Positions 1 to 64,000 of a stretch of DNA of 64,000 bases are shown here, piece by piece; the stretch's first letter is position 1; every line of letters begins with the position of its first letter. This DNA comes from Fidelibacterota bacterium (GTDB lineage Bacteria > Fidelibacterota > Marinisomatia > Marinisomatales > Marinisomataceae). The notes below the pieces were generated by a model. The model ran no database searches, was not told where the DNA came from, and saw nothing but the letters and a program-made list of their open reading frames with translations. Position numbers and translations under genes: made by a program. The stretch spans positions 5,988 through 69,987 of the forward strand of contig JAOIOW010000002.1 in NCBI GenBank assembly GCA_028140795.1. The letters are read 5' to 3'.

Positions 1-268
1 CATCAACTTCTATTTTTTTTAATGAATTTTTTAAAGAAATAACCGCACCTCTTATTCCATTATCGCTTACAAGGACATTTGAACCTGAACCAAGAATTGT
101 TAGTTGGATTTTATTTTCATTAATGATTTCAATTACCTTAATTAAATCCTGCTTACTTTTAGGAAAAATCATCAAATCTGCTGGACCACCTATTCCATAC
201 GTAGTATGTTTTTTAAGAGATTCGTTCATTAAACATAATGAAGCTGTCTTATTATTAATTTCGTTCAT
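1..268 (-). CDS. murB: UDP-N-acetylenolpyruvoylglucosamine reductase MurB, N-terminal part (gene runs off the left edge)
   Basis: Not in the ORF track. My translation of the minus strand from the ATG at 268-266 gives MNEINNKTASLCLMNESLKKHTTYGIGGPADLMIFPKSKQDLIKVIEIINENKIQLTILGSGSNVLVSDNGIRGAVISL. The pattern (HTTxxIGGPA ... LGxGSNxLVxD) matches the FAD-binding N-terminus of MurB. It lies 7 nt downstream of the murC stop. Confidence 0.8.
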   Translation of the reverse strand, partial: MNEINNKTASLCLMNESLKKHTTYGIGGPADLMIFPKSKQDLIKVIEIINENKIQLTILGSGSNVLVSDNGIRGAVISLKNSLKKIEVD

Positions 269-275
269 AACAGTT

Positions 276-1643
276 TCAATCATTGTAATGTTTTCCTAAT
301 TCTTCAGCATATCTCCAAATGTTTCCAGCTCCCATCGTTAAAAAAATATCTCCCTTAACTCCTCTAGACTTTACTTCCTCAACAATATCTTTTGAGGAAA
401 CATATGAAACATTTTTATGGTTTAATTTTAACATTTCATTAATTATTAAATCTGAAGTAGTAGAATTATCCTCTTTTTCTCTAGAGCCAAAAATCTCAGT
501 AATCATAACATTATCTGCTATCATTAAAGCTTTTGCAAAATCCTTATAAAATTCTTTTGTTCTTGAAAAAAGATGTGGCTGAAATATGACATTTAAATTT
601 TTATTCCAATTGCTCTTTACAGTTTCTATCACATTTTGAACTTCAACAGGATGATGTGCATAGTCATCAATAATCATTATATCTTTGTTTGCTTTTATAT
701 CAAACCTTCGCTTAACACCGCTGAAATTACTTAGTGCTTTACATGCGCTTTCTAAATCAATTCCCATTGTTTCACAAACTGAAAGTGCTGCAAGAGCATT
801 ATAGGTATTGTATTTACCTGGTACAGAAAGATTAACTGAAAATATTTGATCTTTAACTTTTACATCAAATGAAATAGTACCGTTTTCCTGATGCAAATTT
901 TCTGCCTTAATATCCACATTCTGACTTTCGATTCCATAAGTGATTATAGGTTTATCTATTTTTGATAATATTGATGCAACATTATTGGAATCTTTACATG
1001 CACAAACAGTACCGTAGAAAGGTACTGAATTTGCAAATTGAAGAAATGTATCTTTTAAATCATCAATATCATTGTAACATTCAATATGTTCAAAATCGAT
1101 ATTGTTGATAACCGCAATTGTTGGACTCAAATGTAGCAAGCTTTTATTATACTCATCAGCTTCAACAACAAATGTGTCACCTCCTCCTAAAACTGAATTT
1201 GATTCTAAAGACTTAACAACCCCGCCAACAATAATTGTTGGGTCTAAATTCATAGATTTTAAAATAGTACCAACCATTGATGTTGTAGTGGTTTTTCCAT
1301 GAGTTCCTGCAATAGCAACTGTAGAATTATTTAGCTTAGCTATTTCCGAAATCATTCTTGCTCTGGAATAAACTATTATATTTTTTGCTAATGCTTCTAT
1401 CAACTCAGCATTATCTTTTGGGATAGCATCAGAGTATATTACTAGCTCAGCATCAGAAATATTTTCTTTATTATGACCAATAGATACATTTATTCCCAAA
1501 TCAATTAGCCTCTGAACGTTTGGTGAGTCAGCAATATCAGAACCTGAAACCACAAATTCCTTATTTTTTAGCAGCTCTGCTATTCCACTCATTCCAATTC
1601 CACCTATTCCAATAAGATGTACTTTTTTGATACTATAAAGCAT
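276..1643 (-). CDS. murC: UDP-N-acetylmuramate--L-alanine ligase MurC
   Basis: The ORF runs 276..1700. Met20 (1643) gives MLYSIKKVHLIGIGGIGMSGIAELL, a typical MurC N-terminus. A GTHGKTTT P-loop is present. The first 19 codons lie inside murG and look non-native. Confidence 0.9.
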   Translation of the reverse strand: MLYSIKKVHLIGIGGIGMSGIAELLKNKEFVVSGSDIADSPNVQRLIDLGINVSIGHNKENISDAELVIYSDAIPKDNAELIEALAKNIIVYSRARMISEIAKLNNSTVAIAGTHGKTTTTSMVGTILKSMNLDPTIIVGGVVKSLESNSVLGGGDTFVVEADEYNKSLLHLSPTIAVINNIDFEHIECYNDIDDLKDTFLQFANSVPFYGTVCACKDSNNVASILSKIDKPIITYGIESQNVDIKAENLHQENGTISFDVKVKDQIFSVNLSVPGKYNTYNALAALSVCETMGIDLESACKALSNFSGVKRRFDIKANKDIMIIDDYAHHPVEVQNVIETVKSNWNKNLNVIFQPHLFSRTKEFYKDFAKALMIADNVMITEIFGSREKEDNSTTSDLIINEMLKLNHKNVSYVSSKDIVEEVKSRGVKGDIFLTMGAGNIWRYAEELGKHYND

Positions 1644-2715
1644 ATTTCTTTTCCAAAATAAAGTTAGAAATAATTGACAAAGTGTCTGGAACATTAACAT
1701 TTTTAAAATTGCTTTTCATTGAACCTAAAATTCTATCATCTTGAGATAAATTTCTTAAAGTTGATACAAAAGTCTCATCATTGAAATCATCTTCTTTAAT
1801 TAATTTTGAACAAAAATTATCTTGAAGAAATTTTGCATTAAAATGCTGATGATTTTCTGAAGAAAATTTGAATGGAACTAATATTGAAGGCTTTTCAAAT
1901 TTTATTAATTCAGCAATGGTCATTGCACCAGATCTAGATAGTACCAAGTCAACATTTTGATACAAAGAGGACATTTCATTACAGTAATCATAGATGATTA
2001 TATTTTTTCTACTTAAATGTTTTAGAGACTCATAATTATTTTTGCCAACTATCCATACAACGTTAATGAAATCTAATTTATCACTCTCCAAAGCTATCTT
2101 AATTTTTTTGTTCAAAAATTGAGATCCTTGACTTCCGCCAAAAACCAATAAAGTCCTTAAATCATTATTCATATTTATATTTATGCTTTTACTTTTATTT
2201 AATAGAACTGGATTCCCTGAAAAAATAGCATTTGTTTTTTTTAGATATTTTTCAGCATTTTTGAATCCTAAGAAAACTGCTTTTGCATTTTTACTAAAAA
2301 ATTTTGTCACAACTCCTGGATAGGAATTTTGTTCATGTAACACGTAAGGAATTTTAAGCATTCTTGCCACTTGCAAAGGCAGAAAGGATGAATATCCTCC
2401 AGTGGAAATAACCAAATTAGGTTTTTGTTGTATGAAAAAGATTAATACACTAAAAAATCCAACGAGAATGTTTATTCCAACTATAATATTTTGAAATAAT
2501 GATTTAATGGAAAATTTTCTATTTAAACCAGAAATACTAATAAGCTTAAAAGCAATACTTTCCCTATGAATCTTTGAGCTTTCAATGCCCTTTTTTGCTC
2601 CAATAAAAGAAAAACGAAAATCTGACTTTGAATGAAGATCTTGTTTAATAGCCATTAATGGATAATAATGCCCTCCTGTTCCTCCTCCACATAATAGAAT
2701 ATTCGTTTTAGGCAT
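1633..2715 (-). CDS. murG: UDP-N-acetylglucosamine--N-acetylmuramyl-(pentapeptide) pyrophosphoryl-undecaprenol GlcNAc transferase MurG
   Basis: 360 aa with an N-terminal LLCGGGTGGHYYPLMAI G-loop. Sits between ftsW and murC. Confidence 0.9.
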   Translation of the reverse strand: MPKTNILLCGGGTGGHYYPLMAIKQDLHSKSDFRFSFIGAKKGIESSKIHRESIAFKLISISGLNRKFSIKSLFQNIIVGINILVGFFSVLIFFIQQKPNLVISTGGYSSFLPLQVARMLKIPYVLHEQNSYPGVVTKFFSKNAKAVFLGFKNAEKYLKKTNAIFSGNPVLLNKSKSININMNNDLRTLLVFGGSQGSQFLNKKIKIALESDKLDFINVVWIVGKNNYESLKHLSRKNIIIYDYCNEMSSLYQNVDLVLSRSGAMTIAELIKFEKPSILVPFKFSSENHQHFNAKFLQDNFCSKLIKEDDFNDETFVSTLRNLSQDDRILGSMKSNFKNVNVPDTLSIISNFILEKKYAL

Positions 2716-3844
2716 TAACTCTTAATCTCCATCTTTTAACATTAAGCTTTCTTTGTGCTTTACTGATATTTAGCAATATAGCAATCATCATTAAATTGAT
2801 GATTAATGAAGATCCTCCGTAACTAATAAATGGTAAAGGAACTCCTGTAACTGGAATAACTCCTATCACAACGCCAATATTTATAAAAGCATAAATCGTA
2901 ATACTCAAACCAAAACCAATGGACAACATTATTCCAAAAATATCATTTGATTTTTTTGAGATTTGCACAGCTCTATAAAAAATAATGTAATAAACTAACA
3001 TTAAAATACTACCTGCAATAAAACCTAATTCTTCACCAATAATAGCAAAAATAAAATCTGTATGAGTTTCAGGTAAGTAAGAATATTTTTGAATGCTTTC
3101 TCCAATACCCATTCCTGACAATCCACCCTGCTTAAGGCCAATCAAAGCCTGATTTGATTGATATCCAATCGAAGCTGATGAACCTGAAGAATCTATGAAA
3201 GATAAAATTCTACCTAATGCATAGTTTTTCTCATTTAAAATGAAAATTCCAATAGCACCTATAGAAAAAACTCCTATTGTTGCCAATTGAATAAAAGATG
3301 CTCCACCAACAAATAACATCGCAAAAGCAATAATTAATAAAATTAAAGTTGTAGAATTATCTGGTTGAATAATAATCATTAAAGCCACTGGTATTATTGC
3401 TAACATAGGATAAAAAATACCTTTAACAAATTGCTTCATTTGTTTATGGTTATTATCAATATAACTGGCTAAAAAAAGTATCATAGAAAATCTTGCTACA
3501 TCAGATGTTTGAAAAGAAATAGGACCAATTGATAGCCATCTACAAGAATCCCCTGAACAGCCTTGAAACTGTGTATATACAAGTAAAAGAAATGAAGAAA
3601 ATAATAAATAAGGAGATAAAAACTGTAATTTTCTATAATTAATCTTAGTTAATAAAACGAAGATGAAAAAGGCTGGAATAAGTTTAATCATCTGACTAAC
3701 TAAAAAGTATGTTCTCGAATCTCCTCCAGTAATTTCTAATGACTTAACCCAGCTTGCACTAAAAAGCATAAATAACCCAAAAGATATCAATGCAATCACT
3801 GCTATGAATAATACTCTGTCTTGACCTTGCTCTTTAATATTCAT
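2708..3844 (-). CDS. ftsW: SEDS-family peptidoglycan glycosyltransferase FtsW
   Basis: 378 aa polytopic membrane protein with a C-terminal GVPLPFISYGGSS motif. ATGA overlap with murD upstream and an 8-nt overlap with murG. Confidence 0.85.
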   Translation of the reverse strand: MNIKEQGQDRVLFIAVIALISFGLFMLFSASWVKSLEITGGDSRTYFLVSQMIKLIPAFFIFVLLTKINYRKLQFLSPYLLFSSFLLLVYTQFQGCSGDSCRWLSIGPISFQTSDVARFSMILFLASYIDNNHKQMKQFVKGIFYPMLAIIPVALMIIIQPDNSTTLILLIIAFAMLFVGGASFIQLATIGVFSIGAIGIFILNEKNYALGRILSFIDSSGSSASIGYQSNQALIGLKQGGLSGMGIGESIQKYSYLPETHTDFIFAIIGEELGFIAGSILMLVYYIIFYRAVQISKKSNDIFGIMLSIGFGLSITIYAFINIGVVIGVIPVTGVPLPFISYGGSSLIINLMMIAILLNISKAQRKLNVKRWRLRVNA

Positions 3845-5175
3845 GCATAAAACCTTTCTACAATATTTTTAAACTTTTTACCTCTTTCTTTATAATTATC
3901 AAATTGATCAAAGCTTGCACAAGCTGGCGAGAGCAATACTACACTATTTTCTACAGCACTTTCTATTGCAACCTGAACTGCATCTTCAAATTTTTCGATT
4001 CTTTCAAGACTGATATCCTTTGGAAGAGAATTATAAATTTTATGTGAAGCTTCACCATAAACTACAATTTTTAAAATACTTTTTTTAAATAATGATATAT
4101 CGCTAAAGTCATCTTCTTTTGGAATACCCCCTAGTATTAAGATTACTTTCCTTGAAATAGATTCAAGTGCTTTTTTTGCTGAATCAATATTTGTTGATTT
4201 TGAATCATTAATAAAATCAATTCCATTATATGAAATAAAGTGTTCAAATCTATGTTCCAGTCCTTCAAATTCCCTTACTGCCCTACAAATATTCTTTTGA
4301 TCAATTCCAACTTTTCTTGCTATTTCGGCAGCAATAATAATATTAGATACATTATGAATACCCTTTAATAAAATATCTTCTAAATCAATTGATATACTGT
4401 TTCCATTTGAAAGAATTTTATTTGTATCATAGTAATAATATCCTTTTTCTTCACGGATAGAGAATGGAATTATATTTTTATCATTACTTTTAATTCTTTC
4501 ATTTAAAAAATTATCGTCATAATTAAATAAACAATATTTTGCATTTTCAAAAATCTTTATCTTGGTTTCAAAATAATCTTCAAAAGAATCATATCTGTCC
4601 ATATGATCAAACGATATATTTAAAATGACTGAAATTTCTTTTTTAAGTTTTGAGCAATGTTCCAGTTGAAAACTGGATAATTCTAAAATACAATAATCAA
4701 TATCATTTTGATCGTACAATTTGTTCTCAAGAACAATTTTTGAGAATGGAATACCAATATTTCCAGACTTTAGTACGTTCATTTCTTTACTAAGTATTTC
4801 TGTTAAAAGAGAAACTGTAGTTGTTTTACCGTTTGTACCAGTAATACAAATATTTTTTGTTTTAGAATGGTTTCCGGCAAATTCTATCTCACTAATAACC
4901 GGAATTTTTTCAGAATTAATTTTATTCATTATTTCTGAATCATTAGGAATACCAGGTGATTTAATTATTAAATCAGCTTCCAAAATTTGATCAGAATGAA
5001 TGCCAATCTCAACATCAATACCTAACATTTTTAAATCATCAACAAACATTTCATTAACGTTTGTATTTGAATCCGATACAAAAACATTATTTTTCAAACT
5101 TTTAGCTAATTTAGCAGACCAATATCCACTTTTACCTAATCCTAAAATTCCTATATTTTTTCCCTGAAACTTCAT
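3841..5175 (-). CDS. murD: UDP-N-acetylmuramoylalanine--D-glutamate ligase MurD
   Basis: 444 aa with an N-terminal GILGLGKSG Rossmann motif, an ITGTNGKTTT P-loop, and HRFE...FINDSKSTN typical of MurD. Confidence 0.9.
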   Translation of the reverse strand: MKFQGKNIGILGLGKSGYWSAKLAKSLKNNVFVSDSNTNVNEMFVDDLKMLGIDVEIGIHSDQILEADLIIKSPGIPNDSEIMNKINSEKIPVISEIEFAGNHSKTKNICITGTNGKTTTVSLLTEILSKEMNVLKSGNIGIPFSKIVLENKLYDQNDIDYCILELSSFQLEHCSKLKKEISVILNISFDHMDRYDSFEDYFETKIKIFENAKYCLFNYDDNFLNERIKSNDKNIIPFSIREEKGYYYYDTNKILSNGNSISIDLEDILLKGIHNVSNIIIAAEIARKVGIDQKNICRAVREFEGLEHRFEHFISYNGIDFINDSKSTNIDSAKKALESISRKVILILGGIPKEDDFSDISLFKKSILKIVVYGEASHKIYNSLPKDISLERIEKFEDAVQVAIESAVENSVVLLSPACASFDQFDNYKERGKKFKNIVERFYA

Positions 5176-6362
5176 CGATTTTGTTTTCTTATATAAGCTG
5201 GAACATCTAGATCAGCACTTTGATCAAAATCATCAAAGACCAAAGTTGGGCCATCATTTTCATCATCAAGATTTTCATCATTTAATGAGTTTTCATTTTT
5301 TTGATTATATAATGTTGTATTAGACGTTTCCATTAAGTCGTTAGTATTTTTGTGAAATTCATTTTTTTGAATTTCTTTTTTATATTCAATATCTTCAATT
5401 GGTGTTCTATTAAATCCTGTTGCAATCACAGTCACTTTTAATTCATCGTCCATATTTTCATCAACTACGCATCCGAAAATTAAATGTACTTCTTGACCTG
5501 CTTCTTCGTAAATAAGCTTTGTTGCTGCATCAACTTCACGCATGGTCATTTTTTTATTTCCAGTAACATTTACCAGGGCTGCTTTTGCTCCCTTAATTGA
5601 CTGATTATCTAAAAGCGGGCTACAAATTGCCTGTTGAGCAGCTAATACAGCCCTTTCTTCACCTCTTGCAGTTCCAGTTCCCATTACAGCATCTCCCATT
5701 CCACTCATAACGGTTTCCACATCAGCAAAATCAATATTAACATTTCCTTGCTTGTTAATGAGGTCTGAAATACTTTGCGCAGCTTGTAAAAGCACTGAAT
5801 CTGATTCTGCAAATCCCTCTTCTAAGGTAGTATTATAATCAATCACGGAAAGTAGTTTTTCATTTGGTATTACAATCAATGTATCACAAAAGTTCCTCAT
5901 TGTTGAAATTCCTTTCATAGCAGCTGACATTTTTTTTGGACCTTCAAAATTAAACGGTAGAGTAACGATACATACTGTCAATATACCAAGTTCTTTACAA
6001 ATTTTTGCTACGACTGGAGCTGCTCCAGTTCCTGTTCCACCACCCATTCCTGCAGTAACAAAAACAAGGTCTGATCCAGCAACAATTGATGAAACAGCCT
6101 CCTTATCATGCATTATTGCTTTCCTTCCAATTTCAGGCTTTGCTCCAGCACCCAATCCTTTTGTTAAATCTTTTCCAATTTGAATTTTAGTTTCAGCAGG
6201 GTTGCTATCTAAATCTTGTGCATCTGTATTGATTGCAATAAACTCAACACCTTCCATACCAGATGTAATCATTCTATTTATTGCATTACCTCCTGCTCCA
6301 CCAACTCCTAGGACCTTAATCCTAGCTTTTTGCGTTGAAAATTCATCAAATTCAAATAACAT
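5172..6362 (-). CDS. ftsZ: Cell division GTPase FtsZ
   Basis: Contains GVGGAGGNAINRM, the tubulin signature GMGGGTGTGAAPV, an acidic N/D/E-rich linker and the C-terminal peptide DLDVPAYIRKQ. GGAGAT Shine-Dalgarno sequence about 6 nt upstream of the ATG. Confidence 0.95.
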   Translation of the reverse strand: MLFEFDEFSTQKARIKVLGVGGAGGNAINRMITSGMEGVEFIAINTDAQDLDSNPAETKIQIGKDLTKGLGAGAKPEIGRKAIMHDKEAVSSIVAGSDLVFVTAGMGGGTGTGAAPVVAKICKELGILTVCIVTLPFNFEGPKKMSAAMKGISTMRNFCDTLIVIPNEKLLSVIDYNTTLEEGFAESDSVLLQAAQSISDLINKQGNVNIDFADVETVMSGMGDAVMGTGTARGEERAVLAAQQAICSPLLDNQSIKGAKAALVNVTGNKKMTMREVDAATKLIYEEAGQEVHLIFGCVVDENMDDELKVTVIATGFNRTPIEDIEYKKEIQKNEFHKNTNDLMETSNTTLYNQKNENSLNDENLDDENDGPTLVFDDFDQSADLDVPAYIRKQNR

Positions 6363-6372
6363 AATTATCTCC

Positions 6373-8289
6373 TTATTCTTTTAACTCTGCTTTTAATATA
6401 CAGATTGATTTTTTTTCTATTTTTGTGCCAGCCTCTATACTTTGGCTAACAATTAATCCTCTTCCACTAATTTGGGGTTTAATTCCAGCTCTTTTTAATT
6501 CTGAAAATGCATCACGAACTGTTTTGCCAATTAAGTTTGGCATTTCTACATATTCAATTTTTCTTTCAAGGTTTTTTTGAATTAAGATTGGTTCATTTTT
6601 AAGTTTTTCTTTTTTAGACCTTGAAACTGTGATTGATTTATCAATATTTATTACTCTATCCATCACAGATTTAAATACTGGAGCTGAGGACATAGAGCCC
6701 CAGTGTAAATTTCTGGAGGCATCAGGGCTATCAAGAATTATTAAACACAATAATTGAGGATTTTCTGCAGGAAAAAAACCCACAAAACTTGATATAAATT
6801 CTTTTTCTGAATATTGTCCATCTATTAATTTTTTAGATGTACCAGTTTTCCCAGCAACATTCCAACCAGCTACATTAGCAAGCTTTCCACTTCCATTTTC
6901 AACAGTATGAGATAACATTAAACTTAATTTTTCAGCATTTGATTGTGATAGAACTCTTTTTTTTGTATTTCTTTGATTCTTAATAATAGTATCATCGTGT
7001 TTCTCAATTTTTTCTACTACATAAGGTTTTAACATAAATCCACCATTCGCAATTGCTGCATATGACATAGCAATTTGTAATGGAGTTGCTGAAACCTCAT
7101 ACCCAATAGGTATACTGTGCATTGAGGATAGACTCCATTTTGAAGTCTCTCTAAAAATTCCAGCAGGTTCTGTTGAAGAATCAAAACCAGTTTTTGCTCC
7201 AAATCCAAACTCTCTTGCCTGATCATAAATGCTTTTCTTTCCTAACTGTTCTGCAATTTTGATGGTTCCTATGTTGCTTGAAAATGCTAGTATCTCCTTA
7301 ACATTCAATACAGAATGAGGCTCAGAATCTTCAATCATTTTTATATTATGAAAATTATAAGGACCTTCAACATTATACTCATCATCCAAATCTATATTAT
7401 TCTCTAAAGCTGCAGCCATTGTTACAATTTTAAATGTAGAACCAGGCTCAATTAAATCAGTAACAATCTTATTTTTTTGTAATTCAATATCAAAATCATT
7501 TGGAGAGTTTGGGTTATAATCTGGTAGATTTACCATTGACAATATAGCACCTGTTTGAGGATTTAAAATTAATCCCATTGATGCTTTAGCACCTACTTTT
7601 TCCATTTGAAGAATTAATTCATCTCTTAAAATTGCCTGATACTCTTTATTAATTGTTAAAACTATGTCAGCACCATTTTTAGCTTCTTCAGTTGGCAAGG
7701 TTGGATCTGAAATTCTGTCTCCTAAACCGTTGCGCTTTGACAACTTAGATCCGCTTACTGGCTCTAGAAATTTATTATACTTTGCTTCTAAACCCGAAAT
7801 TCCTTTATCATCAATATTTGTAAAACCAACTATTTGAGATACTAAATTGTCTTCAGGGTAATATCTTTTAAAACTTTTTTTAATTATTAATGCATTTGGG
7901 TATTTCTTTTGAAGCTCTTGACAATTTTTATTTGTTTTCTTTTCAAGCTCAACATAATCCCGCCCGCTATTTATTTTCGTAATATAAACTTTACTATCAG
8001 TTCCAGTACAAGATGATAATTCGTCAATTAGATTTTTCGTATTTGAAATCTTTTTAGTATGGACACCTATTCTATAAAAAGTCAAATTTTGTGTAAGGTT
8101 TTTACCATTAATGTCGTAAAAATTTCCTCTAAATCCATTGATAGATTCAACCTTAATTCCTTGTGGGCTATTAAGTCTATTAATGACCTGAATATTGAAA
8201 AGTCTTACACCAAAACCAATCCAAATAAGCATTATTGCTATATGAACAAATATTATTCTATTTTTAAATTTGATATAGTTTTTAGTCAT
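6373..8289 (-). CDS. ftsI: Class B penicillin-binding protein FtsI (PBP3-type transpeptidase) with a C-terminal PASTA-like domain
   Basis: 638 aa with an N-terminal TM helix and the transpeptidase motifs STFK (EPGSTFKIV), SSN and KTGTS. The last ~58 aa, VEMPNLIGKTVRDAFSELKRAGIKPQISGRGLIVSQSIEAGTKIEK, look like a PASTA domain. Confidence 0.9.
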   Translation of the reverse strand: MTKNYIKFKNRIIFVHIAIMLIWIGFGVRLFNIQVINRLNSPQGIKVESINGFRGNFYDINGKNLTQNLTFYRIGVHTKKISNTKNLIDELSSCTGTDSKVYITKINSGRDYVELEKKTNKNCQELQKKYPNALIIKKSFKRYYPEDNLVSQIVGFTNIDDKGISGLEAKYNKFLEPVSGSKLSKRNGLGDRISDPTLPTEEAKNGADIVLTINKEYQAILRDELILQMEKVGAKASMGLILNPQTGAILSMVNLPDYNPNSPNDFDIELQKNKIVTDLIEPGSTFKIVTMAAALENNIDLDDEYNVEGPYNFHNIKMIEDSEPHSVLNVKEILAFSSNIGTIKIAEQLGKKSIYDQAREFGFGAKTGFDSSTEPAGIFRETSKWSLSSMHSIPIGYEVSATPLQIAMSYAAIANGGFMLKPYVVEKIEKHDDTIIKNQRNTKKRVLSQSNAEKLSLMLSHTVENGSGKLANVAGWNVAGKTGTSKKLIDGQYSEKEFISSFVGFFPAENPQLLCLIILDSPDASRNLHWGSMSSAPVFKSVMDRVINIDKSITVSRSKKEKLKNEPILIQKNLERKIEYVEMPNLIGKTVRDAFSELKRAGIKPQISGRGLIVSQSIEAGTKIEKKSICILKAELKE

Positions 8290-8587
8290 TAATTTTTATG
8301 GTAATTGTTTCTGGATTACTTGAAACTAATCCAATTTCTTTTGCTCTTTTTGAAATAATATCTGCTCTCTTCATTCTTTCAATAGAATTTCTTTTGATTG
8401 TTAAATCCTCATTTAGCTTAACCAATGTTTTTTTATTGAAATCGATGCTTGCTTGAGTTTTATCTAACTCTATAAATGCTGCTAAATAAACAGTAATTGT
8501 TAGAACAAGAATAACAAACATAAATACCCATTTTAAGTTTTCTCTTTTTTGCTTTTCAGCTTTACTTAATCTTTTTTTCTTAGCCAA
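8282..8587 (-). CDS. ftsL: Cell division protein FtsL-like
   Basis: 101 aa with a basic N-terminus, one TM helix (WVFMFVILVLTITVYLAAFI) and a coiled-coil tail. Occupies the canonical slot between rsmH and ftsI, with an 8-nt overlap on each side. Confidence 0.7.
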   Translation of the reverse strand: MAKKKRLSKAEKQKRENLKWVFMFVILVLTITVYLAAFIELDKTQASIDFNKKTLVKLNEDLTIKRNSIERMKRADIISKRAKEIGLVSSNPETITIKIND

Positions 8588-9470
8588 TTTTTTCTCCCAC
8601 TCTCATTTTTGCACTTCGCGATCTTTTATTAATGCTTACCTCTTCTTTTGAAGGAACAAGAGGTTTTTTATAAATTAATTCTATCTCTTTCTTATGCTTC
8701 AACTCTTTAAGTTTATGTTTTACAATTCTATCTTCAACTGAGTGATAGCTAATAATTACTATTCTACCTCCAGGGTTTAGCAGATTTATAAAATCATCTA
8801 AAAATCTACTTAGATGATCTAATTCATTATTAGCAGCTATTCTTAAAGCTTGAAATATTCTTGAATATGTTTTAAGCCGGTATTTATAAGGTGTAACTTT
8901 ATCAACAATAGATGTAATTGACATTACGCTAATTTCACCTTTTAAATCTTTGATTTTTTTTGCAATTTTATAAGCATGTCTCTCTTCACCATATTCTTTA
9001 AAAATTCTAGTTAGTTCTTCCAGCTCATTTCTTTGAATAATATCTTCTGCAGTATTATCAGCAGAGTTTTTATCAAATCGCATATCTAATGAAGATTCAT
9101 ATTTATGTGAAAATCCCCTCATATTATCTTCCAATTGGTATGAAGAAAGTCCTAAATCTAGAAGAATACCATCAACAGCTTGGATATTTAGTTCTTCTAG
9201 TATGATATTTAAGTTTTGATAACTATCATTGAAAAGCTTGAAATTATTGTTTGAAGATAACCTTTTCTTGGAAAGAGAAATTGAATCTTTATCTCTATCA
9301 ATACCAATAAGTAGACCTGAATCAATATGTTGAAGAATAATTTCAGAATGACCTCCAAGCCCAAGTGTACCATCAACATAAATACCATTTTTTTTGATTT
9401 TTAAGTTTTCTAATGACTCCATCAACATCACAGGAATGTGTCTGTTTTGAGTTGATGAAGTAGGAAACAT
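8580..9470 (-). CDS. rsmH: 16S rRNA (cytosine1402-N4)-methyltransferase RsmH (MraW)
   Basis: 296 aa with HIPVML and the SAM motif DGTLGLGGHS. Position after mraZ. Confidence 0.9.
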   Translation of the reverse strand: MFPTSSTQNRHIPVMLMESLENLKIKKNGIYVDGTLGLGGHSEIILQHIDSGLLIGIDRDKDSISLSKKRLSSNNNFKLFNDSYQNLNIILEELNIQAVDGILLDLGLSSYQLEDNMRGFSHKYESSLDMRFDKNSADNTAEDIIQRNELEELTRIFKEYGEERHAYKIAKKIKDLKGEISVMSITSIVDKVTPYKYRLKTYSRIFQALRIAANNELDHLSRFLDDFINLLNPGGRIVIISYHSVEDRIVKHKLKELKHKKEIELIYKKPLVPSKEEVSINKRSRSAKMRVGEKIG

Positions 9471-9928
9471 CAGATATTTACTCTTTCTGAAAGTTCTTCG
9501 TATGACTGGTCATCAATCTCATCAGATTGATCTATTTTTCGAAGTAAATTTGGATTCCAAATTTCAATTTTATTTAATACGCCAATTATTGTAACATCTT
9601 TTTTGATTGCAGAATAATCAATTAAACTTTGAGGCAAAACAAATCTACCTTGTGAGTCAAACTTTAAGATATTGGCATGTCTAAGATGATTTCTTAAAAA
9701 AATTCGGTTTGTTTTTGATAAAGAAGAAAGTTGCTTTAATTCATTTTGAATAAAATTCCATTCATTAATAGGATAAATCCATGCGCATTGGTCGATACCT
9801 CTTGTAACAACAAATGTCTTCTTATCCTTGGTTAAAAACTGCTTTCTCAATGGAGCAGGGATATTGATTCTATTTTTAGAATCAATAGAAAACGTAAACT
9901 GTCCTGTAAATGTATATTGGCTACTCAT
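9470..9928 (-). CDS. mraZ: Transcriptional regulator MraZ
   Basis: 152 aa with two SpoVT/AbrB-like halves carrying the DxxxR motifs (DSKNRINIP and DSQGRFVLP). First gene of the dcw cluster. Confidence 0.9.
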   Translation of the reverse strand: MSSQYTFTGQFTFSIDSKNRINIPAPLRKQFLTKDKKTFVVTRGIDQCAWIYPINEWNFIQNELKQLSSLSKTNRIFLRNHLRHANILKFDSQGRFVLPQSLIDYSAIKKDVTIIGVLNKIEIWNPNLLRKIDQSDEIDDQSYEELSERVNI

Positions 9929-9943
9929 AATAAAATAAGGGAA

Positions 9944-9964
9944 ATTAACCCACTATTAACCACT
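9944..9964 (-). promoter_or_regulatory. Two tandem GTGG(G/T)TTAAT boxes, candidate MraZ operator
   Basis: The minus strand reads AGTGGTTAAT AGTGGGTTAAT (plus strand ATTAACCCACT ATTAACCACT). The two copies are 10 nt apart, start to start, and sit 16-36 nt upstream of the mraZ ATG. MraZ operators described in E. coli, Bacillus and mollicutes are TGGG/GTGG repeats on roughly 10-nt phasing. Confidence 0.45.
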
Positions 9965-9965
9965 T

Positions 9966-9995
9966 ATCTTACAATGTAGAGAGAGTTTATGTCAA
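9966..9995 (-). promoter_or_regulatory. Sigma70-like promoter candidate for mraZ (TTGACA-N18-TAAGAT)
   Basis: On the minus strand, TTGACA lies at 9995-9990 and TAAGAT at 9971-9966. This is the largest non-coding gap in the window. Chance matches are likely in AT-rich DNA. Confidence 0.35.
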
Positions 9996-10030
9996 TAAAA
10001 ATTGTTGATAAAATGCAAAAAAAATTAAAA

Positions 10031-10840
10031 TTAATTTTTTGGTAAATATTTTTTGATAGTAATTGTATAAGGATCTGACTTTAAGATTACTTCAACAGGG
10101 AAATCATTAATTATATTTTTTGAAAAATCTTGATATGAGTTATCAGAAAATAAAATCAATTCATAATCAACTGTATTTGCAATTAAAAATGCTCTTTCTT
10201 GACCATCCCACTGTTCCGTAAATGTATTCGATTGACTATTAAGAGAATCCTCAAATATAAAAAATTCTTTTCCTGAAAAATTATCGTAAAAATTAATATA
10301 ATTTTCAATATTTGATTTAAATCTTATTGTTACTGGATTAGAGATACTCTCAATTGAAAGAACTTCTTCACTTCTCACAGAATAGAATTCAATTAAATCG
10401 GATTTTGTAATTCTTAATTCATCTTCAAGATCTTTTTGGGAAATTTGACTATTTGAGTTTAAAGAAAAACTTAACAGAAGAATTAAAAGAAAAGATGCAA
10501 TTCCAATAAAAACGGATGAATTAAATAAATTTTCGCTATTAATTTTGCTAAAAAAACTAGAACTCTCATTTCGTTCATCAGGTATAAATTTTAATTTTTT
10601 ACTATTTGTCTTTTGATTTAAAAAACTATCAAGCTCAAACAATGCCTCATTAATATCAACTCCAATTTCATTTATGTATGCTTTGAAAAATAATTTGACA
10701 TAAACTGGAGGAATTTCTGCAAACTTGCCTCTTTCTAATGCCTGTAAATATTTCAAATCAATTTTGGTTCTTTTTGAAATATCTTTCAAATCGATGTTAT
10801 TTTCGATTCTGAACTTTTTATATTTGTTGTAAAAAATCAT
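10031..10840 (-). CDS. RodZ-like membrane protein with an N-terminal XRE-type HTH
   Basis: 269 aa. The N-terminus ISKRTKIDLKYLQALERGKFAEIPPVYVKLFFKAYINEIG is the RodZ-type HTH pattern. One TM helix (VFIGIASFLLILLLSFSL) and an extracytoplasmic C-terminal domain. Confidence 0.55.
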   Translation of the reverse strand: MIFYNKYKKFRIENNIDLKDISKRTKIDLKYLQALERGKFAEIPPVYVKLFFKAYINEIGVDINEALFELDSFLNQKTNSKKLKFIPDERNESSSFFSKINSENLFNSSVFIGIASFLLILLLSFSLNSNSQISQKDLEDELRITKSDLIEFYSVRSEEVLSIESISNPVTIRFKSNIENYINFYDNFSGKEFFIFEDSLNSQSNTFTEQWDGQERAFLIANTVDYELILFSDNSYQDFSKNIINDFPVEVILKSDPYTITIKKYLPKN

Positions 10841-11403
10841 TTTGAATCAAGAATTTGTTTTATTTCACTGCTTAAAAATTTTTCTTCTGGGAAACCTACA
10901 ATATTATTATAACATCCGTCAATATTTTTAATGAAATATTCCTCAGCATCTTCAATATTATATGAGCCAGCTTTATCCAGAACATCGAAATTGTTAATAT
11001 AATTTTTAATTTCTTCCTTACTTAATGTTTTAAATGAAACCCTTGTGCTATCATAAATATTGATTTGGTTTTCATTATAAGTTAAAGATAAAGCACTTAT
11101 TACATAATGTGATTTACCTGACAATAAAGATAAAACTTCAAAAGCATCCTGATAAGAAGATGGTTTACCGATAATTTTATTTTGAAACTCTACTATGGTA
11201 TCTCCTGAAAGAACAAAGGCATTTTCATACTGTTGATGAACTTTTAATCCTTTTCTCATCGAAACATCTATTACATAATCGATGGGATTCAATTGATTAA
11301 TATTTTTCTCATCAATATCAGGAACTTTAATACTAAAATTGTATCCTAAATTTTCTAGAATTTTCTTTCGTCTTGGAGAACTAGATGCTAATATTATACC
11401 CAT
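10837..11403 (-). CDS. maf: Maf-like nucleoside triphosphate pyrophosphatase (septum formation protein)
   Basis: 188 aa with the Maf signature MGIILASSSPRRKKIL at the N-terminus and GSYNIED...GFP near the C-terminus. Confidence 0.85.
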   Translation of the reverse strand: MGIILASSSPRRKKILENLGYNFSIKVPDIDEKNINQLNPIDYVIDVSMRKGLKVHQQYENAFVLSGDTIVEFQNKIIGKPSSYQDAFEVLSLLSGKSHYVISALSLTYNENQINIYDSTRVSFKTLSKEEIKNYINNFDVLDKAGSYNIEDAEEYFIKNIDGCYNNIVGFPEEKFLSSEIKQILDSK

Positions 11404-11448
11404 AAAATCGTTTTTTTTTGACTAAATTTATAAAAATAAAGAGTAAAT

Positions 11449-13707
11449 ATGAATCAGACAGATCTAGTTAAGCAAATTTATAGCAATTATCTTTCAAAAA
11501 TTATTGATGCAAAAAGTTTTTTCAATAGACCTCTAACATATACAGAAAAAATTCTTTTTTCACATCTTTCCGAAGATTTACAATCTATACCGGAAAGAAC
11601 TAAGACATTTTGCACCTTTAGCCCAGATCGTGTGGCAATGCAAGATGCTACTGCTCAAATGGCTTTACTACAGTTTATTAATGCAGGAATGCAAACGACA
11701 GCAGTTCCAACCACTGTTCATTGCGACCATTTAATCACTGCTATTAAAGGAGCTGACGATGATCTCGATAATGCTCTGTTAACAAACAAAGAAGTGTATG
11801 ACTTTTTAAAATCTGTTTGTGCAAAATTTGGAATAGGTTTTTGGAAACCTGGAGCAGGAATTATTCATCAAACTATTTTAGAAAATTATGCTGTACCTGG
11901 AACTATGATGATTGGAACTGATTCTCATACTCCAAATGCCGGTGGACTAGGCATGGTTGCGATTGGAGTTGGAGGAGCAGATGCTGTTGATGTGATGACC
12001 AACTCTCCGTGGGAAGTTAACTGGCCAGGTATAATTGGAGTCAAACTTACTGGTCAACTAAGTGATTGGGCATCTCCAAAAGATATTATTCTAAAACTTG
12101 CTGGTATCCTTACAGTAAAAGGTGGAACTGGAAAAATAATTGAATACTTTGGTGAAGGAACTGAGACAATCAGTTGTACCGGAAAGGCAACTATAACAAA
12201 CATGGGAGCTGAAGTTGGAGCAACAACATCTATTTTTCCATATGATAAAAAAATGTATGAATATTTAGAAGCAACCAATAGGAAAGATATTGCTGATTTA
12301 GCAGATGAAATTAAAAATCATCTTAAAGCAGATGATGATGTTCATGAAAATCCTGAAAAATACTATGATGAAGTCATAGAAATTAACTTATCTGAATTAG
12401 AACCACATATTGTTGGACCCTATAGCCCTGACTTATCAAGAGAAATTTCGGATATGCCAGATGCAGTTAAAGATAATAATTATGATGATGATTTAAAGGT
12501 TGGATTGATTGGAAGTTGTACGAATTCTTCTTATGAAGATATTGAAAAAGCTGCTCATGTAGCTAAACAAGCTCTTAATGCGGGATTAAAGGCAAAGTCA
12601 GAGTTTTATATTACTCCTGGTTCTAATCAAATTAAAGCTACAATGGAACGAGATGGATATACCAAAATCTTTGAAGAACTCGGTGGAAAAGTTTTAGCAA
12701 ATGCCTGCGGACCATGTATTGGTCAATGGAAAAGGTCTGATATTAGTGACGGGGAAAAAAATACAATTATTACCTCCTTTAACAGAAATTTTGCAAAAAG
12801 AAATGATGGAAATGCGGCAACAGAATCATTTGTAGCTAGTCCAGAGATTGTTACTGCACTAGCAATATCAGGTAAATTAAGTTTTAATCCTTCAAAAGAT
12901 AAATTAACTCTTAATGATGGAAGTAGTTTTAGCTTTGAATCACCTATAGGCTCCGAGTTACCTGAAATGGGATTTGAAAAAATTGGAAGTGATGACTTTC
13001 TAAAAGCTGAACTTCGTCCAAATACTGAGATTGTGATTAAAGAAAAAAGTGATCGATTGCAGGTATTAGAACCATTTATGGAATGGAACAAGGAAGAGAT
13101 GAATAATTTAAAAATTTTATTAAAAGCAGAAGGAAAATGTACAACTGATCATGTCTCTCCTGCTGGCCCTTGGTTAAAATATAGAGGCCATCTCGAAAAT
13201 ATTTCCCAAAATATGTATTCTGGAGCTCTTAATGCTTTTACAAAAACAAATGGTGAAGCAATAGATTTAATTAACGATAAAACCGATAATATTTATGAAG
13301 TGGCTAAAAATTATAAAGAAAATAATATTGATTGGATTGCTGTAGCTGATGAGAATTACGGAGAAGGTTCAAGTAGAGAGCATGCAGCAATGGAGCCTAG
13401 ATTTATGGGTTGTAAAATTATCATTGCAAAAAGTTTTGCAAGAATTGCTCAAACCAACTTAAAGAAACAAGGTATTTTACCATTAATCTTCAAAGACAAA
13501 AGTGATTATGACAAAATTGAAGCTAATGATACAATATCTACTATCAATCTTAAAGATTTTGATAATAAAACTAACCTTAAATTGAGCTTGAATAAACCAG
13601 ACGGTTCATCTCAGATCATTGAAACGCTACATACCTTTTCAAAGAGTCAGATAGAATGGTTCAAAGCGGGTTCAGCTCTTAACTTAATTGCTAAAAAATC
13701 ACATTGA
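11449..13707 (+). CDS. acn: Aconitate hydratase (monomeric, mitochondrial-type length)
   Basis: 752 aa with Fe-S cluster and substrate motifs IGTDSHTPN, GSCTNSSYED, ANACGPCIGQW and GEGSSREHAA. Confidence 0.9.
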   Translation: MNQTDLVKQIYSNYLSKIIDAKSFFNRPLTYTEKILFSHLSEDLQSIPERTKTFCTFSPDRVAMQDATAQMALLQFINAGMQTTAVPTTVHCDHLITAIKGADDDLDNALLTNKEVYDFLKSVCAKFGIGFWKPGAGIIHQTILENYAVPGTMMIGTDSHTPNAGGLGMVAIGVGGADAVDVMTNSPWEVNWPGIIGVKLTGQLSDWASPKDIILKLAGILTVKGGTGKIIEYFGEGTETISCTGKATITNMGAEVGATTSIFPYDKKMYEYLEATNRKDIADLADEIKNHLKADDDVHENPEKYYDEVIEINLSELEPHIVGPYSPDLSREISDMPDAVKDNNYDDDLKVGLIGSCTNSSYEDIEKAAHVAKQALNAGLKAKSEFYITPGSNQIKATMERDGYTKIFEELGGKVLANACGPCIGQWKRSDISDGEKNTIITSFNRNFAKRNDGNAATESFVASPEIVTALAISGKLSFNPSKDKLTLNDGSSFSFESPIGSELPEMGFEKIGSDDFLKAELRPNTEIVIKEKSDRLQVLEPFMEWNKEEMNNLKILLKAEGKCTTDHVSPAGPWLKYRGHLENISQNMYSGALNAFTKTNGEAIDLINDKTDNIYEVAKNYKENNIDWIAVADENYGEGSSREHAAMEPRFMGCKIIIAKSFARIAQTNLKKQGILPLIFKDKSDYDKIEANDTISTINLKDFDNKTNLKLSLNKPDGSSQIIETLHTFSKSQIEWFKAGSALNLIAKKSH

Positions 13708-15149
13708 ACATAAATGATATAAATAAAAATTGGGATTTTATAATTGGTCTAGAAATACATGTCCAATTAGATTGTAATTCCAAAATGTTCAGCAATTGCC
13801 AATATAAATATGATAACTCACCAAATAGTTTAACCTGCCCAACCTCATTGGGACTTCCAGGAGCTCTTCCAAATGTAAATCAATCAGCAATTGAGTCGGC
13901 GATAATGTTTGGAAAAGCGGTTAACGGAAAAATAAGTAAAAACTTTACGTTTGCCAGAAAACATTATTTTTATCCTGACCTACCTAAAGGATACCAAATA
14001 TCCCAGTTTGATCAACCAATTATTTCAGGAGGTTCGGTTCCGATTTGGTGGAATGAGAAAGAGTTTAAAATTGATTTAACAAGAGCACATTTAGAGGAAG
14101 ATGCTGGAAAATCTTTTCATAATAATGACAGCAAAAAAAGTAATGTAGATTACAACAGAAGCGGAGCAGCATTAATTGAGATTGTTACAGAACCTGTAAT
14201 AGTTCATCCCGAACAAGCCAAGATTTTTATGCAACGTATTAAACAAATAGTTAATTATATAAATATTTCAAATGCAGAAATGGAAAAAGGAAAACTCAGA
14301 TGTGATGCTAATATCTCTCTATCAAAAAAAGGTAGTGGGAAATTTGGAGTAAAAACAGAAATCAAAAATATCAACTCTTTTAGAAACGTTCAAAAGGCAA
14401 TTGAATCTGAAATCATTCGTCAAAACAAGATTTTGAACGATGGGAAAGAAGTTCAACAAGCTACTTTAACTTGGAATAATGATAAAAACGTTGCCGAGAT
14501 AATGAGAATTAAAGAAAACGCTGATGATTATAGATACTTTCCAGATCCAGATTTACCGCCAGTAAGTTTAGAAAAGTCATTTATTGAAGACATTAAATCA
14601 TTAGTCCCTATACTTCCTTTTGATTATGAAAAAAAATGGATGAACGAATATAATTTATCTTTAAATGAGTGCATGATTCTTTCTTCTTCAAAAGATATTG
14701 CAAAATACTTTGAAGAAGTTGTTAGTTTAGATGTTTCGCCCAAAAAAGCTAGCACTTGGGTTTCCACAGAACTATTTAGGCTTTTTAATGAGATAAATAC
14801 AGCATTTGATTCATCTAAAGTTGAAGCAAAAGATTTAAAAATATTAATTGATGAAATAAAACAAAATAAAATTACCCAAAATTCAGGTAAAGAGGTTTTG
14901 AGAGCATTATTTGAAACCGATAAAAATATCAGTGAAATCTTAAAAAGCGGTGATTTCGATTCTTCGGATATAAATATAACAGAAATTATTGACAATGTGC
15001 TTTCTGACTGTCAAAATGAAGTATTAAGATATAAAAACGGTGAAGAAAAATTAATTGGTTTTTTTATTGGTCAAGTCAATAAAGAAACTAAAGGAAAAGT
15101 AAGTCACGAAGTGGTTATTGCTGAATTAAGTAAGAAATTAAAAGATTAA
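13704..15149 (+). CDS. gatB: Asp-tRNA(Asn)/Glu-tRNA(Gln) amidotransferase subunit B
   Basis: 481 aa with a TTG start that overlaps the acn TGA stop. Motifs [16 protein letters not shown] and AHLEEDAGK, plus a C-terminal YqeY-like tail. Confidence 0.9.
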
Positions 15150-15382
15150 AATTTTCTGCCTTCTGCCATTAAATCTTTAATTACTGAATCAATACCTTTC
15201 TTATCAATAATTTTCAAACCCTTAGCAGATACTTTGAGTGTAACTTTCTTATTAAGTGTTTCCACCCAAAAAGTCTTTTTCTGAAGATTTATATCAAATC
15301 TTCTTCTAGTTTTATTATGAGCATGACTTACATTATTGCCATACATCACTTTTTTACCTGTTACTTCACAAACTCTTGACAT
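15146..15382 (-). CDS. rpmB: 50S ribosomal protein L28
   Basis: 78 aa: [34 protein letters not shown]. Its stop codon shares the palindrome TTAA (15146-15149) with the gatB stop. Confidence 0.95.
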
Positions 15383-15461
15383 TTTTTAACCTTTTATGTT
15401 TAAGTTCAATTCAAACAGGGGAAATTTAAACCAATAATCGTAGTGAACAAACAAAAACTAT

Positions 15462-16442
15462 ATGTTTGATATAAATAAAAAAATTCAAATTGGAAACTTA
15501 AAACTTGATTTCCCATTTTTTCTTGCACCTATGGCAGGTGTTACAGACTATGCATTTAGAGTGATCGCAAAAGAATTTGGAGCTGGAGTAGTGTATTCAG
15601 AATTTGTTTCAGCTCATGGTATCATTAGGAAAAATGAAAAAACATTGAATATGATCAAATTTTCAGAATTTGAAAGGCCAATAGGTATTCAGATTTTTGG
15701 CGATACACCAGAAGTAATGGAAAATGCTGCAAAATTAGTCTATGAAAAATTTAAACCAGATCTAATTGATATTAATTATGGATGTCCAGTACCGAAAGTG
15801 ACAAAAAAAGGAGCTGGATCCGCTGCTTTAAAAGATTTATGCTTAATGGAAGATATCACAGAAGCTGTGGTTAAAGCGGTCGACAAAATACCTGTTACAG
15901 TGAAAATGAGAGCAGGTTGGAATTCAGAAAATATTGTAAGTACTCAAGCTGGTATAAATTTAGAGAAAGTCGGAGTTAAAGCAATCACCCTTCATCCAAG
16001 AACGACTGTTCAAATGTATAAAGGAAAAGCAAATTGGGATTTAATAAAAGAATTAAAAGAAAATGTGAGTATTCCAGTAATTGGTAATGGAGATGTAAAA
16101 AATATTGATGATATAAATGAAATGTTTGACCATACTAACTGTGATGGCATTATGATTGGTAGAGCTGCTTTAGGTAATCCATGGTTTTTTGCGGAAGTAA
16201 GAAAATATATGCTTAATGAAAATTTTGAAGATATAAGTATTGAAGAAAGATTAGAAATATGTAAAAAGCATTTAGAGCTTCTTGTACAAATTCATGGAGA
16301 GATTGTAGGTGCCAACAATATGAAGAAACATTTTGCTTGGTACTTTAAAGGATTCAAAGGCGCATCTTCCTTTCGAAAAAAATTTGTTTTGGCAAAGAAT
16401 TATTCTGAAATGAAAGATATTTTGTCTAATATTAGGCACTAA
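15462..16442 (+). CDS. dusB: tRNA-dihydrouridine synthase (DusB-like)
   Basis: 326 aa with FLAPMAGVTD, DINYGCP and a C-terminal helical domain of the Dus family. Confidence 0.85.
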   Translation: MFDINKKIQIGNLKLDFPFFLAPMAGVTDYAFRVIAKEFGAGVVYSEFVSAHGIIRKNEKTLNMIKFSEFERPIGIQIFGDTPEVMENAAKLVYEKFKPDLIDINYGCPVPKVTKKGAGSAALKDLCLMEDITEAVVKAVDKIPVTVKMRAGWNSENIVSTQAGINLEKVGVKAITLHPRTTVQMYKGKANWDLIKELKENVSIPVIGNGDVKNIDDINEMFDHTNCDGIMIGRAALGNPWFFAEVRKYMLNENFEDISIEERLEICKKHLELLVQIHGEIVGANNMKKHFAWYFKGFKGASSFRKKFVLAKNYSEMKDILSNIRH

Positions 16443-16459
16443 AAAACAAAGGATAAATT

Positions 16460-18082
16460 ATGGACAAAAATTTTAAAGCAATCAACGAACCAATTATAGA
16501 TTTTGAGCCTGGTTCAGAGCATAGAAAATTACTTTTAGAAGAAATTGAAAGACAATCAAGTAGACAAAAAGATATTCCTATTATCATTAATGGAAAAGAG
16601 ATAAGAACAGGTAATACAAAACCATGTACAAAACCCCAAGATCATGGACATATTCTAGGTCATTATCATGAAGCAGGTCCTGAAGAAATTCAAATGGCTA
16701 TTGATTCTTCATTAGAAGCTTGGAAAACTTGGTCTAATACATCTTTAGAAGAAAGAGCAAAAATTTTTAAAAAAGTTGCAGACTTAATTGCAGGTCCATA
16801 TAGGTATAAAATTAATGCTGCAGCAATGCTAGATATTGGTAAAAGTGTTTTTCAAGCTGAAGTTGATGCATCATGTGAATTAATCGATTTTTTAAATTTT
16901 AATATCGAGTTTGCATATACAATGCAAAATACTTTTAATCCTATATCTCCTGATGGAATGAAAAATGAATTGGAATTCAGACCACTGGAAGGTTTTGTTT
17001 TTGCAATTGCACCATTTAATTTCTTTAGCATTGGTGGTAATTTGGCTATCTCTCCTGCTATTGTCGGAAATACGGTACTTTGGAAACCAGCACCAAGTGC
17101 TGTTTATTCAGCTTACTACATCATGGAGCTATATAAAGAAGCGGGTCTTCCAGACGGAGTTATTAATTTTATTCCAGGTGACGGACCGAGTATAGGCGAT
17201 CAAGTATTGAGTCATAAAGAATTAGCTGGAGTGCATTTCACTGGATCTACAAAAACCTTTAAACATCTTTGGAAAAAAGTTTCTGATAACTTAGATACTT
17301 ACAGAAATTATCCAAAAATTGTTGGTGAGACAGGTGGTAAAGATTTTTGTATAGCACATGAATCAGCTGATATACAGGGTCTAGTAACAGCAATGGTTCG
17401 AGGAGCTTTTGAATATCAAGGACAAAAATGTTCTGCGATGTCAAGAGCGTATCTACCAAAATCAAAATGGAACGAGATACAAGAAAAACTATTGAATGAA
17501 ATCAAAACTATAGATGTTGGACCACCTGAAGATTTTAAGAATTTTGTTAATGCTGTAATTGATGAAACAGCCTTTGATAAAATTGCCTCTTACTTAGATT
17601 ATGCTAAAGAGAGTAACGATTGTGAAGTTCTTTGCGGAGGCGGATATGATAAATCTAAGGGTTATTTTGTGGAACCAACGGTCATTTTAACCACCGATCC
17701 ACACTTTAAAACTCTTGAGGAAGAAATATTTGGTCCAGTACTTACCATTTTTGTATATGAAAATGAAAATTGGAATGAAACATTAGAATTGATTGATAAT
17801 ACATCTCCTTACGCTCTTACAGGCTGTGTATTTTCAGAAGATAGAGATATCGTTGAAGAAGTAAGATCTAAATTGAGATTTTCAGCTGGAAATTTCTATA
17901 TTAATGACAAACCTACCGGTGCTGTTGTAGGACAACAGCCATTTGGAGGAAGCAGAGCATCTGGTACAAATGATAAAGGTGGCTCTATGCTTAACTTATT
18001 AAGATGGACATCCCCAAGAACAATCAAAGAAACATTTGAACCTCCTCATAGCTATAGATATCCATTTATGGATGAAGAATAG
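16460..18082 (+). CDS. pruA: L-glutamate gamma-semialdehyde (1-pyrroline-5-carboxylate) dehydrogenase
   Basis: 540 aa aldehyde dehydrogenase family protein. Catalytic regions VGETGGKD and EYQGQKCSA. The length and N-terminal extension are typical of stand-alone P5C dehydrogenases. Confidence 0.8.
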   Translation: MDKNFKAINEPIIDFEPGSEHRKLLLEEIERQSSRQKDIPIIINGKEIRTGNTKPCTKPQDHGHILGHYHEAGPEEIQMAIDSSLEAWKTWSNTSLEERAKIFKKVADLIAGPYRYKINAAAMLDIGKSVFQAEVDASCELIDFLNFNIEFAYTMQNTFNPISPDGMKNELEFRPLEGFVFAIAPFNFFSIGGNLAISPAIVGNTVLWKPAPSAVYSAYYIMELYKEAGLPDGVINFIPGDGPSIGDQVLSHKELAGVHFTGSTKTFKHLWKKVSDNLDTYRNYPKIVGETGGKDFCIAHESADIQGLVTAMVRGAFEYQGQKCSAMSRAYLPKSKWNEIQEKLLNEIKTIDVGPPEDFKNFVNAVIDETAFDKIASYLDYAKESNDCEVLCGGGYDKSKGYFVEPTVILTTDPHFKTLEEEIFGPVLTIFVYENENWNETLELIDNTSPYALTGCVFSEDRDIVEEVRSKLRFSAGNFYINDKPTGAVVGQQPFGGSRASGTNDKGGSMLNLLRWTSPRTIKETFEPPHSYRYPFMDEE

Positions 18083-19249
18083 ATGAAAATTCACGAATTC
18101 CAAGCTAAAGAACTTTTGTCTGATTACAATGTGCCAATTCAAAGAGGCCATATTGTTTATTCTTCTAATGAAATTGAAAAAACAATAGAGAAAGTTCAAA
18201 ATGAATTCAACTCAGATGCTGTTGTAGTTAAAGCGCAAATTCATGCTGGAGGTCGTGGTAAAGGTGGTGGAGTGAAATTCTGTCCGTCAACAGAATCAGC
18301 TATTGAATCTGCTAATGAAATTCTTGGCATGAATTTAATCACTCATCAAACTGGCGAAGAAGGTAAACTTGTAAATCAAATATTAATTACAGAAGCACTA
18401 GATATTGAAAAAGAGTTTTATTTTGCATTAATGTTTGATCGAGCAAAAAATGCTGATGTCTTCATAGTGTCGACAGAAGGCGGAGTTGATATTGAAGAAG
18501 TAGCAGAGAAAACTCCTGAAAAAATTGTTAAGGCTTGGGTAAATAATGATACCTACCTTCTTGATGATGCAATTAATACGATTATAAATGCATTAAGTCT
18601 TAATTCATTTAATGATGCTTTTGAAATTTTTACAAATATTTATAATTGCTATTCAAATTCAGATTGCAATTTATTAGAAATCAATCCTCTTGTAATCACC
18701 GAAGACCAAAAAATTATTGCACTAGATGCGAAAGTTGATATTGATTCCAATGCACTATTTAGACAAGAAAAAATTGCAAAATTTCATGATACTTCAGAGG
18801 AAGATCCTTTAGAGCTAAAGGCTTCAGAATATGGATTAAATTATATTAAGCTTGATGGAAATGTTGGCTGCATGGTTAATGGAGCTGGCCTTGCTATGGC
18901 AACGATGGATATAGTAAAACATCATGGCGGCGAACCAGCTAATTTTTTAGATGTTGGAGGTGCGGCTAATGTTGATACAATTAAAAATGGCTTTAAAATT
19001 ATTCTCTCTGATCCTAACGTAAAATCAGTTTTGATTAATATTTTTGGTGGTATCGTTAGATGTGACAGAGTAGCTAATGGAGTCATTCAAGCTGTTAAAG
19101 AATTAAATTTAAATGTTGGTGTTGTCGTTAGACTCCAAGGGACTAATGCAAAACTGGCAAAACAAATTTTAGATGAATCAGATATAGAGCTTATAAGCGC
19201 TGAAACAATAGATGAAGCTGCTAAAAAAGCAGTTGGATTGGTATCATAA
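18083..19249 (+). CDS. sucC: Succinyl-CoA synthetase beta subunit
   Basis: 388 aa starting MKIHEFQAKELL, with an ATP-grasp layout. Its ATG directly abuts the pruA TAG stop. Confidence 0.95.
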   Translation: MKIHEFQAKELLSDYNVPIQRGHIVYSSNEIEKTIEKVQNEFNSDAVVVKAQIHAGGRGKGGGVKFCPSTESAIESANEILGMNLITHQTGEEGKLVNQILITEALDIEKEFYFALMFDRAKNADVFIVSTEGGVDIEEVAEKTPEKIVKAWVNNDTYLLDDAINTIINALSLNSFNDAFEIFTNIYNCYSNSDCNLLEINPLVITEDQKIIALDAKVDIDSNALFRQEKIAKFHDTSEEDPLELKASEYGLNYIKLDGNVGCMVNGAGLAMATMDIVKHHGGEPANFLDVGGAANVDTIKNGFKIILSDPNVKSVLINIFGGIVRCDRVANGVIQAVKELNLNVGVVVRLQGTNAKLAKQILDESDIELISAETIDEAAKKAVGLVS

Positions 19250-20127
19250 TGTCAATACTATTAAATAAAAAAACTTCTATTCTAGTTCAAGGAATTACTG
19301 GATCTGAAGGACTATTTCATGCACAGCAAATGCTAGACTATGGTTCTAACGTTGTTTGTGGAGTAACTCCTGGAAAAGGCGGTCAAACTGCTACAGAAAA
19401 CAACTTACCAGTTTTTAATAGCATCGAAGAAGCAAAAAAAGAGTTTTCAATTGATGCCACGGTAATTTTTGTTCCCCCTAGATTTGCTGCAAATGCAATT
19501 CATGAAGCAATAAATCAAAATATTGGTTTAATTGTTTGTATATCAGAAGGAATTCCTGTTCGTGATATGAAAAAAGTTAAAAGTGCGCTTGATAATTCCT
19601 CTTCAACTCTTATTGGTCCTAACTGTCCTGGCTTGATAACAGCTGAAGAATCAAAAATTGGAATTACTCCTGGTTTTATTTGCAAAAAAGGTTCTGTTGG
19701 CATTCTTTCTCGTTCAGGGACCTTGACTTATGAGGCAATTGACCAAATTGTTAATGTTGGATTAGGAATGACTACCGCTGTTGGAATTGGAGGAGATCCA
19801 ATTATCGGATCAAGCATGATAGATATATTGAAACATTTTGCTGATGACGAAGAAACTAAAGGTGTTGTAATGATTGGTGAAATTGGTGGTAGCATGGAAA
19901 ATGAAGCTGCTGAATGGATCAAAAACAATTTTAATAAACCTGTTGTATCATTTATTGCAGGTCAAACTGCTCCTAAAGGAAAAAGAATGGGTCATGCTGG
20001 AGCAATTATTTCTGAAGGATCTGAAACAGCAGATGCTAAAATTAAAATTCTAAAAGAATGTGGGGTTTCAGTTGCAAAAACAGTATCTGAAATCGGAGAA
20101 ACAATGTTACAACTAATAGAGGAATAA
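19249..20127 (+). CDS. sucD: Succinyl-CoA synthetase alpha subunit
   Basis: 292 aa with GITGSEG, SRSGTLTYE and MGHAGAII (phosphohistidine loop). TAATG overlap with sucC. Confidence 0.95.
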   Translation: MSILLNKKTSILVQGITGSEGLFHAQQMLDYGSNVVCGVTPGKGGQTATENNLPVFNSIEEAKKEFSIDATVIFVPPRFAANAIHEAINQNIGLIVCISEGIPVRDMKKVKSALDNSSSTLIGPNCPGLITAEESKIGITPGFICKKGSVGILSRSGTLTYEAIDQIVNVGLGMTTAVGIGGDPIIGSSMIDILKHFADDEETKGVVMIGEIGGSMENEAAEWIKNNFNKPVVSFIAGQTAPKGKRMGHAGAIISEGSETADAKIKILKECGVSVAKTVSEIGETMLQLIEE

Positions 20128-20522
20128 TGAATAATACACTTGCCCTAATTAAACCTGATGCTATGCAAAAAGGATTTAAAGATGAAATTAGAAAAGATAT
20201 AATGGATAACGGTTTTATAATCGCGGAAGAAAAAACACTTCATCTTAGTGTTGAACAAGCTGAAGGTTTTTACTCTATACATAAAGATAAACCATTTTTT
20301 GAAGAACTTGTTGAGTTCATGACTTCGAGCGAAACTCATATCATGAAGCTTGAAAAAGCTAATGCAGTTTCAGAATGGAGAAATTTGATGGGTGCAACAA
20401 ATCCTGCAGAAGCTGATGCAGGTACAATAAGAGCAAAATATGGAACGGATATTTCAATGAATGCTACTCACGGCTCAGATAGTAATGAAAATGCAGAAAT
20501 TGAAATAAATTTCTTTTTCTAA
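20127..20522 (+). CDS. ndk: Nucleoside diphosphate kinase
   Basis: 131 aa with LALIKPDA and the active-site NATHGSDS. TAATG overlap with sucD. Confidence 0.9.
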   Translation: MNNTLALIKPDAMQKGFKDEIRKDIMDNGFIIAEEKTLHLSVEQAEGFYSIHKDKPFFEELVEFMTSSETHIMKLEKANAVSEWRNLMGATNPAEADAGTIRAKYGTDISMNATHGSDSNENAEIEINFFF

Positions 20523-20527
20523 GTTTT

Positions 20528-20902
20528 ATGTTGAGAATTGTAATAATATTATTTTTTAGTTCAACAATATTTTCTCAAGTACAAACAGAAAGTTGGCTTG
20601 ATTATGTTATTGAAGAAAACAAAGAAGAAATATCTGAAACCTCTTCAATGAATGTTGATAATGAATTTTACTATACAATCCAAATTGCTGTTAAAAAAAC
20701 TTTTGATGAAGCAATGGAGGTTGTTCAGGCATTAAATGCTTCAGATATTGATGCTTTCATTCAAAAAAATGATGCTAATTCAGAATATAAATATCGAGTT
20801 AGATATGGAAATTTTTCCACCAGAGATGATGCTGTTAAATTAGCTGAAAATATTAAAGTTGAGCTTGGATATAATTGCTGGATTGACAAAACTGAATTAT
20901 AA
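20528..20902 (+). CDS. Secreted SPOR-domain protein (septal peptidoglycan binding)
   Basis: 124 aa with a signal peptide (MLRIVIILFFSSTIFSQ). The C-terminal ~75 aa, YYTIQIAVKK...YRVRYGNFSTRDDAVKLAENIK, match the SPOR repeat pattern. Confidence 0.65.
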   Translation: MLRIVIILFFSSTIFSQVQTESWLDYVIEENKEEISETSSMNVDNEFYYTIQIAVKKTFDEAMEVVQALNASDIDAFIQKNDANSEYKYRVRYGNFSTRDDAVKLAENIKVELGYNCWIDKTEL

Positions 20903-20909
20903 AAAATAT

Positions 20910-20938
20910 TTCACAAGAAAGATTAATTTGTTTATATT
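20910..20938 (+). promoter_or_regulatory. Sigma70-like promoter candidate upstream of rpmF (TTCACA-N17-TATATT)
   Basis: Read directly: TTCACA at 20910-20915 and TATATT at 20933-20938, followed by an AAGGA Shine-Dalgarno sequence before the ATG at 20960. Could be chance in AT-rich DNA. Confidence 0.3.
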
Positions 20939-20959
20939 GCCACCTGGTTAAGGAATAAA

Positions 20960-21136
20960 ATGTTACCAAAAAAAAGACAGTCAAAAACACGTTCTAAAAA
21001 GAGAAGGACTCATTATAAGTCCACTCTTGTTCATACAGTAAAATGTAAGAATACAGGAGTAGAACATCTACCTCATCATGCATACTATCATGATGGCATT
21101 CTTTATTATAAAGGAAAACCTGTAGATCAGAACTAA
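20960..21136 (+). CDS. rpmF: 50S ribosomal protein L32
   Basis: Not in the ORF track because it is 58 aa. My translation is MLPKKRQSKTRSKKRRTHYKSTLVHTVKCKNTGVEHLPHHAYYHDGILYYKGKPVDQN, with the L32 N-terminal signature PKxRxSKxRxxxRR. It sits at the canonical position ahead of the fab genes and has a TAATG overlap with fabD. Confidence 0.85.
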   Translation: MLPKKRQSKTRSKKRRTHYKSTLVHTVKCKNTGVEHLPHHAYYHDGILYYKGKPVDQN

Positions 21137-22020
21137 TGAAGAATTGTTTCATTTTTTCAGGGCAAGGTTCTCACCGACCTGGAATGAGCTCAAATCTTTA
21201 TAATACATTCCAACTTGCAAAAGATAGAATTGAATTATCTAATAATATTTTAGGATACGATATATCAGAAATTATGTTTTCTGCTGAAGAAAATGTATTA
21301 AGACAAACACAATACGCTCAACCAGCTATTTTTATACACTCCACAATAATTTTTGATCTTATCAAAGACCAAAAAGAATGTGTTGCTGTAGCAGGACATA
21401 GCTTGGGGGAATTCAGTGCATTATATGCAAATAATTTCTTTGATTTTGAAACCGGGTTACAGATTGTAGATGTTCGCGCTAAAGCAATGCATGAATGTGA
21501 ATTAAATAATCCAGGAAAAATGAGTGCTGTTATTGGAGCATCAATTGATAAAATACAAACTATTTGTGATTCAGTGGATTGTCAAATTGCAAATATCAAC
21601 TCTGACTCACAAATCGTTATTTCTGGAAGTGAAGAATCAATTGATTTGGCATCGGAAAGTCTAAAAACTATTGGTGCAAAAGTAATACCATTAAGTGTTA
21701 GCGGAGCATTTCATTCCAAACTAATGTCTGAAGCAAAAAATAAGCTAACTGATATAATAAATATTTCAAGGTTTAATGAAGTATCTTACCCCATTGTTTC
21801 AAATTTTAATGCAAGACCAAATAGAAGTATTGAAGAAATTAAACATGCTCTAATTGAACAAATAGATAATCCAGTTCAATGGTCAAAAAGTATTCAATTA
21901 CTAGGCGAATTATCAAACGAATTTGTAGAAATTGGTCCAAAAAAAGTTTTAAGTAATATTATCAAAAAAATTGATGATTCATTAACAATTACAACCTATA
22001 ATAGTATTGAAAACTTGTAA
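21136..22020 (+). CDS. fabD: Malonyl CoA-ACP transacylase
   Basis: 294 aa with FSGQGSH and the active-site GHSLGEFSA. Confidence 0.9.
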   Translation: MKNCFIFSGQGSHRPGMSSNLYNTFQLAKDRIELSNNILGYDISEIMFSAEENVLRQTQYAQPAIFIHSTIIFDLIKDQKECVAVAGHSLGEFSALYANNFFDFETGLQIVDVRAKAMHECELNNPGKMSAVIGASIDKIQTICDSVDCQIANINSDSQIVISGSEESIDLASESLKTIGAKVIPLSVSGAFHSKLMSEAKNKLTDIINISRFNEVSYPIVSNFNARPNRSIEEIKHALIEQIDNPVQWSKSIQLLGELSNEFVEIGPKKVLSNIIKKIDDSLTITTYNSIENL

Positions 22021-22029
22021 AATTGTTTT

Positions 22030-22761
22030 ATGCTTAACTTTTCAACAAAAACAGCAATTGTAACTGGAGGATCAAGAGGGATTGGGAAAGAAATTTCTCT
22101 TATTCTTGCTCAAAATAATTTTAATGTTGTAGCAGTTGCAACGAGTGAAAAATCTTTAGATTCAGTCAGAGACATAAAAAATATTCACCCTTTTTGTTGT
22201 GATATCTCTGATGAAAAATCAATTGAAGAACTATATGAATTCGTTATTTCAAAATTTGGTCATGCAGATGTTCTTGTTAATAATGCCGGTATTCATATGG
22301 ATAATATTCTACTAAGAATGAAATCTGAAGAATGGAATCAAGTAATGAATGTTAATCTTAATGGTCCTTTTCATTTAACCAAAACAGTCTTAAAAGATAT
22401 GGTAAAGAACAAGAATGGAAGAATTATTAATATTTCTTCTATTTCAGGAACAGACGGTAATAAAGGACAAGGAAATTATGCTGCATCAAAAGGTGGACTG
22501 TTGGCATTAACAAAATCACTAGCAAAAGAAGTTGGTCGCAGAAACATTACAGTAAATTGTATTGCACCAGGATTAATTGAAACTGATATGACTTCTCATC
22601 TTTCTGATACTGTGAAACAGGGATATTTAGATAGAATTCCTTTGAAAAAACTTGGAAAACCAAAAGATATTGGACAAATGATTTTATTTTTATGTTCCGA
22701 TGAAGCCAGTTATATTACAGGGCAAACATTTTATATTGACGGTGGAATGTCATTAAATTAA
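22030..22761 (+). CDS. fabG: 3-oxoacyl-ACP reductase
   Basis: 243 aa SDR protein with [12 protein letters not shown] and the YAASK catalytic motif. fab operon context. Confidence 0.9.
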
Positions 22762-22777
22762 TAAGGAGATATTAATT

Positions 22778-23011
22778 ATGTCATTAAATGAAAAAGTAAC
22801 AAATATTATCGTAGACAAACTTAGTGTTGAAGAATCAAGAGTTGTGCCTGAGGCAAGTTTTCTTGATGATCTAGGAGCAGACTCATTAGATACTGTAGAA
22901 CTTATTATGGAGTTTGAAGAAGAGTTTGATTTAGAAATTCCTGATGAGGATGCAGAAAAAATTACAACTGTAGGTGCTGCGCTAGAATACATCAACAACC
23001 ACGCAAAATAA
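22778..23011 (+). CDS. acpP: Acyl carrier protein
   Basis: 77 aa with the phosphopantetheine site [19 protein letters not shown]. Strong TAAGGAGA Shine-Dalgarno sequence. Confidence 0.95.
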
Positions 23012-23013
23012 TT

Positions 23014-24240
23014 TTGAAAAAAAGAGTAGTTATCACGGGAGAAGGATCTATTTCTCCGCTAGGCCATAATTCTCAATCTTTATGGAAAAACTTAGTTAAA
23101 GGAAAATCTGGTATTGATTACATCTCAAGCTTTGATACTGAAAACTTTTCAATAAAAATTGCTGGAGAAGTTAAAGATTTTGACCCGAATAATTTCTTTG
23201 AAGCTAAGGAGGCTCGTAAGCTTGACAGGTTTACAATGTTTGGTTTAATAGCAGCTGAACAAGCACTTCAAAATTCTAATTATAAATCCTCCGATGCTGG
23301 AGTTATTGTTGGTACAGGTGTTGGAGGCATGCATACACTTGAAGAAGAACATCAAAAACTAATTAAAAAAGGTCAACGTGGCGTATCACCATTTTATGTT
23401 CCAAAAATGATTCCAAACATCGCTGGAGGACAAATTGCTATCAAACATAATTTACATGGTTTAAACTTTTCAATGTCTACTGCCTGTTCTTCTGCTACAG
23501 ATGCAATTGGGATGGCATACAGATTAATATCCAATGGATACTCCAAAGCTATTCTTTGTGGCGGAGCTGAAGGAAGTATTACCCCTCTTACTCTTTCAGG
23601 ATTTGCTAATATGAAAGCCTTATCAAAAAATAATGAAAATCCTCAAGGTGCTTCAAAACCTTTCGATAAGGATAGAGACGGATTTATTTTATCAGAAGGT
23701 GCTGGAATGTTAATGCTAGAAGATTATGATGAAGCAAAGAAACGTGATGCGAATATCATTGGAGAAATTATTGGTTATGGAATCACGAATGATGCCTTTC
23801 ATATCACTCAACCTGATAATGAAAGTACTGGCGCATCAAACGCAATAACTATGGCATTAAATGATGCTGAAATTGATACATCTGAAGTGGGATATATTAA
23901 TGCTCACGGTACATCAACATATTTTAACGATATGCTGGAAACTCAAGCCCTTAAAAAGGTTTTTGGCAAGGATGCTAAAAATGTATCTATAAGCTCAACA
24001 AAGTCTATGACAGGCCATCTGCTAGGAGCTGCTGGAGCCATTGAAGCTATTACATGTATAAATACTCTAAATAATGGTATTATTCCACCAACCATCAATT
24101 ACATCAATCCCGACCCTGAATGCGACCTAGACTATACTCCAAATGAAGCATTTAAAAAGGATATAAATATCTCAATGAGTAATTCATTTGGATTTGGTGG
24201 ACATAACTCAGTTGTAATTTTTAAGAAATTTTCTTCTTAA
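23014..24240 (+). CDS. fabF: 3-oxoacyl-ACP synthase II
   Basis: 408 aa with a TTG start. Active-site Cys in STACSSAT, and the His motifs HITQP/HGTST and GHLLGAAG. Confidence 0.9.
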   Translation: MKKRVVITGEGSISPLGHNSQSLWKNLVKGKSGIDYISSFDTENFSIKIAGEVKDFDPNNFFEAKEARKLDRFTMFGLIAAEQALQNSNYKSSDAGVIVGTGVGGMHTLEEEHQKLIKKGQRGVSPFYVPKMIPNIAGGQIAIKHNLHGLNFSMSTACSSATDAIGMAYRLISNGYSKAILCGGAEGSITPLTLSGFANMKALSKNNENPQGASKPFDKDRDGFILSEGAGMLMLEDYDEAKKRDANIIGEIIGYGITNDAFHITQPDNESTGASNAITMALNDAEIDTSEVGYINAHGTSTYFNDMLETQALKKVFGKDAKNVSISSTKSMTGHLLGAAGAIEAITCINTLNNGIIPPTINYINPDPECDLDYTPNEAFKKDINISMSNSFGFGGHNSVVIFKKFSS

Positions 24241-25177
24241 GTAAATCAATTGATTTTACAGCATCAATATCAACATCATTTAGAATACCACACCAATAAC
24301 TAAGCCAATCGATGTAATTTATTAAAAAAAATAACGATGTTAGATTTTTGGGCACCTTATCGGGTACTGATAAATGAGCGACATGAGAGACTTTATTTGA
24401 TAAAATTTCATTTGTGATTTTCATTCTCTCAAGATTTTTTGGCCAGCCTATATGAATCCAAATCATAGAAAAAGATTTTTTATCAATATGATTATTTTCC
24501 CAACCTATAATCTCATTATGATTCATTTCAGGGATAGTAATATTATATGATAACATCTTACTATTTTCATTTAGTTGAGATTTCAAACGAAATCCAATTG
24601 ATGAAAGGTCCTCTTCCGTAACAATTATTGGCATAGTCTTATGAATTTTTTTTGCTAAAGCATATACTTCAGACTTTTTAGTAGATGATTCTTCTGCGAA
24701 TGATTCAAGACACTCAAAATCTATATTAGAAACTCCTTCCTTATCAAAAAGAGATATAAGAAATGTTAATGAAAATCCTAAAGCTGATCTAGGTGGATAT
24801 CCTTTAGGTAATAAATGAAATTTAATATTATCGGACTTTGCTTTTTTAAGCAACTCTCCTCCAGTTGTAACCACCAGTGCATGATCAGTTAATCTTACAG
24901 CGTAATCGTAATAGGATAAAGTTTCTTCCGTATTGCCTGAATAAGAGCATATAATGACTAAGGTGTATTCATCTATTGGAGTATTTGGAAAATAATTTCT
25001 TTCAACAACTATTTCCATTTCGGGAAATAAATCTTTTAAAATTAATCCAGCAATAGCAGAACCCCCCATACCGGCAATTACTACTTTACCTACCTCCTCA
25101 AGATTTAAATTATCTTCTTTAATATTTTTAAAAGAGTCCTGAATATGTTTTGGAAAGTTTTTAATATGCTCAATCAT
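24221..25177 (-). CDS. SIS-domain bifunctional phosphoglucose/phosphomannose isomerase-like protein
   Basis: 318 aa with the SIS motifs GMGGSAIAG and CSYSGNTEET. The length fits the PGI/PMI family. Its 3' end overlaps the fabF 3' end by 20 nt. Confidence 0.6.
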   Translation of the reverse strand: MIEHIKNFPKHIQDSFKNIKEDNLNLEEVGKVVIAGMGGSAIAGLILKDLFPEMEIVVERNYFPNTPIDEYTLVIICSYSGNTEETLSYYDYAVRLTDHALVVTTGGELLKKAKSDNIKFHLLPKGYPPRSALGFSLTFLISLFDKEGVSNIDFECLESFAEESSTKKSEVYALAKKIHKTMPIIVTEEDLSSIGFRLKSQLNENSKMLSYNITIPEMNHNEIIGWENNHIDKKSFSMIWIHIGWPKNLERMKITNEILSNKVSHVAHLSVPDKVPKNLTSLFFLINYIDWLSYWCGILNDVDIDAVKSIDLLKKKIS

Positions 25178-26130
25178 TTTTTTCTCTTAATAATATAACT
25201 AATTAACTCATTTAAACCACCTTGTATCTCATCAGGAAGTTCATTAATTATATCATTACATTGACTAATGTAATCTGCTAAAAGCTTATCAGATTCTTTT
25301 TTGAGGTTATTTTTTATAAAAAAACTATAAATTGATTTTTTCTTGCTGGAAATATTTTCATGATTAGTTGATTCAGTTAGCTTTTTCCATTCGCTTAAGT
25401 TTTTTTCCATAGCAAAGCATGTTAAAATTGTTTTCTTATTTCTTTCTATGTCTGAAAGAGTACCCTTGCCCATATTGTCGCTATCTGTTTCAAGCTCAAG
25501 AATGTCATCCTGAATTTGAAAAATTATTCCTAAATTTCTTCCAAGTCTTTTTAAGTCATTAACATTTTCTTCATATTTATCGCTAATAAGAGAAGCAATT
25601 TCAAAACAAAGCTCAAATAATGAACCAGTTTTTTTTGAACTCATTAATAAATAATCAGATACACTTACAAAGTCCTTGTTTTCAAACTCCATGTCATAAG
25701 CTTGTCCTTCACATATTTCTAAAATGACTTCATTATATCTAATTAAAATAGCTAAAGTATTTTTTTCAATTTTTCCAATGAATAATGGTCCAAGTGCTCC
25801 TAACCCATCTCCAGAGAGAACAGCATGAGCATTATCCCATTTTTTGTGAATAGTGGCTACATTATGCCTTAAATCGTCTTCATCCATAATATCATCGTGA
25901 ACAAGAGTAAAATTGTGAAGAAGTTCAACACCAAGTGCTCCATTTATAGAATCTTTTTTAGAATTTTTAAAAAGTTCTCCAAGAAATAATACGATAATTG
26001 GTCTTAAACGTTTTCCTGGAGATTTTACAAAGTATTTTATTGGATCATAGAGATAAGATGGACCTTCTAAATCTTGAATCTTCGAAAATTCATTTAGAAA
26101 ATCATTTTTTAAATCATTTAGTTTATCCAT
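25174..26130 (-). CDS. Polyprenyl diphosphate synthase (trans-isoprenyl, FPP/GGPP-type)
   Basis: 318 aa with a first aspartate-rich motif LVHDDIMDEDDLRH and a second motif FQIQDDILE. Confidence 0.85.
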   Translation of the reverse strand: MDKLNDLKNDFLNEFSKIQDLEGPSYLYDPIKYFVKSPGKRLRPIIVLFLGELFKNSKKDSINGALGVELLHNFTLVHDDIMDEDDLRHNVATIHKKWDNAHAVLSGDGLGALGPLFIGKIEKNTLAILIRYNEVILEICEGQAYDMEFENKDFVSVSDYLLMSSKKTGSLFELCFEIASLISDKYEENVNDLKRLGRNLGIIFQIQDDILELETDSDNMGKGTLSDIERNKKTILTCFAMEKNLSEWKKLTESTNHENISSKKKSIYSFFIKNNLKKESDKLLADYISQCNDIINELPDEIQGGLNELISYIIKRKK

Positions 26131-26866
26131 TACTATCTAATTCTTCTAAAATCCTTTGAGTATCTTTAAATCCATCTTCAGCTGAAGGTGCTCCAGCTTG
26201 AAAAACAAGACAATTTTCTTGATTATGCATAATCTTTGCTAATGGATAATCATTACCACCTTCCATAGTTCTATCACCAATAAAAATATATTTTTCATTT
26301 GAGAAAAACTTTTTCACCTCACCTAATACTTGAGATTTATTCATACCTTTTGGAGTAATATCAATGGATATTTGACCGCCAATTACTGCATCAAGACTAT
26401 CCCATTTTGTCATTATCTCTTCAGCAATATTATTTCTTTCATTTGATTCACAATCATATTCAAAATAGTGTAATCTTTGTTCTAATGAGCAATCTCTACC
26501 TACAACGCTGAAATTGAGCATGGAACCTCTATCTTCAATATGATTACCTGCTCTTACGGGGTATGGACTATCCTTTAGTTTTTCTTCAAGAAAATGAATT
26601 AAATCATTTTCTGGCTTAAATTCATGATTATAAGAAAGCTCCCCATTAAGCCAAAGCTGATTTCCTCCGCAAGTAAAAACTCCTTCGGATAAATTTAATA
26701 TATATTCAGGAACCTGCTCTTTAATTTTTTCGAGATTGCTTCCACTTACTAAGAAAAAAGTATGATTTTTAGCCCAATTGCTATAAAATTCTTCAAAATC
26801 TTTTGTCATTTCCCTTCTTGATGGAGTTAGAGTTCCATCCATATCAAAAATAAAAATATTTTTCAT
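26123..26866 (-). CDS. Eukaryote-type phosphomannomutase (HAD superfamily, PMM family)
   Basis: 247 aa. It aligns by eye with human PMM2 over its whole length: FDMDGTLTPSRREMTKDF vs FDVDGTLTAPRQKITKEM, RGSMLNFSVVGRDCSLEQR vs RNGMLNVSPIGRSCSQEER, IGGQISIDITPKGMNK vs IGGQISFDVFPDGWDK, and FIGDRTMEGGNDYPL vs FFGDKTMPGGNDHEI. Confidence 0.8.
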   Translation of the reverse strand: MKNIFIFDMDGTLTPSRREMTKDFEEFYSNWAKNHTFFLVSGSNLEKIKEQVPEYILNLSEGVFTCGGNQLWLNGELSYNHEFKPENDLIHFLEEKLKDSPYPVRAGNHIEDRGSMLNFSVVGRDCSLEQRLHYFEYDCESNERNNIAEEIMTKWDSLDAVIGGQISIDITPKGMNKSQVLGEVKKFFSNEKYIFIGDRTMEGGNDYPLAKIMHNQENCLVFQAGAPSAEDGFKDTQRILEELDSNG

Positions 26867-28233
26867 TAATTCTCCTTTATTGAAGCAAAGTATTTATTTG
26901 CTTCTTTTTTTATGTTAGGTGCTAAATATAATGCAGAAATCATAGTTGGAAAAGCCATTAAAGCAAACATTGCATCAACAATATTGACTGCTAAATCTAG
27001 TGATAAAACAGAGCCTAAGACTAATGTTAAAACATAAAATATTCTATAGTAAAACTTCGAATTAGCACCAAAAAGATATGATGCACATTTGCAGCCATAA
27101 TAAGAATATCCAAACATTGTAGATAAAGTAAATGTTGCTACAGAAAAAATAAGAATATAGTCACCAGCTAAACCAAGATAATTCGAGAAAGATTTTTGAG
27201 TCAAAGAAACTCCAGAGTATGTTCCCTCTATCCATTCACTTGAAAGCAGAATAACTAATCCAGTAATTGTGCAAACTATAATTGTATCAATTAGCGGTCC
27301 AATCATTGCAACTAGACCAGATTTGATTGGCTGATTATTTTTAGATGCTCCGATAGCCATAACCTCTGTTCCCATTCCAGCCTCATTTGAAAATGCAGCT
27401 CTTCTAAAACCTTGACTAATAACTATTGCAGTTCCAGCAAAACCGCCAGCAACTGAGCTTCCATTAAATGCGCTTGTAAAAATATTTGAAAAAATAGTAG
27501 GGATTGAAGAAGCGTTTGATAAAACAATAAATAAACCAGATAATAAATAAACCATTACCATGAATGGTACTATTTTTGATGCAACTTCAGCTATTCTGCT
27601 CAAACCACCGAAAATTACAGAGGAAACTAGTATAGCGATAATTATACCAATGATTAAATTTAAATTAAATGATTGTTCAATATCGAATGATTTTACTACA
27701 TAATCTGACATTATTTGAGTCAATTGATTAGCTTGAAGTAATGACAAACATCCCACTAATCCAGCAATGCTAAACCAATAAGATAGAAATTTAAAATTTT
27801 TTCCCATTCCTTGTTCAATAACATACATTGGTCCTCCCTGTAAAACATTATCTGAGTCATAACCTCTGTACATTATACCTAAGGAGCATGTAAAGAATTT
27901 TGTTGCCATTCCAACAATAGCACTAATCCACATCCAAAATAATGCTCCAGGACCTCCCAATGATATAGCTACAGCTACTCCTGCTATGTTTCCAATACCA
28001 ACAGTGCTTGATAGTGCTGTTGAAAGAGCTTGAAAGTGTGAAATTTGGCCTTCATCATCTGGATCATCATGTTTACCAAGTAAAATCTCAAATGCATGTT
28101 TAAAATATCTAAATGGAGTTAGCTTTGAATAAATTAGGAAGAAAACTCCTCCTCCAATAACTAAATTTGCTACTCCAAAATTTCCCCATAAGAAATTTGA
28201 TAACTCTGCAAAAAAATTATTAATTATATCCAT
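26866..28233 (-). CDS. Sodium:alanine (amino acid) symporter, AGCS family
   Basis: 455 aa polytopic protein with LGGPGALFWMW and FSNEAGMGTE motifs, characteristic of the alanine/glycine:cation symporter family. Confidence 0.8.
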   Translation of the reverse strand: MDIINNFFAELSNFLWGNFGVANLVIGGGVFFLIYSKLTPFRYFKHAFEILLGKHDDPDDEGQISHFQALSTALSSTVGIGNIAGVAVAISLGGPGALFWMWISAIVGMATKFFTCSLGIMYRGYDSDNVLQGGPMYVIEQGMGKNFKFLSYWFSIAGLVGCLSLLQANQLTQIMSDYVVKSFDIEQSFNLNLIIGIIIAILVSSVIFGGLSRIAEVASKIVPFMVMVYLLSGLFIVLSNASSIPTIFSNIFTSAFNGSSVAGGFAGTAIVISQGFRRAAFSNEAGMGTEVMAIGASKNNQPIKSGLVAMIGPLIDTIIVCTITGLVILLSSEWIEGTYSGVSLTQKSFSNYLGLAGDYILIFSVATFTLSTMFGYSYYGCKCASYLFGANSKFYYRIFYVLTLVLGSVLSLDLAVNIVDAMFALMAFPTMISALYLAPNIKKEANKYFASIKEN

Positions 28234-28254
28234 GATTAAGTAAGTTACAATATA

Positions 28255-29349
28255 ATGAAAAAAATTGACTTATATATTCTCAGAGAATTTTTAATAACTT
28301 TTATTATAGTTTCTATCTTTTTTACTTTGATTTCATTGATTGTGGATGTCTTTGAAAATTTAAACCGTTTTATTGATAATGAAGTCTCAGCAAATATTTT
28401 GTTCGACTATTATAAGGCATCGCTTCCATCAATGGTCAGTGTAACTATTCCTGTATCATGTCTTGTTTCTTCTGTATTTACATATGGAATGATGATTCAG
28501 AGAAAAGAATGGCTAGTATTTAAGTCTTCAGGACTAAGTCTATACAGACTTTCTACACCAGTACTTTTACTTGGATTGCTATTGAGCATTGGATCTTTTT
28601 ATTTCGATAACTCGATAGTAATAGATAATAACAAGACTAAGAATGAAATAAAAAGTACATATATGTCAAAAAATAAAAGTAGAGCAAAAAATAAAAGTGT
28701 ATTTGAAAATGTTTATTTTCAAAAGAACCAAAAAGACTTAATAGCATTAGAGAGGTTTAATAGTAATAACAATGTTGCTGTAAATTTGAATTTTCTCGAA
28801 TTAGAAGATGGAATGCTATTAAAAAGAATTGATTCGAAAAAAGCAATTTGGAATACTGAATTAAATCAATGGAATCTAAAGGATTTTTCAATAAGAGATT
28901 TTGATAGGGATGGTTTAGAAAAAAATGTAATTATCTCAAAAAATGACTCATTAATTACTTTAAACTTTTCACCAAGTGATATAATAAATACCGCAAGTTC
29001 ATCAGAAGAAGTATCATATTCAGAATTAAAAAATCAAATACAATCTTTGAAGAATAATGGTGTAAATACTCTTAAATGGGAAGTTGATCTAAATTATAAA
29101 ATTGCATATTCCTTTATCTCAATTATAGTAATATTTTGTGGAATTCCTCTTTCAGTTTATCGTTCAAATACTACTTTAGCTTTTGGCGGAGGATTAAGCT
29201 TGGCCACAATTTTTTCATACGTAATTCTTTTAAAATTTGGTCAATCTCTAGCTTATGGAGGCGTACTCTCACCATTTTTTGGAGCTTGGATGTCTAACTT
29301 CGTATTTATTAGTATAGGAATTTATCTTATGCTTAACGCTAGAAAATAA
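28255..29349 (+). CDS. LptF/LptG-family LPS export permease
   Basis: 364 aa with YjgP/YjgQ architecture: three TM helices, a ~150-aa periplasmic insert, then three TM helices. N-terminus IDLYILREFL. Confidence 0.75.
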   Translation: MKKIDLYILREFLITFIIVSIFFTLISLIVDVFENLNRFIDNEVSANILFDYYKASLPSMVSVTIPVSCLVSSVFTYGMMIQRKEWLVFKSSGLSLYRLSTPVLLLGLLLSIGSFYFDNSIVIDNNKTKNEIKSTYMSKNKSRAKNKSVFENVYFQKNQKDLIALERFNSNNNVAVNLNFLELEDGMLLKRIDSKKAIWNTELNQWNLKDFSIRDFDRDGLEKNVIISKNDSLITLNFSPSDIINTASSSEEVSYSELKNQIQSLKNNGVNTLKWEVDLNYKIAYSFISIIVIFCGIPLSVYRSNTTLAFGGGLSLATIFSYVILLKFGQSLAYGGVLSPFFGAWMSNFVFISIGIYLMLNARK

Positions 29350-29351
29350 AA

Positions 29352-29834
29352 TTATTTTTTTGATTCAATTTTATCAATTGAAGTTACGGTAAACTTTACA
29401 TCTTCCCCTCTGATTTCAAGTGTAAAGTCTTCTCCAACTTTTTTACCAGCAACTGACCTTCCAAAAGGAGAATGATAAGTAACAATAAATGGATATAAAT
29501 CTAACTCCTCTTCAATTGGACCTAAAATATAGTAGTCTTCTGGCTTATCTTTACCTTCCTCGTGAATAGAAACTTTATTTCCAAATCCAGCTTGATCAGT
29601 ATTAATATCGCTATGTTCAATTATTCTAAAAGGAGCATGAGATTGCATAAGTTGAATTTTATAAACTATTAAGCTTTGTTTTTCTCTGGCTGCATGGTAT
29701 TCAGCATTTTCTTTTAAATCACCATGATCAGCTGCTTCGCTAATTTTTTCAGAAGTTTCTCTTTTAAGCTTTTCAAGTGACTTAATTTCTTCTTCTAAAG
29801 CGATGTGTGTTTCTCTTAAAATTAAAGTTGCCAT
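29352..29834 (-). CDS. greA: Transcription elongation factor GreA
   Basis: 160 aa with an N-terminal coiled coil carrying GDLKENAEYHAAREKQ and a C-terminal FKBP-like domain. Confidence 0.9.
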   Translation of the reverse strand: MATLILRETHIALEEEIKSLEKLKRETSEKISEAADHGDLKENAEYHAAREKQSLIVYKIQLMQSHAPFRIIEHSDINTDQAGFGNKVSIHEEGKDKPEDYYILGPIEEELDLYPFIVTYHSPFGRSVAGKKVGEDFTLEIRGEDVKFTVTSIDKIESKK

Positions 29835-29861
29835 TTTAGTTTCTTTTTTAAAATAAAAATC

Positions 29862-29890
29862 AATTTACATTTGTAAAATGTACATTTCAA
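29862..29890 (-). promoter_or_regulatory. greA promoter candidate (TTGAAA-N17-TAAATT) whose spacer is filled by overlapping AAATGTA/TACATTT palindromes
   Basis: The minus strand reads TTGAAATGTACATTTTACAAATGTAAATT. AAATGTACATTT (29876-29887) is a perfect 12-nt palindrome. TACATTT-N3-AAATGTA (29866-29882) is a second inverted repeat. Confidence 0.3.
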
Positions 29891-29910
29891 ATAGTATAGT
29901 TTAATTTGAT

Positions 29911-31494
29911 TTAAGCACTTAAATCAGTTTTAGGACCGGCTGCTAGAATATCTGAATCTCGAATTTTAAATTTATCAAAATTACTATTGAAAAGTCTTGT
30001 AAGCATATTACCAGTTGAAAAATATTCCTCTAAATTATTCCAACTATGATGAGGTACCAAGAAGTCATTTTCTAAACCATCAACGTTTAATGGAATTTCT
30101 AAATTAAAAAACTTATCAAATACTGATTTACTAAAGTCTAAGCTACCATCAGTAATTAAATTGATAATATGCTTTGTTAGTTTTAAATCTATTCTTGAAG
30201 ATCCACTTGTTGCACTTGACCCTGACCATCCAGTATTGACTAAATAAACTGAAGAATCGTAATCATTTATTTTTTGCTCCAATAATTCAGCATACCTTAA
30301 AGGATGCAATGTTAAAAAGGGTCCTCCGTAACATGGTGAAAACGCAGCAACTGGCTCTGTTATACCTGTCTCGGTTCCAGCCATTTTAGCTGTATATCCG
30401 CTTATGAAGTGATACATAGCTTGTTTTTTTGTCATTCTAGCTAATGGTGGCATTATACCATACGCATCACAAGTAAGAAAGATAATTGAATTTGGATGAG
30501 GACCAGCACTTTTTAAGCCTTTTGAGCCTAAAGAATTCTCAACAAAGTTAATAGGGTAGCAAATTCTAGAATTTTCACTTTTGGCATTATCATCAAAATC
30601 GACTTCTTTAGTTTCTAAGTCATAAACAACATTTTCTAAAAGAGTTCCGTGCTTAATTGCATTATAAATTTCTGGCTCTTTATCTTTATCAAGATTAATG
30701 GCCTTTGCATAGCATCCACCTTCAAAATTAAATATACCATTGTCTGACCATCCGTGTTCATCATCGCCAATTAAAGGGCGATTTGCATTAGTGCTAAGCG
30801 TGGTTTTTCCAGTACCTGAAAGTCCGAAAAATACGGTTGTCTGATCTTGAGCAGCAGATACGTTTGCAGAGCAATGCATTGACAAAACATTTTTCAATGG
30901 TAAGTAATAATGCATCATTGAAAAAATTCCTTTTTTCATTTCTCCAGCGTATTCTGTACCGCCAATAATTGCAATCTTTTTCTTAATATTAAAGACAATG
31001 AAATTTTCTGAATTTAGTCCGTAATCTTTCCAATTTTCTTCTTTAACATCATAGGCATTGATAATTGTAAAATCAGGATTAAAATCATTCAATTCTTCTT
31101 TTGTTGGACGTATAAACATGTTGTTTACAAAAAGTGATTGCCAGGCTTTCTTTGTTATCATTCTAACATTTAATGAATTGTCTGTATCATCTCCAGCAAA
31201 TCCATCAAAAACATAATAACTTGAATGTAAACCTTCATAAGTATCTAATACTTTATTTAAAAGATAGTCAAAATTTTCTTCTGATAGCTTTTGATTAACT
31301 TCTCCCCACCAAATTTTTTCAGTTGAAGAGTCTTCATCAACAATAAACTTATCTTTAGGAATTCTTCCTGAAAACTCCCCAGTATCAACCATTAAAGCAC
31401 CATTAAGTCCAATGACACCTTCATTATTATTAACAGCATCATTGATCAGATCATCAACGTGTAAATTTCGTTTGAAATTTTGGTTTTTAATCAT
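29911..31494 (-). CDS. pckA: Phosphoenolpyruvate carboxykinase (ATP)
   Basis: 527 aa with the kinase-1a motif [19 protein letters not shown] and [10 protein letters not shown]. Confidence 0.95.
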
Positions 31495-32405
31495 TTCTTA
31501 CCTCTTGGGTGAGCTTTATCAATGGTATCTTGAAGTTTCTCAAGACTAACATGTGTATAAATTTGTGTTGATGATAATTTTGAATGTCCAAGCAATGACT
31601 GAATTGCGCTAATGCCAACTCCTCTATTCAGTAAATGAGTTGCAAATGAGTGCCTCAAAGTATGAGGTCCAAATGCGCTCAATGATAATCCTTTTAAGTT
31701 ACTTGTCACTATGTATTGAATATTGTTTCTTGTTAAAGATTTATTATCTTTATTGACGAACAAGTTATTATCTATGATTGATTTTGACAAAGGATATTTT
31801 CCAATTTTTTCTAAATATTTAACTATCAATTTTTTAGTAAAATCATCATAATTAGAAAATCTTTCTTTACCTCCTTTACCTAACACTTTTACTGAATTAT
31901 TATCCAAATCAATATCTTTAAGATTTAAACTAGTCATTTCTTCAAGTCGTAATCCTGATGTGAAAAAAAGCATTATTATAGCCTTATCTCTAATTTTTGA
32001 AAAATTATCTTTTTTAGATTCATCAATTTTATTTAAAACATCATGAATTTTTTCTTCAGATAAAAATGATGGTATAGATTTTTTGAATTTAGGTGAAGGA
32101 TATGTTTGAATACTATTTAATACTATATCGTTTATTAAGCTTTGTGAAAATAGATATTTATAAAATGTGCGTAAAGAAGATAATATTCTTGAAAAAGATC
32201 TAGGTCCTATAGTTGCACTTAAATCAGAATGAAAATCAAAAATATTTTCTTTGGATAATTTCTTATAATTGATGGAAAATTCAGTGATATATACTTCAAA
32301 TTTCGAAATATCTCTATCATAATTTTCAATGGTTCTTACAGAGTATCCTTTATCAAATTCGAGAAAATCCAAAAACTCTTTTTTGACTGTATCAAATTTC
32401 TTCAT
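31491..32405 (-). CDS. Tyrosine site-specific recombinase, XerC/XerD family
   Basis: 304 aa with an N-terminal SAM-like domain and catalytic residues in GLRLEE...[12 protein letters not shown]...[15 protein letters not shown]. Embedded in a housekeeping operon with overlaps on both sides. Confidence 0.8.
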
Positions 32406-33360
32406 TTTTAATCATTTCGAATAGGTTACTAAATTCTTTAGATGGTTGAGCTTTAAAAAGTATTTTCTTTTCTTTCCTAGGGTGTAAAAAAGATATACTT
32501 GAAGCATGAAGATAATGTCCATTTAGAATACTAATATTATTATTTATTTTTTTTCTTACCTCCGGCAGATATTCATTTAATTTTTTCCAACCTCCACCGT
32601 AAAGTTCATCTCCTATTATTGGATAACCTTTTTCACTACAGTGAATTCTTATTTGGTGTGTTCTTCCAGTTTTGGGAAAAAAATTAATTGCTGAAAAGTA
32701 TTTACCCTTATTAATTAACTTAAATTTTGATGTAGCTTCCCTTCCTTCTATTGAAGATTGATATTTTAAAGGATTTTTTTTGCTTCGTGATAACTTATTT
32801 TCAATAATACCTTCATCATCTGTCCATTCTCCCCATGTTAAGGCAATGTACTCTTTTTGGATTGTTCTATTTTTAAACTGATCAGCTATTTTCCAATGAG
32901 CATATTCATTAAAAGGTATTATCATTACTCCGGTTGTATCTCTATCAAGTCTATGTACAATTCCTGGCCTTAATGGATCAGGATGACTTGATAACTTATC
33001 TTCAAACTGATTTAAAAGAATATTAACTAATGTCTCATCTTTATTATTTGTAGTGGGGTGTGAAATGACTCCAAATGGCTTATTGATTATAGCAAAATCA
33101 TCATCCTCATAAATAACTTCTAATGGATATTCCCATTTTTTAAGTTTAGGTACTTCAAGAGACTCAAATTTCGATGTATCAACTTTTATGGTATCTCCAT
33201 AGGAAAGTTTGAGATTTTTTTTAACAGTTTTATCGTTAACAGTAATTCTTCCTTCAGAAATAAGTTTTTGAATTTTACTTCGTGAAAATTGAATTAATCT
33301 AGAAGATAAAAAAGTATCTAAACGAATTAATTCATCAGATGATGAAACAGATATTGTCAT
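32392..33360 (-). CDS. rluD: 23S rRNA pseudouridine synthase, RluD family
   Basis: 322 aa with an N-terminal S4 domain, the catalytic motif [10 protein letters not shown] and GRTHQIR. Confidence 0.85.
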
Positions 33361-33364
33361 AATA

Positions 33365-33811
33365 TTATTTATTTACAAGTATAGAACTATACAATAAAAA
33401 TATCAATCCTATTGTGACTGAGGAATCAGCAACATTAAATACATACCAATGCATTCCATTTAGGTGAAAATCAATAAAATCAACAACATATCCTCTGAAA
33501 ATTCTATCAATGATATTTCCAATAGCACCAGCAATAATCAAATAAAGGGCGATTTGAGAATACTTATCTTGAAAATCATCATTATTTAACAAGTAAAAAA
33601 GATAGACTGTTATAATAATTGGCAAAATGATAAATAGTAATTCTGCTCCCTCAAAATAAATCCCAAAAGCAATACCTTCATTACGGATATAAGTAAAATT
33701 GAGTAAATAAGGTATTACAGAAAAAGAATCGTAAAGATTCATTGTATTATGAACAACAAATTTTGAAAGTTGATCTATGACAACAATCAAAACTGATAAA
33801 TATTTCATCAT
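33365..33811 (-). CDS. lspA: Lipoprotein signal peptidase II
   Basis: 148 aa with four TM helices and the motifs NEGIAFG and VFNVADS. Confidence 0.9.
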   Translation of the reverse strand: MMKYLSVLIVVIDQLSKFVVHNTMNLYDSFSVIPYLLNFTYIRNEGIAFGIYFEGAELLFIILPIIITVYLFYLLNNDDFQDKYSQIALYLIIAGAIGNIIDRIFRGYVVDFIDFHLNGMHWYVFNVADSSVTIGLIFLLYSSILVNK

Positions 33812-34224
33812 ATAAGATTTAATTTTTTCTTTTCTTTACAGAAAACACCTTTAGTGGCGTTTGGAACTTCCATAAGTCTCTCTTTTGAGATTAAAGGACA
33901 ATCTGGACTTTCACACTTCTCAGGAGTTTTAGTTGAAATTTCACATATTCCATATGTACCATCTTTAATTCTTTGAAGTGCTTTTTGTAGATTAACTAAA
34001 TAATCTGATTCACGAGACATTAAAAGAAAATTCTTTTCAACTTCATGAGCTTCAGTACCTTCATTAAAGTCTTCAGACCTCTCTTGAATAAAAACAGAAT
34101 TCGTTGGCTTTGTAGTAGATCTTACACCCTCAATACTATCATTAACCTCAGCCATTTTTGCTAAAATGTTAGCTTCAAATTTTTTTAATTCTGCTTTAGT
34201 ATATTTTGTTTTCTGTTTAGCCAA
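33808..34224 (-). CDS. DksA/TraR-family protein with non-canonical cysteine spacing
   Basis: 138 aa with a coiled-coil N-terminus and the C-terminal DGTYGICE...ISKERLMEVPNAT motif of the DksA/TraR family. Cys at residues 94, 104, 109 and 129 rather than two CxxC pairs. ileS-dksA-lspA neighbourhood. Confidence 0.65.
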   Translation of the reverse strand: MAKQKTKYTKAELKKFEANILAKMAEVNDSIEGVRSTTKPTNSVFIQERSEDFNEGTEAHEVEKNFLLMSRESDYLVNLQKALQRIKDGTYGICEISTKTPEKCESPDCPLISKERLMEVPNATKGVFCKEKKKLNLI

Positions 34225-34233
34225 TTTTCTCTC

Positions 34234-37200
34234 TTATAGTTTTTTTAAAGAAATTTCAATTTCATTATTTTCATACTTGAAAGAAGAATTATAGTCAGAA
34301 TTTTCCAAATTTGCTACAATATCCTTACATAATACCTCATTCATAAAATATTCTTTATTTTCTTCAATAATATTTTTTAACTCATCAGAGAAATTAGCAG
34401 AGATAATAATTCTGTCATCAATCTCAAAATTTGCTTCTTTTCTCATCAACTGTATTTGCCTTATTAAATCTCTCAAAACCCCTTCTAATCTTAAAGAATC
34501 GCTAATAGTTGTATCTAACGATACAATTAAATCATTTCCTAAGAAAGATTCGCTTCCCTCATTTGCTTTTAAATCTATAATCAGATCATCTTTTGTCAAT
34601 TCATGTTCGTTCTTAGGAATTGCCAATCCATTCAAAACGTTTTTTGTGACTTTTAAAGGATCAAGATCACTTATTGATTTCATAGCATCCTGCATTTCAT
34701 CTCCAAACTTCATTTTCATATTCTTAAAATTTGGCTTCAAAGTCAAAGTTCCAAACTCTTTGACTTCATCAGAAAATAGTACTTCTTTAATATTTAACTC
34801 ATCTAAGATTGTCTCTTCTTGATCTTTAATAAATGAAGTTATTTCATCGTTATTCAGCAAAACTCTTAAGCTTTGGAGCGGTTGCCTAACTTTTATATTA
34901 GCTTTTTTTCTTACTGCTCTTCCAGACTCAATTACTTTTTTTAATGAGTCAACTTTCTCAATTAATTCATTATTGATTTTATCATCATCGCATTTAGGAA
35001 AATCTGATAAGTGGATGCTGTCTTTGTTCTCATTTTTATCCGTAGAAGTTATATTCAAATACATTCTTTCTGTTACAAACGGAAGAACAGGCGATAAGAC
35101 TTTAATTAAATCCAAAATCACATCATAAAGAGTCTGATAAGCTATATATTTGTCTGAATCATTCTCACTTTTCCAAAATCTTCTTCTATTTCTTCTTATG
35201 TACCAATTTGATAAATCATCTAAGAAGGTTTCTACATTTTTTAATAGCTTATCTACTTCAAAATTTTCATAATTCAATTTTGCGCTAGCATTTAATTGCT
35301 GCGATTTTGAAATAATCCAATTATCTAATAAAGTTAAATCTTTAGGAATTATTTTTTGTGAATGTGGAGAAAACTTATCAAGACTTGCATAGGTACAGAA
35401 AAACGAATAAATATTCCATAGACTAATCAACTTTTTTCTGACTTCGTCAGCTTTATCATATCCAAAAAGTAAGTTGTTTTCTACATTTTGTTTCGAATAC
35501 ATCCATCTCATTACATCAACACCCATCTTTTCAGCTGCATCATCAAACCAGATAGCATTACCTGCAGATTTATGCATTTCATCACCTTTTTCATCTTTTA
35601 CTAACGCATGTCCAAGTAACGTTTTAAATGGTGCTTTTTCCTCTAAGAAAGATGACATAGCTAATAACGAGTAAAACCAGTTTCTAAACTGCCCAGGAAA
35701 ACATTCTGTAATAAAATCAGCTGGAAACCATTCTTCCCAATAGCTTTTATCTTCAAAATACTTTATTGTAGAAAAAGGAACAATTCCAGCATCTAACCAA
35801 GGATTTCCTACATCTTCAATTCTAGTTCCAATAAGTCCAGATTTAGGATGTTTAATTTTAACATAGTCAACCCAAGGTCTATGTGGAGTATTTCCATCAA
35901 ATTTTTCCCATCCTTCAACAGCTAATTCCTTCAGTTCTTCTTTAGAACCAACCACATGAAATGTTCCATCCTCAAATGTCCAAATTGGCAAGGCTAATCC
36001 CCAGAATCTCTTCTTTGAAATCATCCAATCTCCCATATTGTCTAACCAATCATGCTCTCTATCTCTTCCCCAATTTGGAATCCAATTAATTTCATCTACA
36101 ACAGATTTAATTTTATTTCTCCAATCCATATTGATATACCATTCATCAACCTGTTTAAATACTAGTTCGTCTCCAGATCTCCAACAGTGCGGATATATAT
36201 GAGGATAATCTTCAACATATAGAAGAAGACCTCTTTCTTTTAAATTGGAAATAATTTTTTGAGCAGTTTCAGGATCTGTAACACTTAAACCAGACATAAA
36301 ATCAAAACCTTGAATGAAATTTGCTTGATTATCAATTGGTGAAATTTCAACAAAACCTTCTCTTTTACATATTTTATTATCGATAGCACCACATCCGCCA
36401 GCCATGTGAACAAATCCTGTTCCTTCACCCTCAACAACCATATCGTTACCTTCAGAATCTTTTCCACCATCAATAATGATATGACAATCTATAGCTGATT
36501 TATCTTGCAAATTGCTTGTATCATGAATTGGATAACCCCCTTTAGTCCTTTGAGGCTCCAAATGATCAAATGGTCCTTGGTATGTTAAACCAATTAATTT
36601 TTTACCATTAATGACTTCTATAATTTCATATCCGCCACGTTCTTTGAAAATTTGATCTAATGTTTTTAGTTTTGGAACACCATCTACCCAATTTTTCTTT
36701 TCAGCAAATTCTTTGTTTAATCTTTGATACTTTAAATTTGTTTCAGCTACATAATATATTGATCCATCATTAGCCTTTATTTTTGCGTAATTTATTTTTT
36801 TGTTTACCGCAACAGCAATATTAGATGAAAGAGTCCAAGGGGTCGTTGTCCAAATTAAAATATTTTCATTTTCTTTATCTTTTAAAGGAAACTTTACAAA
36901 AACACCTTTATGCACTGTAAGTTTTCTTCCTTCAATAATCTCCATCTGTGAATAGGAAGTACCAGATCTTCCAGACCAAGGAACTACATCGGTCCCTCTA
37001 TAGATTTTTCCATCTTCATGTAATTTTTTTAGAAAAGCCCAAATTGCATAGTTGTTTTCTTCGGACATTGTGAAATAAGAATTATCCCAATCCATCCAAT
37101 ATCCTAGTCTTATAGATTGATCCTTTTGTACTTCAGAAAATTTCTCAACACGCTCTTTACAAAGATTTACAAACTTTTCTATGCCTAGATCTTCAACTTC

Positions 37201-37521
37201 TTTCTTTGATTTGATTCCAAGTTCTTTTTCCACTTCAATTTCTACCCAAAGGCCTTGACAATCGAAACCATTTTGGTATCTCAATTGATGTCCATTCATT
37301 GATTTATATCTTTGATAAAGATCTTTTAACGTTCTTCCCCAAGCATGATGAACGCCCATAGGATTATTCGCAGTGATAGGTCCATCAAGAAAGCTCCATT
37401 TTGGACCGTTGGAGTTTTTTTCGACTAGTTTTTCAAAAGTTTTATTTTTGGACCAATAATCGAGTATTTCATGTTCATTTTTAACAAAATCAACTTTTGG
37501 ATTTTCTTTCTTTATGCTCAT
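34234..37521 (-). CDS. ileS: Isoleucine--tRNA ligase (long, type-2-like)
   Basis: 1095 aa with the HIGH-type motif PMGVHHAWGR, the KMSKS-type motif EMHKSAGN and a CP1 editing insertion. Confidence 0.95.
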   Translation of the reverse strand: MSIKKENPKVDFVKNEHEILDYWSKNKTFEKLVEKNSNGPKWSFLDGPITANNPMGVHHAWGRTLKDLYQRYKSMNGHQLRYQNGFDCQGLWVEIEVEKELGIKSKKEVEDLGIEKFVNLCKERVEKFSEVQKDQSIRLGYWMDWDNSYFTMSEENNYAIWAFLKKLHEDGKIYRGTDVVPWSGRSGTSYSQMEIIEGRKLTVHKGVFVKFPLKDKENENILIWTTTPWTLSSNIAVAVNKKINYAKIKANDGSIYYVAETNLKYQRLNKEFAEKKNWVDGVPKLKTLDQIFKERGGYEIIEVINGKKLIGLTYQGPFDHLEPQRTKGGYPIHDTSNLQDKSAIDCHIIIDGGKDSEGNDMVVEGEGTGFVHMAGGCGAIDNKICKREGFVEISPIDNQANFIQGFDFMSGLSVTDPETAQKIISNLKERGLLLYVEDYPHIYPHCWRSGDELVFKQVDEWYINMDWRNKIKSVVDEINWIPNWGRDREHDWLDNMGDWMISKKRFWGLALPIWTFEDGTFHVVGSKEELKELAVEGWEKFDGNTPHRPWVDYVKIKHPKSGLIGTRIEDVGNPWLDAGIVPFSTIKYFEDKSYWEEWFPADFITECFPGQFRNWFYSLLAMSSFLEEKAPFKTLLGHALVKDEKGDEMHKSAGNAIWFDDAAEKMGVDVMRWMYSKQNVENNLLFGYDKADEVRKKLISLWNIYSFFCTYASLDKFSPHSQKIIPKDLTLLDNWIISKSQQLNASAKLNYENFEVDKLLKNVETFLDDLSNWYIRRNRRRFWKSENDSDKYIAYQTLYDVILDLIKVLSPVLPFVTERMYLNITSTDKNENKDSIHLSDFPKCDDDKINNELIEKVDSLKKVIESGRAVRKKANIKVRQPLQSLRVLLNNDEITSFIKDQEETILDELNIKEVLFSDEVKEFGTLTLKPNFKNMKMKFGDEMQDAMKSISDLDPLKVTKNVLNGLAIPKNEHELTKDDLIIDLKANEGSESFLGNDLIVSLDTTISDSLRLEGVLRDLIRQIQLMRKEANFEIDDRIIISANFSDELKNIIEENKEYFMNEVLCKDIVANLENSDYNSSFKYENNEIEISLKKL

Positions 37522-37572
37522 AATTAACTATGAACTTATAAGAAAAGGGGAATTATTGCAATTGTATAGAAA

Positions 37573-38988
37573 TTATCTTGTAATAGTAATAAATCTTGAT
37601 GAAGAACCACGTTTGACAAGAAATAGTACTTTTGATTCATCATCAAACTTTGACATTTCAGAAAGAAAGTCTTTTGTACTGTAAATCTTTTTACGTCCAA
37701 CGCGTGTGATAATATCTCCTTCTTGAAGCCCTGCTTCTTCTGCTGGACTATTATCTTCAACTCCAGTAACAATTACTCCTTGAATATTAGAAGGATTTTT
37801 TTCATTTAATTTATATTTATCAATTAAATCTTCACTCGGATTTTCAAGTAATAATCCGAATTCATAATTGACATTTGTATTAGCAGCTACTGTATCTTCT
37901 CTTTCTTCAAGAGTAACATATATATTTTTCTTTTTATTATCTCTGAAAATACCAAGCTTGACTCTTGAGCCTGGATCAGTACTGGATACAAGGTTTTTAA
38001 GTTCAGAACCATTACTGATTTCTTTACCTTCGAAAGAAACAATCACATCTCCTTCTACTAAATCAGATTTTGAAGCTGGACTGCCTTCAACAATGTCACT
38101 TACAATAGCTCCATTTCGAGTTTGAAGTTCCAATGTCTCATATAAATCTTCATTAATATCTTGCATGTAAATACCTAAGAAAGATCTAACAACATATCCT
38201 TTAGTAATAAGATCGTTCATTACTTTTTTAACCATCGTTGAAGGAATTGCAAAGCCAATACCAGCATTAGCTCTTCCACCACCTGAAGCAATAGCAGCAT
38301 TAATACCAATTAACTCACCATTCATATTTAAAAGAGCCCCTCCACTATTTCCAGGATTTATTGCTGCATCTGTTTGAATGAAGTTTTGATAAGTATTTAA
38401 GTTATTCATTACATCATTTCTACCTAATGCACTAACAATTCCCGCAGTAACAGTATGACTCAATGATGCAGAAAAAGGGCTTCCAATAGCTATGACCCAT
38501 TCTCCTACTCTTACTGCTTCAGAATCTCCTAAATCAACAGCTTTTATATCTTCTGCTTGTATTTGAAGCACAGCTAAATCGGTAGCTTTATCTAATCCAA
38601 TAACAGTAGCCTCAAAAATACGTTTATCAAGTAATTGGACTTTAATTTCTTCAACAGGTTTTTGAGATCTTTCATCAAAAATAACATGATGATTAGTGAC
38701 TATATATGCATTTTCATCATCGACAATAACACCTGAACCAAGCGATTTACTTTCATACTCATCTGGAATCTCTCTACCCCAGTATCTATAAAAGTTTTGA
38801 ACATCTCTGTCCAATTGAACGGTATTTGTTGTAGTGATGGTCACTACTGACTCGTTTACTTCCTCTGCAATGTCAGCAAAAGAATTAAAAAATTCATATG
38901 CTTTTGATTGCGCAAATGAAGTTGAAACAAATAATAAAATAAATGTTAGTTTTTTCATCATATTTATCTGAAATGATTTAATCATCAT
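37573..38988 (-). CDS. htrA: Periplasmic serine endoprotease DegP/HtrA with two PDZ domains
   Basis: 471 aa with a signal peptide. The catalytic triad is placed from the HH, D and GNSGGALLN motifs. Two PDZ-like segments. An AAGGA Shine-Dalgarno sequence 5 nt upstream of the ATG at 38988 supports the long start; alternative start Met10 at 38961. Confidence 0.9.
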   Translation of the reverse strand: MMIKSFQINMMKKLTFILLFVSTSFAQSKAYEFFNSFADIAEEVNESVVTITTTNTVQLDRDVQNFYRYWGREIPDEYESKSLGSGVIVDDENAYIVTNHHVIFDERSQKPVEEIKVQLLDKRIFEATVIGLDKATDLAVLQIQAEDIKAVDLGDSEAVRVGEWVIAIGSPFSASLSHTVTAGIVSALGRNDVMNNLNTYQNFIQTDAAINPGNSGGALLNMNGELIGINAAIASGGGRANAGIGFAIPSTMVKKVMNDLITKGYVVRSFLGIYMQDINEDLYETLELQTRNGAIVSDIVEGSPASKSDLVEGDVIVSFEGKEISNGSELKNLVSSTDPGSRVKLGIFRDNKKKNIYVTLEEREDTVAANTNVNYEFGLLLENPSEDLIDKYKLNEKNPSNIQGVIVTGVEDNSPAEEAGLQEGDIITRVGRKKIYSTKDFLSEMSKFDDESKVLFLVKRGSSSRFITITR

Positions 38989-38996
38989 AAAGTTCC

Positions 38997-40796
38997 TTAA
39001 TTATTTAATCCTGTTTTTAAAAAGTCCTTAAACTCTTCAACGTTTCTTGTCAAACCAGGAAACTCTGATAATACCTTATCATTACTGTCTAAAATTACAT
39101 AATAAGGTAGAGCAGCAGTTTCAAATCGATTGATTTGATACTCTCTTTTCTCTAAATATCCTTCTCCTGCATCAGTATATAAACTAACAAGGACATATTC
39201 GGACATTAGTTCTTCGACTGAATTAATGCTAAATATATTTGTTTCCATCCATCTACAGTTTGTACATGTGACGCCTGTAAAATCAATAAAAATATTTTTA
39301 TTCTGCTCTGCAGCTATAATAAATGCATCATCTAAATTATTATTCCAAACAAGATTGGATTGATATTTTTTGGGAGGTAAATATGATTTGATATTACCAT
39401 TAATATCATAACCATGATTTCCAGCTGCTAGATATGTTCCAAAGAATATGAAAGCAAGAGCAAACAATGATCTTTGAATTGAAAAAGTAACAGGCGAATC
39501 ATTTTTAAACTTTATTAATCCAAAAATATATAAGCCGGTTAATAGCATTATTAATGCCCATAAATACAAAACAACTTCATATGTAAAAATATTCCAATTC
39601 CAAACCAAGTCAGTATTGCTGATGAATTTGAAAGCAGCTGCAAGTTCTAAGAAACCCATTACTACTTTTACAGAATTTAGCCATCCACCAGACTGTGGTA
39701 ATTTTGTTAAATAATGTGGAAAGAGGGCTAAAAAGAAAAATGGAGAAGCAAACGCTAAACTAAAAATCAACATCCCAATTATTGGCCAAAACCATTCTCC
39801 TTGTGAGGCAGCAACCAATATTAATCCCATAAATTGAACTGTACAGGTAAATGAAGTTAAGGTAAAAGTTAAAGCCATAAATAAAATACCGACATAGCCT
39901 TCCGAATTTTCTTTTTGAAGTGAAAGTCTTCTTAATGATTCAGGTATCTCTATTTCATAAAATCCAAATAAAGACATTGCAAAATAAATGAATAAAAATG
40001 CTATAAACATATTTACTATTGGATTTGCAGCAAGCTGATTTGCGCCAGATGCTCCTAATAGTATTGCTAACATCATTCCTAAAAAAGTAAATGTTAGAAC
40101 AATGCCCAACATATAAACAGTAGCACTTTTTACTGGAGAAGAATTAGTATTCTCACTTCTATGCATAAAAAATGAAATGGTGATTGGAATCATAGGGAAA
40201 ACACATGGAGTTAGAAGAGCAAGGAAGCCCATACTCATAGCAAGAACAAGAAATGAACTTATATTATTATCAGCAATAGCTAATATAGAGTCTTTATCAA
40301 AATCAAAATTTTCAAAAACAAAATCAGATCTTATGGGACCTGATTTGATATCAAAGGTTGCTGTCTTGGTAATTTGGTTCGGCGGATAACATAAGCTATT
40401 ATTACAAACCTGGTAGTCAATAATTACATCTACATTGTAAGTACCATTTGGCAAATCATCTTTTAATTCTAATGGAATACTAAATTGAGGAGTGCCTTCA
40501 TGATATTTAGTAATATTCCCAAACCCTTCATCAAATTTTTCTATTGGCTCTGGCTCAATGACTCTTCCAGACTTATTAACAATATCTGATTCGATAATAA
40601 ATTTTGTTGAGGATGGACCTTCAGGCACATCATAGACTGCATAAATCCTCCACGTAAAATCAAGTTCAGCGTTTACATCAATAATCGCAACTTCACCTTG
40701 ATTTACATCGTCAATATTAACAGTAAATTGGGCTGGATCGCTAAACTGAGCCCAAAGAATATTCAAGAATGATAATGTTAAAAAAAATTTCTTCAT
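38997..40796 (-). CDS. dsbD: Thiol:disulfide interchange protein DsbD
   Basis: 599 aa with a signal peptide, an N-terminal Ig-like domain, a membrane core with LLTPCVFPMIP, and a C-terminal thioredoxin domain with CTNC. Confidence 0.85.
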   Translation of the reverse strand: MKKFFLTLSFLNILWAQFSDPAQFTVNIDDVNQGEVAIIDVNAELDFTWRIYAVYDVPEGPSSTKFIIESDIVNKSGRVIEPEPIEKFDEGFGNITKYHEGTPQFSIPLELKDDLPNGTYNVDVIIDYQVCNNSLCYPPNQITKTATFDIKSGPIRSDFVFENFDFDKDSILAIADNNISSFLVLAMSMGFLALLTPCVFPMIPITISFFMHRSENTNSSPVKSATVYMLGIVLTFTFLGMMLAILLGASGANQLAANPIVNMFIAFLFIYFAMSLFGFYEIEIPESLRRLSLQKENSEGYVGILFMALTFTLTSFTCTVQFMGLILVAASQGEWFWPIIGMLIFSLAFASPFFFLALFPHYLTKLPQSGGWLNSVKVVMGFLELAAAFKFISNTDLVWNWNIFTYEVVLYLWALIMLLTGLYIFGLIKFKNDSPVTFSIQRSLFALAFIFFGTYLAAGNHGYDINGNIKSYLPPKKYQSNLVWNNNLDDAFIIAAEQNKNIFIDFTGVTCTNCRWMETNIFSINSVEELMSEYVLVSLYTDAGEGYLEKREYQINRFETAALPYYVILDSNDKVLSEFPGLTRNVEEFKDFLKTGLNN

Positions 40797-40802
40797 ATTG
40801 GG

Positions 40803-41738
40803 CTATGAAAATAATCTTTTCTTAATTCTTGTCCAAAAAGTTTCTTTTTTTGTTTCAAGTGGAACATTTATAGCATTTTCAAGCTCTTCCAAAAGATTTT
40901 CAATAGATGAATTAGCTGCTATTTCGCCAGATTCAATGAACTGTTCAGTCTGATCAAAAGCAGACCAATGAAGGTTGTCGTGTTTAGGTTTAATTACAAA
41001 ATTTGCTTTGCTCAACAAAAATGAATTTAAATGAGATACTGATACATCTCGAGATCTTGTAGAAATCTCAACAATGTTTGATGGCTCAGGTTGATTATCT
41101 ACTCCTCTAGTAATATTTACTGCAATGATAAAGTCGCAATTATCGATAAGCGGGGTCACTGGAGTTGGTAAAGCAACTCCACCATCAACAAGCATACGCT
41201 CATCTTTAAGTGTTGGTTCTATAAATCCAGGAATAGATGAACTTTGAACTACTGCATCAATTAAATTACCAGATTTATATATGATTGAGTTTCCAGACAT
41301 CAAGTCTGTAGTTGTAACCAATAAAGGTATCTTTAAATCACTAAACTGTTTACTTCCAAATAGAATTTCTGCTGCTTTTGCTAATCTTTCATTCTTGACA
41401 ATTGATTTTCTATTAGAGCTTACCATCAAGACATATTGATTTTTAATCTGCTTCATAATTTGAGAAAAAATTGATTCATCTTCCTCTGAATTAGCAATAT
41501 ATCTAAATCCTAACTCGTTAAAATTTTCACTTTGTATGTGTTCTAGATATTTTGATTCTACCACTTTCGCATTATGATGAGAAGCATACATAGCTCCAAT
41601 CATTGAGCCGGCGCTTGTTCCTGCAACGATATCGGGAACAATACCATTTGCTTCAAGAACTTTCAATACTCCGATATGGCATGCACCTCTTGCTCCACCA
41701 CCACCTAATGCTAATCCAATTTTTAAACTCTTATACAT
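40803..41738 (-). CDS. Patatin-like phospholipase
   Basis: 311 aa with the oxyanion hole GGGGARG, the nucleophile elbow GTSAGS and the Asp of the dyad in VDGGV. Confidence 0.85.
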   Translation of the reverse strand: MYKSLKIGLALGGGGARGACHIGVLKVLEANGIVPDIVAGTSAGSMIGAMYASHHNAKVVESKYLEHIQSENFNELGFRYIANSEEDESIFSQIMKQIKNQYVLMVSSNRKSIVKNERLAKAAEILFGSKQFSDLKIPLLVTTTDLMSGNSIIYKSGNLIDAVVQSSSIPGFIEPTLKDERMLVDGGVALPTPVTPLIDNCDFIIAVNITRGVDNQPEPSNIVEISTRSRDVSVSHLNSFLLSKANFVIKPKHDNLHWSAFDQTEQFIESGEIAANSSIENLLEELENAINVPLETKKETFWTRIKKRLFS

Positions 41739-42297
41739 TGCTTCCTGGCTTTATTGCAGGTATTTCTTGTAGTTCACTCGGTATATTGTCTTTATCAAAA
41801 ATTTTAGCTTTTTGAGAAGTAATTGAAAAAAAGTTATCATGAATGAACACTGGAGAAAGGCTCCTATCTACAATCACTCCAACTCCAACTACATTGCCTT
41901 TAAATTGAGCAATAAGATCAATGACTTCTTTTATTGAACCTCCAGTACTAAGTACATCTTCAATAATTAAAATTTTCTCATTTTCATTGATTTTAAATCC
42001 TCTTCTCAACTTCATTTTTCCTTCTGATCTTTCAGAAAATATTGTCTTTTTATTTAGTTGCCTTCCAACTTCCGTACCTAAAACAATCCCACCAATTGCA
42101 GGAGAAATAACTTTATCAATATCTAGATGAGAAAAGTGATTTGATAATATTTCACCAAACATAGACAGATACTTTGGATACTGTAAAACTTTTGCACATT
42201 GAAAGTATGTATCACTATGAAGACCAGACGATAAAATAAAGTGGCCATGCATAAGTGCTTGGGTTTCTTCAAATATTTTTATGAAATCTTTATCCAT
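41731..42297 (-). CDS. pyrE: Orotate phosphoribosyltransferase
   Basis: 188 aa with the PRPP-binding motif ILIIEDVLSTGGS. Adjacent to pyrF. Confidence 0.85.
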   Translation of the reverse strand: MDKDFIKIFEETQALMHGHFILSSGLHSDTYFQCAKVLQYPKYLSMFGEILSNHFSHLDIDKVISPAIGGIVLGTEVGRQLNKKTIFSERSEGKMKLRRGFKINENEKILIIEDVLSTGGSIKEVIDLIAQFKGNVVGVGVIVDRSLSPVFIHDNFFSITSQKAKIFDKDNIPSELQEIPAIKPGSNV

Positions 42298-43066
42298 TTA
42301 GTCCTCTTAGTTGATTTAAATACTGTTTAGCAGAATTACGAATTGAATCGTGATCTTTATTTCCAGAGAAAATAATTCCTCTAGATATATTTATTAAGGT
42401 CGTATCCATATTCTTCTCATTAATTTTAAGAACGCTTTGCAAATCTCCTCCTTGTGCTCCAATCCCAGGAATTAAAAAAGGTAAATCTGTTGAATTTCTA
42501 ACTTGCATTAGTGCATCATCATTAGTTGCCCCTACTACAAGACCAATATTTTGCTGATTATTTAATGCTTCACATAAAGAAATTACTTTTGAAAAAATAT
42601 CTTCTTGAATAAAGGTTGAAGATTTATTTGATGTTCTACATAATACATAAGCACCCTTAGATGCATTTGAAATAAATGGTTCAATTGATTCTTCTCCCAT
42701 ATAAGGACTCACAGTTATAGCATCGCAATTAAAATGATTAAAAAATGCATTAGCATAATGTAAGCCAGTGTTTCCTATATCCCCTCTTTTTGCATCGGCT
42801 ATAACAACATGATCACTACCAATATGTTTCATTAAATTTTCGAGCCAATAATATCCTTTTGAACCCCATTCTTCAAAAAAAGCAAGGTTTGGTTTATATG
42901 CTGCTGCAAGATCGCTAGTAGCATCTACGACCATCATCGAATAATCCATCATTTCATCTAAGGATACATTATCATTGAAATATTTTTTATCAATATCAAT
43001 TCCAACACAAAGATTTGAATTTTTATCAGAAATGTTTGTTTTTAGTTTATCGATGAATGAAAGCAC
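42290..43066 (-). CDS. pyrF: Orotidine 5'-phosphate decarboxylase (type-2-like)
   Basis: 258 aa with CVGIDID near the N-terminus, the catalytic DAKRGDIGNT motif and PGIGAQGG. Confidence 0.85.
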   Translation of the reverse strand: MLSFIDKLKTNISDKNSNLCVGIDIDKKYFNDNVSLDEMMDYSMMVVDATSDLAAAYKPNLAFFEEWGSKGYYWLENLMKHIGSDHVVIADAKRGDIGNTGLHYANAFFNHFNCDAITVSPYMGEESIEPFISNASKGAYVLCRTSNKSSTFIQEDIFSKVISLCEALNNQQNIGLVVGATNDDALMQVRNSTDLPFLIPGIGAQGGDLQSVLKINEKNMDTTLINISRGIIFSGNKDHDSIRNSAKQYLNQLRGLNG

Positions 43067-43140
43067 GAATAAATTTAAGATATTCTATCATAGCAAACAA
43101 ATGGCTTCATACTAGAATTAAAAATTTTTAATATTGGAAT

Positions 43141-43746
43141 ATGGAAACATCTACTGGACAATCAGAAACTCGAATTATTGCTTCAACAAATGTTTTCCAA
43201 ATAGAAAAAATTGAGAAGATTGGTAAAGCCGATTATCCAAAACTGATTGAAATATCATTACACCTTGCTAAAGAATACGGGAAGCAAGCAGTCTTCACAA
43301 AAGCTTCAATAGAAAAATACTTTAATACTGAAAAATCTCTTCCTTTTATTGCAAGATATCAAAACGAAATTATTGGCTACATTATTGGGATTCCATTAGA
43401 AGAACTTACCATGGAGCCTTGGGCATTGAATGATGAAAATTATGGTAAGCATAACACCTTGTACACTTATGCTTTTGTTATAATGGAAAAATATAAGTCC
43501 AATGGATATGCTAAAATGTTAAAAAGAGTCTATTTAAGCTGGGCACAAAAACGTGATAGAATAAGATATATTACAGGTCATGTTTTGTCTGGCACTGCTG
43601 ATATAAAGGATAATAGTATAAAGATAATATCTTTTGAAGAAAATTGGCAAGGTACCGGTAAGTCATTTGAATACTATAGAAGATCTTTTGATGAAGGTGT
43701 TGAAAGTTCTATCTTTAGTCCGCCATTCGAAATAATAGTTGAATAA
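43141..43746 (+). CDS. GNAT-like acetyltransferase-fold protein, function unknown
   Basis: 201 aa. IIGYIIGIPL (beta4-like), then YAFVIMEKYKSNGYAKMLKRV, which resembles the GNAT motif-A acetyl-CoA loop (x-x-x-G-x-A). I recognised no closer family. Confidence 0.45.
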   Translation: METSTGQSETRIIASTNVFQIEKIEKIGKADYPKLIEISLHLAKEYGKQAVFTKASIEKYFNTEKSLPFIARYQNEIIGYIIGIPLEELTMEPWALNDENYGKHNTLYTYAFVIMEKYKSNGYAKMLKRVYLSWAQKRDRIRYITGHVLSGTADIKDNSIKIISFEENWQGTGKSFEYYRRSFDEGVESSIFSPPFEIIVE

Positions 43747-43747
43747 A

Positions 43748-44833
43748 TTAAAAAAATGTTTTTAGAGCTTTATTAGAAATTTCATAGTTCATTTGAATCT
43801 TTAAAACCTCTCTTTCTTTAAATTCTAAATTTTGGGAAGGATGCTCAATAAATTTAAATATTTCTTTTTGTTCAGAATTGATATTGTAAACCAAGCATAT
43901 TATAAAAAATTCTTTCTTTTGTTTTGCAACTTCCCATTCTTTGCTTGTAAAAGTTATTGAACCACTATCTGAAGACAAACTTTTAACTTCAATGCAATAT
44001 TTTCCTTCATCAGCTAAAATTTCAAAATCATATCCACATTGGTCTTCAGTAGTATTTTTAAGATTTCCAGAGATGTTTTTTCCACTACTTAATTTCAAAA
44101 TACCTTCTTTTAAAAAATATTTTTCAAATAGTCTTTCACCCATTTTTCCAGTTTTTAATCTTTGTTTTGGATTGTAATTATTATGTTTTTTTTTATCTAA
44201 TTTCTCATTTTGAGCTATTAAATGTGAAAAATTATTTTGAAAATATTCATCATTATTTAAAAGTTTTTTTACAATTGAAAAAAGTTCATTTCTATTCAAA
44301 TCTTCTAATAATTCTGCAGTTGAATAGAAACTTCGAGGTAAAGTATCCTGTACATAACCTATTCTAAAGTCAAATAATGTATCAAATTTGTCTCTCATTT
44401 GTTTTAAATATGAATTTTGTTTCATGCCAAGCTTCATACTTAAATCTCTTTCGACTTCCTTTTGAGAATTGAATTTATCTTTGTAACCAAACTCTAAGTA
44501 AGCCTCCTTATTGTATTTTGCTAAACAATAAGCAACAATCAATCCTTTTTGATTAGGTTTATAATATAATTCTTTTTGGTAATTGTGAGTTAACCCCCAA
44601 AAACCTTTACCTTTTCCATAAACTGGAGTGAAAAGTTTTGGATAACCGTCTTTATAGCTATCTGTATCAATGCTATGCTCTTCAATTCTAGCTCGAATAT
44701 TAGCTTTCCATGTTTTAGGAAGAATTTTATTATCAATATTGTACAATCTTTTAACCTCTTTGTAAAGATTATCATATGAAGATTGTCCATCAAGATTTTC
44801 TAGTGCAATTATTATGTAGTCAACTAATCGCAT
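43748..44833 (-). CDS. Stand-alone wHTH + PD-(D/E)xK (DUF3883-like) nuclease-fold protein
   Basis: 361 aa. Residues 1-85 look like an Mrr_N/HARE-type winged helix (DYIIIALENLDG...WKANIRARIEEHS...GKGFWGL). Residues ~228-335 carry GYDFEI-x10-IEVKS...FTSKEWEVAKQ...FFIICLV, a D269-x12-E282-x-K284 core plus the following helix, typical of DUF3883. Confidence 0.55.
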   Translation of the reverse strand: MRLVDYIIIALENLDGQSSYDNLYKEVKRLYNIDNKILPKTWKANIRARIEEHSIDTDSYKDGYPKLFTPVYGKGKGFWGLTHNYQKELYYKPNQKGLIVAYCLAKYNKEAYLEFGYKDKFNSQKEVERDLSMKLGMKQNSYLKQMRDKFDTLFDFRIGYVQDTLPRSFYSTAELLEDLNRNELFSIVKKLLNNDEYFQNNFSHLIAQNEKLDKKKHNNYNPKQRLKTGKMGERLFEKYFLKEGILKLSSGKNISGNLKNTTEDQCGYDFEILADEGKYCIEVKSLSSDSGSITFTSKEWEVAKQKKEFFIICLVYNINSEQKEIFKFIEHPSQNLEFKEREVLKIQMNYEISNKALKTFF

Positions 44834-44839
44834 ATATAA

Positions 44840-46228
44840 TTATTTCTTCAAATAACTTATTAGAACTAACGAAGTTGATGAAATTGCTAGCGCAGGTATT
44901 ACAGCCTCATCTAAACTCCACTGATTTCCAAAATACACTGTAGCAACTATACCTGAGAGTATTGAACAAATAGCACCATACTTTGTTGCTTTATCCCAAA
45001 AGAATGCAGCTAATAGAGTTGGAGTAATTGCAGTTCCATAGATTGTAAATGCATATAGTGCTTTTTCAAAGATAGTTGTATCAGCGGCAAACATTCTTGA
45101 AACCCAATACGAAAAGAATCCTAAAGCTAAAACTAAAATTCTGCTGAGTGTAACAATCATTTTATCTGAATATTTTTTATTTGAATACTTTAAGTAAATA
45201 TCATTGATCAAAATAGTTGTAGGGACCAATAAAAAAGAGTCTGCAGTCGAAATTATTATACCAATAATTGTAGCAAGCATAATTGCACCTACGATAGGTG
45301 GAAGGAAATTGTATGCAGCATAGATTAATACATGTGATTCTTTTGCAATATCCGTAATCATACTTGAACTAATCCAAGCATTTGCAATAATTAAAGATTC
45401 TAAAATGACTACAGCAAAGAATAAAAGGAAGGTTGCCTTTTGAGCTGATTTAACGGATTCACTTGCAAAAAATCTTTGATACATATTCGCATCTCCGAGA
45501 ATCAATAAAAATGAAGGTAATGTAAAATTAATTACATCTCTAAATGATAAAACGCCAAATAAAGACATATTGTTTGGCATACCTTTGTTTTCAAAGCTCA
45601 TTGCCATTCCTTCAAATCCACCAGCTTGAAAAAATAGAATTGGTAATGCTATAATAAAACAAATAATCATCAAAATACCATTAGCAACATCTGTATAAGC
45701 AACGCTCAATAGTCCAGCTAATACTGTATACGCAACAATAAATAATGCTGCAATAATAGTTGCCTGATCTAATGATAGGTTTGAACCTAAGTTGTCATGA
45801 AAAATAGTATAAATAACTGCTCCACCAGCGTTAAACTGATAACTTACAATCACTAAATAAGCTGTTAAGAGTGCAACTACAGATAAAATCATTGCAACAT
45901 CACCAAAACGTGATCCAATAATTTCCGGTACTGTTAATTTTTCAGATGCTCTTGCTTTTCCTGCAATTTTTGTAAGTGCTAAAACACCAAGCATTCCTCC
46001 AATTGGCAGTAAAAAGCCGGCTGCACCAATTTCAAATGTTTTTCCTGCGTTACCAAGAACTGAACCAGTACCCATCCAAGTTGCTGCCATGGTTCCAACT
46101 AATATCCATGGAGATAATGATCTTCCTGCAACTGAGAAATCTTCCTGATTCTTTATGGAATCTGATTTACTAAAACCGATCCAAAGTAATGCAACAAGAT
46201 AAATTGATATAATTAGGTAATAAATCAT
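44840..46228 (-). CDS. Sodium:solute symporter family (SSF) transporter
   Basis: 462 aa with about 13 TM helices. N-terminal SVAGRSLSPW and internal LAGLLSVAYTDV motifs typical of the SSF family. Confidence 0.75.
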   Translation of the reverse strand: MIYYLIISIYLVALLWIGFSKSDSIKNQEDFSVAGRSLSPWILVGTMAATWMGTGSVLGNAGKTFEIGAAGFLLPIGGMLGVLALTKIAGKARASEKLTVPEIIGSRFGDVAMILSVVALLTAYLVIVSYQFNAGGAVIYTIFHDNLGSNLSLDQATIIAALFIVAYTVLAGLLSVAYTDVANGILMIICFIIALPILFFQAGGFEGMAMSFENKGMPNNMSLFGVLSFRDVINFTLPSFLLILGDANMYQRFFASESVKSAQKATFLLFFAVVILESLIIANAWISSSMITDIAKESHVLIYAAYNFLPPIVGAIMLATIIGIIISTADSFLLVPTTILINDIYLKYSNKKYSDKMIVTLSRILVLALGFFSYWVSRMFAADTTIFEKALYAFTIYGTAITPTLLAAFFWDKATKYGAICSILSGIVATVYFGNQWSLDEAVIPALAISSTSLVLISYLKK

Positions 46229-46267
46229 TGTAATAGTTTATACATAATACATATATTATTTTTACAA

Positions 46268-47530
46268 ATGCAATTACATTGGAAAATAATTATTGGATTA
46301 GTTTTAGGAGCTATTTACGGTATTTTAAGTGCAGTAAATGGCTGGAATGGTTTTACATCAGACTTCATTTCCCCTTTTGGAACAATATTTCTTAATCTTT
46401 TAAAATTAATTGCTGTTCCATTGGTTGTTTCCTCATTAATTACTGGAGTTGCATCATTGTCTGATACTAGAAAATTATCAAGAATTGGTTGGAAGACTAT
46501 TGCGCTCTACATTTCAACAACTGCAGTAGCAGTTAGCATTGGGCTCATATTAGTTAATTTGCTTGAGCCTGGAAATGCCATTCCAGAAAGCTATCAAGAA
46601 AGTTTATCAAGTGAATACTTTAATACTGCAGCAGATAAACAAGAAGCTGCAGCATCAATTCAACAAAATAGAGGACCTCTTCAACCGCTGGTAGATATGG
46701 TTCCTGGTAATATTTTTTCTGCTGCATCCAATAATAGAAATATGCTTCAAGTAGTTTTCATTTCATTGATATTTGGAATTGCTCTAATTGGAATTGACAG
46801 AAAATACTCAAGACCAGTTTTAGAGTTTTTAGAAGGCATAAATCAAATGATTATTAAACTAGTTGAAATGATAATGTATTTTGCTCCTTTTGGAGTATTT
46901 GCTTTGATTGCTAAAACAATTAGTTCTGTTTCTGGTGATATTTCTCAAATAAGTGAAATTCTTTCTGCTTTAGTTTTTTATATGGGTGTTGTGATTCTTG
47001 GTCTTTTTGTTCATATGGGAATAACCTACATGACACTACTAAAGATTTTTACAACTATGGATATAAAACATTTTCTTAAATCTATGGCTCCTGTACAGCT
47101 TTTAGGATTTTCAACAAGTTCAAGTGGAGCAACCTTACCAGTAACTATGAAGCGTTGTGAAAAGGATCTTGGAATTTCGGAGGAGATTTCATCATTTGTG
47201 TTGCCTTTAGGAGCAACAATTAATATGGATGGAACTGCATTGTATCAAGGAGTAGCAGCAGTCTTCATTGCGCAGGCAGTCGGCATGGATTTAACATTAG
47301 CTAACCAATTTACGATTGTGGCTACCGCTGTTTTAGCTTCCATAGGAACTGCAGCTGTTCCAGGAGCAGGAATCATCATGCTGATTATTATTTTAGAAGC
47401 TATTAATGTACCAAGTGAAGGTATTGCGCTTATTCTAGGTGTGGATAGAATTCTTGATATGATTAGAACTGCTACAAACGTCACCGGAGATGCGACAGTT
47501 GCTAGTGTGATGGATTCTTTAGAGCGCTAA
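46268..47530 (+). CDS. Dicarboxylate/amino acid:cation symporter (DAACS, GltP-like)
   Basis: 420 aa with SSSGATLP (HP1-like), GATINMDGTALY and VDRILDMIRTATNVTGD motifs of the glutamate transporter family. Confidence 0.85.
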   Translation: MQLHWKIIIGLVLGAIYGILSAVNGWNGFTSDFISPFGTIFLNLLKLIAVPLVVSSLITGVASLSDTRKLSRIGWKTIALYISTTAVAVSIGLILVNLLEPGNAIPESYQESLSSEYFNTAADKQEAAASIQQNRGPLQPLVDMVPGNIFSAASNNRNMLQVVFISLIFGIALIGIDRKYSRPVLEFLEGINQMIIKLVEMIMYFAPFGVFALIAKTISSVSGDISQISEILSALVFYMGVVILGLFVHMGITYMTLLKIFTTMDIKHFLKSMAPVQLLGFSTSSSGATLPVTMKRCEKDLGISEEISSFVLPLGATINMDGTALYQGVAAVFIAQAVGMDLTLANQFTIVATAVLASIGTAAVPGAGIIMLIIILEAINVPSEGIALILGVDRILDMIRTATNVTGDATVASVMDSLER

Positions 47531-48614
47531 CCCACTCTTCATATTTTTCTGCAATTGTATCTTTTATATCTGAAATCTGTAACGATCTTGTGGCAGAAAC
47601 CATCAAACTATCTGGAAACGATTGCTTTAAATAAGAAATTTTCTCAGGATCTACTAAATCAATCTTGTTAAAAACATATTTATAATCAATTTCATTGGCA
47701 TTTATCTCCTTTAAAACACTTTTGATTGTTTCTATTTCATTGAATAAATCTTGTGAATTTGCATCAAGAACGATTAATAATAAATTTGAATCAACCACCT
47801 CTTGAAGCGTAGATTTGAAACTAGCGATTAAATTATCAGGAAGATTTCTAATAAAACCAACTGTATCACTTAAAAGGACATAATTATTATCACCAATAAA
47901 TAATCTTCTAACAGTAGTGTCCAAAGTTGCAAATAACTGATTTCGGATTAATACATCACTTTTAGTAACTGACTTCATTAAAGATGATTTTCCTACATTT
48001 GTGTATCCAACAAATGAAGTTCTAAAAAATGACTTTCTCTTTTTACTTTGTACCTGTCTTTCGGAGTCGATACTCTTAAGTTTTTTCTTTAGCAAAGAAA
48101 TCTTTTTTCGAATAATTCTTCTATCAACCTCAATCTGTGTTTCACCAGCACCTGCCCTTGTTCCAAATCCTCCCATCTGCCTTTCAAGGTGAGTCCATAA
48201 TCTGGTCAACCTGGGCAATTGGTATTGCAATCTAGCTAGTTCAACTTGTGTTTTAGATTCTTTTGATTTTGCATTTCTAAAAAATATTTCAAGTATTACG
48301 CCAGGCCTGTCTAAGAGCTTAATGTCTTTATTTAATTTTTGAAAATTTTTCGTTTGAACAGGACTTAAGTCTTCATCAAAAATTATATAATCTACTCCAA
48401 GCATTTTAGCCTGCTCAATTACTTGTTTTGCTTTTCCACTTCCAATGAAATAAGTAGGATTTATAGTGTTTATTTTTTGTTCAACTACTCCTTTTACTTT
48501 TACACCAAGAGTAGATATGAGTAATGATATTTCCTCAACACTATTATGATAATTCTTACTGCTTTTCCATATTCTTGGAGCAACAACTATCGCTGTTTCA
48601 ATCTTACGATTCAT
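47502..48614 (-). CDS. hflX: GTPase HflX
   Basis: 370 aa with an HflX N-terminal domain (QVELARLQYQLPRL), G1 GYTNVGKSSL and G3 DTVGF. Its 3' end overlaps the 3' end of the GltP-like gene by 29 nt. Confidence 0.9.
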   Translation of the reverse strand: MNRKIETAIVVAPRIWKSSKNYHNSVEEISLLISTLGVKVKGVVEQKINTINPTYFIGSGKAKQVIEQAKMLGVDYIIFDEDLSPVQTKNFQKLNKDIKLLDRPGVILEIFFRNAKSKESKTQVELARLQYQLPRLTRLWTHLERQMGGFGTRAGAGETQIEVDRRIIRKKISLLKKKLKSIDSERQVQSKKRKSFFRTSFVGYTNVGKSSLMKSVTKSDVLIRNQLFATLDTTVRRLFIGDNNYVLLSDTVGFIRNLPDNLIASFKSTLQEVVDSNLLLIVLDANSQDLFNEIETIKSVLKEINANEIDYKYVFNKIDLVDPEKISYLKQSFPDSLMVSATRSLQISDIKDTIAEKYEEWVSALKNPSH

Positions 48615-49548
48615 TTACTACAATTTGATTGAAAACAAGCTCTATAAAAATATCGTAAATGAATTCATTAAAAATATTATTTGTCCATTCTTCATCAATT
48701 TTGGTAGCCAAGAATATTACATTAGAACCTAAAATATTTTTTTTAATTACAAGTGGATCATTGGTTGAAATATTAAAAGAAGCTTCATCAGAGTTATAAT
48801 CTTTTAATTCATAAAATCTATATACTTGAAATGCTTTGCTATTATTAGATAAATATTTAACTGGATATTCTTCTTCAAATTTAAAGAACTGATTTTTTGA
48901 TGTACCTCTTAATGCTTTAACTTTTGGATAATCGAGAGTTTTAGATAGATATTCACTATCGACATTGTCTATAAAATATAAAATGGGTTTTTTCTCTAAC
49001 ATAAATTTTTGAATCTCTCTAATTAAGTTATCAGAAAAATCTTTTATTCCTTCAACTATTAAAATATCATATCCAGAAAAATCATACTTTTTGAAACTTT
49101 CAGTTTTAACTATATCATATTGAAATAACCGGTTACTATCCAATAAACTAGCAAAACTACTTTCATTGTCGTTAAGTATAATTACTCTTTGCTGATTTCT
49201 AGGCTCAACTTTTATAGAGAAGCTATTAATAGATAATCCGTCTTGCTTTAAATCAATTAATACTGAATCAGCATCAATACTTACAGGAATATTTCTTACA
49301 TGAGTATTCAATGAGTCCGAACCAAAATCAAATTTTCCATTCATTATATCATTTGTTGACCAATGCATTTCAATATTTCTTAAATCAGGATTATGATAGC
49401 TCAGCTTTACTTGTAAAGAATCAGAATCAACCAATTTGTAGTCATTTACTACAATGTTAAAATCAATATCCTTAGATATTGATATTTCTGAAGAATCATT
49501 ATTACATGATAGAAGAAAAAAAGAAACTAAAAATAAACTTCGGATCAT
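48604..49548 (-). CDS. Hypothetical lipoprotein
   Basis: 314 aa with the lipobox LFLVSFFLLSC. I recognised no family. Translationally overlapped with the PASTA gene (4 nt) and with hflX (11 nt). Confidence 0.5.
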   Translation of the reverse strand: MIRSLFLVSFFLLSCNNDSSEISISKDIDFNIVVNDYKLVDSDSLQVKLSYHNPDLRNIEMHWSTNDIMNGKFDFGSDSLNTHVRNIPVSIDADSVLIDLKQDGLSINSFSIKVEPRNQQRVIILNDNESSFASLLDSNRLFQYDIVKTESFKKYDFSGYDILIVEGIKDFSDNLIREIQKFMLEKKPILYFIDNVDSEYLSKTLDYPKVKALRGTSKNQFFKFEEEYPVKYLSNNSKAFQVYRFYELKDYNSDEASFNISTNDPLVIKKNILGSNVIFLATKIDEEWTNNIFNEFIYDIFIELVFNQIVVNES

Positions 49549-50264
49549 TTTGCTATTACTAAGTTAATTCTTGAACCTTGAGAAACCTTCGTTCCTTCCT
49601 TTGGACTTTGATTTAATACTGTATTTGGTAAAAACTTTTTGTTTTCAACATATTGAATTTTTCCTTCAAAGAAACCTCTTTCCTCAATGATTTTAAGTGC
49701 TTCGCTAAGAAAAATTCCTTGAAAATCAGGAACATCTACTAAATCATTAGGTGCTAATCCATTACTGACTTCAATTCGAACACCAAATCCTTTTCTTATG
49801 CTATCGTTTTCTGTTGGACTTTGCCAAGAAACTATACCTTTTGGATATTTTGAACTGAACGAATAATAAATTGAGTCCAACTCAATACCATTTTGATCCA
49901 ATTCAATTTCTGCAGCTCTTAATGTTTTTCCTAAAAGAGATGGAACAATAATTTTTTGGTTAAATTGGGTAATTTTAACTTTGATTGATCTTCCAAGCTT
50001 TACTTCTTTACCAGATGTTGGAAATTGTTCAATTACTATATTTGGATTTAAGTCATTTGTAAAAATTGTATCAGCTATTACAACCTCGATACCTTCTGAT
50101 TTTGACAACTGATTTGCTTCATCTAATGTTAAGCCTTCTAAATCTGGAATTACTACTACATTTCGTGCATTAATATATAAAGGCATTAGAATAAAATTAA
50201 ATGTCATTAATACTATCACGCCAGTGACAAGAAAAATTGATAAATTTTTAAGTAGATTTTTCAT
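49545..50264 (-). CDS. Membrane-anchored protein made only of three PASTA domains
   Basis: 239 aa with an N-terminal TM helix (LSIFLVTGVIVLMTFNFILMPLYI), then three ~65-aa repeats that begin VVIPDLEGLTLDEA, IIVPSLLGKTLRAA and VDVPDFQGIFLSEA. Confidence 0.75.
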   Translation of the reverse strand: MKNLLKNLSIFLVTGVIVLMTFNFILMPLYINARNVVVIPDLEGLTLDEANQLSKSEGIEVVIADTIFTNDLNPNIVIEQFPTSGKEVKLGRSIKVKITQFNQKIIVPSLLGKTLRAAEIELDQNGIELDSIYYSFSSKYPKGIVSWQSPTENDSIRKGFGVRIEVSNGLAPNDLVDVPDFQGIFLSEALKIIEERGFFEGKIQYVENKKFLPNTVLNQSPKEGTKVSQGSRINLVIAK

Positions 50265-51199
50265 ATAAGAATATTTGAACCTAAATCTTGATAACCTACA
50301 ATAAAATCTTTCGAATCCATTGCTTTTTTACCCTCTAATTGTACGTTATGAAGCCTTAATGCATTTTGACCACACTGAACATCAAAAAAATTTTTATCTA
50401 CATGATATATAGAACCAATTTCGTGATTATTATCATTATTAATTGACTCAGCTTTAAAGATTTTTAATCTTTTGCTATTTATGGTAGTAAAAGCACCAGG
50501 TGTAGGCGAGAAAGCCCTCACTTTAGCCAGTATTACATCTGACTTTTCATTCCAATTAATTTTTAAATCATCCTTTGAAATTTTAGGTGCTAAAGTAGCC
50601 ATACTATTATCTTGTTCAATTAATTCTGAAGAATGGTGCAAACATTTATTAATTGAAGATTCAATAAGATCTGCTCCAGCTTCACTTAATTTTTTTGATA
50701 AAGAACCATAATTATCATCTTTTGTTATTTCAATTTTTAATTGATCAATTATTTTTCCAGTATCAACTTTTGGTTCTATCAAAAAAGTGGAGACTCCTGT
50801 TGAATCTTCTTGATTTAATAATGCATGTTGAATTGGTGCGGCTCCTCTATATTTTGGTAGCAATGAAGAATGGATATTAATGGATCCATGTTTAGGTATT
50901 TCCAGTAAAGACTTTGGAAGAATTCTATACGCAACTACTACAAAAAAATCAGGATTTAAATCTTTAAGTTGATCAATTAAACTTGCGTCATTCAAATCTA
51001 CACCTTCAATAATTTTTAAATTCTCTTCCTTAGCTAAAGTCATCACAGGTGTATCAAGAATTTTTTGTCCACGACCCATTTTTTTTGATTTGTTTGTAAC
51101 AACTGCTTTAAGATTAAAACTGTTATTACAAGCTAGAAGAGTTGGGTTTGAAAAATCAGTATTACCAAAAAAAATTATATTTATATCTTTATTTGACAT
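50261..51199 (-). CDS. fmt: Methionyl-tRNA formyltransferase
   Basis: 312 aa with IIFFGNTDFS, the HSSLLPKYRGAAPIQ motif and a C-terminal beta-barrel domain. Confidence 0.9.
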   Translation of the reverse strand: MSNKDINIIFFGNTDFSNPTLLACNNSFNLKAVVTNKSKKMGRGQKILDTPVMTLAKEENLKIIEGVDLNDASLIDQLKDLNPDFFVVVAYRILPKSLLEIPKHGSINIHSSLLPKYRGAAPIQHALLNQEDSTGVSTFLIEPKVDTGKIIDQLKIEITKDDNYGSLSKKLSEAGADLIESSINKCLHHSSELIEQDNSMATLAPKISKDDLKINWNEKSDVILAKVRAFSPTPGAFTTINSKRLKIFKAESINNDNNHEIGSIYHVDKNFFDVQCGQNALRLHNVQLEGKKAMDSKDFIVGYQDLGSNILI

Positions 51200-51698
51200 T
51201 GCTTGATTTCATTAATTTAAGCGCCTTATCATATTTTAAAAGATCTGCAGGAGTAGCATAATCAGTTATTAATTTTCCATCGAGATGATCATTTTCATGT
51301 TGTATAACTGTGGCTAAAAAGCCGCTAAAAACCTTTATATGTTTTTCAAGGTTGTGATCTAAATATTCATATGTTATTGAATCATAGCGCTCTACATTGA
51401 TTCTAATTTCAGGCAATGAAAGACATCCTTCAGAATCAACACAAGATCCTTCACCACTAATTATTTTTCCATTGATAAATACTAAAGGAGATTCACATTC
51501 ATCTGTGTGAGATATATCTACTACAAATATGCGCTTATTTATTCCAATTTGGTTTGCTGCTAGTCCAATACCATCAAACTCATACATTGTATCGAATAAA
51601 TCATCAATTAAACTTCTAATGTTTGAAAAGTCTGTTATATTTTTTGATATTGCTCTAAGAGCAGAATGACCATATGTAACTACTTTTTGAACTGCCAT
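51189..51698 (-). CDS. def: Peptide deformylase
   Basis: 169 aa with GIGLAANQIG, EGCLS and HENDHLDG metal-binding motifs. Confidence 0.95.
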   Translation of the reverse strand: MAVQKVVTYGHSALRAISKNITDFSNIRSLIDDLFDTMYEFDGIGLAANQIGINKRIFVVDISHTDECESPLVFINGKIISGEGSCVDSEGCLSLPEIRINVERYDSITYEYLDHNLEKHIKVFSGFLATVIQHENDHLDGKLITDYATPADLLKYDKALKLMKSSNVK

Positions 51699-51701
51699 AA
51701 A

Positions 51702-52013
51702 TTATTTTGAGGAATTTTTAACTTTTGCAATTGCAACTCTGTCGACAGTCATTTCATTTTCATTAGATATTTTTATAATTACAGTTTCACTTTTTACCGC
51801 AGTAACTTTTCCATGAATTCCTCCAATAGTCACTACTCTATCTCCTTTTGCTAAATTTTCTTGCATCAATTTTACTGATTCTTGTTTTTTAGAATTAGGT
51901 CTTAGAATGAAATAGTATAACACTAAAAAAATTAGGAAGATTGGTAATTGGGAAAGAAAAATATCTAGAAAAGATGCTTCGCTTTGTTGCATTATTATTA
52001 TTTTTTGATTCAT
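51702..52013 (-). CDS. yajC: Preprotein translocase subunit YajC
   Basis: 103 aa with one TM helix, then KGDRVVTIGGIHGKV, which is characteristic of YajC. Confidence 0.8.
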   Translation of the reverse strand: MNQKIIIMQQSEASFLDIFLSQLPIFLIFLVLYYFILRPNSKKQESVKLMQENLAKGDRVVTIGGIHGKVTAVKSETVIIKISNENEMTVDRVAIAKVKNSSK

Positions 52014-52027
52014 GGACTAAAATTAGT

Positions 52028-54094
52028 TTACCTGAAGTTCTTTAACAAGACCATAACTTTGGGCTTAAAAAGATAAAAACACATGAAAAGCACAATAAGA
52101 TTTGAAACTGTATGTAAAATGTTAAATAAATCATTATCATATTCAAAAATTATCTTATTTGTTCCAGCTTTCACCTCTACTGCTCTCAAAACACCGTTTG
52201 CTCTAAAAACTTCTACTTCAGAGTCATCAATATAGGCTTTCCATCTAGCAGGATAATAAATTTCACTTAGCATTAATAGTCCTTTTTCATTTGCTTCATA
52301 ATCAATAATGATTGTTTCCACGTCCCAATCAATATTAAGAATTTTACCAATTGTATATCTTGAATCATCTAGTTTATCCACTATTGCAGTTTTTGATGGA
52401 TTAAATGCAGATGCGTTCAAATAATTATACAAATTTTGATCTTCTTTAATTACATCTTTTACAAACCACGCTCTTGGATTACTTTGATCTAAATTATAAA
52501 TATAAACTTTCTTTCTTCCATTGACTGATTGAAAAACGGACTCTTTTTCTAGTATTAGTTTGGGATGAGAAATTTCAACAGGGCTAATAAAATATTTTAC
52601 ATTTAAAAATTGTAATACTGGTATTGAAAGTAAGTTATTTGTGTTCTTTAGCAATTCAGAATAATGACCAAATTTTGCTGGATGATATCCTCCAACTGAT
52701 TCAATACCATGATATTTAAATTTTGGATCAGTAAACAAAGATCCTGCAGGGTAAATTCTATTTAAACTGAGGTTTTCTTTTAAAAAAATTATTGTTTCGT
52801 CCTCATTAAATACAGACTCAAAGCTTTCAATAGTTGCAATTTGATTTTGTTGGCCTGAATCTTGTCTTGGATTGATAATTCTACTATCAATCCTATATAT
52901 ATCAATCAAGGAAAGTATCAAAAATATATAATAAATGGTCTGTGTCTGAATTTGAGGAAATTTATTCTTAATTATTTCAAGAGTATCTTTTAAGCCATAA
53001 GCGCATAAGATATACATGCAAAAATTTGATACAATGAGTATCATGCTTGGAACTCTAAAGCTGCTAAAAAAAGGTAAATAATTATAGAAGAATTGGTAAA
53101 AGATTTCGAAATACTTTCCAAAAGATAATAGAATTGAAATTACTAATACCGTCCAAAAAAATAATCTCATGCTGTTTAACTTTCTACATGACAAAAAAGC
53201 AAATAATAGTACTGGCAATCCAACATAATTTGGGAAATCAGTAAAAGGCATAAAACCCGTATAAGTTGATCCTCCGAATCCAAAGAAATTAGGCAAGAGG
53301 TATGTCAATAATTCCTTAGGGTGCATAGACCAATTTGTTGCATAAGCAAAACTACCCATATTGCTAGATCTAATTGACATTTCACGGTAATCCAAGGATG
53401 GTAAGTAAATATGTGAAGCAATTAAGAATGCAATAATAATTCCTGAAAAGAATAAAGCAGCATATTTTTTATTTCTATTTTGATAAAAAGAATAAATGAA
53501 GAAAGATCCTAATAACATACAACTATAATAAGCTATTTGGACATGCGCTCTTTGTAATTGCAAGCCTAGAAACAAAGCAAATAAAAGCATATTGAAAATT
53601 GATTGCTCATCTTTCAATCTTAAAAGCAATAATAATGTAATTGGAAAAAAAGCAGCTGTCATCATCTGACTTCCATGCCCATAAACAATCATAGTGATTA
53701 AAAAAGGATTTAACATCCAAAGCAATCCTGAAATAAATGCAATTTTCTTATTTTGAATAAGCTTTTGAACCAAATAAAACATACTTGCTGCAGAAAAAAC
53801 TAGATGAATAAATTGAATATTTAAGTCTGAAACACCTAGCAAATCTAAAAAGTAGCTTGGCAGATATAGTAGATTGACATAAGTAAATGCTTCTAAGGTT
53901 GGCATTCCAGAAAAAATCCATGGTTGCCATTGTGGCCACTCTGATGAAGCTAATCTAATCTGATCAAGAATATGATGTATGGCATAAGGATTAAACGAGT
54001 CACCGGAGGCAAATGTATTTCCAAAGATTATAACATCATTAAAAAAGAATAGAACAAAAATAGTATAAATTAGTATTATGATAGAAAGATACAT
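52028..54094 (-). CDS. YfhO-like polytopic membrane glycosyltransferase (GT-C-like)
   Basis: 688 aa with about 12 TM helices in the N-terminal 400 aa and a large extracytoplasmic C-terminal domain plus a terminal TM. N-terminal GDSFNPY...WPQWQPWIFSGMPTLEAF resembles the YfhO family signature (recognised from memory). Confidence 0.55.
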   Translation of the reverse strand: MYLSIIILIYTIFVLFFFNDVIIFGNTFASGDSFNPYAIHHILDQIRLASSEWPQWQPWIFSGMPTLEAFTYVNLLYLPSYFLDLLGVSDLNIQFIHLVFSAASMFYLVQKLIQNKKIAFISGLLWMLNPFLITMIVYGHGSQMMTAAFFPITLLLLLRLKDEQSIFNMLLFALFLGLQLQRAHVQIAYYSCMLLGSFFIYSFYQNRNKKYAALFFSGIIIAFLIASHIYLPSLDYREMSIRSSNMGSFAYATNWSMHPKELLTYLLPNFFGFGGSTYTGFMPFTDFPNYVGLPVLLFAFLSCRKLNSMRLFFWTVLVISILLSFGKYFEIFYQFFYNYLPFFSSFRVPSMILIVSNFCMYILCAYGLKDTLEIIKNKFPQIQTQTIYYIFLILSLIDIYRIDSRIINPRQDSGQQNQIATIESFESVFNEDETIIFLKENLSLNRIYPAGSLFTDPKFKYHGIESVGGYHPAKFGHYSELLKNTNNLLSIPVLQFLNVKYFISPVEISHPKLILEKESVFQSVNGRKKVYIYNLDQSNPRAWFVKDVIKEDQNLYNYLNASAFNPSKTAIVDKLDDSRYTIGKILNIDWDVETIIIDYEANEKGLLMLSEIYYPARWKAYIDDSEVEVFRANGVLRAVEVKAGTNKIIFEYDNDLFNILHTVSNLIVLFMCFYLFKPKVMVLLKNFR

Positions 54095-54095
54095 T

Positions 54096-55607
54096 TTAAA
54101 TCAATTTTGTTTTAAATGAGTTAATTAGTTCTTTATCCTCCTCATCAAAACCCATTAAAAAATAAATAAGGAAATAAGTCAACAAAACCAATGCAAAATG
54201 AACTAGCAGGTAAACTATTAAACCTAATATGCTATCTAAACTAAATAGATTTAAAAAAATATTTTTGGCATTAGAGTAGATTAAAAATGTAATTAAACCA
54301 GATATAATTGGCTTAATAAGCTTTATTGAAAACAAATTCAATTTCATTAAAACTATATTTTCAATAAATCTTAAGATACTCAGAATAAATAGAGCTATCG
54401 CCGTTGATAAAGCTGCGCCTACTATACCATATAAAGGGATTAAAATATAATTCAATGAAATATTCAAAATCAGGGCGATTGAAACATTAATTAAATTAAT
54501 TGAAGTATTTCCGCTCATAGAAAGTGTTGATGAACCTAAACCAAAAATTGTTTGAATGAAAATTCCAGTTAATAGAATTTTTAATGCAAAAGCATTATCA
54601 AATTCTGAACCAAATAGCAATAACATTGGGCTTGCAAAAACAAATAAAAATATAAATACTGGCAAAGAAAACATTAAAATATACTTTGAGGAAGATTGAT
54701 AAGATTCTTTCATTCCTGGAATATTTTTATTGAAATAATGTTCTGAAAATATTGGTGCAAAAATTCCAGCAAAAGCAAATAAAATCATTCTAACTAGTCC
54801 AGCTGTTCGATCTATAGGATGATACATTCCCACATCAATAGCACTAGATAAAACTCCTAACATTACTATATCAACCCAATGCATAATAATGCCAATCGCC
54901 GAAACAAACATTAATGGTATAGAAAATCTTAAAATTTCTTCATCTACTTTAGAATTAATAATATTCTTAAGATTAATTTGTGCAAAATTTCTCAAAAATT
55001 TTACGATGAAGATTAAACCAATAACAGCAGAAGTTACTGTTGGTATCAAAATGGATAATTTTGTTCCGAGCAAATAATATGATGCTAAAAATCCAATCAA
55101 AAGCGTAAGAGGATTTACAATTTGATTAACAAAGATTTTATATTTTAAAATTTTAAACGCTTGGGTTGCAAAAGAAGATATTAGAGTTAAAACGGAAAAA
55201 GGAAGACTTATCGCAAATACTTTTATAACTGTTATTAAAAATTTATCTTCATTCAACAAATTATTAACAATGAAATCAGCAGATAAAAATAAAATAATAG
55301 AAATTATGATACTAGATAATAGTCCAGCTTTTAAAGATGAATAAATAGAATTATTAACATTCTCTGAATTTTCGGTATCTCTACTTACAAATCTTAAAAC
55401 ACCGTTATCAAGTCCCATTAATGCAAATATTTCTGCAATTCTTGTAACAGCATTTCCTAAAGAATAAATACCTAACATCTGTGCGCCAAGAAATCTTGCC
55501 ATTACTATTGAAAATATATATCTAAAAACTGAACCTAATGTCATTCCAGAGAATGAAATAAAAGCTTCGCTTAGAATTGTTTTCTGATTGGATGGTTTGC
55601 TGCTCAT
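54096..55607 (-). CDS. MOP-superfamily polysaccharide flippase (Wzx-like)
   Basis: 503 aa with about 14 TM helices. N-terminal FSGMTLGSVFRYIFSIVMARFLGAQMLGIYSL is typical of polysaccharide biosynthesis (PST) flippases. Confidence 0.7.
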   Translation of the reverse strand: MSSKPSNQKTILSEAFISFSGMTLGSVFRYIFSIVMARFLGAQMLGIYSLGNAVTRIAEIFALMGLDNGVLRFVSRDTENSENVNNSIYSSLKAGLLSSIIISIILFLSADFIVNNLLNEDKFLITVIKVFAISLPFSVLTLISSFATQAFKILKYKIFVNQIVNPLTLLIGFLASYYLLGTKLSILIPTVTSAVIGLIFIVKFLRNFAQINLKNIINSKVDEEILRFSIPLMFVSAIGIIMHWVDIVMLGVLSSAIDVGMYHPIDRTAGLVRMILFAFAGIFAPIFSEHYFNKNIPGMKESYQSSSKYILMFSLPVFIFLFVFASPMLLLFGSEFDNAFALKILLTGIFIQTIFGLGSSTLSMSGNTSINLINVSIALILNISLNYILIPLYGIVGAALSTAIALFILSILRFIENIVLMKLNLFSIKLIKPIISGLITFLIYSNAKNIFLNLFSLDSILGLIVYLLVHFALVLLTYFLIYFLMGFDEEDKELINSFKTKLI

Positions 55608-56452
55608 TTATTTCTTAAATATAACCATCTTATAAATTGAAATGGTAAATGAAATAATATCCAATAAATAGATATAGAAATTAATTGGATTCCTGTCGCA
55701 TGCTTCCAAAAGAGTTTCAATTGATTTTTTATCTTCATAAAATTTTTCTTTGAAGAATGTTCTCCATAAGATTGAGAAACATTATGAAGAATTACAGATT
55801 TTGGAGCATAAATTATATTTCTATTTAATTGACGAGCTTTTAATGATAAATCAACATCTTCACAGTACATATCAAATGTTTCGTCAAAAAAATTAAGTTT
55901 TTTTAAATCTTCAAATCTCAAGCACATACAACAACCAGTAGCATAATCTGTTTCATTTATGAATGAATATTTTGGTCCATCAAAATCTCTTATTCCAATA
56001 TGATAAATTAAACCCCTCCATAAATCTACAACACCTCCAGCGTACCAAATTTTATTGATATTTGATGAGTATAATATCTTTGGTGTTGAAATAATTGCTT
56101 TTTGATCTTTCGCTAAAGGATTAATTAATTCGTCAATAAAATTTCTGCTAACAATTGTATCGTCATTTAAAAGAATGATAAAATCATTATCATCAACATT
56201 TATTTTCTTTAAACCTTCGTTATATCCTCTGCCAAATTTAAAGTTTTTACTATTTTTTATTGTTTGAACATTCGGAAAATTTTCAGAAATCATTTTTAAT
56301 GAATCATCTGATGAATTATTGTCAATTACAGAAATAGTAAAATTTTTATGATCAACATTTTCAATTGATTCTAAACATCTTTTTAAAATTTTATTATTAT
56401 TCCATGTTAAAATAACAATGTGAACTTTATAAGATTCTGAATTTTCAATCAT
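55604..56452 (-). CDS. Family 2 glycosyltransferase
   Basis: VHIVILTWNN...VIDNNSSDDS...LLNDDTIV (DxD) is a GT2 fold. I chose the ATG at 56452 (8-nt overlap with the upstream gene) over the TTG at 56473 given in the ORF track. Confidence 0.8.
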   Translation of the reverse strand: MIENSESYKVHIVILTWNNNKILKRCLESIENVDHKNFTISVIDNNSSDDSLKMISENFPNVQTIKNSKNFKFGRGYNEGLKKINVDDNDFIILLNDDTIVSRNFIDELINPLAKDQKAIISTPKILYSSNINKIWYAGGVVDLWRGLIYHIGIRDFDGPKYSFINETDYATGCCMCLRFEDLKKLNFFDETFDMYCEDVDLSLKARQLNRNIIYAPKSVILHNVSQSYGEHSSKKNFMKIKNQLKLFWKHATGIQLISISIYWILFHLPFQFIRWLYLRNK

Positions 56453-57560
56453 AAAGCTGTAATGTTCTTTCAAATTCTTCCCAAGAAAAATTCTTTTTAT
56501 GGTTAGATATATTTTTAGTCATTATATCATACATATTATTTTTAAAAAACGAATGAATTGATAAGGCAACTTCATCTTCATTTGGATCTACAATATATCC
56601 AGTTTCTTTTTCAACAATATAATCTTTAAGCCCTCCTTTAGATGATACAATGGCAGGCAAATTAAAGTTCATAGAAAGCGATAGGATTCCACTTTGTGTT
56701 GCTTGCTTATATGGAAGAACGATTAAGTCTGAGCTAAGGAAATATTTGCTTAGATCTTCCTTGCTAACAAAGTTAGGATGAATTATAAATGAACTTTCAA
56801 GTCCATACTCTTTAATTTTATTCAAATAATTACTCAAATCAGTATACGGCTCACCTACTATAAAAACTTTCAAGTTTGGTATTTTTATTTTAAGGCGATT
56901 TACGGCATTAATTAATATATCTAAACCTTTATAAGGTCTAATGAGACCAAAAAATAGTATAGTTGGTTCAGATTTTAACCCAAGATTATTTTTAAATCTT
57001 TCTCGATCATCAATGTTGTAATCAATTTCATATATTGGATGAAATGAATTAATTATTTTAGCTTCTAAATTATATCTTTTGATTCTTTTCATTTCATTTT
57101 GATTCATAACTACTAGATGAGTTCCTTCTTTTAGCATTTTTTTTAGAAAAAAGTTTTGAAATGGAAAATTTTGATGAGATTTAGCATTATGAATTAAGAA
57201 GTAGACTTTTTTTGTATTTATTCTTTTAGCAATATATGAATACATCATAGAAAAAAAAGGGTGCCAATAAGAAAAAATGACGATATCTGTATTTAATTCA
57301 TTGATTTTTTTAATTGCTTTTCTCCAAGAAAAAATATTTAATGGATTTAAAATTCTTGACGATGAATTATTATTTGATACATTGTTTTTATATTGTGACT
57401 TGCCTGGAAAAAAAATTTTAGGATATAATTTTTTGAAATTTAAAATGGTTACATCATGACTATTTTTTAATTGAGTAACTAAATGATGATTAAAATCTGC
57501 AATACCACCTCTAAAAGGAGAATAAGGACCAATAGAAACAATTTTTAAATTATTATTCAA
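56445..57560 (-). CDS. Family 4 (GT-B) glycosyltransferase
   Basis: 371 aa. The N-terminal SPFRGGIADF and the C-terminal LPYKQATQSGILSLSMNFNLPAIVSSKGGLKDYIVEKETGYIV correspond to the GT4 EX7E region. Confidence 0.8.
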   Translation of the reverse strand: MNNNLKIVSIGPYSPFRGGIADFNHHLVTQLKNSHDVTILNFKKLYPKIFFPGKSQYKNNVSNNNSSSRILNPLNIFSWRKAIKKINELNTDIVIFSYWHPFFSMMYSYIAKRINTKKVYFLIHNAKSHQNFPFQNFFLKKMLKEGTHLVVMNQNEMKRIKRYNLEAKIINSFHPIYEIDYNIDDRERFKNNLGLKSEPTILFFGLIRPYKGLDILINAVNRLKIKIPNLKVFIVGEPYTDLSNYLNKIKEYGLESSFIIHPNFVSKEDLSKYFLSSDLIVLPYKQATQSGILSLSMNFNLPAIVSSKGGLKDYIVEKETGYIVDPNEDEVALSIHSFFKNNMYDIMTKNISNHKKNFSWEEFERTLQLYD

Positions 57561-58476
57561 TTACTTCTTTAATGAAATTTTTTGTTTTGTGATTTTTATT
57601 TACAATTATTTCACCAATTAATCCAAAGGTAAATAATTGCACACCAGTAATTATTAACAAGCTCCCAAAAATTATCATAGCTATGTGTTGTTGAAAAGAG
57701 TGGAGCAAAACATACTTACAATAAAGAATATATATTTCTGCTATTAAGCCAAATAATATTGATAAAAATCCAACCATTCCAAAAAAATGCAATGGTCTGT
57801 CCATATACTTTCCAAGAAATAAGATTGTCATAAAATCAAAAAAACCATGTTTATATCTTTCAGCTCCATATTTTGATTTCCCAAATTTTCGTTCTCTATG
57901 ATTTACAGGTATTTCCTTTACATTAAACCCTTTCTGATGAGCTAATAAAGGGATATATCTATGTCTACCTCCATAAAGATTTAAAGACTTGGCCACTTCT
58001 TTTTTTAAGACCTTAATTCCGGAGTTTGAATCTTTAATTTTTAATCCACTAAAAAGTTTTATAAAAAAATTAAATATTTTTGATGCAATTTTTTTCTCTA
58101 AAGGATCTAATCTATCTTTCTTCCATCCTACAATTACGTCATCTTCATTTAATTCACGAACAAGATTGATAAGTTCTTTTGGATCATCTTGAAGATCACC
58201 ATCTAATGTAGCTATTAATTCATTTGAAGCAATATCAATGCCGGATTGAAGTGCTACAGACTTTCCATAGTTTCTATAAAGGTTAATGAGCTTCCATGTA
58301 GAATGATTTGCGATTTCATTTTCAATCACTTTTTGAGACATATCTGACGAACCATCATTAATAAAAATAATTTCAATTGATTGATTATTCTCAAAACTGT
58401 TTTTCAACTCTTCAAATAATGCCTGAAGAGATTCTTCCTCATTATATATTGGTATAAGTATAGATAAGCTTTTCAT
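57553..58476 (-). CDS. Polyprenol-phosphate glycosyltransferase (GtrB/DPM1/ArnC-like GT2 with two C-terminal TM helices)
   Basis: 307 aa with LSILIPIYNEEESL, INDGSSD and LDGDLQDDP (DxD). Two C-terminal TM helices (FFGMVGFLSILFGLIAEIYIL and MIIFGSLLIITGVQLFTFGLIGEI). Confidence 0.8.
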   Translation of the reverse strand: MKSLSILIPIYNEEESLQALFEELKNSFENNQSIEIIFINDGSSDMSQKVIENEIANHSTWKLINLYRNYGKSVALQSGIDIASNELIATLDGDLQDDPKELINLVRELNEDDVIVGWKKDRLDPLEKKIASKIFNFFIKLFSGLKIKDSNSGIKVLKKEVAKSLNLYGGRHRYIPLLAHQKGFNVKEIPVNHRERKFGKSKYGAERYKHGFFDFMTILFLGKYMDRPLHFFGMVGFLSILFGLIAEIYILYCKYVLLHSFQQHIAMIIFGSLLIITGVQLFTFGLIGEIIVNKNHKTKNFIKEVIE

Positions 58477-59036
58477 TATTCAAAATTTCTTCTATTAAAT
58501 TTTAATGTATAGTTCTGTTTATCATTATTAAGTAAAAATACAATCTCGTTCAGATAATTACTACCATCAATTGAAATCAACTTAGTTGTAATGACGTATG
58601 AATTTCTCAATTGAATATCGACTTTACTTAAAGCTTCAGTATCTCCCCAAAGAATACTTTTGTAGAAATTTGAATTCAATTGATTTGATAAAGGGAAAAA
58701 TCTATTAAACTCCTCTTGGGAGATTTCAACTTTTTTGCGGACATTTAAATATCTAATTGAATCATTATTTACTTCAATCATATACTGTCTTCTTCCCAAA
58801 AAATCTTTGAACACGATAATTGAATTATTTCCAGAAGATTCAAAAATAAATGGTGAAGAAAAATTTGATTTTCCTTTTCCCTGTAAAACACCATTGCCAA
58901 TAACTCTATTAAAATTTTTTTCTAATTCCTCAATTTTAATATTTTCAGAATCTATTACTTGGATGTTATTATTGGTGGAGCATGAAGCAAAAATAACTGC
59001 AAATACGACAATTATAAGTTTTTTATTGAGATTCAT
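58476..59036 (-). CDS. Lipoprotein, possibly LolB/DUF4292-like
   Basis: I prefer Met14 of the ORF (MNLNKKLIIVVFAVIFASCS), which gives a lipobox. The ~170-aa mature part shows the pattern GKGKSNFSSPFIFESS..SIIVFKDFLGRRQYMIEVNNDSIRYLN, reminiscent of LolB-fold DUF4292 proteins that sit next to TPR proteins in FCB genomes (recognised from memory). Confidence 0.4.
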   Translation of the reverse strand: MNLNKKLIIVVFAVIFASCSTNNNIQVIDSENIKIEELEKNFNRVIGNGVLQGKGKSNFSSPFIFESSGNNSIIVFKDFLGRRQYMIEVNNDSIRYLNVRKKVEISQEEFNRFFPLSNQLNSNFYKSILWGDTEALSKVDIQLRNSYVITTKLISIDGSNYLNEIVFLLNNDKQNYTLKFNRRNFE

Positions 59037-60633
59037 ATGAAGAAATCTTTGTTTGTAGCTGTTCGTTATCTTCATCTAACAACAATGCTTTGTTATAAAA
59101 AATAAGTGCTTCATCTATTTCTTCTACACTTATTAATACATCTCCATAGTGCTCAAGAATTACCGCGCTTGAATCATCATATATTAATGCTTGAGCAATA
59201 AAATCTTTCGCTTTTTCAAATTCAGATAATTTGTAATAAATCCATCCAATTGTATCTAAGTAAGCTGATACATCTGGGCTTATTTGTATAGCTTTTTCAG
59301 CGAGAGTCAAAGCATATTCTAGATCTTCATCTCTTTCAACTAGGCTATATGCAAAATTATTATACGCTTGTGCATCTCTGTCATTCAAAGCAATTAATTT
59401 TGTGTACAACTCGTCAGATTTATCCCATTTTTCAATTTGATCATATGTCATTGCTAAGCCATGCATAGCTGCTACAGATTTTTGATCAATTAATAATGAC
59501 TTACTGTAGAATTGTTCTGCTTCATTAAAATTTCTTGCCGAATAATTTGCTAATCCCAAAAAATAATTTACTTCAAAGTCGTTCGGAAATATTGATACCG
59601 CTATATTAAGCTCATCTATTGCCTCAGAGAAATTTTGTAAACTTATTAATGCAATAGATGAATTAATATATCCTTCCTTATCATTAGGATAATAAGAAGT
59701 ATGCTTCTTTGATACTTCTAATGCTAAGTCATTTCTACCTATATCTCTGTATACCAATGACAAGTAATATAGAGCAAACCTATCATTATCCTTTTGTGAT
59801 AAGGACTTTTGCAAAAATTCTTCTGCAGAATCTAATTTTCCAATTCTTAGATATTCCAGTGCTATTTGATTATATAGATTATTATAAAATGGATTTGCTT
59901 TAATAGAATCTAGATTTAATAACTCAAGCAACTCTTCAATATTTCCACCTTCATTCGATTCAAGAAAACCTCTCATGTATTCTGAATTAGAAGGGTCTGC
60001 TAAAAGGAGTTTTTTAAATATCTTTGATAATTCTCTATGATTTGAATTATATGCTAATTCTGCTGCGACCTCCAAAGCCAAAATTAAGTCATTATTCTTG
60101 TTATAGGCTTCTTGATAGTAAAGCAATGCTCCATCAATATCATTTAACTCAGCTTTTAAATCTCCAATGATAAACAGCACATCAGCATTATTAGGATCGC
60201 TTTCAATTATTTGATTAAAAATCAACAAAGAAGATTCATAATCATTTAAGGCAATAAACTTTTTTCCTAATGAAATCTTATAATCTAATGCATTTTCATC
60301 CATTGCAATTGCTTGATTGGCAAATACAATACTTTTTTCAAACTTTTGCAACATCCAGTATGCTTCGGACATATTAAATAAGACTTCTGCAGAATTTGAA
60401 CCAGCATCAATAGCGTCCTGAAACTCTAAAATTGCTCTTGCATAATCACCCTGTTCAAAAAACATCATTCCGTCCATGAAAAATTGAACACCACCGAAAG
60501 GATCAATTGAATCTATAGTTTTTTCTTCTTTTTTAGATTCTTCAGTGTACGATTTGGGTAATTCTAAAGATGTTGAAGCGCAATTTGCTAAAAAAATTGT
60601 GGAAATTGTAATTATTAAGTATTTCATTTTCAT
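59023..60633 (-). CDS. TPR-repeat lipoprotein
   Basis: 536 aa with the lipobox TIFLANC, then a continuous series of 34-aa TPR-like repeats (A..Y...G.....A...F..AL..DP). Confidence 0.8.
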   Translation of the reverse strand: MKMKYLIITISTIFLANCASTSLELPKSYTEESKKEEKTIDSIDPFGGVQFFMDGMMFFEQGDYARAILEFQDAIDAGSNSAEVLFNMSEAYWMLQKFEKSIVFANQAIAMDENALDYKISLGKKFIALNDYESSLLIFNQIIESDPNNADVLFIIGDLKAELNDIDGALLYYQEAYNKNNDLILALEVAAELAYNSNHRELSKIFKKLLLADPSNSEYMRGFLESNEGGNIEELLELLNLDSIKANPFYNNLYNQIALEYLRIGKLDSAEEFLQKSLSQKDNDRFALYYLSLVYRDIGRNDLALEVSKKHTSYYPNDKEGYINSSIALISLQNFSEAIDELNIAVSIFPNDFEVNYFLGLANYSARNFNEAEQFYSKSLLIDQKSVAAMHGLAMTYDQIEKWDKSDELYTKLIALNDRDAQAYNNFAYSLVERDEDLEYALTLAEKAIQISPDVSAYLDTIGWIYYKLSEFEKAKDFIAQALIYDDSSAVILEHYGDVLISVEEIDEALIFYNKALLLDEDNEQLQTKISSYESQ

Positions 60634-60681
60634 AACTATGCAAATTACATCCGAGATTGGATATTTACAATTCTATGAAAA

Positions 60682-61149
60682 TTAATCTTTATCGCTTACA
60701 AATGATCCATTAACATCATTTAATAGCTCAACATCTTTAATTTCAGTATCCTCTTCTTCAGATATATTTTCTTGCGTTACTGATTCTTCATCCGCTATAA
60801 AATAGTTTGATTGAGAAGGTTGAATTAAATAAGCTGAGAGCATGAAAATACAAAGTATAGACAATGTAAGATAAAGAAAGTTTTGTCTTGAGAATCCCAT
60901 AATTCCACTACTTACATTTTGATTATCATTTAATGCATTAATACGATCTTGAAGGTTTTTATCAAAACTATCGGAAGTTTTTAAAGAAGGAGCAGTTTTC
61001 ATAATATTCATTGCATTTCGAACATCATCAACTTTTTTCTTATGTTCAGGATTTTCAGCAAGATATTTTTCAAACTCCTTGCGTTCTTTAATATCCATTG
61101 AATTTTCAATCCAGTCAGATATTCTATCCTCAAATTTATTATAATCCAT
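60682..61149 (-). CDS. Anti-sigma factor (single-pass membrane)
   Basis: 155 aa immediately downstream (2-nt gap) of the ECF sigma gene. N-terminal helical anti-sigma-like region (ISDWIENSMDIKERKEFEKYLAENPEHKKKVDD), one TM helix (FLYLTLSILCIFMLSAYLI) and a short acidic tail. Confidence 0.6.
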   Translation of the reverse strand: MDYNKFEDRISDWIENSMDIKERKEFEKYLAENPEHKKKVDDVRNAMNIMKTAPSLKTSDSFDKNLQDRINALNDNQNVSSGIMGFSRQNFLYLTLSILCIFMLSAYLIQPSQSNYFIADEESVTQENISEEEDTEIKDVELLNDVNGSFVSDKD

Positions 61150-61151
61150 AA

Positions 61152-61721
61152 CTACTCCTTAAAATGTTTCATTTTTTCAGCCAACTGAATACGACCTCTA
61201 TTTATTCTAGATTTGATCGTACCAATCGGTATTTCCAGTATTTTACTTATTTCTTCATAGGAAAGTTCCTGAAAATCTCTCAAGACTACAGCCATTCTAA
61301 AATTTTCGGGAATCTCATCTAAAAATTTGTTTAATTGATCAATTGCAATTTCATTTTGGACTTTAGAATCCAAAGATTCTTCTTTAGAATTAATATCGAT
61401 AACCTGTCCATCATCAGTCCATAAGGAATCGGTCTTCTTCCTTTTATTTTTTCTTAATTCGGTTAACGCGTTATTTTTTGCGATTGTAAAAATCCAAGTT
61501 GAAAATTTTGCAACATTCTTATAATAGCTTGCATGAGTGTATAATTTAATTAATGTATCTTGCACTACATCTTCTGCCTGCTCAACATTATTGAAATATC
61601 TTAATACAAAGTTTAATAGCCTATCTTTGTATCTTTTAACAAGCTCGTTATATGCGTTAATATCTCCTTCTTGAAATCTTAAAATTAACTTTTCATCAGA
61701 ATATTTAAATTTATCATTCAT
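61152..61721 (-). CDS. ECF-type RNA polymerase sigma-70 family factor
   Basis: Region 2 is DVVQDTLIKLY...FSTWIFTIAKNNALTELRK. Region 4 is LSYEEISKILEIPIGTIKSRINRGR. I chose the start at Met16 (61721, 8-nt overlap with holA); the ORF track start is 61766. Confidence 0.85.
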   Translation of the reverse strand: MNDKFKYSDEKLILRFQEGDINAYNELVKRYKDRLLNFVLRYFNNVEQAEDVVQDTLIKLYTHASYYKNVAKFSTWIFTIAKNNALTELRKNKRKKTDSLWTDDGQVIDINSKEESLDSKVQNEIAIDQLNKFLDEIPENFRMAVVLRDFQELSYEEISKILEIPIGTIKSRINRGRIQLAEKMKHFKE

Positions 61722-62712
61722 GTCGGAAAGCTCCGTTGATAATGTTTGTAAATTCTGTCTCATCAATTATTTTCTGTGTTTTTAATTTAATGTCAGTTTG
61801 AGCAAAGATATTAATCGCATGCTCCAGCTCATCAAGTGAATAGTTATTTGTTGCTGGGCTTATTCTTTTTAATAAATTCCCTCTAATACTTCTACTTGAT
61901 GATTCAATTAAAGTTCCATTATTTTTTTTGGTAATAAAAATTGCCTCTAATAAAGTGAACATAGAATTAATCACATACGAAAGACCGTATTGTTTCATGA
62001 TTGATAAACCATTTTCGAAAATTGCATCAACTCTCCTATCGCATATTGCATAATTTAATTCCCATAACTGCTTTTCTTTATGAATATTGCCTGATTTTTC
62101 AAGAGCATTCAGAAGATCTTTTTCATCGCTTGACACTAAACTTGATTTAGACATCTCATTAAAAATTTCTGAGAAGTTGTTTCCAAAAATTTCAATAATT
62201 TTTTGAGTATATGTATCTGAAACTTTCAGATTTAATTCATTTGCAAATAAATGTATCCAATGTTTCATTTCACTCTCGAAAGGAGTAGAAATATCAACGA
62301 CATCCATTACTTTTGCATATTCTTTAGTAACGGAACTTTTGATAGTATTTGATTTAGATTTATAATCATATGATAAAAAATTATTGTCTATAAAGATGAT
62401 TTGGTCTGAACTATCTGAATCAAAACTGTTAAGAAGAAGTTCTGAATTTTTCTTATTTAGCTTATTTATATTTTTGATAATTATGAGCTTATCGCATGAA
62501 AATAAATCTTGAGATCCAAGCACATTCATCAATTGATCTAAGGAATCGCTTTTATCTGCACAGTCAAATACAAATGTTTCATCCTTTTTTTGCAATTTTT
62601 TAACTATTTGATTCTTTATAAATAGATATAAAAAATCATTATCCCCAACTAGTAGATAGTTATTACTAAAAGATTGATTTTTATCAGAGAGAAATTGTAA
62701 AGCTTTAATCAT
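61714..62712 (-). CDS. holA: DNA polymerase III delta subunit
   Basis: 332 aa. N-terminal NYLLVGDNDFLYLFIKNQI...DLFSCDKLIIIKNI matches the HolA pattern, and the C-terminal domains are helical. Confidence 0.6.
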   Translation of the reverse strand: MIKALQFLSDKNQSFSNNYLLVGDNDFLYLFIKNQIVKKLQKKDETFVFDCADKSDSLDQLMNVLGSQDLFSCDKLIIIKNINKLNKKNSELLLNSFDSDSSDQIIFIDNNFLSYDYKSKSNTIKSSVTKEYAKVMDVVDISTPFESEMKHWIHLFANELNLKVSDTYTQKIIEIFGNNFSEIFNEMSKSSLVSSDEKDLLNALEKSGNIHKEKQLWELNYAICDRRVDAIFENGLSIMKQYGLSYVINSMFTLLEAIFITKKNNGTLIESSSRSIRGNLLKRISPATNNYSLDELEHAINIFAQTDIKLKTQKIIDETEFTNIINGAFRHE

Positions 62713-62722
62713 ATTTTTTCAA

Positions 62723-64000
62723 TTAAGATATTCCATAGCTACCAGATTGTATTTGAGCACCTGAATCTCTATTGGAATTTTTTTCTTTTTTTGTATAAGT
62801 CAATTTACTAACTACTATAACTACAATAAATGCTAATACAAAGCTTGTTAATCTTTCAGTAACAATCAATTTTAAAAACTCACTACTTCCCCAAATCATT
62901 GTTACAATCGACCCAGTTAGAAGACCAGCGATAATACCTTCCCTGGTTGTCTTTTTCCACCACAAAGACAAGATAACTGCTGGTCCAAATGAAGAACCTA
63001 ATCCGCTCCATGCAAAACTAACAATTCCAAAAATTGTATCTCCTGAAACTTCGGAATACATAGCGGTTACATAAGCAAATAACCCAAGAATGATTGTGAT
63101 ATATCTAGTATTAGTTAATTTATTTGATTTTCTTGTTTTAATCACTTTGTTCAACTTTAAATCTTCGCTAATCGCAGATGTAGATACTAATAATTGAGAG
63201 TCAGCGGTGGACATCATGGCTGCAACTGCGCCAGAAATAAGTAATCCAGCAATCCATGCAGGTAATAAGGTTTGCGCTAATAATGGCATTGCAATTTCAG
63301 AATCTTTACCCATAAAAAAATCTTCACCAAAATAGCCTAATGCTACAATTCCAATCATAAATGCACCAGAAATTCCAGGAATAGCCCAAAGAGCTGCAAT
63401 CCATTTAGCTTTTTTAATATCATTAACAGACTTTATAGCCATGTATCTAATTAGTAAATGCGGTTGACCAAAATACCCTAGACCCCAACTCATTCCACCT
63501 AATGCAACTGACAGAGCTCCAAAACCAGTAAGTCCTGAAAAAACTGAATTTTTTTCTATTGAATCAAATTTCAATAATTCAGATAAACTTTGATCAAAAG
63601 AAAGTAGCTCAAAAAGACCAACAATGGGCAAAACAACTAATGTTCCGATCATTAACACACCTTGAATCAAATCGGTCCAAGCTACTGCCAATAAACCGCC
63701 CAAAATCGTATATATGATAATGATTATAGCACTTAGAGTTATTCCATACAAAGGCTCAATACCAAAGATAGTATTTAAAATTTTTCCTGAACCATGAAAC
63801 TGCGCTGAAACATAAAAAGTAAAAAATATTCCAATGATTAAAGCTGAAATAATCCTAATGAGACCAGACGAATCATTGAATTTTTTCTCAAGGAAATCTG
63901 GAATGGTTAATGAGTCAAATTTTTCTGTTTCATCTCTTAAACGTTCTGCAATTAAAAACCAAGAGGATATAATACCAATCGTTATACCTATTACGGCCCA
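62723..64000 (-). CDS. Sodium:solute symporter family transporter (PutP-like), C-terminal part; gene runs off the right edge
   Basis: The ORF-track entry begins at an internal Met (63751). My translation stays open to base 64000 in the same frame: WAVIGITIGIISSWFLIAERLRDETEKFDSLTIPDFLEKKF...SAQFHGSGKIL. The SSF motif GGLLAVAWTDLIQG is present. Confidence 0.75.
   Translation of the reverse strand, partial: WAVIGITIGIISSWFLIAERLRDETEKFDSLTIPDFLEKKFNDSSGLIRIISALIIGIFFTFYVSAQFHGSGKILNTIFGIEPLYGITLSAIIIIIYTILGGLLAVAWTDLIQGVLMIGTLVVLPIVGLFELLSFDQSLSELLKFDSIEKNSVFSGLTGFGALSVALGGMSWGLGYFGQPHLLIRYMAIKSVNDIKKAKWIAALWAIPGISGAFMIGIVALGYFGEDFFMGKDSEIAMPLLAQTLLPAWIAGLLISGAVAAMMSTADSQLLVSTSAISEDLKLNKVIKTRKSNKLTNTRYITIILGLFAYVTAMYSEVSGDTIFGIVSFAWSGLGSSFGPAVILSLWWKKTTREGIIAGLLTGSIVTMIWGSSEFLKLIVTERLTSFVLAFIVVIVVSKLTYTKKEKNSNRDSGAQIQSGSYGIS

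What the first reader, a model, noticed from the sequence alone, without database searches (positions are those of the whole stretch)
52028..58476. Five-gene envelope glycosylation cluster with GtrB-like + flippase + YfhO-like logic and no known acceptor
Five consecutive minus-strand genes are joined by junctions ranging from an 8-nt overlap to a 1-nt gap.
- A polyprenol-phosphate glycosyltransferase: GT2 head (DGDLQDD) plus two C-terminal TM helices, GtrB/DPM1/ArnC-like.
- A GT4 glycosyltransferase.
- A GT2 glycosyltransferase.
- A 14-TM MOP/Wzx-type flippase.
- A 688-aa YfhO-like polytopic protein with a large extracytoplasmic domain.

GtrB-type synthase plus a flippase plus a GT-C/YfhO-type transferase is the established three-component scheme for glycosylating polymers outside the membrane. 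Known examples are CsbB/YfhO and GtlA/GtlB acting on teichoic acids in Firmicutes, and Gtr acting on O-antigen in enterics. This organism looks diderm (LptF/G, LolB-like lipoprotein, DsbD) and should lack teichoic acids. The acceptor is therefore unknown; it could be LPS/LOS, a glycoprotein, an S-layer or peptidoglycan. Combining this scheme with a Wzx-type flippase and two cytoplasmic GTs suggests that a short oligosaccharide, not a single sugar, is built on the lipid carrier.
Basis: partly seen in the sequence, partly recalled or inferred. Interest (0 to 1): 0.6.

Follow-up and report, generated by a model that had tools for sequence, protein, structure and literature searches.

The report
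Conserved lipid-linked periplasmic glycosylation gene cluster
A tiny-genome marine bacterium (SAR406/Marinimicrobia) keeps five adjacent genes that most likely build a short sugar chain on a membrane lipid, flip it across the inner membrane and attach it to an unidentified envelope target; its last enzyme belongs to the family recently predicted, without experiments, to be the long-missing protein-glycosylating enzyme of Bacteroidota.

Summary
Five minus-strand genes sit at the stated coordinates: a GtrB/ArnC-type polyprenyl-phosphate glycosyltransferase, a GT4, a GT2, a 14-TM PST/MOP flippase and a 688-aa GT-C enzyme.

The tight junctions say little in this compact genome; the synteny does. 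GtrB-like and YfhO-like genes occur in 93/95 and 92/95 high-quality Marinimicrobia genomes. They lie 1-18 kb apart in all 65 genomes where they share a contig. GT4-GT2-MOP-YfhO recurs in Chlorobiaceae.

This is not an O-antigen/EPS locus. A classical capsule locus sits on another contig, and only 3 of 9 genus genomes have its priming enzyme.

In most genus genomes this cluster holds the only primer besides MraY and the only Wzx-type flippase. That favours a GtrB-primed oligosaccharide, as in Lactococcus Wps.

The acceptor is unresolved. The Bacteroidota sequon is not enriched, no Ser/Thr-rich linkers were found, and a second GT-C (TMEM260-like) exists.

The genus has no recognisable MurJ or Amj, so the MOP protein may flip lipid II instead, or as well.

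This scan noted the same module before on other DNA, and a 2026 preprint predicts Bacteroidota YfhO is the O-oligosaccharyltransferase.

The parts
57553..58476 (-). Polyprenyl-phosphate glycosyltransferase (GtrB/ArnC/DPM1 type): GT2 catalytic head with DGDLQDD and two C-terminal TM helices. Proposed primer that loads a sugar onto undecaprenyl phosphate.
   Evidence: PF00535 at 90 bits. NCBIfam best hits ArnC 152, PgfS 110 and AglJ 90 bits, all below the equivalog cut-offs. Full-length alignment to solved ArnC (2.7e-38), GtrB (1e-25) and DPMS (6e-14). Found in 93/95 high-quality Marinimicrobia genomes and 80/81 sampled Bacteroidota genomes.
56445..57560 (-). GT4 glycosyltransferase (GT-B fold, no TM helix). 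Proposed cytoplasmic elongation of the lipid-linked sugar.
   Evidence: PF00534 at 82 bits and PF13692 at 68 bits. No hydrophobic segment. Contiguous with the GtrB-like and GT2 genes across Marinimicrobia, and with GT2-MOP-YfhO in Chlorobiaceae.
55604..56473 (-). GT2 glycosyltransferase (GT-A fold, no TM helix). Proposed second cytoplasmic elongation step. The start is TTG at 56473 or ATG at 56452.
   Evidence: PF00535 at 78 bits. Weak best NCBIfam hit to the rhamnosyltransferase subfamily (43 bits, far below cut-off). 36-52% identical orthologs in syntenic position in Marinimicrobia and Chlorobiaceae. A paralog sits beside the genome's second GT-C.
54096..55607 (-). 14-TM MOP-superfamily (PST/Wzx-type) flippase. 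Proposed to flip the lipid-linked glycan. It is also the only recognisable candidate for lipid II flipping in this genus.
   Evidence: Polysacc_synt 81 bits and Polysacc_synt_3 69 bits. AF2 pLDDT 89.4. Foldseek: MurJ 7wax TM 0.82/0.81; WzxE TMq 0.70. The gene ends at the start of the YfhO homolog in about 66 of 80 related loci. No MurJ or Amj in the genus.
52028..54094 (-). YfhO-type GT-C glycosyltransferase. N-terminal polytopic domain (about residues 1-407) with invariant D32 just after TM1, a periplasmic alpha/beta plus beta-sandwich domain (about 408-654) and a C-terminal TM helix (655-687). Proposed periplasmic transferase.
   Evidence: AF2 pLDDT 84.5, pTM 0.85. Foldseek top hits are all GT-C. 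D32 is invariant in 35 sequences down to 25% identity. PF09586 match is C-terminal only, 27.5/30.7 bits, the same pattern as Bacteroidota YfhO. Found in 92/95 high-quality Marinimicrobia genomes.
59023..60633 (-). TPR-repeat lipoprotein (536 aa). Conserved upstream neighbour of the GtrB-like gene across Marinimicrobia. Functional association is possible but not shown.
   Evidence: TPR families and a lipobox. Syntenic directly upstream of the GtrB-like gene in many Marinimicrobia families. Not present beside the Chlorobiaceae cluster.
58476..59075 (-). 199-aa lipoprotein of unknown function, between the TPR lipoprotein and the GtrB-like gene. By tblastn it is detectable only within the genus.
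   Evidence: Signal/lipobox-like N-terminus and no significant family. Homologs found only in same-genus loci L035 and L036.
60682..61766 (-). ECF sigma factor (61152-61766) and putative anti-sigma factor (60682-61149) heading the array. Possible regulator; not tested.
   Evidence: Sigma70_r2/r4 and ECF hits, plus a weak anti-sigma hit. The ECF sigma is conserved upstream of TPR-GtrB in distant Marinimicrobia families.

Best explanation
The five genes encode a lineage-core glycosylation pathway that depends on a lipid carrier and ends in the periplasm.

Step 1, supported by strong homology: the GtrB/ArnC/DPM1-type enzyme transfers one sugar from a nucleotide sugar to undecaprenyl phosphate at the cytoplasmic face. 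This gives a monophosphate-linked Und-P-sugar.

Step 2, inferred: the soluble GT4 and GT2 extend this primer to a short oligosaccharide of about three sugars.

Step 3, inferred: the 14-TM PST/MOP protein flips the lipid-linked glycan to the periplasmic face.

Step 4, supported at fold level with the chemistry inferred: the YfhO-type GT-C enzyme transfers the glycan to an acceptor in the periplasm. Its catalytic carboxylate is probably the invariant D32 in the first periplasmic loop.

There is no polymerase and no chain-length regulator, so the product is a short glycan and not a polymer.

The acceptor is a conserved envelope component, not the strain-variable capsule. I rank periplasmic or outer-membrane proteins (Ser/Thr O-glycosylation) and the LPS/LOS core about equally (roughly 0.3 each). 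Peptidoglycan or another target is less likely.

The donor sugar is unknown. Mannose is plausible, because the window also encodes a phosphomannomutase and a PGI/PMI.
For: - Enzyme identities: GtrB-like; GT-C fold; flippase fold.
- Catalytic residue: D32 is invariant after TM1.
- Linkage: GtrB-like occurs in 93/95 and YfhO-like in 92/95 high-quality Marinimicrobia genomes. In all 65 genomes where both lie on one contig they are 1-18 kb apart (hand tabulation).
- Synteny: the gene order is identical within the genus. GtrB-GT4-GT2-(insert)-MOP-YfhO holds across order and class. GT4-GT2-MOP-YfhO has overlapping junctions in Chlorobiaceae among unrelated housekeeping genes.
- Co-occurrence in Bacteroidota: GtrB-like and YfhO-like are each in 80/81 sampled genomes, and the same genome (G178) lacks both. 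They lie about 1 kb apart in several lineages.
- Primer and flippase inventory in the genus: Bac_transf in only 3/9 genomes; PF00953 is MraY only in 8/9; a single PST flippase, this one, in 7/9. So in most of these genomes GT4 and GT2 have no recognisable primer other than the GtrB-like product, and this flippase has no recognisable partner primer other than GtrB or MraY.
- Not a polymer locus: there is no Wzy_C in the genus, and Wzc, Wzi, Wzx and Bac_transf sit on contig C1.
- Precedents: Lactococcus WpsA/B, WpsC-F, WpsG and WpsJ, with elongation on GlcNAc-P-C55 shown biochemically (PMC10821137); GacI/GacK/GacL (PMC8035078); GtrB/PgtC2 protein glucosylation (PMC12041528).
- Mannose route in the window: PMM (PF03332) and PGI/PMI.
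Against: - Nothing here is biochemical. The donor sugar, the lipid linkage and the acceptor are all inferred.
- The MOP gene is not conserved with YfhO outside Marinimicrobia and Chlorobia. Its distribution tracks lineages without canonical MurJ. It superposes best on full-length MurJ. It could therefore be the lipid II flippase rather than the glycan flippase.
- In many Bacteroidota and some Marinimicrobia the arrangement is only GtrB-X-YfhO, or YfhO stands alone. That fits monosaccharide transfer.
- The window's protein sits in a different subclade from most Bacteroidota YfhO.
- For a protein acceptor: the Bacteroidota sequon D-(S/T)-(A/I/L/V/M/T) is not enriched in predicted exported proteins (O/E 0.91, against 1.28 in a small Bacteroidota control). 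No long Ser/Thr-rich linkers were found. The genome has a second GT-C of the TMEM260-like protein O-mannosyltransferase family.
- The own genome is only about 86% complete.
Confidence: 0.6

Rival explanations
1. Two pathways lie side by side. GtrB-like plus YfhO-like form a minimal DPM1/PMT-like or CsbB/YfhO-like pair that transfers a single sugar from Und-P-sugar. The MOP protein is the lineage's lipid II flippase, a replacement for MurJ. GT4 and GT2 serve another glycan, for example the LPS core.
For: - No PF03023 MurJ match in the own genome or in three same-genus genomes that are 97-99% complete, and no Amj.
- Only 2 of 61 Marinimicrobia genomes and 0 of 9 Chlorobiaceae genomes have a strong MurJ hit.
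- The divergent MurJ-like ORFs of larger relatives have no ortholog here; their only hits are to this MOP gene.
- No other unassigned MOP-like polytopic ORF was found.
- The model superposes on full-length 14-TM MurJ at TM 0.82.
- MOP orthologs are missing from most Bacteroidota that keep GtrB and YfhO.
- GtrB-X-YfhO arrangements without MOP exist.
Against: - By sequence the protein is PST/Wzx-type. It scores 81 bits to Polysacc_synt, has no PF03023 hit, and its profile finds WzxE and MATE but not MurJ in the PDB.
- The GT4-GT2-MOP-YfhO block stays contiguous in two deeply separated lineages even where GtrB is unlinked.
- In most genus genomes GT4 and GT2 have no recognisable primer other than the GtrB-like product.
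- A flippase with two substrates would reconcile both readings.
Confidence: 0.25
2. The cluster is the core of an FCB-type general protein O-glycosylation system. The YfhO-type enzyme is the O-oligosaccharyltransferase, as predicted for Bacteroidota, and it moves the GtrB-primed glycan onto Ser/Thr of periplasmic and outer-membrane proteins.
For: - Full-length homologs occur in 80/81 sampled Bacteroidota genomes with the same C-terminal-only PF09586 signature.
- A preprint predicts YfhO is the missing OTase and reports it as essential in Bacteroidales (10.64898/2026.07.27.740950).
- A review states that the core-glycan genes, the core flippase and the OTase are undiscovered, and that the pathway resembles eukaryotic O-mannosylation (PMC12871550).
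- YfhO-family enzymes do O-glycosylate proteins in streptococci (PMC12041528).
- The cluster is conserved as a lineage-core trait in a 1-Mb genome.
- A PMM and PGI/PMI route is present.
Against: - The sequon shows no enrichment here, although the positive control is only marginal.
- No Ser/Thr-rich linkers were found.
- A TMEM260-like GT-C with a helical-repeat domain is a competing protein O-mannosyltransferase candidate.
- The window's protein lies in a different subclade from most Bacteroidota YfhO.
- The preprict reports no YfhO in P. gingivalis, which nevertheless O-glycosylates proteins. Given how borderline the Pfam scores are, a divergent copy could have been missed.
Confidence: 0.3
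3. The glycan is attached to lipid A-core. It would be a WaaL-independent decoration or short O-unit on LOS, analogous in logic to ArnC/ArnT or to Gtr modification of LPS.
For: - The organism makes LPS: LpxC and LptF/G are present.
- No Wzy_C/WaaL family member was found in the genus, including genomes that are 98-99% complete.
- The GtrB-like enzyme's closest solved relative is ArnC.
- The cluster is conserved like a core envelope function.
Against: - No ArnT/PMT_2-family enzyme was found, and the small genome shows no Ara4N pathway.
- No YfhO-family enzyme is known to act on LPS (from the papers read here: PMC5836110, PMC8035078, PMC12041528).
- The cluster is not linked to lpx, waa or lpt genes.
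Confidence: 0.3
4. It is an ordinary Wzx/Wzy-dependent O-antigen, capsule or EPS locus, or an accessory decoration of the capsule.
For: It contains a Wzx-type flippase and three GTs. A capsule locus exists in this genome.
Against: - The cluster has no priming phosphoglycosyltransferase, no Wzy and no Wzz/Wzc.
- Those functions sit on contig C1 with their own Wzx.
- The capsule locus's primer is found in only 3 of 9 genus genomes, whereas this cluster is in all of them.
- The cluster is embedded in housekeeping genes and conserved across phyla.
Confidence: 0.03

Closest known systems
Lactococcus Wps pathway for the polysaccharide pellicle (WpsA/WpsB, WpsC-F, WpsG, WpsJ; PMC10821137)
   Same: A GtrB/GacI-type enzyme primes undecaprenyl MONOphosphate with a sugar. 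Cytoplasmic GTs elongate on that carrier. A Wzx-type flippase exports it. A GT-C enzyme transfers it to the acceptor.
   Different: - Wps is Gram-positive, and the acceptor is cell-wall rhamnan.
- The Wps primer is soluble and needs the membrane partner WpsB. Here the synthase carries its own two TM helices.
- Wps has a polymerase and regulator (WpsI/WpsH); none is present here.
- WpsJ's relationship to the YfhO family was not compared here.
CsbB/GtcA/YfhO and GtlA/GtlB teichoic-acid glycosylation (PMC5836110); GtrB/PgtC2 and PgfS/PgfM1/M2 protein O-glycosylation in streptococci (PMC12041528)
   Same: A GtrB-type Und-P-sugar synthase is paired with a YfhO-family GT-C that acts outside the cytoplasm. 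The synthase-to-GT-C gene linkage is also shared.
   Different: - Those systems transfer single sugars, use GtrA-type or unknown flippases, and are found in monoderms.
- The protein here matches the Pfam YfhO model only over its last ~80 residues, at threshold.
- It is accompanied by two cytoplasmic GTs and a PST flippase.
- The organism is a diderm with LPS and no teichoic-acid genes. No Glyphos_transf was found in the own genome.
Bacteroidota YfhO, predicted O-oligosaccharyltransferase of the phylum-wide general O-glycosylation system (bioRxiv 10.64898/2026.07.27.740950; reviews PMC12871550 and PMC6120980)
   Same: - Full-length homology in both the N- and C-terminal domains, at 25-33% identity.
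- The same C-terminal-only Pfam signature.
- Single copy in most sampled genomes, and near-universal in its phylum.
- Co-occurrence with a GtrB-like synthase.
   Different: - The window's protein is in a separate subclade shared with Chlorobia and is about 140 aa shorter.
- In most Bacteroidota the gene stands alone rather than with GT4-GT2-MOP.
- The Bacteroidota function is itself only predicted.
- The sequon is not enriched here.
Gtr (GtrA/GtrB/GtrC) O-antigen glucosylation and ArnC/ArnE-F/ArnT lipid A modification in enterics
   Same: The three-step logic in a diderm is the same. The GtrB-like enzyme is a clear homolog of ArnC and GtrB.
   Different: - Those systems are accessory or stress-induced, whereas this cluster is lineage-core.
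- They use small GtrA or EmrE-like flippases.
- Their GT-Cs belong to other families; no PMT_2 hit was found here.
- They have no cytoplasmic elongating GTs.
Haloferax volcanii Agl N-glycosylation (AglJ, AglG/I/E, AglR, AglB); recalled from my own knowledge, with NCBIfam AglJ hit
   Same: A DPM1/GtrB-type enzyme (AglJ; 90-bit hit) primes a polyprenyl monophosphate. Soluble GTs extend it, and a GT-C transfers it en bloc.
   Different: It is archaeal, uses a dolichol carrier, and the transferase is STT3/AglB acting on Asn. Only the logic is related.

Membership tests
YfhO family (Pfam PF09586) | Score over the Pfam gathering threshold, ideally across the whole 835-position model | tested here: inconclusive
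   27.5 bits, below the 28.5 cut-off, in hmmscan; 30.7 bits in the six-frame genome search. Only residues 586-664 match, at profile positions 757-835. Bacteroidota proteins that are called YfhO show the same partial pattern at 28-42 bits.
YfhO family (Pfam PF09586) | GT-C fold: an N-terminal polytopic domain with an acidic catalytic residue in the first extracytoplasmic loop, plus an extracytoplasmic domain | tested here: met
   AF2 pLDDT 84.5. All top Foldseek hits are GT-C enzymes, with E down to 2.8e-6 and TM 0.40-0.46. D32 is invariant in alignments A1, A2 and A3.
YfhO family (Pfam PF09586) | Works with a CsbB/GtrB-type Und-P-sugar synthase | tested here: met
   This is genomic linkage only. 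The genes are adjacent or within 18 kb in 65 of 65 same-contig pairs in Marinimicrobia. Both occur in 80/81 Bacteroidota genomes, with a shared absence in G178.
YfhO family (Pfam PF09586) | Transfers sugar from Und-P-sugar to teichoic acid or to protein Ser/Thr | not testable with these tools
   Needs biochemistry or genetics.
Three-component Gtr-type periplasmic glycosylation | GtrB-type membrane-anchored polyprenyl-phosphate glycosyltransferase | tested here: met
   Full-length alignment with ArnC, GtrB and DPMS, TM helices included.
Three-component Gtr-type periplasmic glycosylation | Small GtrA-type flippase | tested here: not met
   The only transporter in the cluster is a 503-aa, 14-TM PST/MOP protein. 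It is comparable to GacK and WpsG rather than to GtrA.
Wzx/Wzy-dependent O-antigen, capsule or EPS locus | Initiating phosphoglycosyltransferase (WbaP/PglC or WecA type) in the locus | tested here: not met
   None among the 17 genes of the run. The single Bac_transf is on contig C1. The only PF00953 member lies beside the mur genes.
Wzx/Wzy-dependent O-antigen, capsule or EPS locus | Wzy polymerase and a Wzz/Wzc chain-length regulator nearby | tested here: not met
   No Wzy_C hit anywhere in the genome. The Wzz/Wzc gene is at C1:284707-286878, in a separate locus with Wzi, Wzx and Rml genes.
MurJ lipid II flippase family (PF03023 / TIGR01695) | Sequence membership | tested here: not met
   No PF03023 hit. 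TIGR01695 scores 24.7 bits against a 235 cut-off. The family profile does not find MurJ in the PDB.
MurJ lipid II flippase family (PF03023 / TIGR01695) | 14-TM architecture including TM13-14 | tested here: met
   Foldseek 7wax TMq 0.82 and TMt 0.81 over about 510 residues. WzxE covers only the 12-TM core.
Bacteroidota general protein O-glycosylation | Use of the D-(S/T)-(A/I/L/V/M/T) sequon on exported proteins, tested here only as enrichment | tested here: not met
   O/E 0.91 (z -1.3) in 159 predicted exported proteins, against 1.01 in cytoplasmic ones. A small Bacteroidota control gave 1.28 (z 1.9). The signal-peptide heuristic is crude and the control marginal, so this is weak evidence.
Lactococcus Wps-type monophosphate-linked oligosaccharide pathway | [quoted passage not shown] | tested here: met
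   Gene content and the genus inventory of primers and flippases. The chemistry was not tested.

The most novel reading that the evidence does not exclude
The cluster is a complete, compact version of the missing core machinery of FCB-type general protein O-glycosylation. A GtrB-type enzyme primes undecaprenyl MONOphosphate, GT4 and GT2 finish a small core glycan, the PST protein is the unidentified core-glycan flippase, and the YfhO-type GT-C is the O-oligosaccharyltransferase. Marinimicrobia and Chlorobia would then name, by gene neighbourhood, candidates for the primer, core GTs, flippase and OTase that have been sought in Bacteroidota for more than 15 years. A second novel reading is also not excluded: the same PST protein is the lipid II flippase of lineages that have no MurJ.
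Probability: 0.2. Interest if true: 0.85.

Novelty: new variant of a known kind. Interest (0 to 1): 0.58.

Why it matters
Multi-component transmembrane glycosylation (a lipid-phosphate-sugar synthase, a flippase and a GT-C) is well described in Gram-positives and for LPS modification. For the YfhO branch in diderm FCB bacteria there is only a 2026 in-silico prediction.

Here the YfhO-type enzyme sits in one compact block with a primer, two elongating GTs and a flippase. The block is a lineage-core trait even in a ~1-Mb genome and recurs in Chlorobiaceae. That gives independent gene-neighbourhood support for a lipid-linked glycan transfer role.

It also makes the question testable. The partner genes suggest which reactions to reconstitute. 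Genetically tractable green sulfur bacteria carry the same block.

The finding exposes a second open question: which protein flips lipid II in Marinimicrobia and Chlorobiaceae, where no canonical MurJ is recognisable.

Marinimicrobia are abundant in the ocean, so a conserved surface glycan also bears on phage and grazer recognition.

Tried and rejected
- A very diverse alignment (A2) had no block conserved enough for the search for related loci; a closer one (A3) worked.
- A locus id is not accepted as a centre for the genome search; I used its genome handle instead.
- Sequence profiles of the GT-C family (A3) and the MOP family (A4) found no informative solved relatives; only fold comparison did.
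- The sequon enrichment test was negative, with only a marginal positive control.
- The scan for Ser/Thr-rich segments found no convincing linkers.
- The search for hidden lipid II flippases (MurJ, Amj, divergent MurJ-like ORFs of relatives, all large polytopic ORFs) found nothing beyond this MOP gene, a MATE pump, FtsW/RodA and one unassigned 401-aa ORF.
- An Arn-like reading was rejected: no PMT_2/ArnT-type enzyme was found.
- A teichoic-acid-like reading was rejected for this genome: no Glyphos_transf was found, although larger relatives carry a TagF-like gene in the cluster.
- The standard EPS or O-antigen reading was rejected.
- The careful tree search did not finish in time, so the quick IQ-TREE result was used.

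Full report
**Observation**

The five ORFs exist exactly as described, all on the minus strand:

| Coordinates | Length | Assignment |
|---|---|---|
| 57553-58476 | 307 aa | GtrB/ArnC-type polyprenyl-phosphate glycosyltransferase |
| 56445-57560 | 371 aa | GT4 |
| 55604-56473 | 289 aa | GT2 |
| 54096-55607 | 503 aa | PST/MOP flippase |
| 52028-54094 | 688 aa | YfhO-type GT-C |

The junctions are an 8-nt overlap, a 29-nt overlap (8 nt if the ATG at codon 8 is the start), a 4-nt overlap and a 1-nt gap.

The genes belong to a run of about 17 co-directional genes (47502-64000) with equally tight spacing. Upstream lie holA-like, ECF sigma, anti-sigma, a TPR lipoprotein and a 199-aa lipoprotein. Downstream lie yajC, def, fmt, a PASTA protein, a 314-aa ORF and hflX. 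Tight spacing is therefore the norm here and is not in itself evidence of a functional unit.

The organism is a streamlined Marinimicrobia (SAR406). The region is about 99% identical to "Ca. Marinimicrobia bacterium CM1_5m.P33". GC is about 28%. The assembly is 0.92 Mb at about 86% completeness.

**Identities**

- The 307-aa protein aligns over its whole length, both C-terminal TM helices included, with solved ArnC (E 2.7e-38), GtrB sll0501 (1e-25) and archaeal DPMS (6e-14). It carries the DGDLQDD metal/donor motif. No NCBIfam equivalog threshold is reached, so the sugar is unknown.
- The GT4 and GT2 have no TM segments.
- The 503-aa protein is PST/Wzx-type by Pfam.
- The 688-aa protein reaches the Pfam YfhO model only at threshold, and only over its last ~80 residues (27.5 and 30.7 bits).
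- Its AF2 model, built on 33 homologs (pLDDT 84.5, pTM 0.85), has an N-terminal polytopic domain, a periplasmic domain of about 245 residues and a final TM helix.
- Every significant PDB fold match is a GT-C glycosyltransferase: AftD, PglB, STT3, AftA, ALG12 and ArnT.
- D32, just after TM1, is invariant down to 25% identity. This is the position where GT-C enzymes carry their catalytic carboxylate.

**Not an ordinary polysaccharide locus**

- The own genome has no Wzy_C/WaaL-family gene. Neither do two same-genus genomes that are 98-99% complete.
- The single Bac_transf primer, a Wzc-type regulator, Wzi, a second Wzx, RmlA/B/D and a candidate Wzy form a classical capsule locus on another contig, C1 at about 272-295 kb.
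- That locus is accessory. Bac_transf occurs in only 3 of 9 genomes of the genus, and a second PST flippase in only 2 of 9.

The second refuting condition is also not met.

**Comparative evidence**

- *Prevalence.* The YfhO-type gene is in 137/151 Marinimicrobia genomes (92/95 high-quality). The GtrB-like gene is in 140/151 (93/95).
- *Linkage.* I tabulated the listed coordinates of both searches. In all 65 genomes where the two genes share a contig they lie 1-18 kb apart. The other 23 pairs are split across contigs in fragmented assemblies.
- *Gene order.* Within the genus the 16-gene order is identical. Across order and class the pattern is GtrB-GT4-GT2-(about 4 kb)-MOP-YfhO-(about 1.3 kb)-yajC-def-fmt. 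In more distant families it is ECF sigma ... TPR-GtrB-(one GT)-YfhO.
- *Insert.* The ~4-kb insert of a larger relative holds sulfotransferases and a TagF-like CDP-glycerol glycerophosphotransferase. The window's genome lacks these.
- *Chlorobiaceae.* The closest relatives outside the phylum are in Chlorobiaceae, at 35-43% identity. There GT4-GT2-MOP-YfhO is again contiguous. In Chlorobium it has overlapping junctions and sits between obg/GNAT and unrelated housekeeping genes. GtrB-like homologs at 43-45% identity are present but unlinked.
- *MOP adjacency.* The MOP gene ends at the start of the YfhO homolog in about 66 of 80 related loci.
- *Tree.* A quick ML tree places the window's protein in a well-supported clade (98) made of the Marinimicrobia lineages that carry this block. 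All Chlorobia nest inside that clade, which suggests lateral transfer of the block. Other Marinimicrobia families group with the remaining Bacteroidota (quick search only).

**Relation to Bacteroidota YfhO**

- In a sample of the Chlorobium-containing phylum, 80/81 genomes have a full-length homolog (25-33% identity, both domains, 800-890 aa).
- These homologs give the same C-terminal-only PF09586 signature at 28-42 bits. They are what the literature calls YfhO in Bacteroidota.
- The GtrB-like gene is likewise in 80/81 genomes. The one genome lacking it also lacks YfhO.
- In several non-Chlorobi lineages the two genes lie about 1 kb apart. In one of them a methyltransferase lies between them and a GT4-type gene follows.
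- Elsewhere the YfhO gene stands alone.

**What is known**

- YfhO with CsbB glycosylates lipoteichoic acid (PMC5836110).
- YfhO-family PgtC2 with GtrB, and PgfM1/M2 with PgfS, O-glycosylate Ser/Thr-rich regions of streptococcal envelope proteins (PMC12041528).
- Wzx-type flippases already figure in such systems (GacK; PMC8035078).
WpsA/B make GlcNAc-P-C55, cytoplasmic GTs elongate on the monophosphate carrier, WpsG flips it and the GT-C WpsJ attaches it (PMC10821137).
- For Bacteroidota, reviews state that the conserved core glycan's genes, its flippase and the OTase are undiscovered, and that the pathway resembles eukaryotic O-mannosylation (PMC12871550; PMC6120980).
- A July 2026 preprint predicts, in silico only, that YfhO is that OTase.
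- This scan has noted the same module on other DNA.

**Oligosaccharide or single sugar?**

In most genomes of the genus the only lipid-carrier primers are MraY and this GtrB-like enzyme, and the only PST flippase is this one. GT4 and GT2 are cytoplasmic and stay contiguous with either the primer or the flippase and GT-C across two deep lineages. The most economical reading is a GtrB-primed, GT4/GT2-extended glycan that is flipped and transferred. With no polymerase present, the glycan stays short. This is inference, not demonstration.

**The flippase caveat**

- The genus has no recognisable MurJ and no Amj.
- Only 2 of 61 Marinimicrobia genomes and 0 of 9 Chlorobiaceae genomes give a strong MurJ hit.
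- Larger relatives have a separate, divergent ~490-aa MurJ-like ORF. Its only (weak) hits in the window's genome fall on this MOP gene.
- No other candidate emerged among the large polytopic ORFs.
- The MOP model (pLDDT 89.4) superposes on full-length 14-TM MurJ at TM 0.82, and on WzxE only over the 12-TM core.
- True orthologs are absent from most Bacteroidota that keep GtrB and YfhO.
- Against this, by sequence the protein is PST-type and shows no affinity to MurJ.

It may flip the glycan, lipid II or both. I give the "two pathways side by side" rival a confidence of 0.25.

**Acceptor**

- The capsule is unlikely, because it is accessory while the cluster is universal.
- For proteins, the Bacteroidota sequon is not enriched in predicted exported proteins (O/E 0.91; cytoplasmic 1.01). 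A small Bacteroidota control gave 1.28 (z 1.9).
- There are no long Ser/Thr-rich linkers.
- The genome has a second GT-C, a 959-aa TMEM260-like member of the protein O-mannosyltransferase family with a helical-repeat domain. It is followed by a paralog of the cluster's GT2. No second GtrB-type synthase was recognised among the genome's GT2 genes. The one beside the TMEM260-like gene has no TM helix, and the own genome gave a single strong GtrB-like match. The cluster's synthase may therefore feed both GT-Cs.
- LPS/LOS remains possible: LpxC and LptF/G are present, and no WaaL was found.
- A mannose route (PMM and PGI/PMI) lies in the same window.

I rank protein and LPS core about equally.

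**Verdict**

- It is not new as a principle: Wps, Gac and PgtC2 are precedents, and the scan and a preprint have already pointed at FCB YfhO.
- What this window adds is a compact, lineage-core, cross-phylum block that nominates partner genes and makes the question testable, together with an unexplained absence of MurJ.

Noticed in passing
window 54096-55607; own genome G000 as a whole; Marinimicrobia and Chlorobiaceae samples: No canonical lipid II flippase is recognisable. PF03023 MurJ is absent from the own genome and from three same-genus genomes that are 97-99% complete, and Amj is absent from 9/9 genus genomes. Only 2/61 Marinimicrobia and 0/9 Chlorobiaceae genomes give a strong MurJ hit. 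The cluster's MOP gene is the only MOP-family flippase found in every genus genome.
   Followed up: partly
G000:C1:317979-321871 (outside the window): A second GT-C enzyme: 959 aa, PF11028 TMEM260-like protein O-mannosyltransferase family (185 bits), with a C-terminal helical-repeat domain. It is directly followed by a 337-aa GT2 that is a paralog of the cluster's GT2 (32% identity, E 2e-35). No dedicated GtrB-type synthase lies next to it.
   Followed up: partly
G000:C1 about 272000-295000 (outside the window): A classical capsule/EPS locus: Wzi, Wzx, RmlA/B/D, a UDP-glucose dehydrogenase-like gene, a 444-aa candidate Wzy with no Pfam hit, Wzc and Bac_transf. It appears to be accessory, because Bac_transf is found in only 3 of 9 genomes of the genus.
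   Followed up: partly
L038:3136-7348 (relative G063, same order): Larger-genome relatives carry two to four sulfotransferase genes and a TagF-like CDP-glycerol glycerophosphotransferase (228 bits) between GT2 and the flippase. That hints at a sulfated and/or glycerol-phosphate-bearing glycan there. The streamlined genus has lost these genes.
   Followed up: partly
L042:11562-19346 (relative G017, distant family): In a distant Marinimicrobia family the YfhO gene is followed by an aminoglycoside-N-acetyltransferase-like gene, a DUF7033 gene, an asparagine-synthase-like gene, a PGA_cap gene, a PST flippase and a further 395-aa ORF that was not annotated. This is a larger, differently decorated version of the locus.
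   Followed up: no
tree; loci L079-L133, L171, L172: All Chlorobia YfhO proteins nest inside one Marinimicrobia clade, as sister to families f2, f5 and f6. Marinimicrobia YfhO proteins split into two subfamilies. This suggests lateral transfer of the GT4-GT2-MOP-YfhO block and/or replacement between subfamilies. Only a quick tree with midpoint rooting was made.
   Followed up: partly
window 24221-26866: A bifunctional PGI/PMI (bact-PGI_C), a trans-polyprenyl diphosphate synthase and a eukaryote-type phosphomannomutase (PF03332, 100 bits) lie together. They could supply mannose for the glycosylation pathway.
   Followed up: partly
G085:C15:2169-11136 (relative, family f23): Three YfhO-type genes lie in tandem on one contig, about 16 kb from the GtrB-like gene. 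This is a local expansion of the GT-C.
   Followed up: no
window 49545-50264 and 48604-49548: A 239-aa protein made of one TM helix and three PASTA repeats, with no kinase or transpeptidase domain, and a 314-aa ORF with only a weak ABC_transp_aux hit. The PASTA gene stays syntenic downstream of fmt in distant Marinimicrobia.
   Followed up: no
G000:C5:105779-106984 (outside the window): A 401-aa ORF with about 9 hydrophobic segments and no Pfam hit. It is the only large polytopic protein of the genome that stayed unassigned.
   Followed up: no
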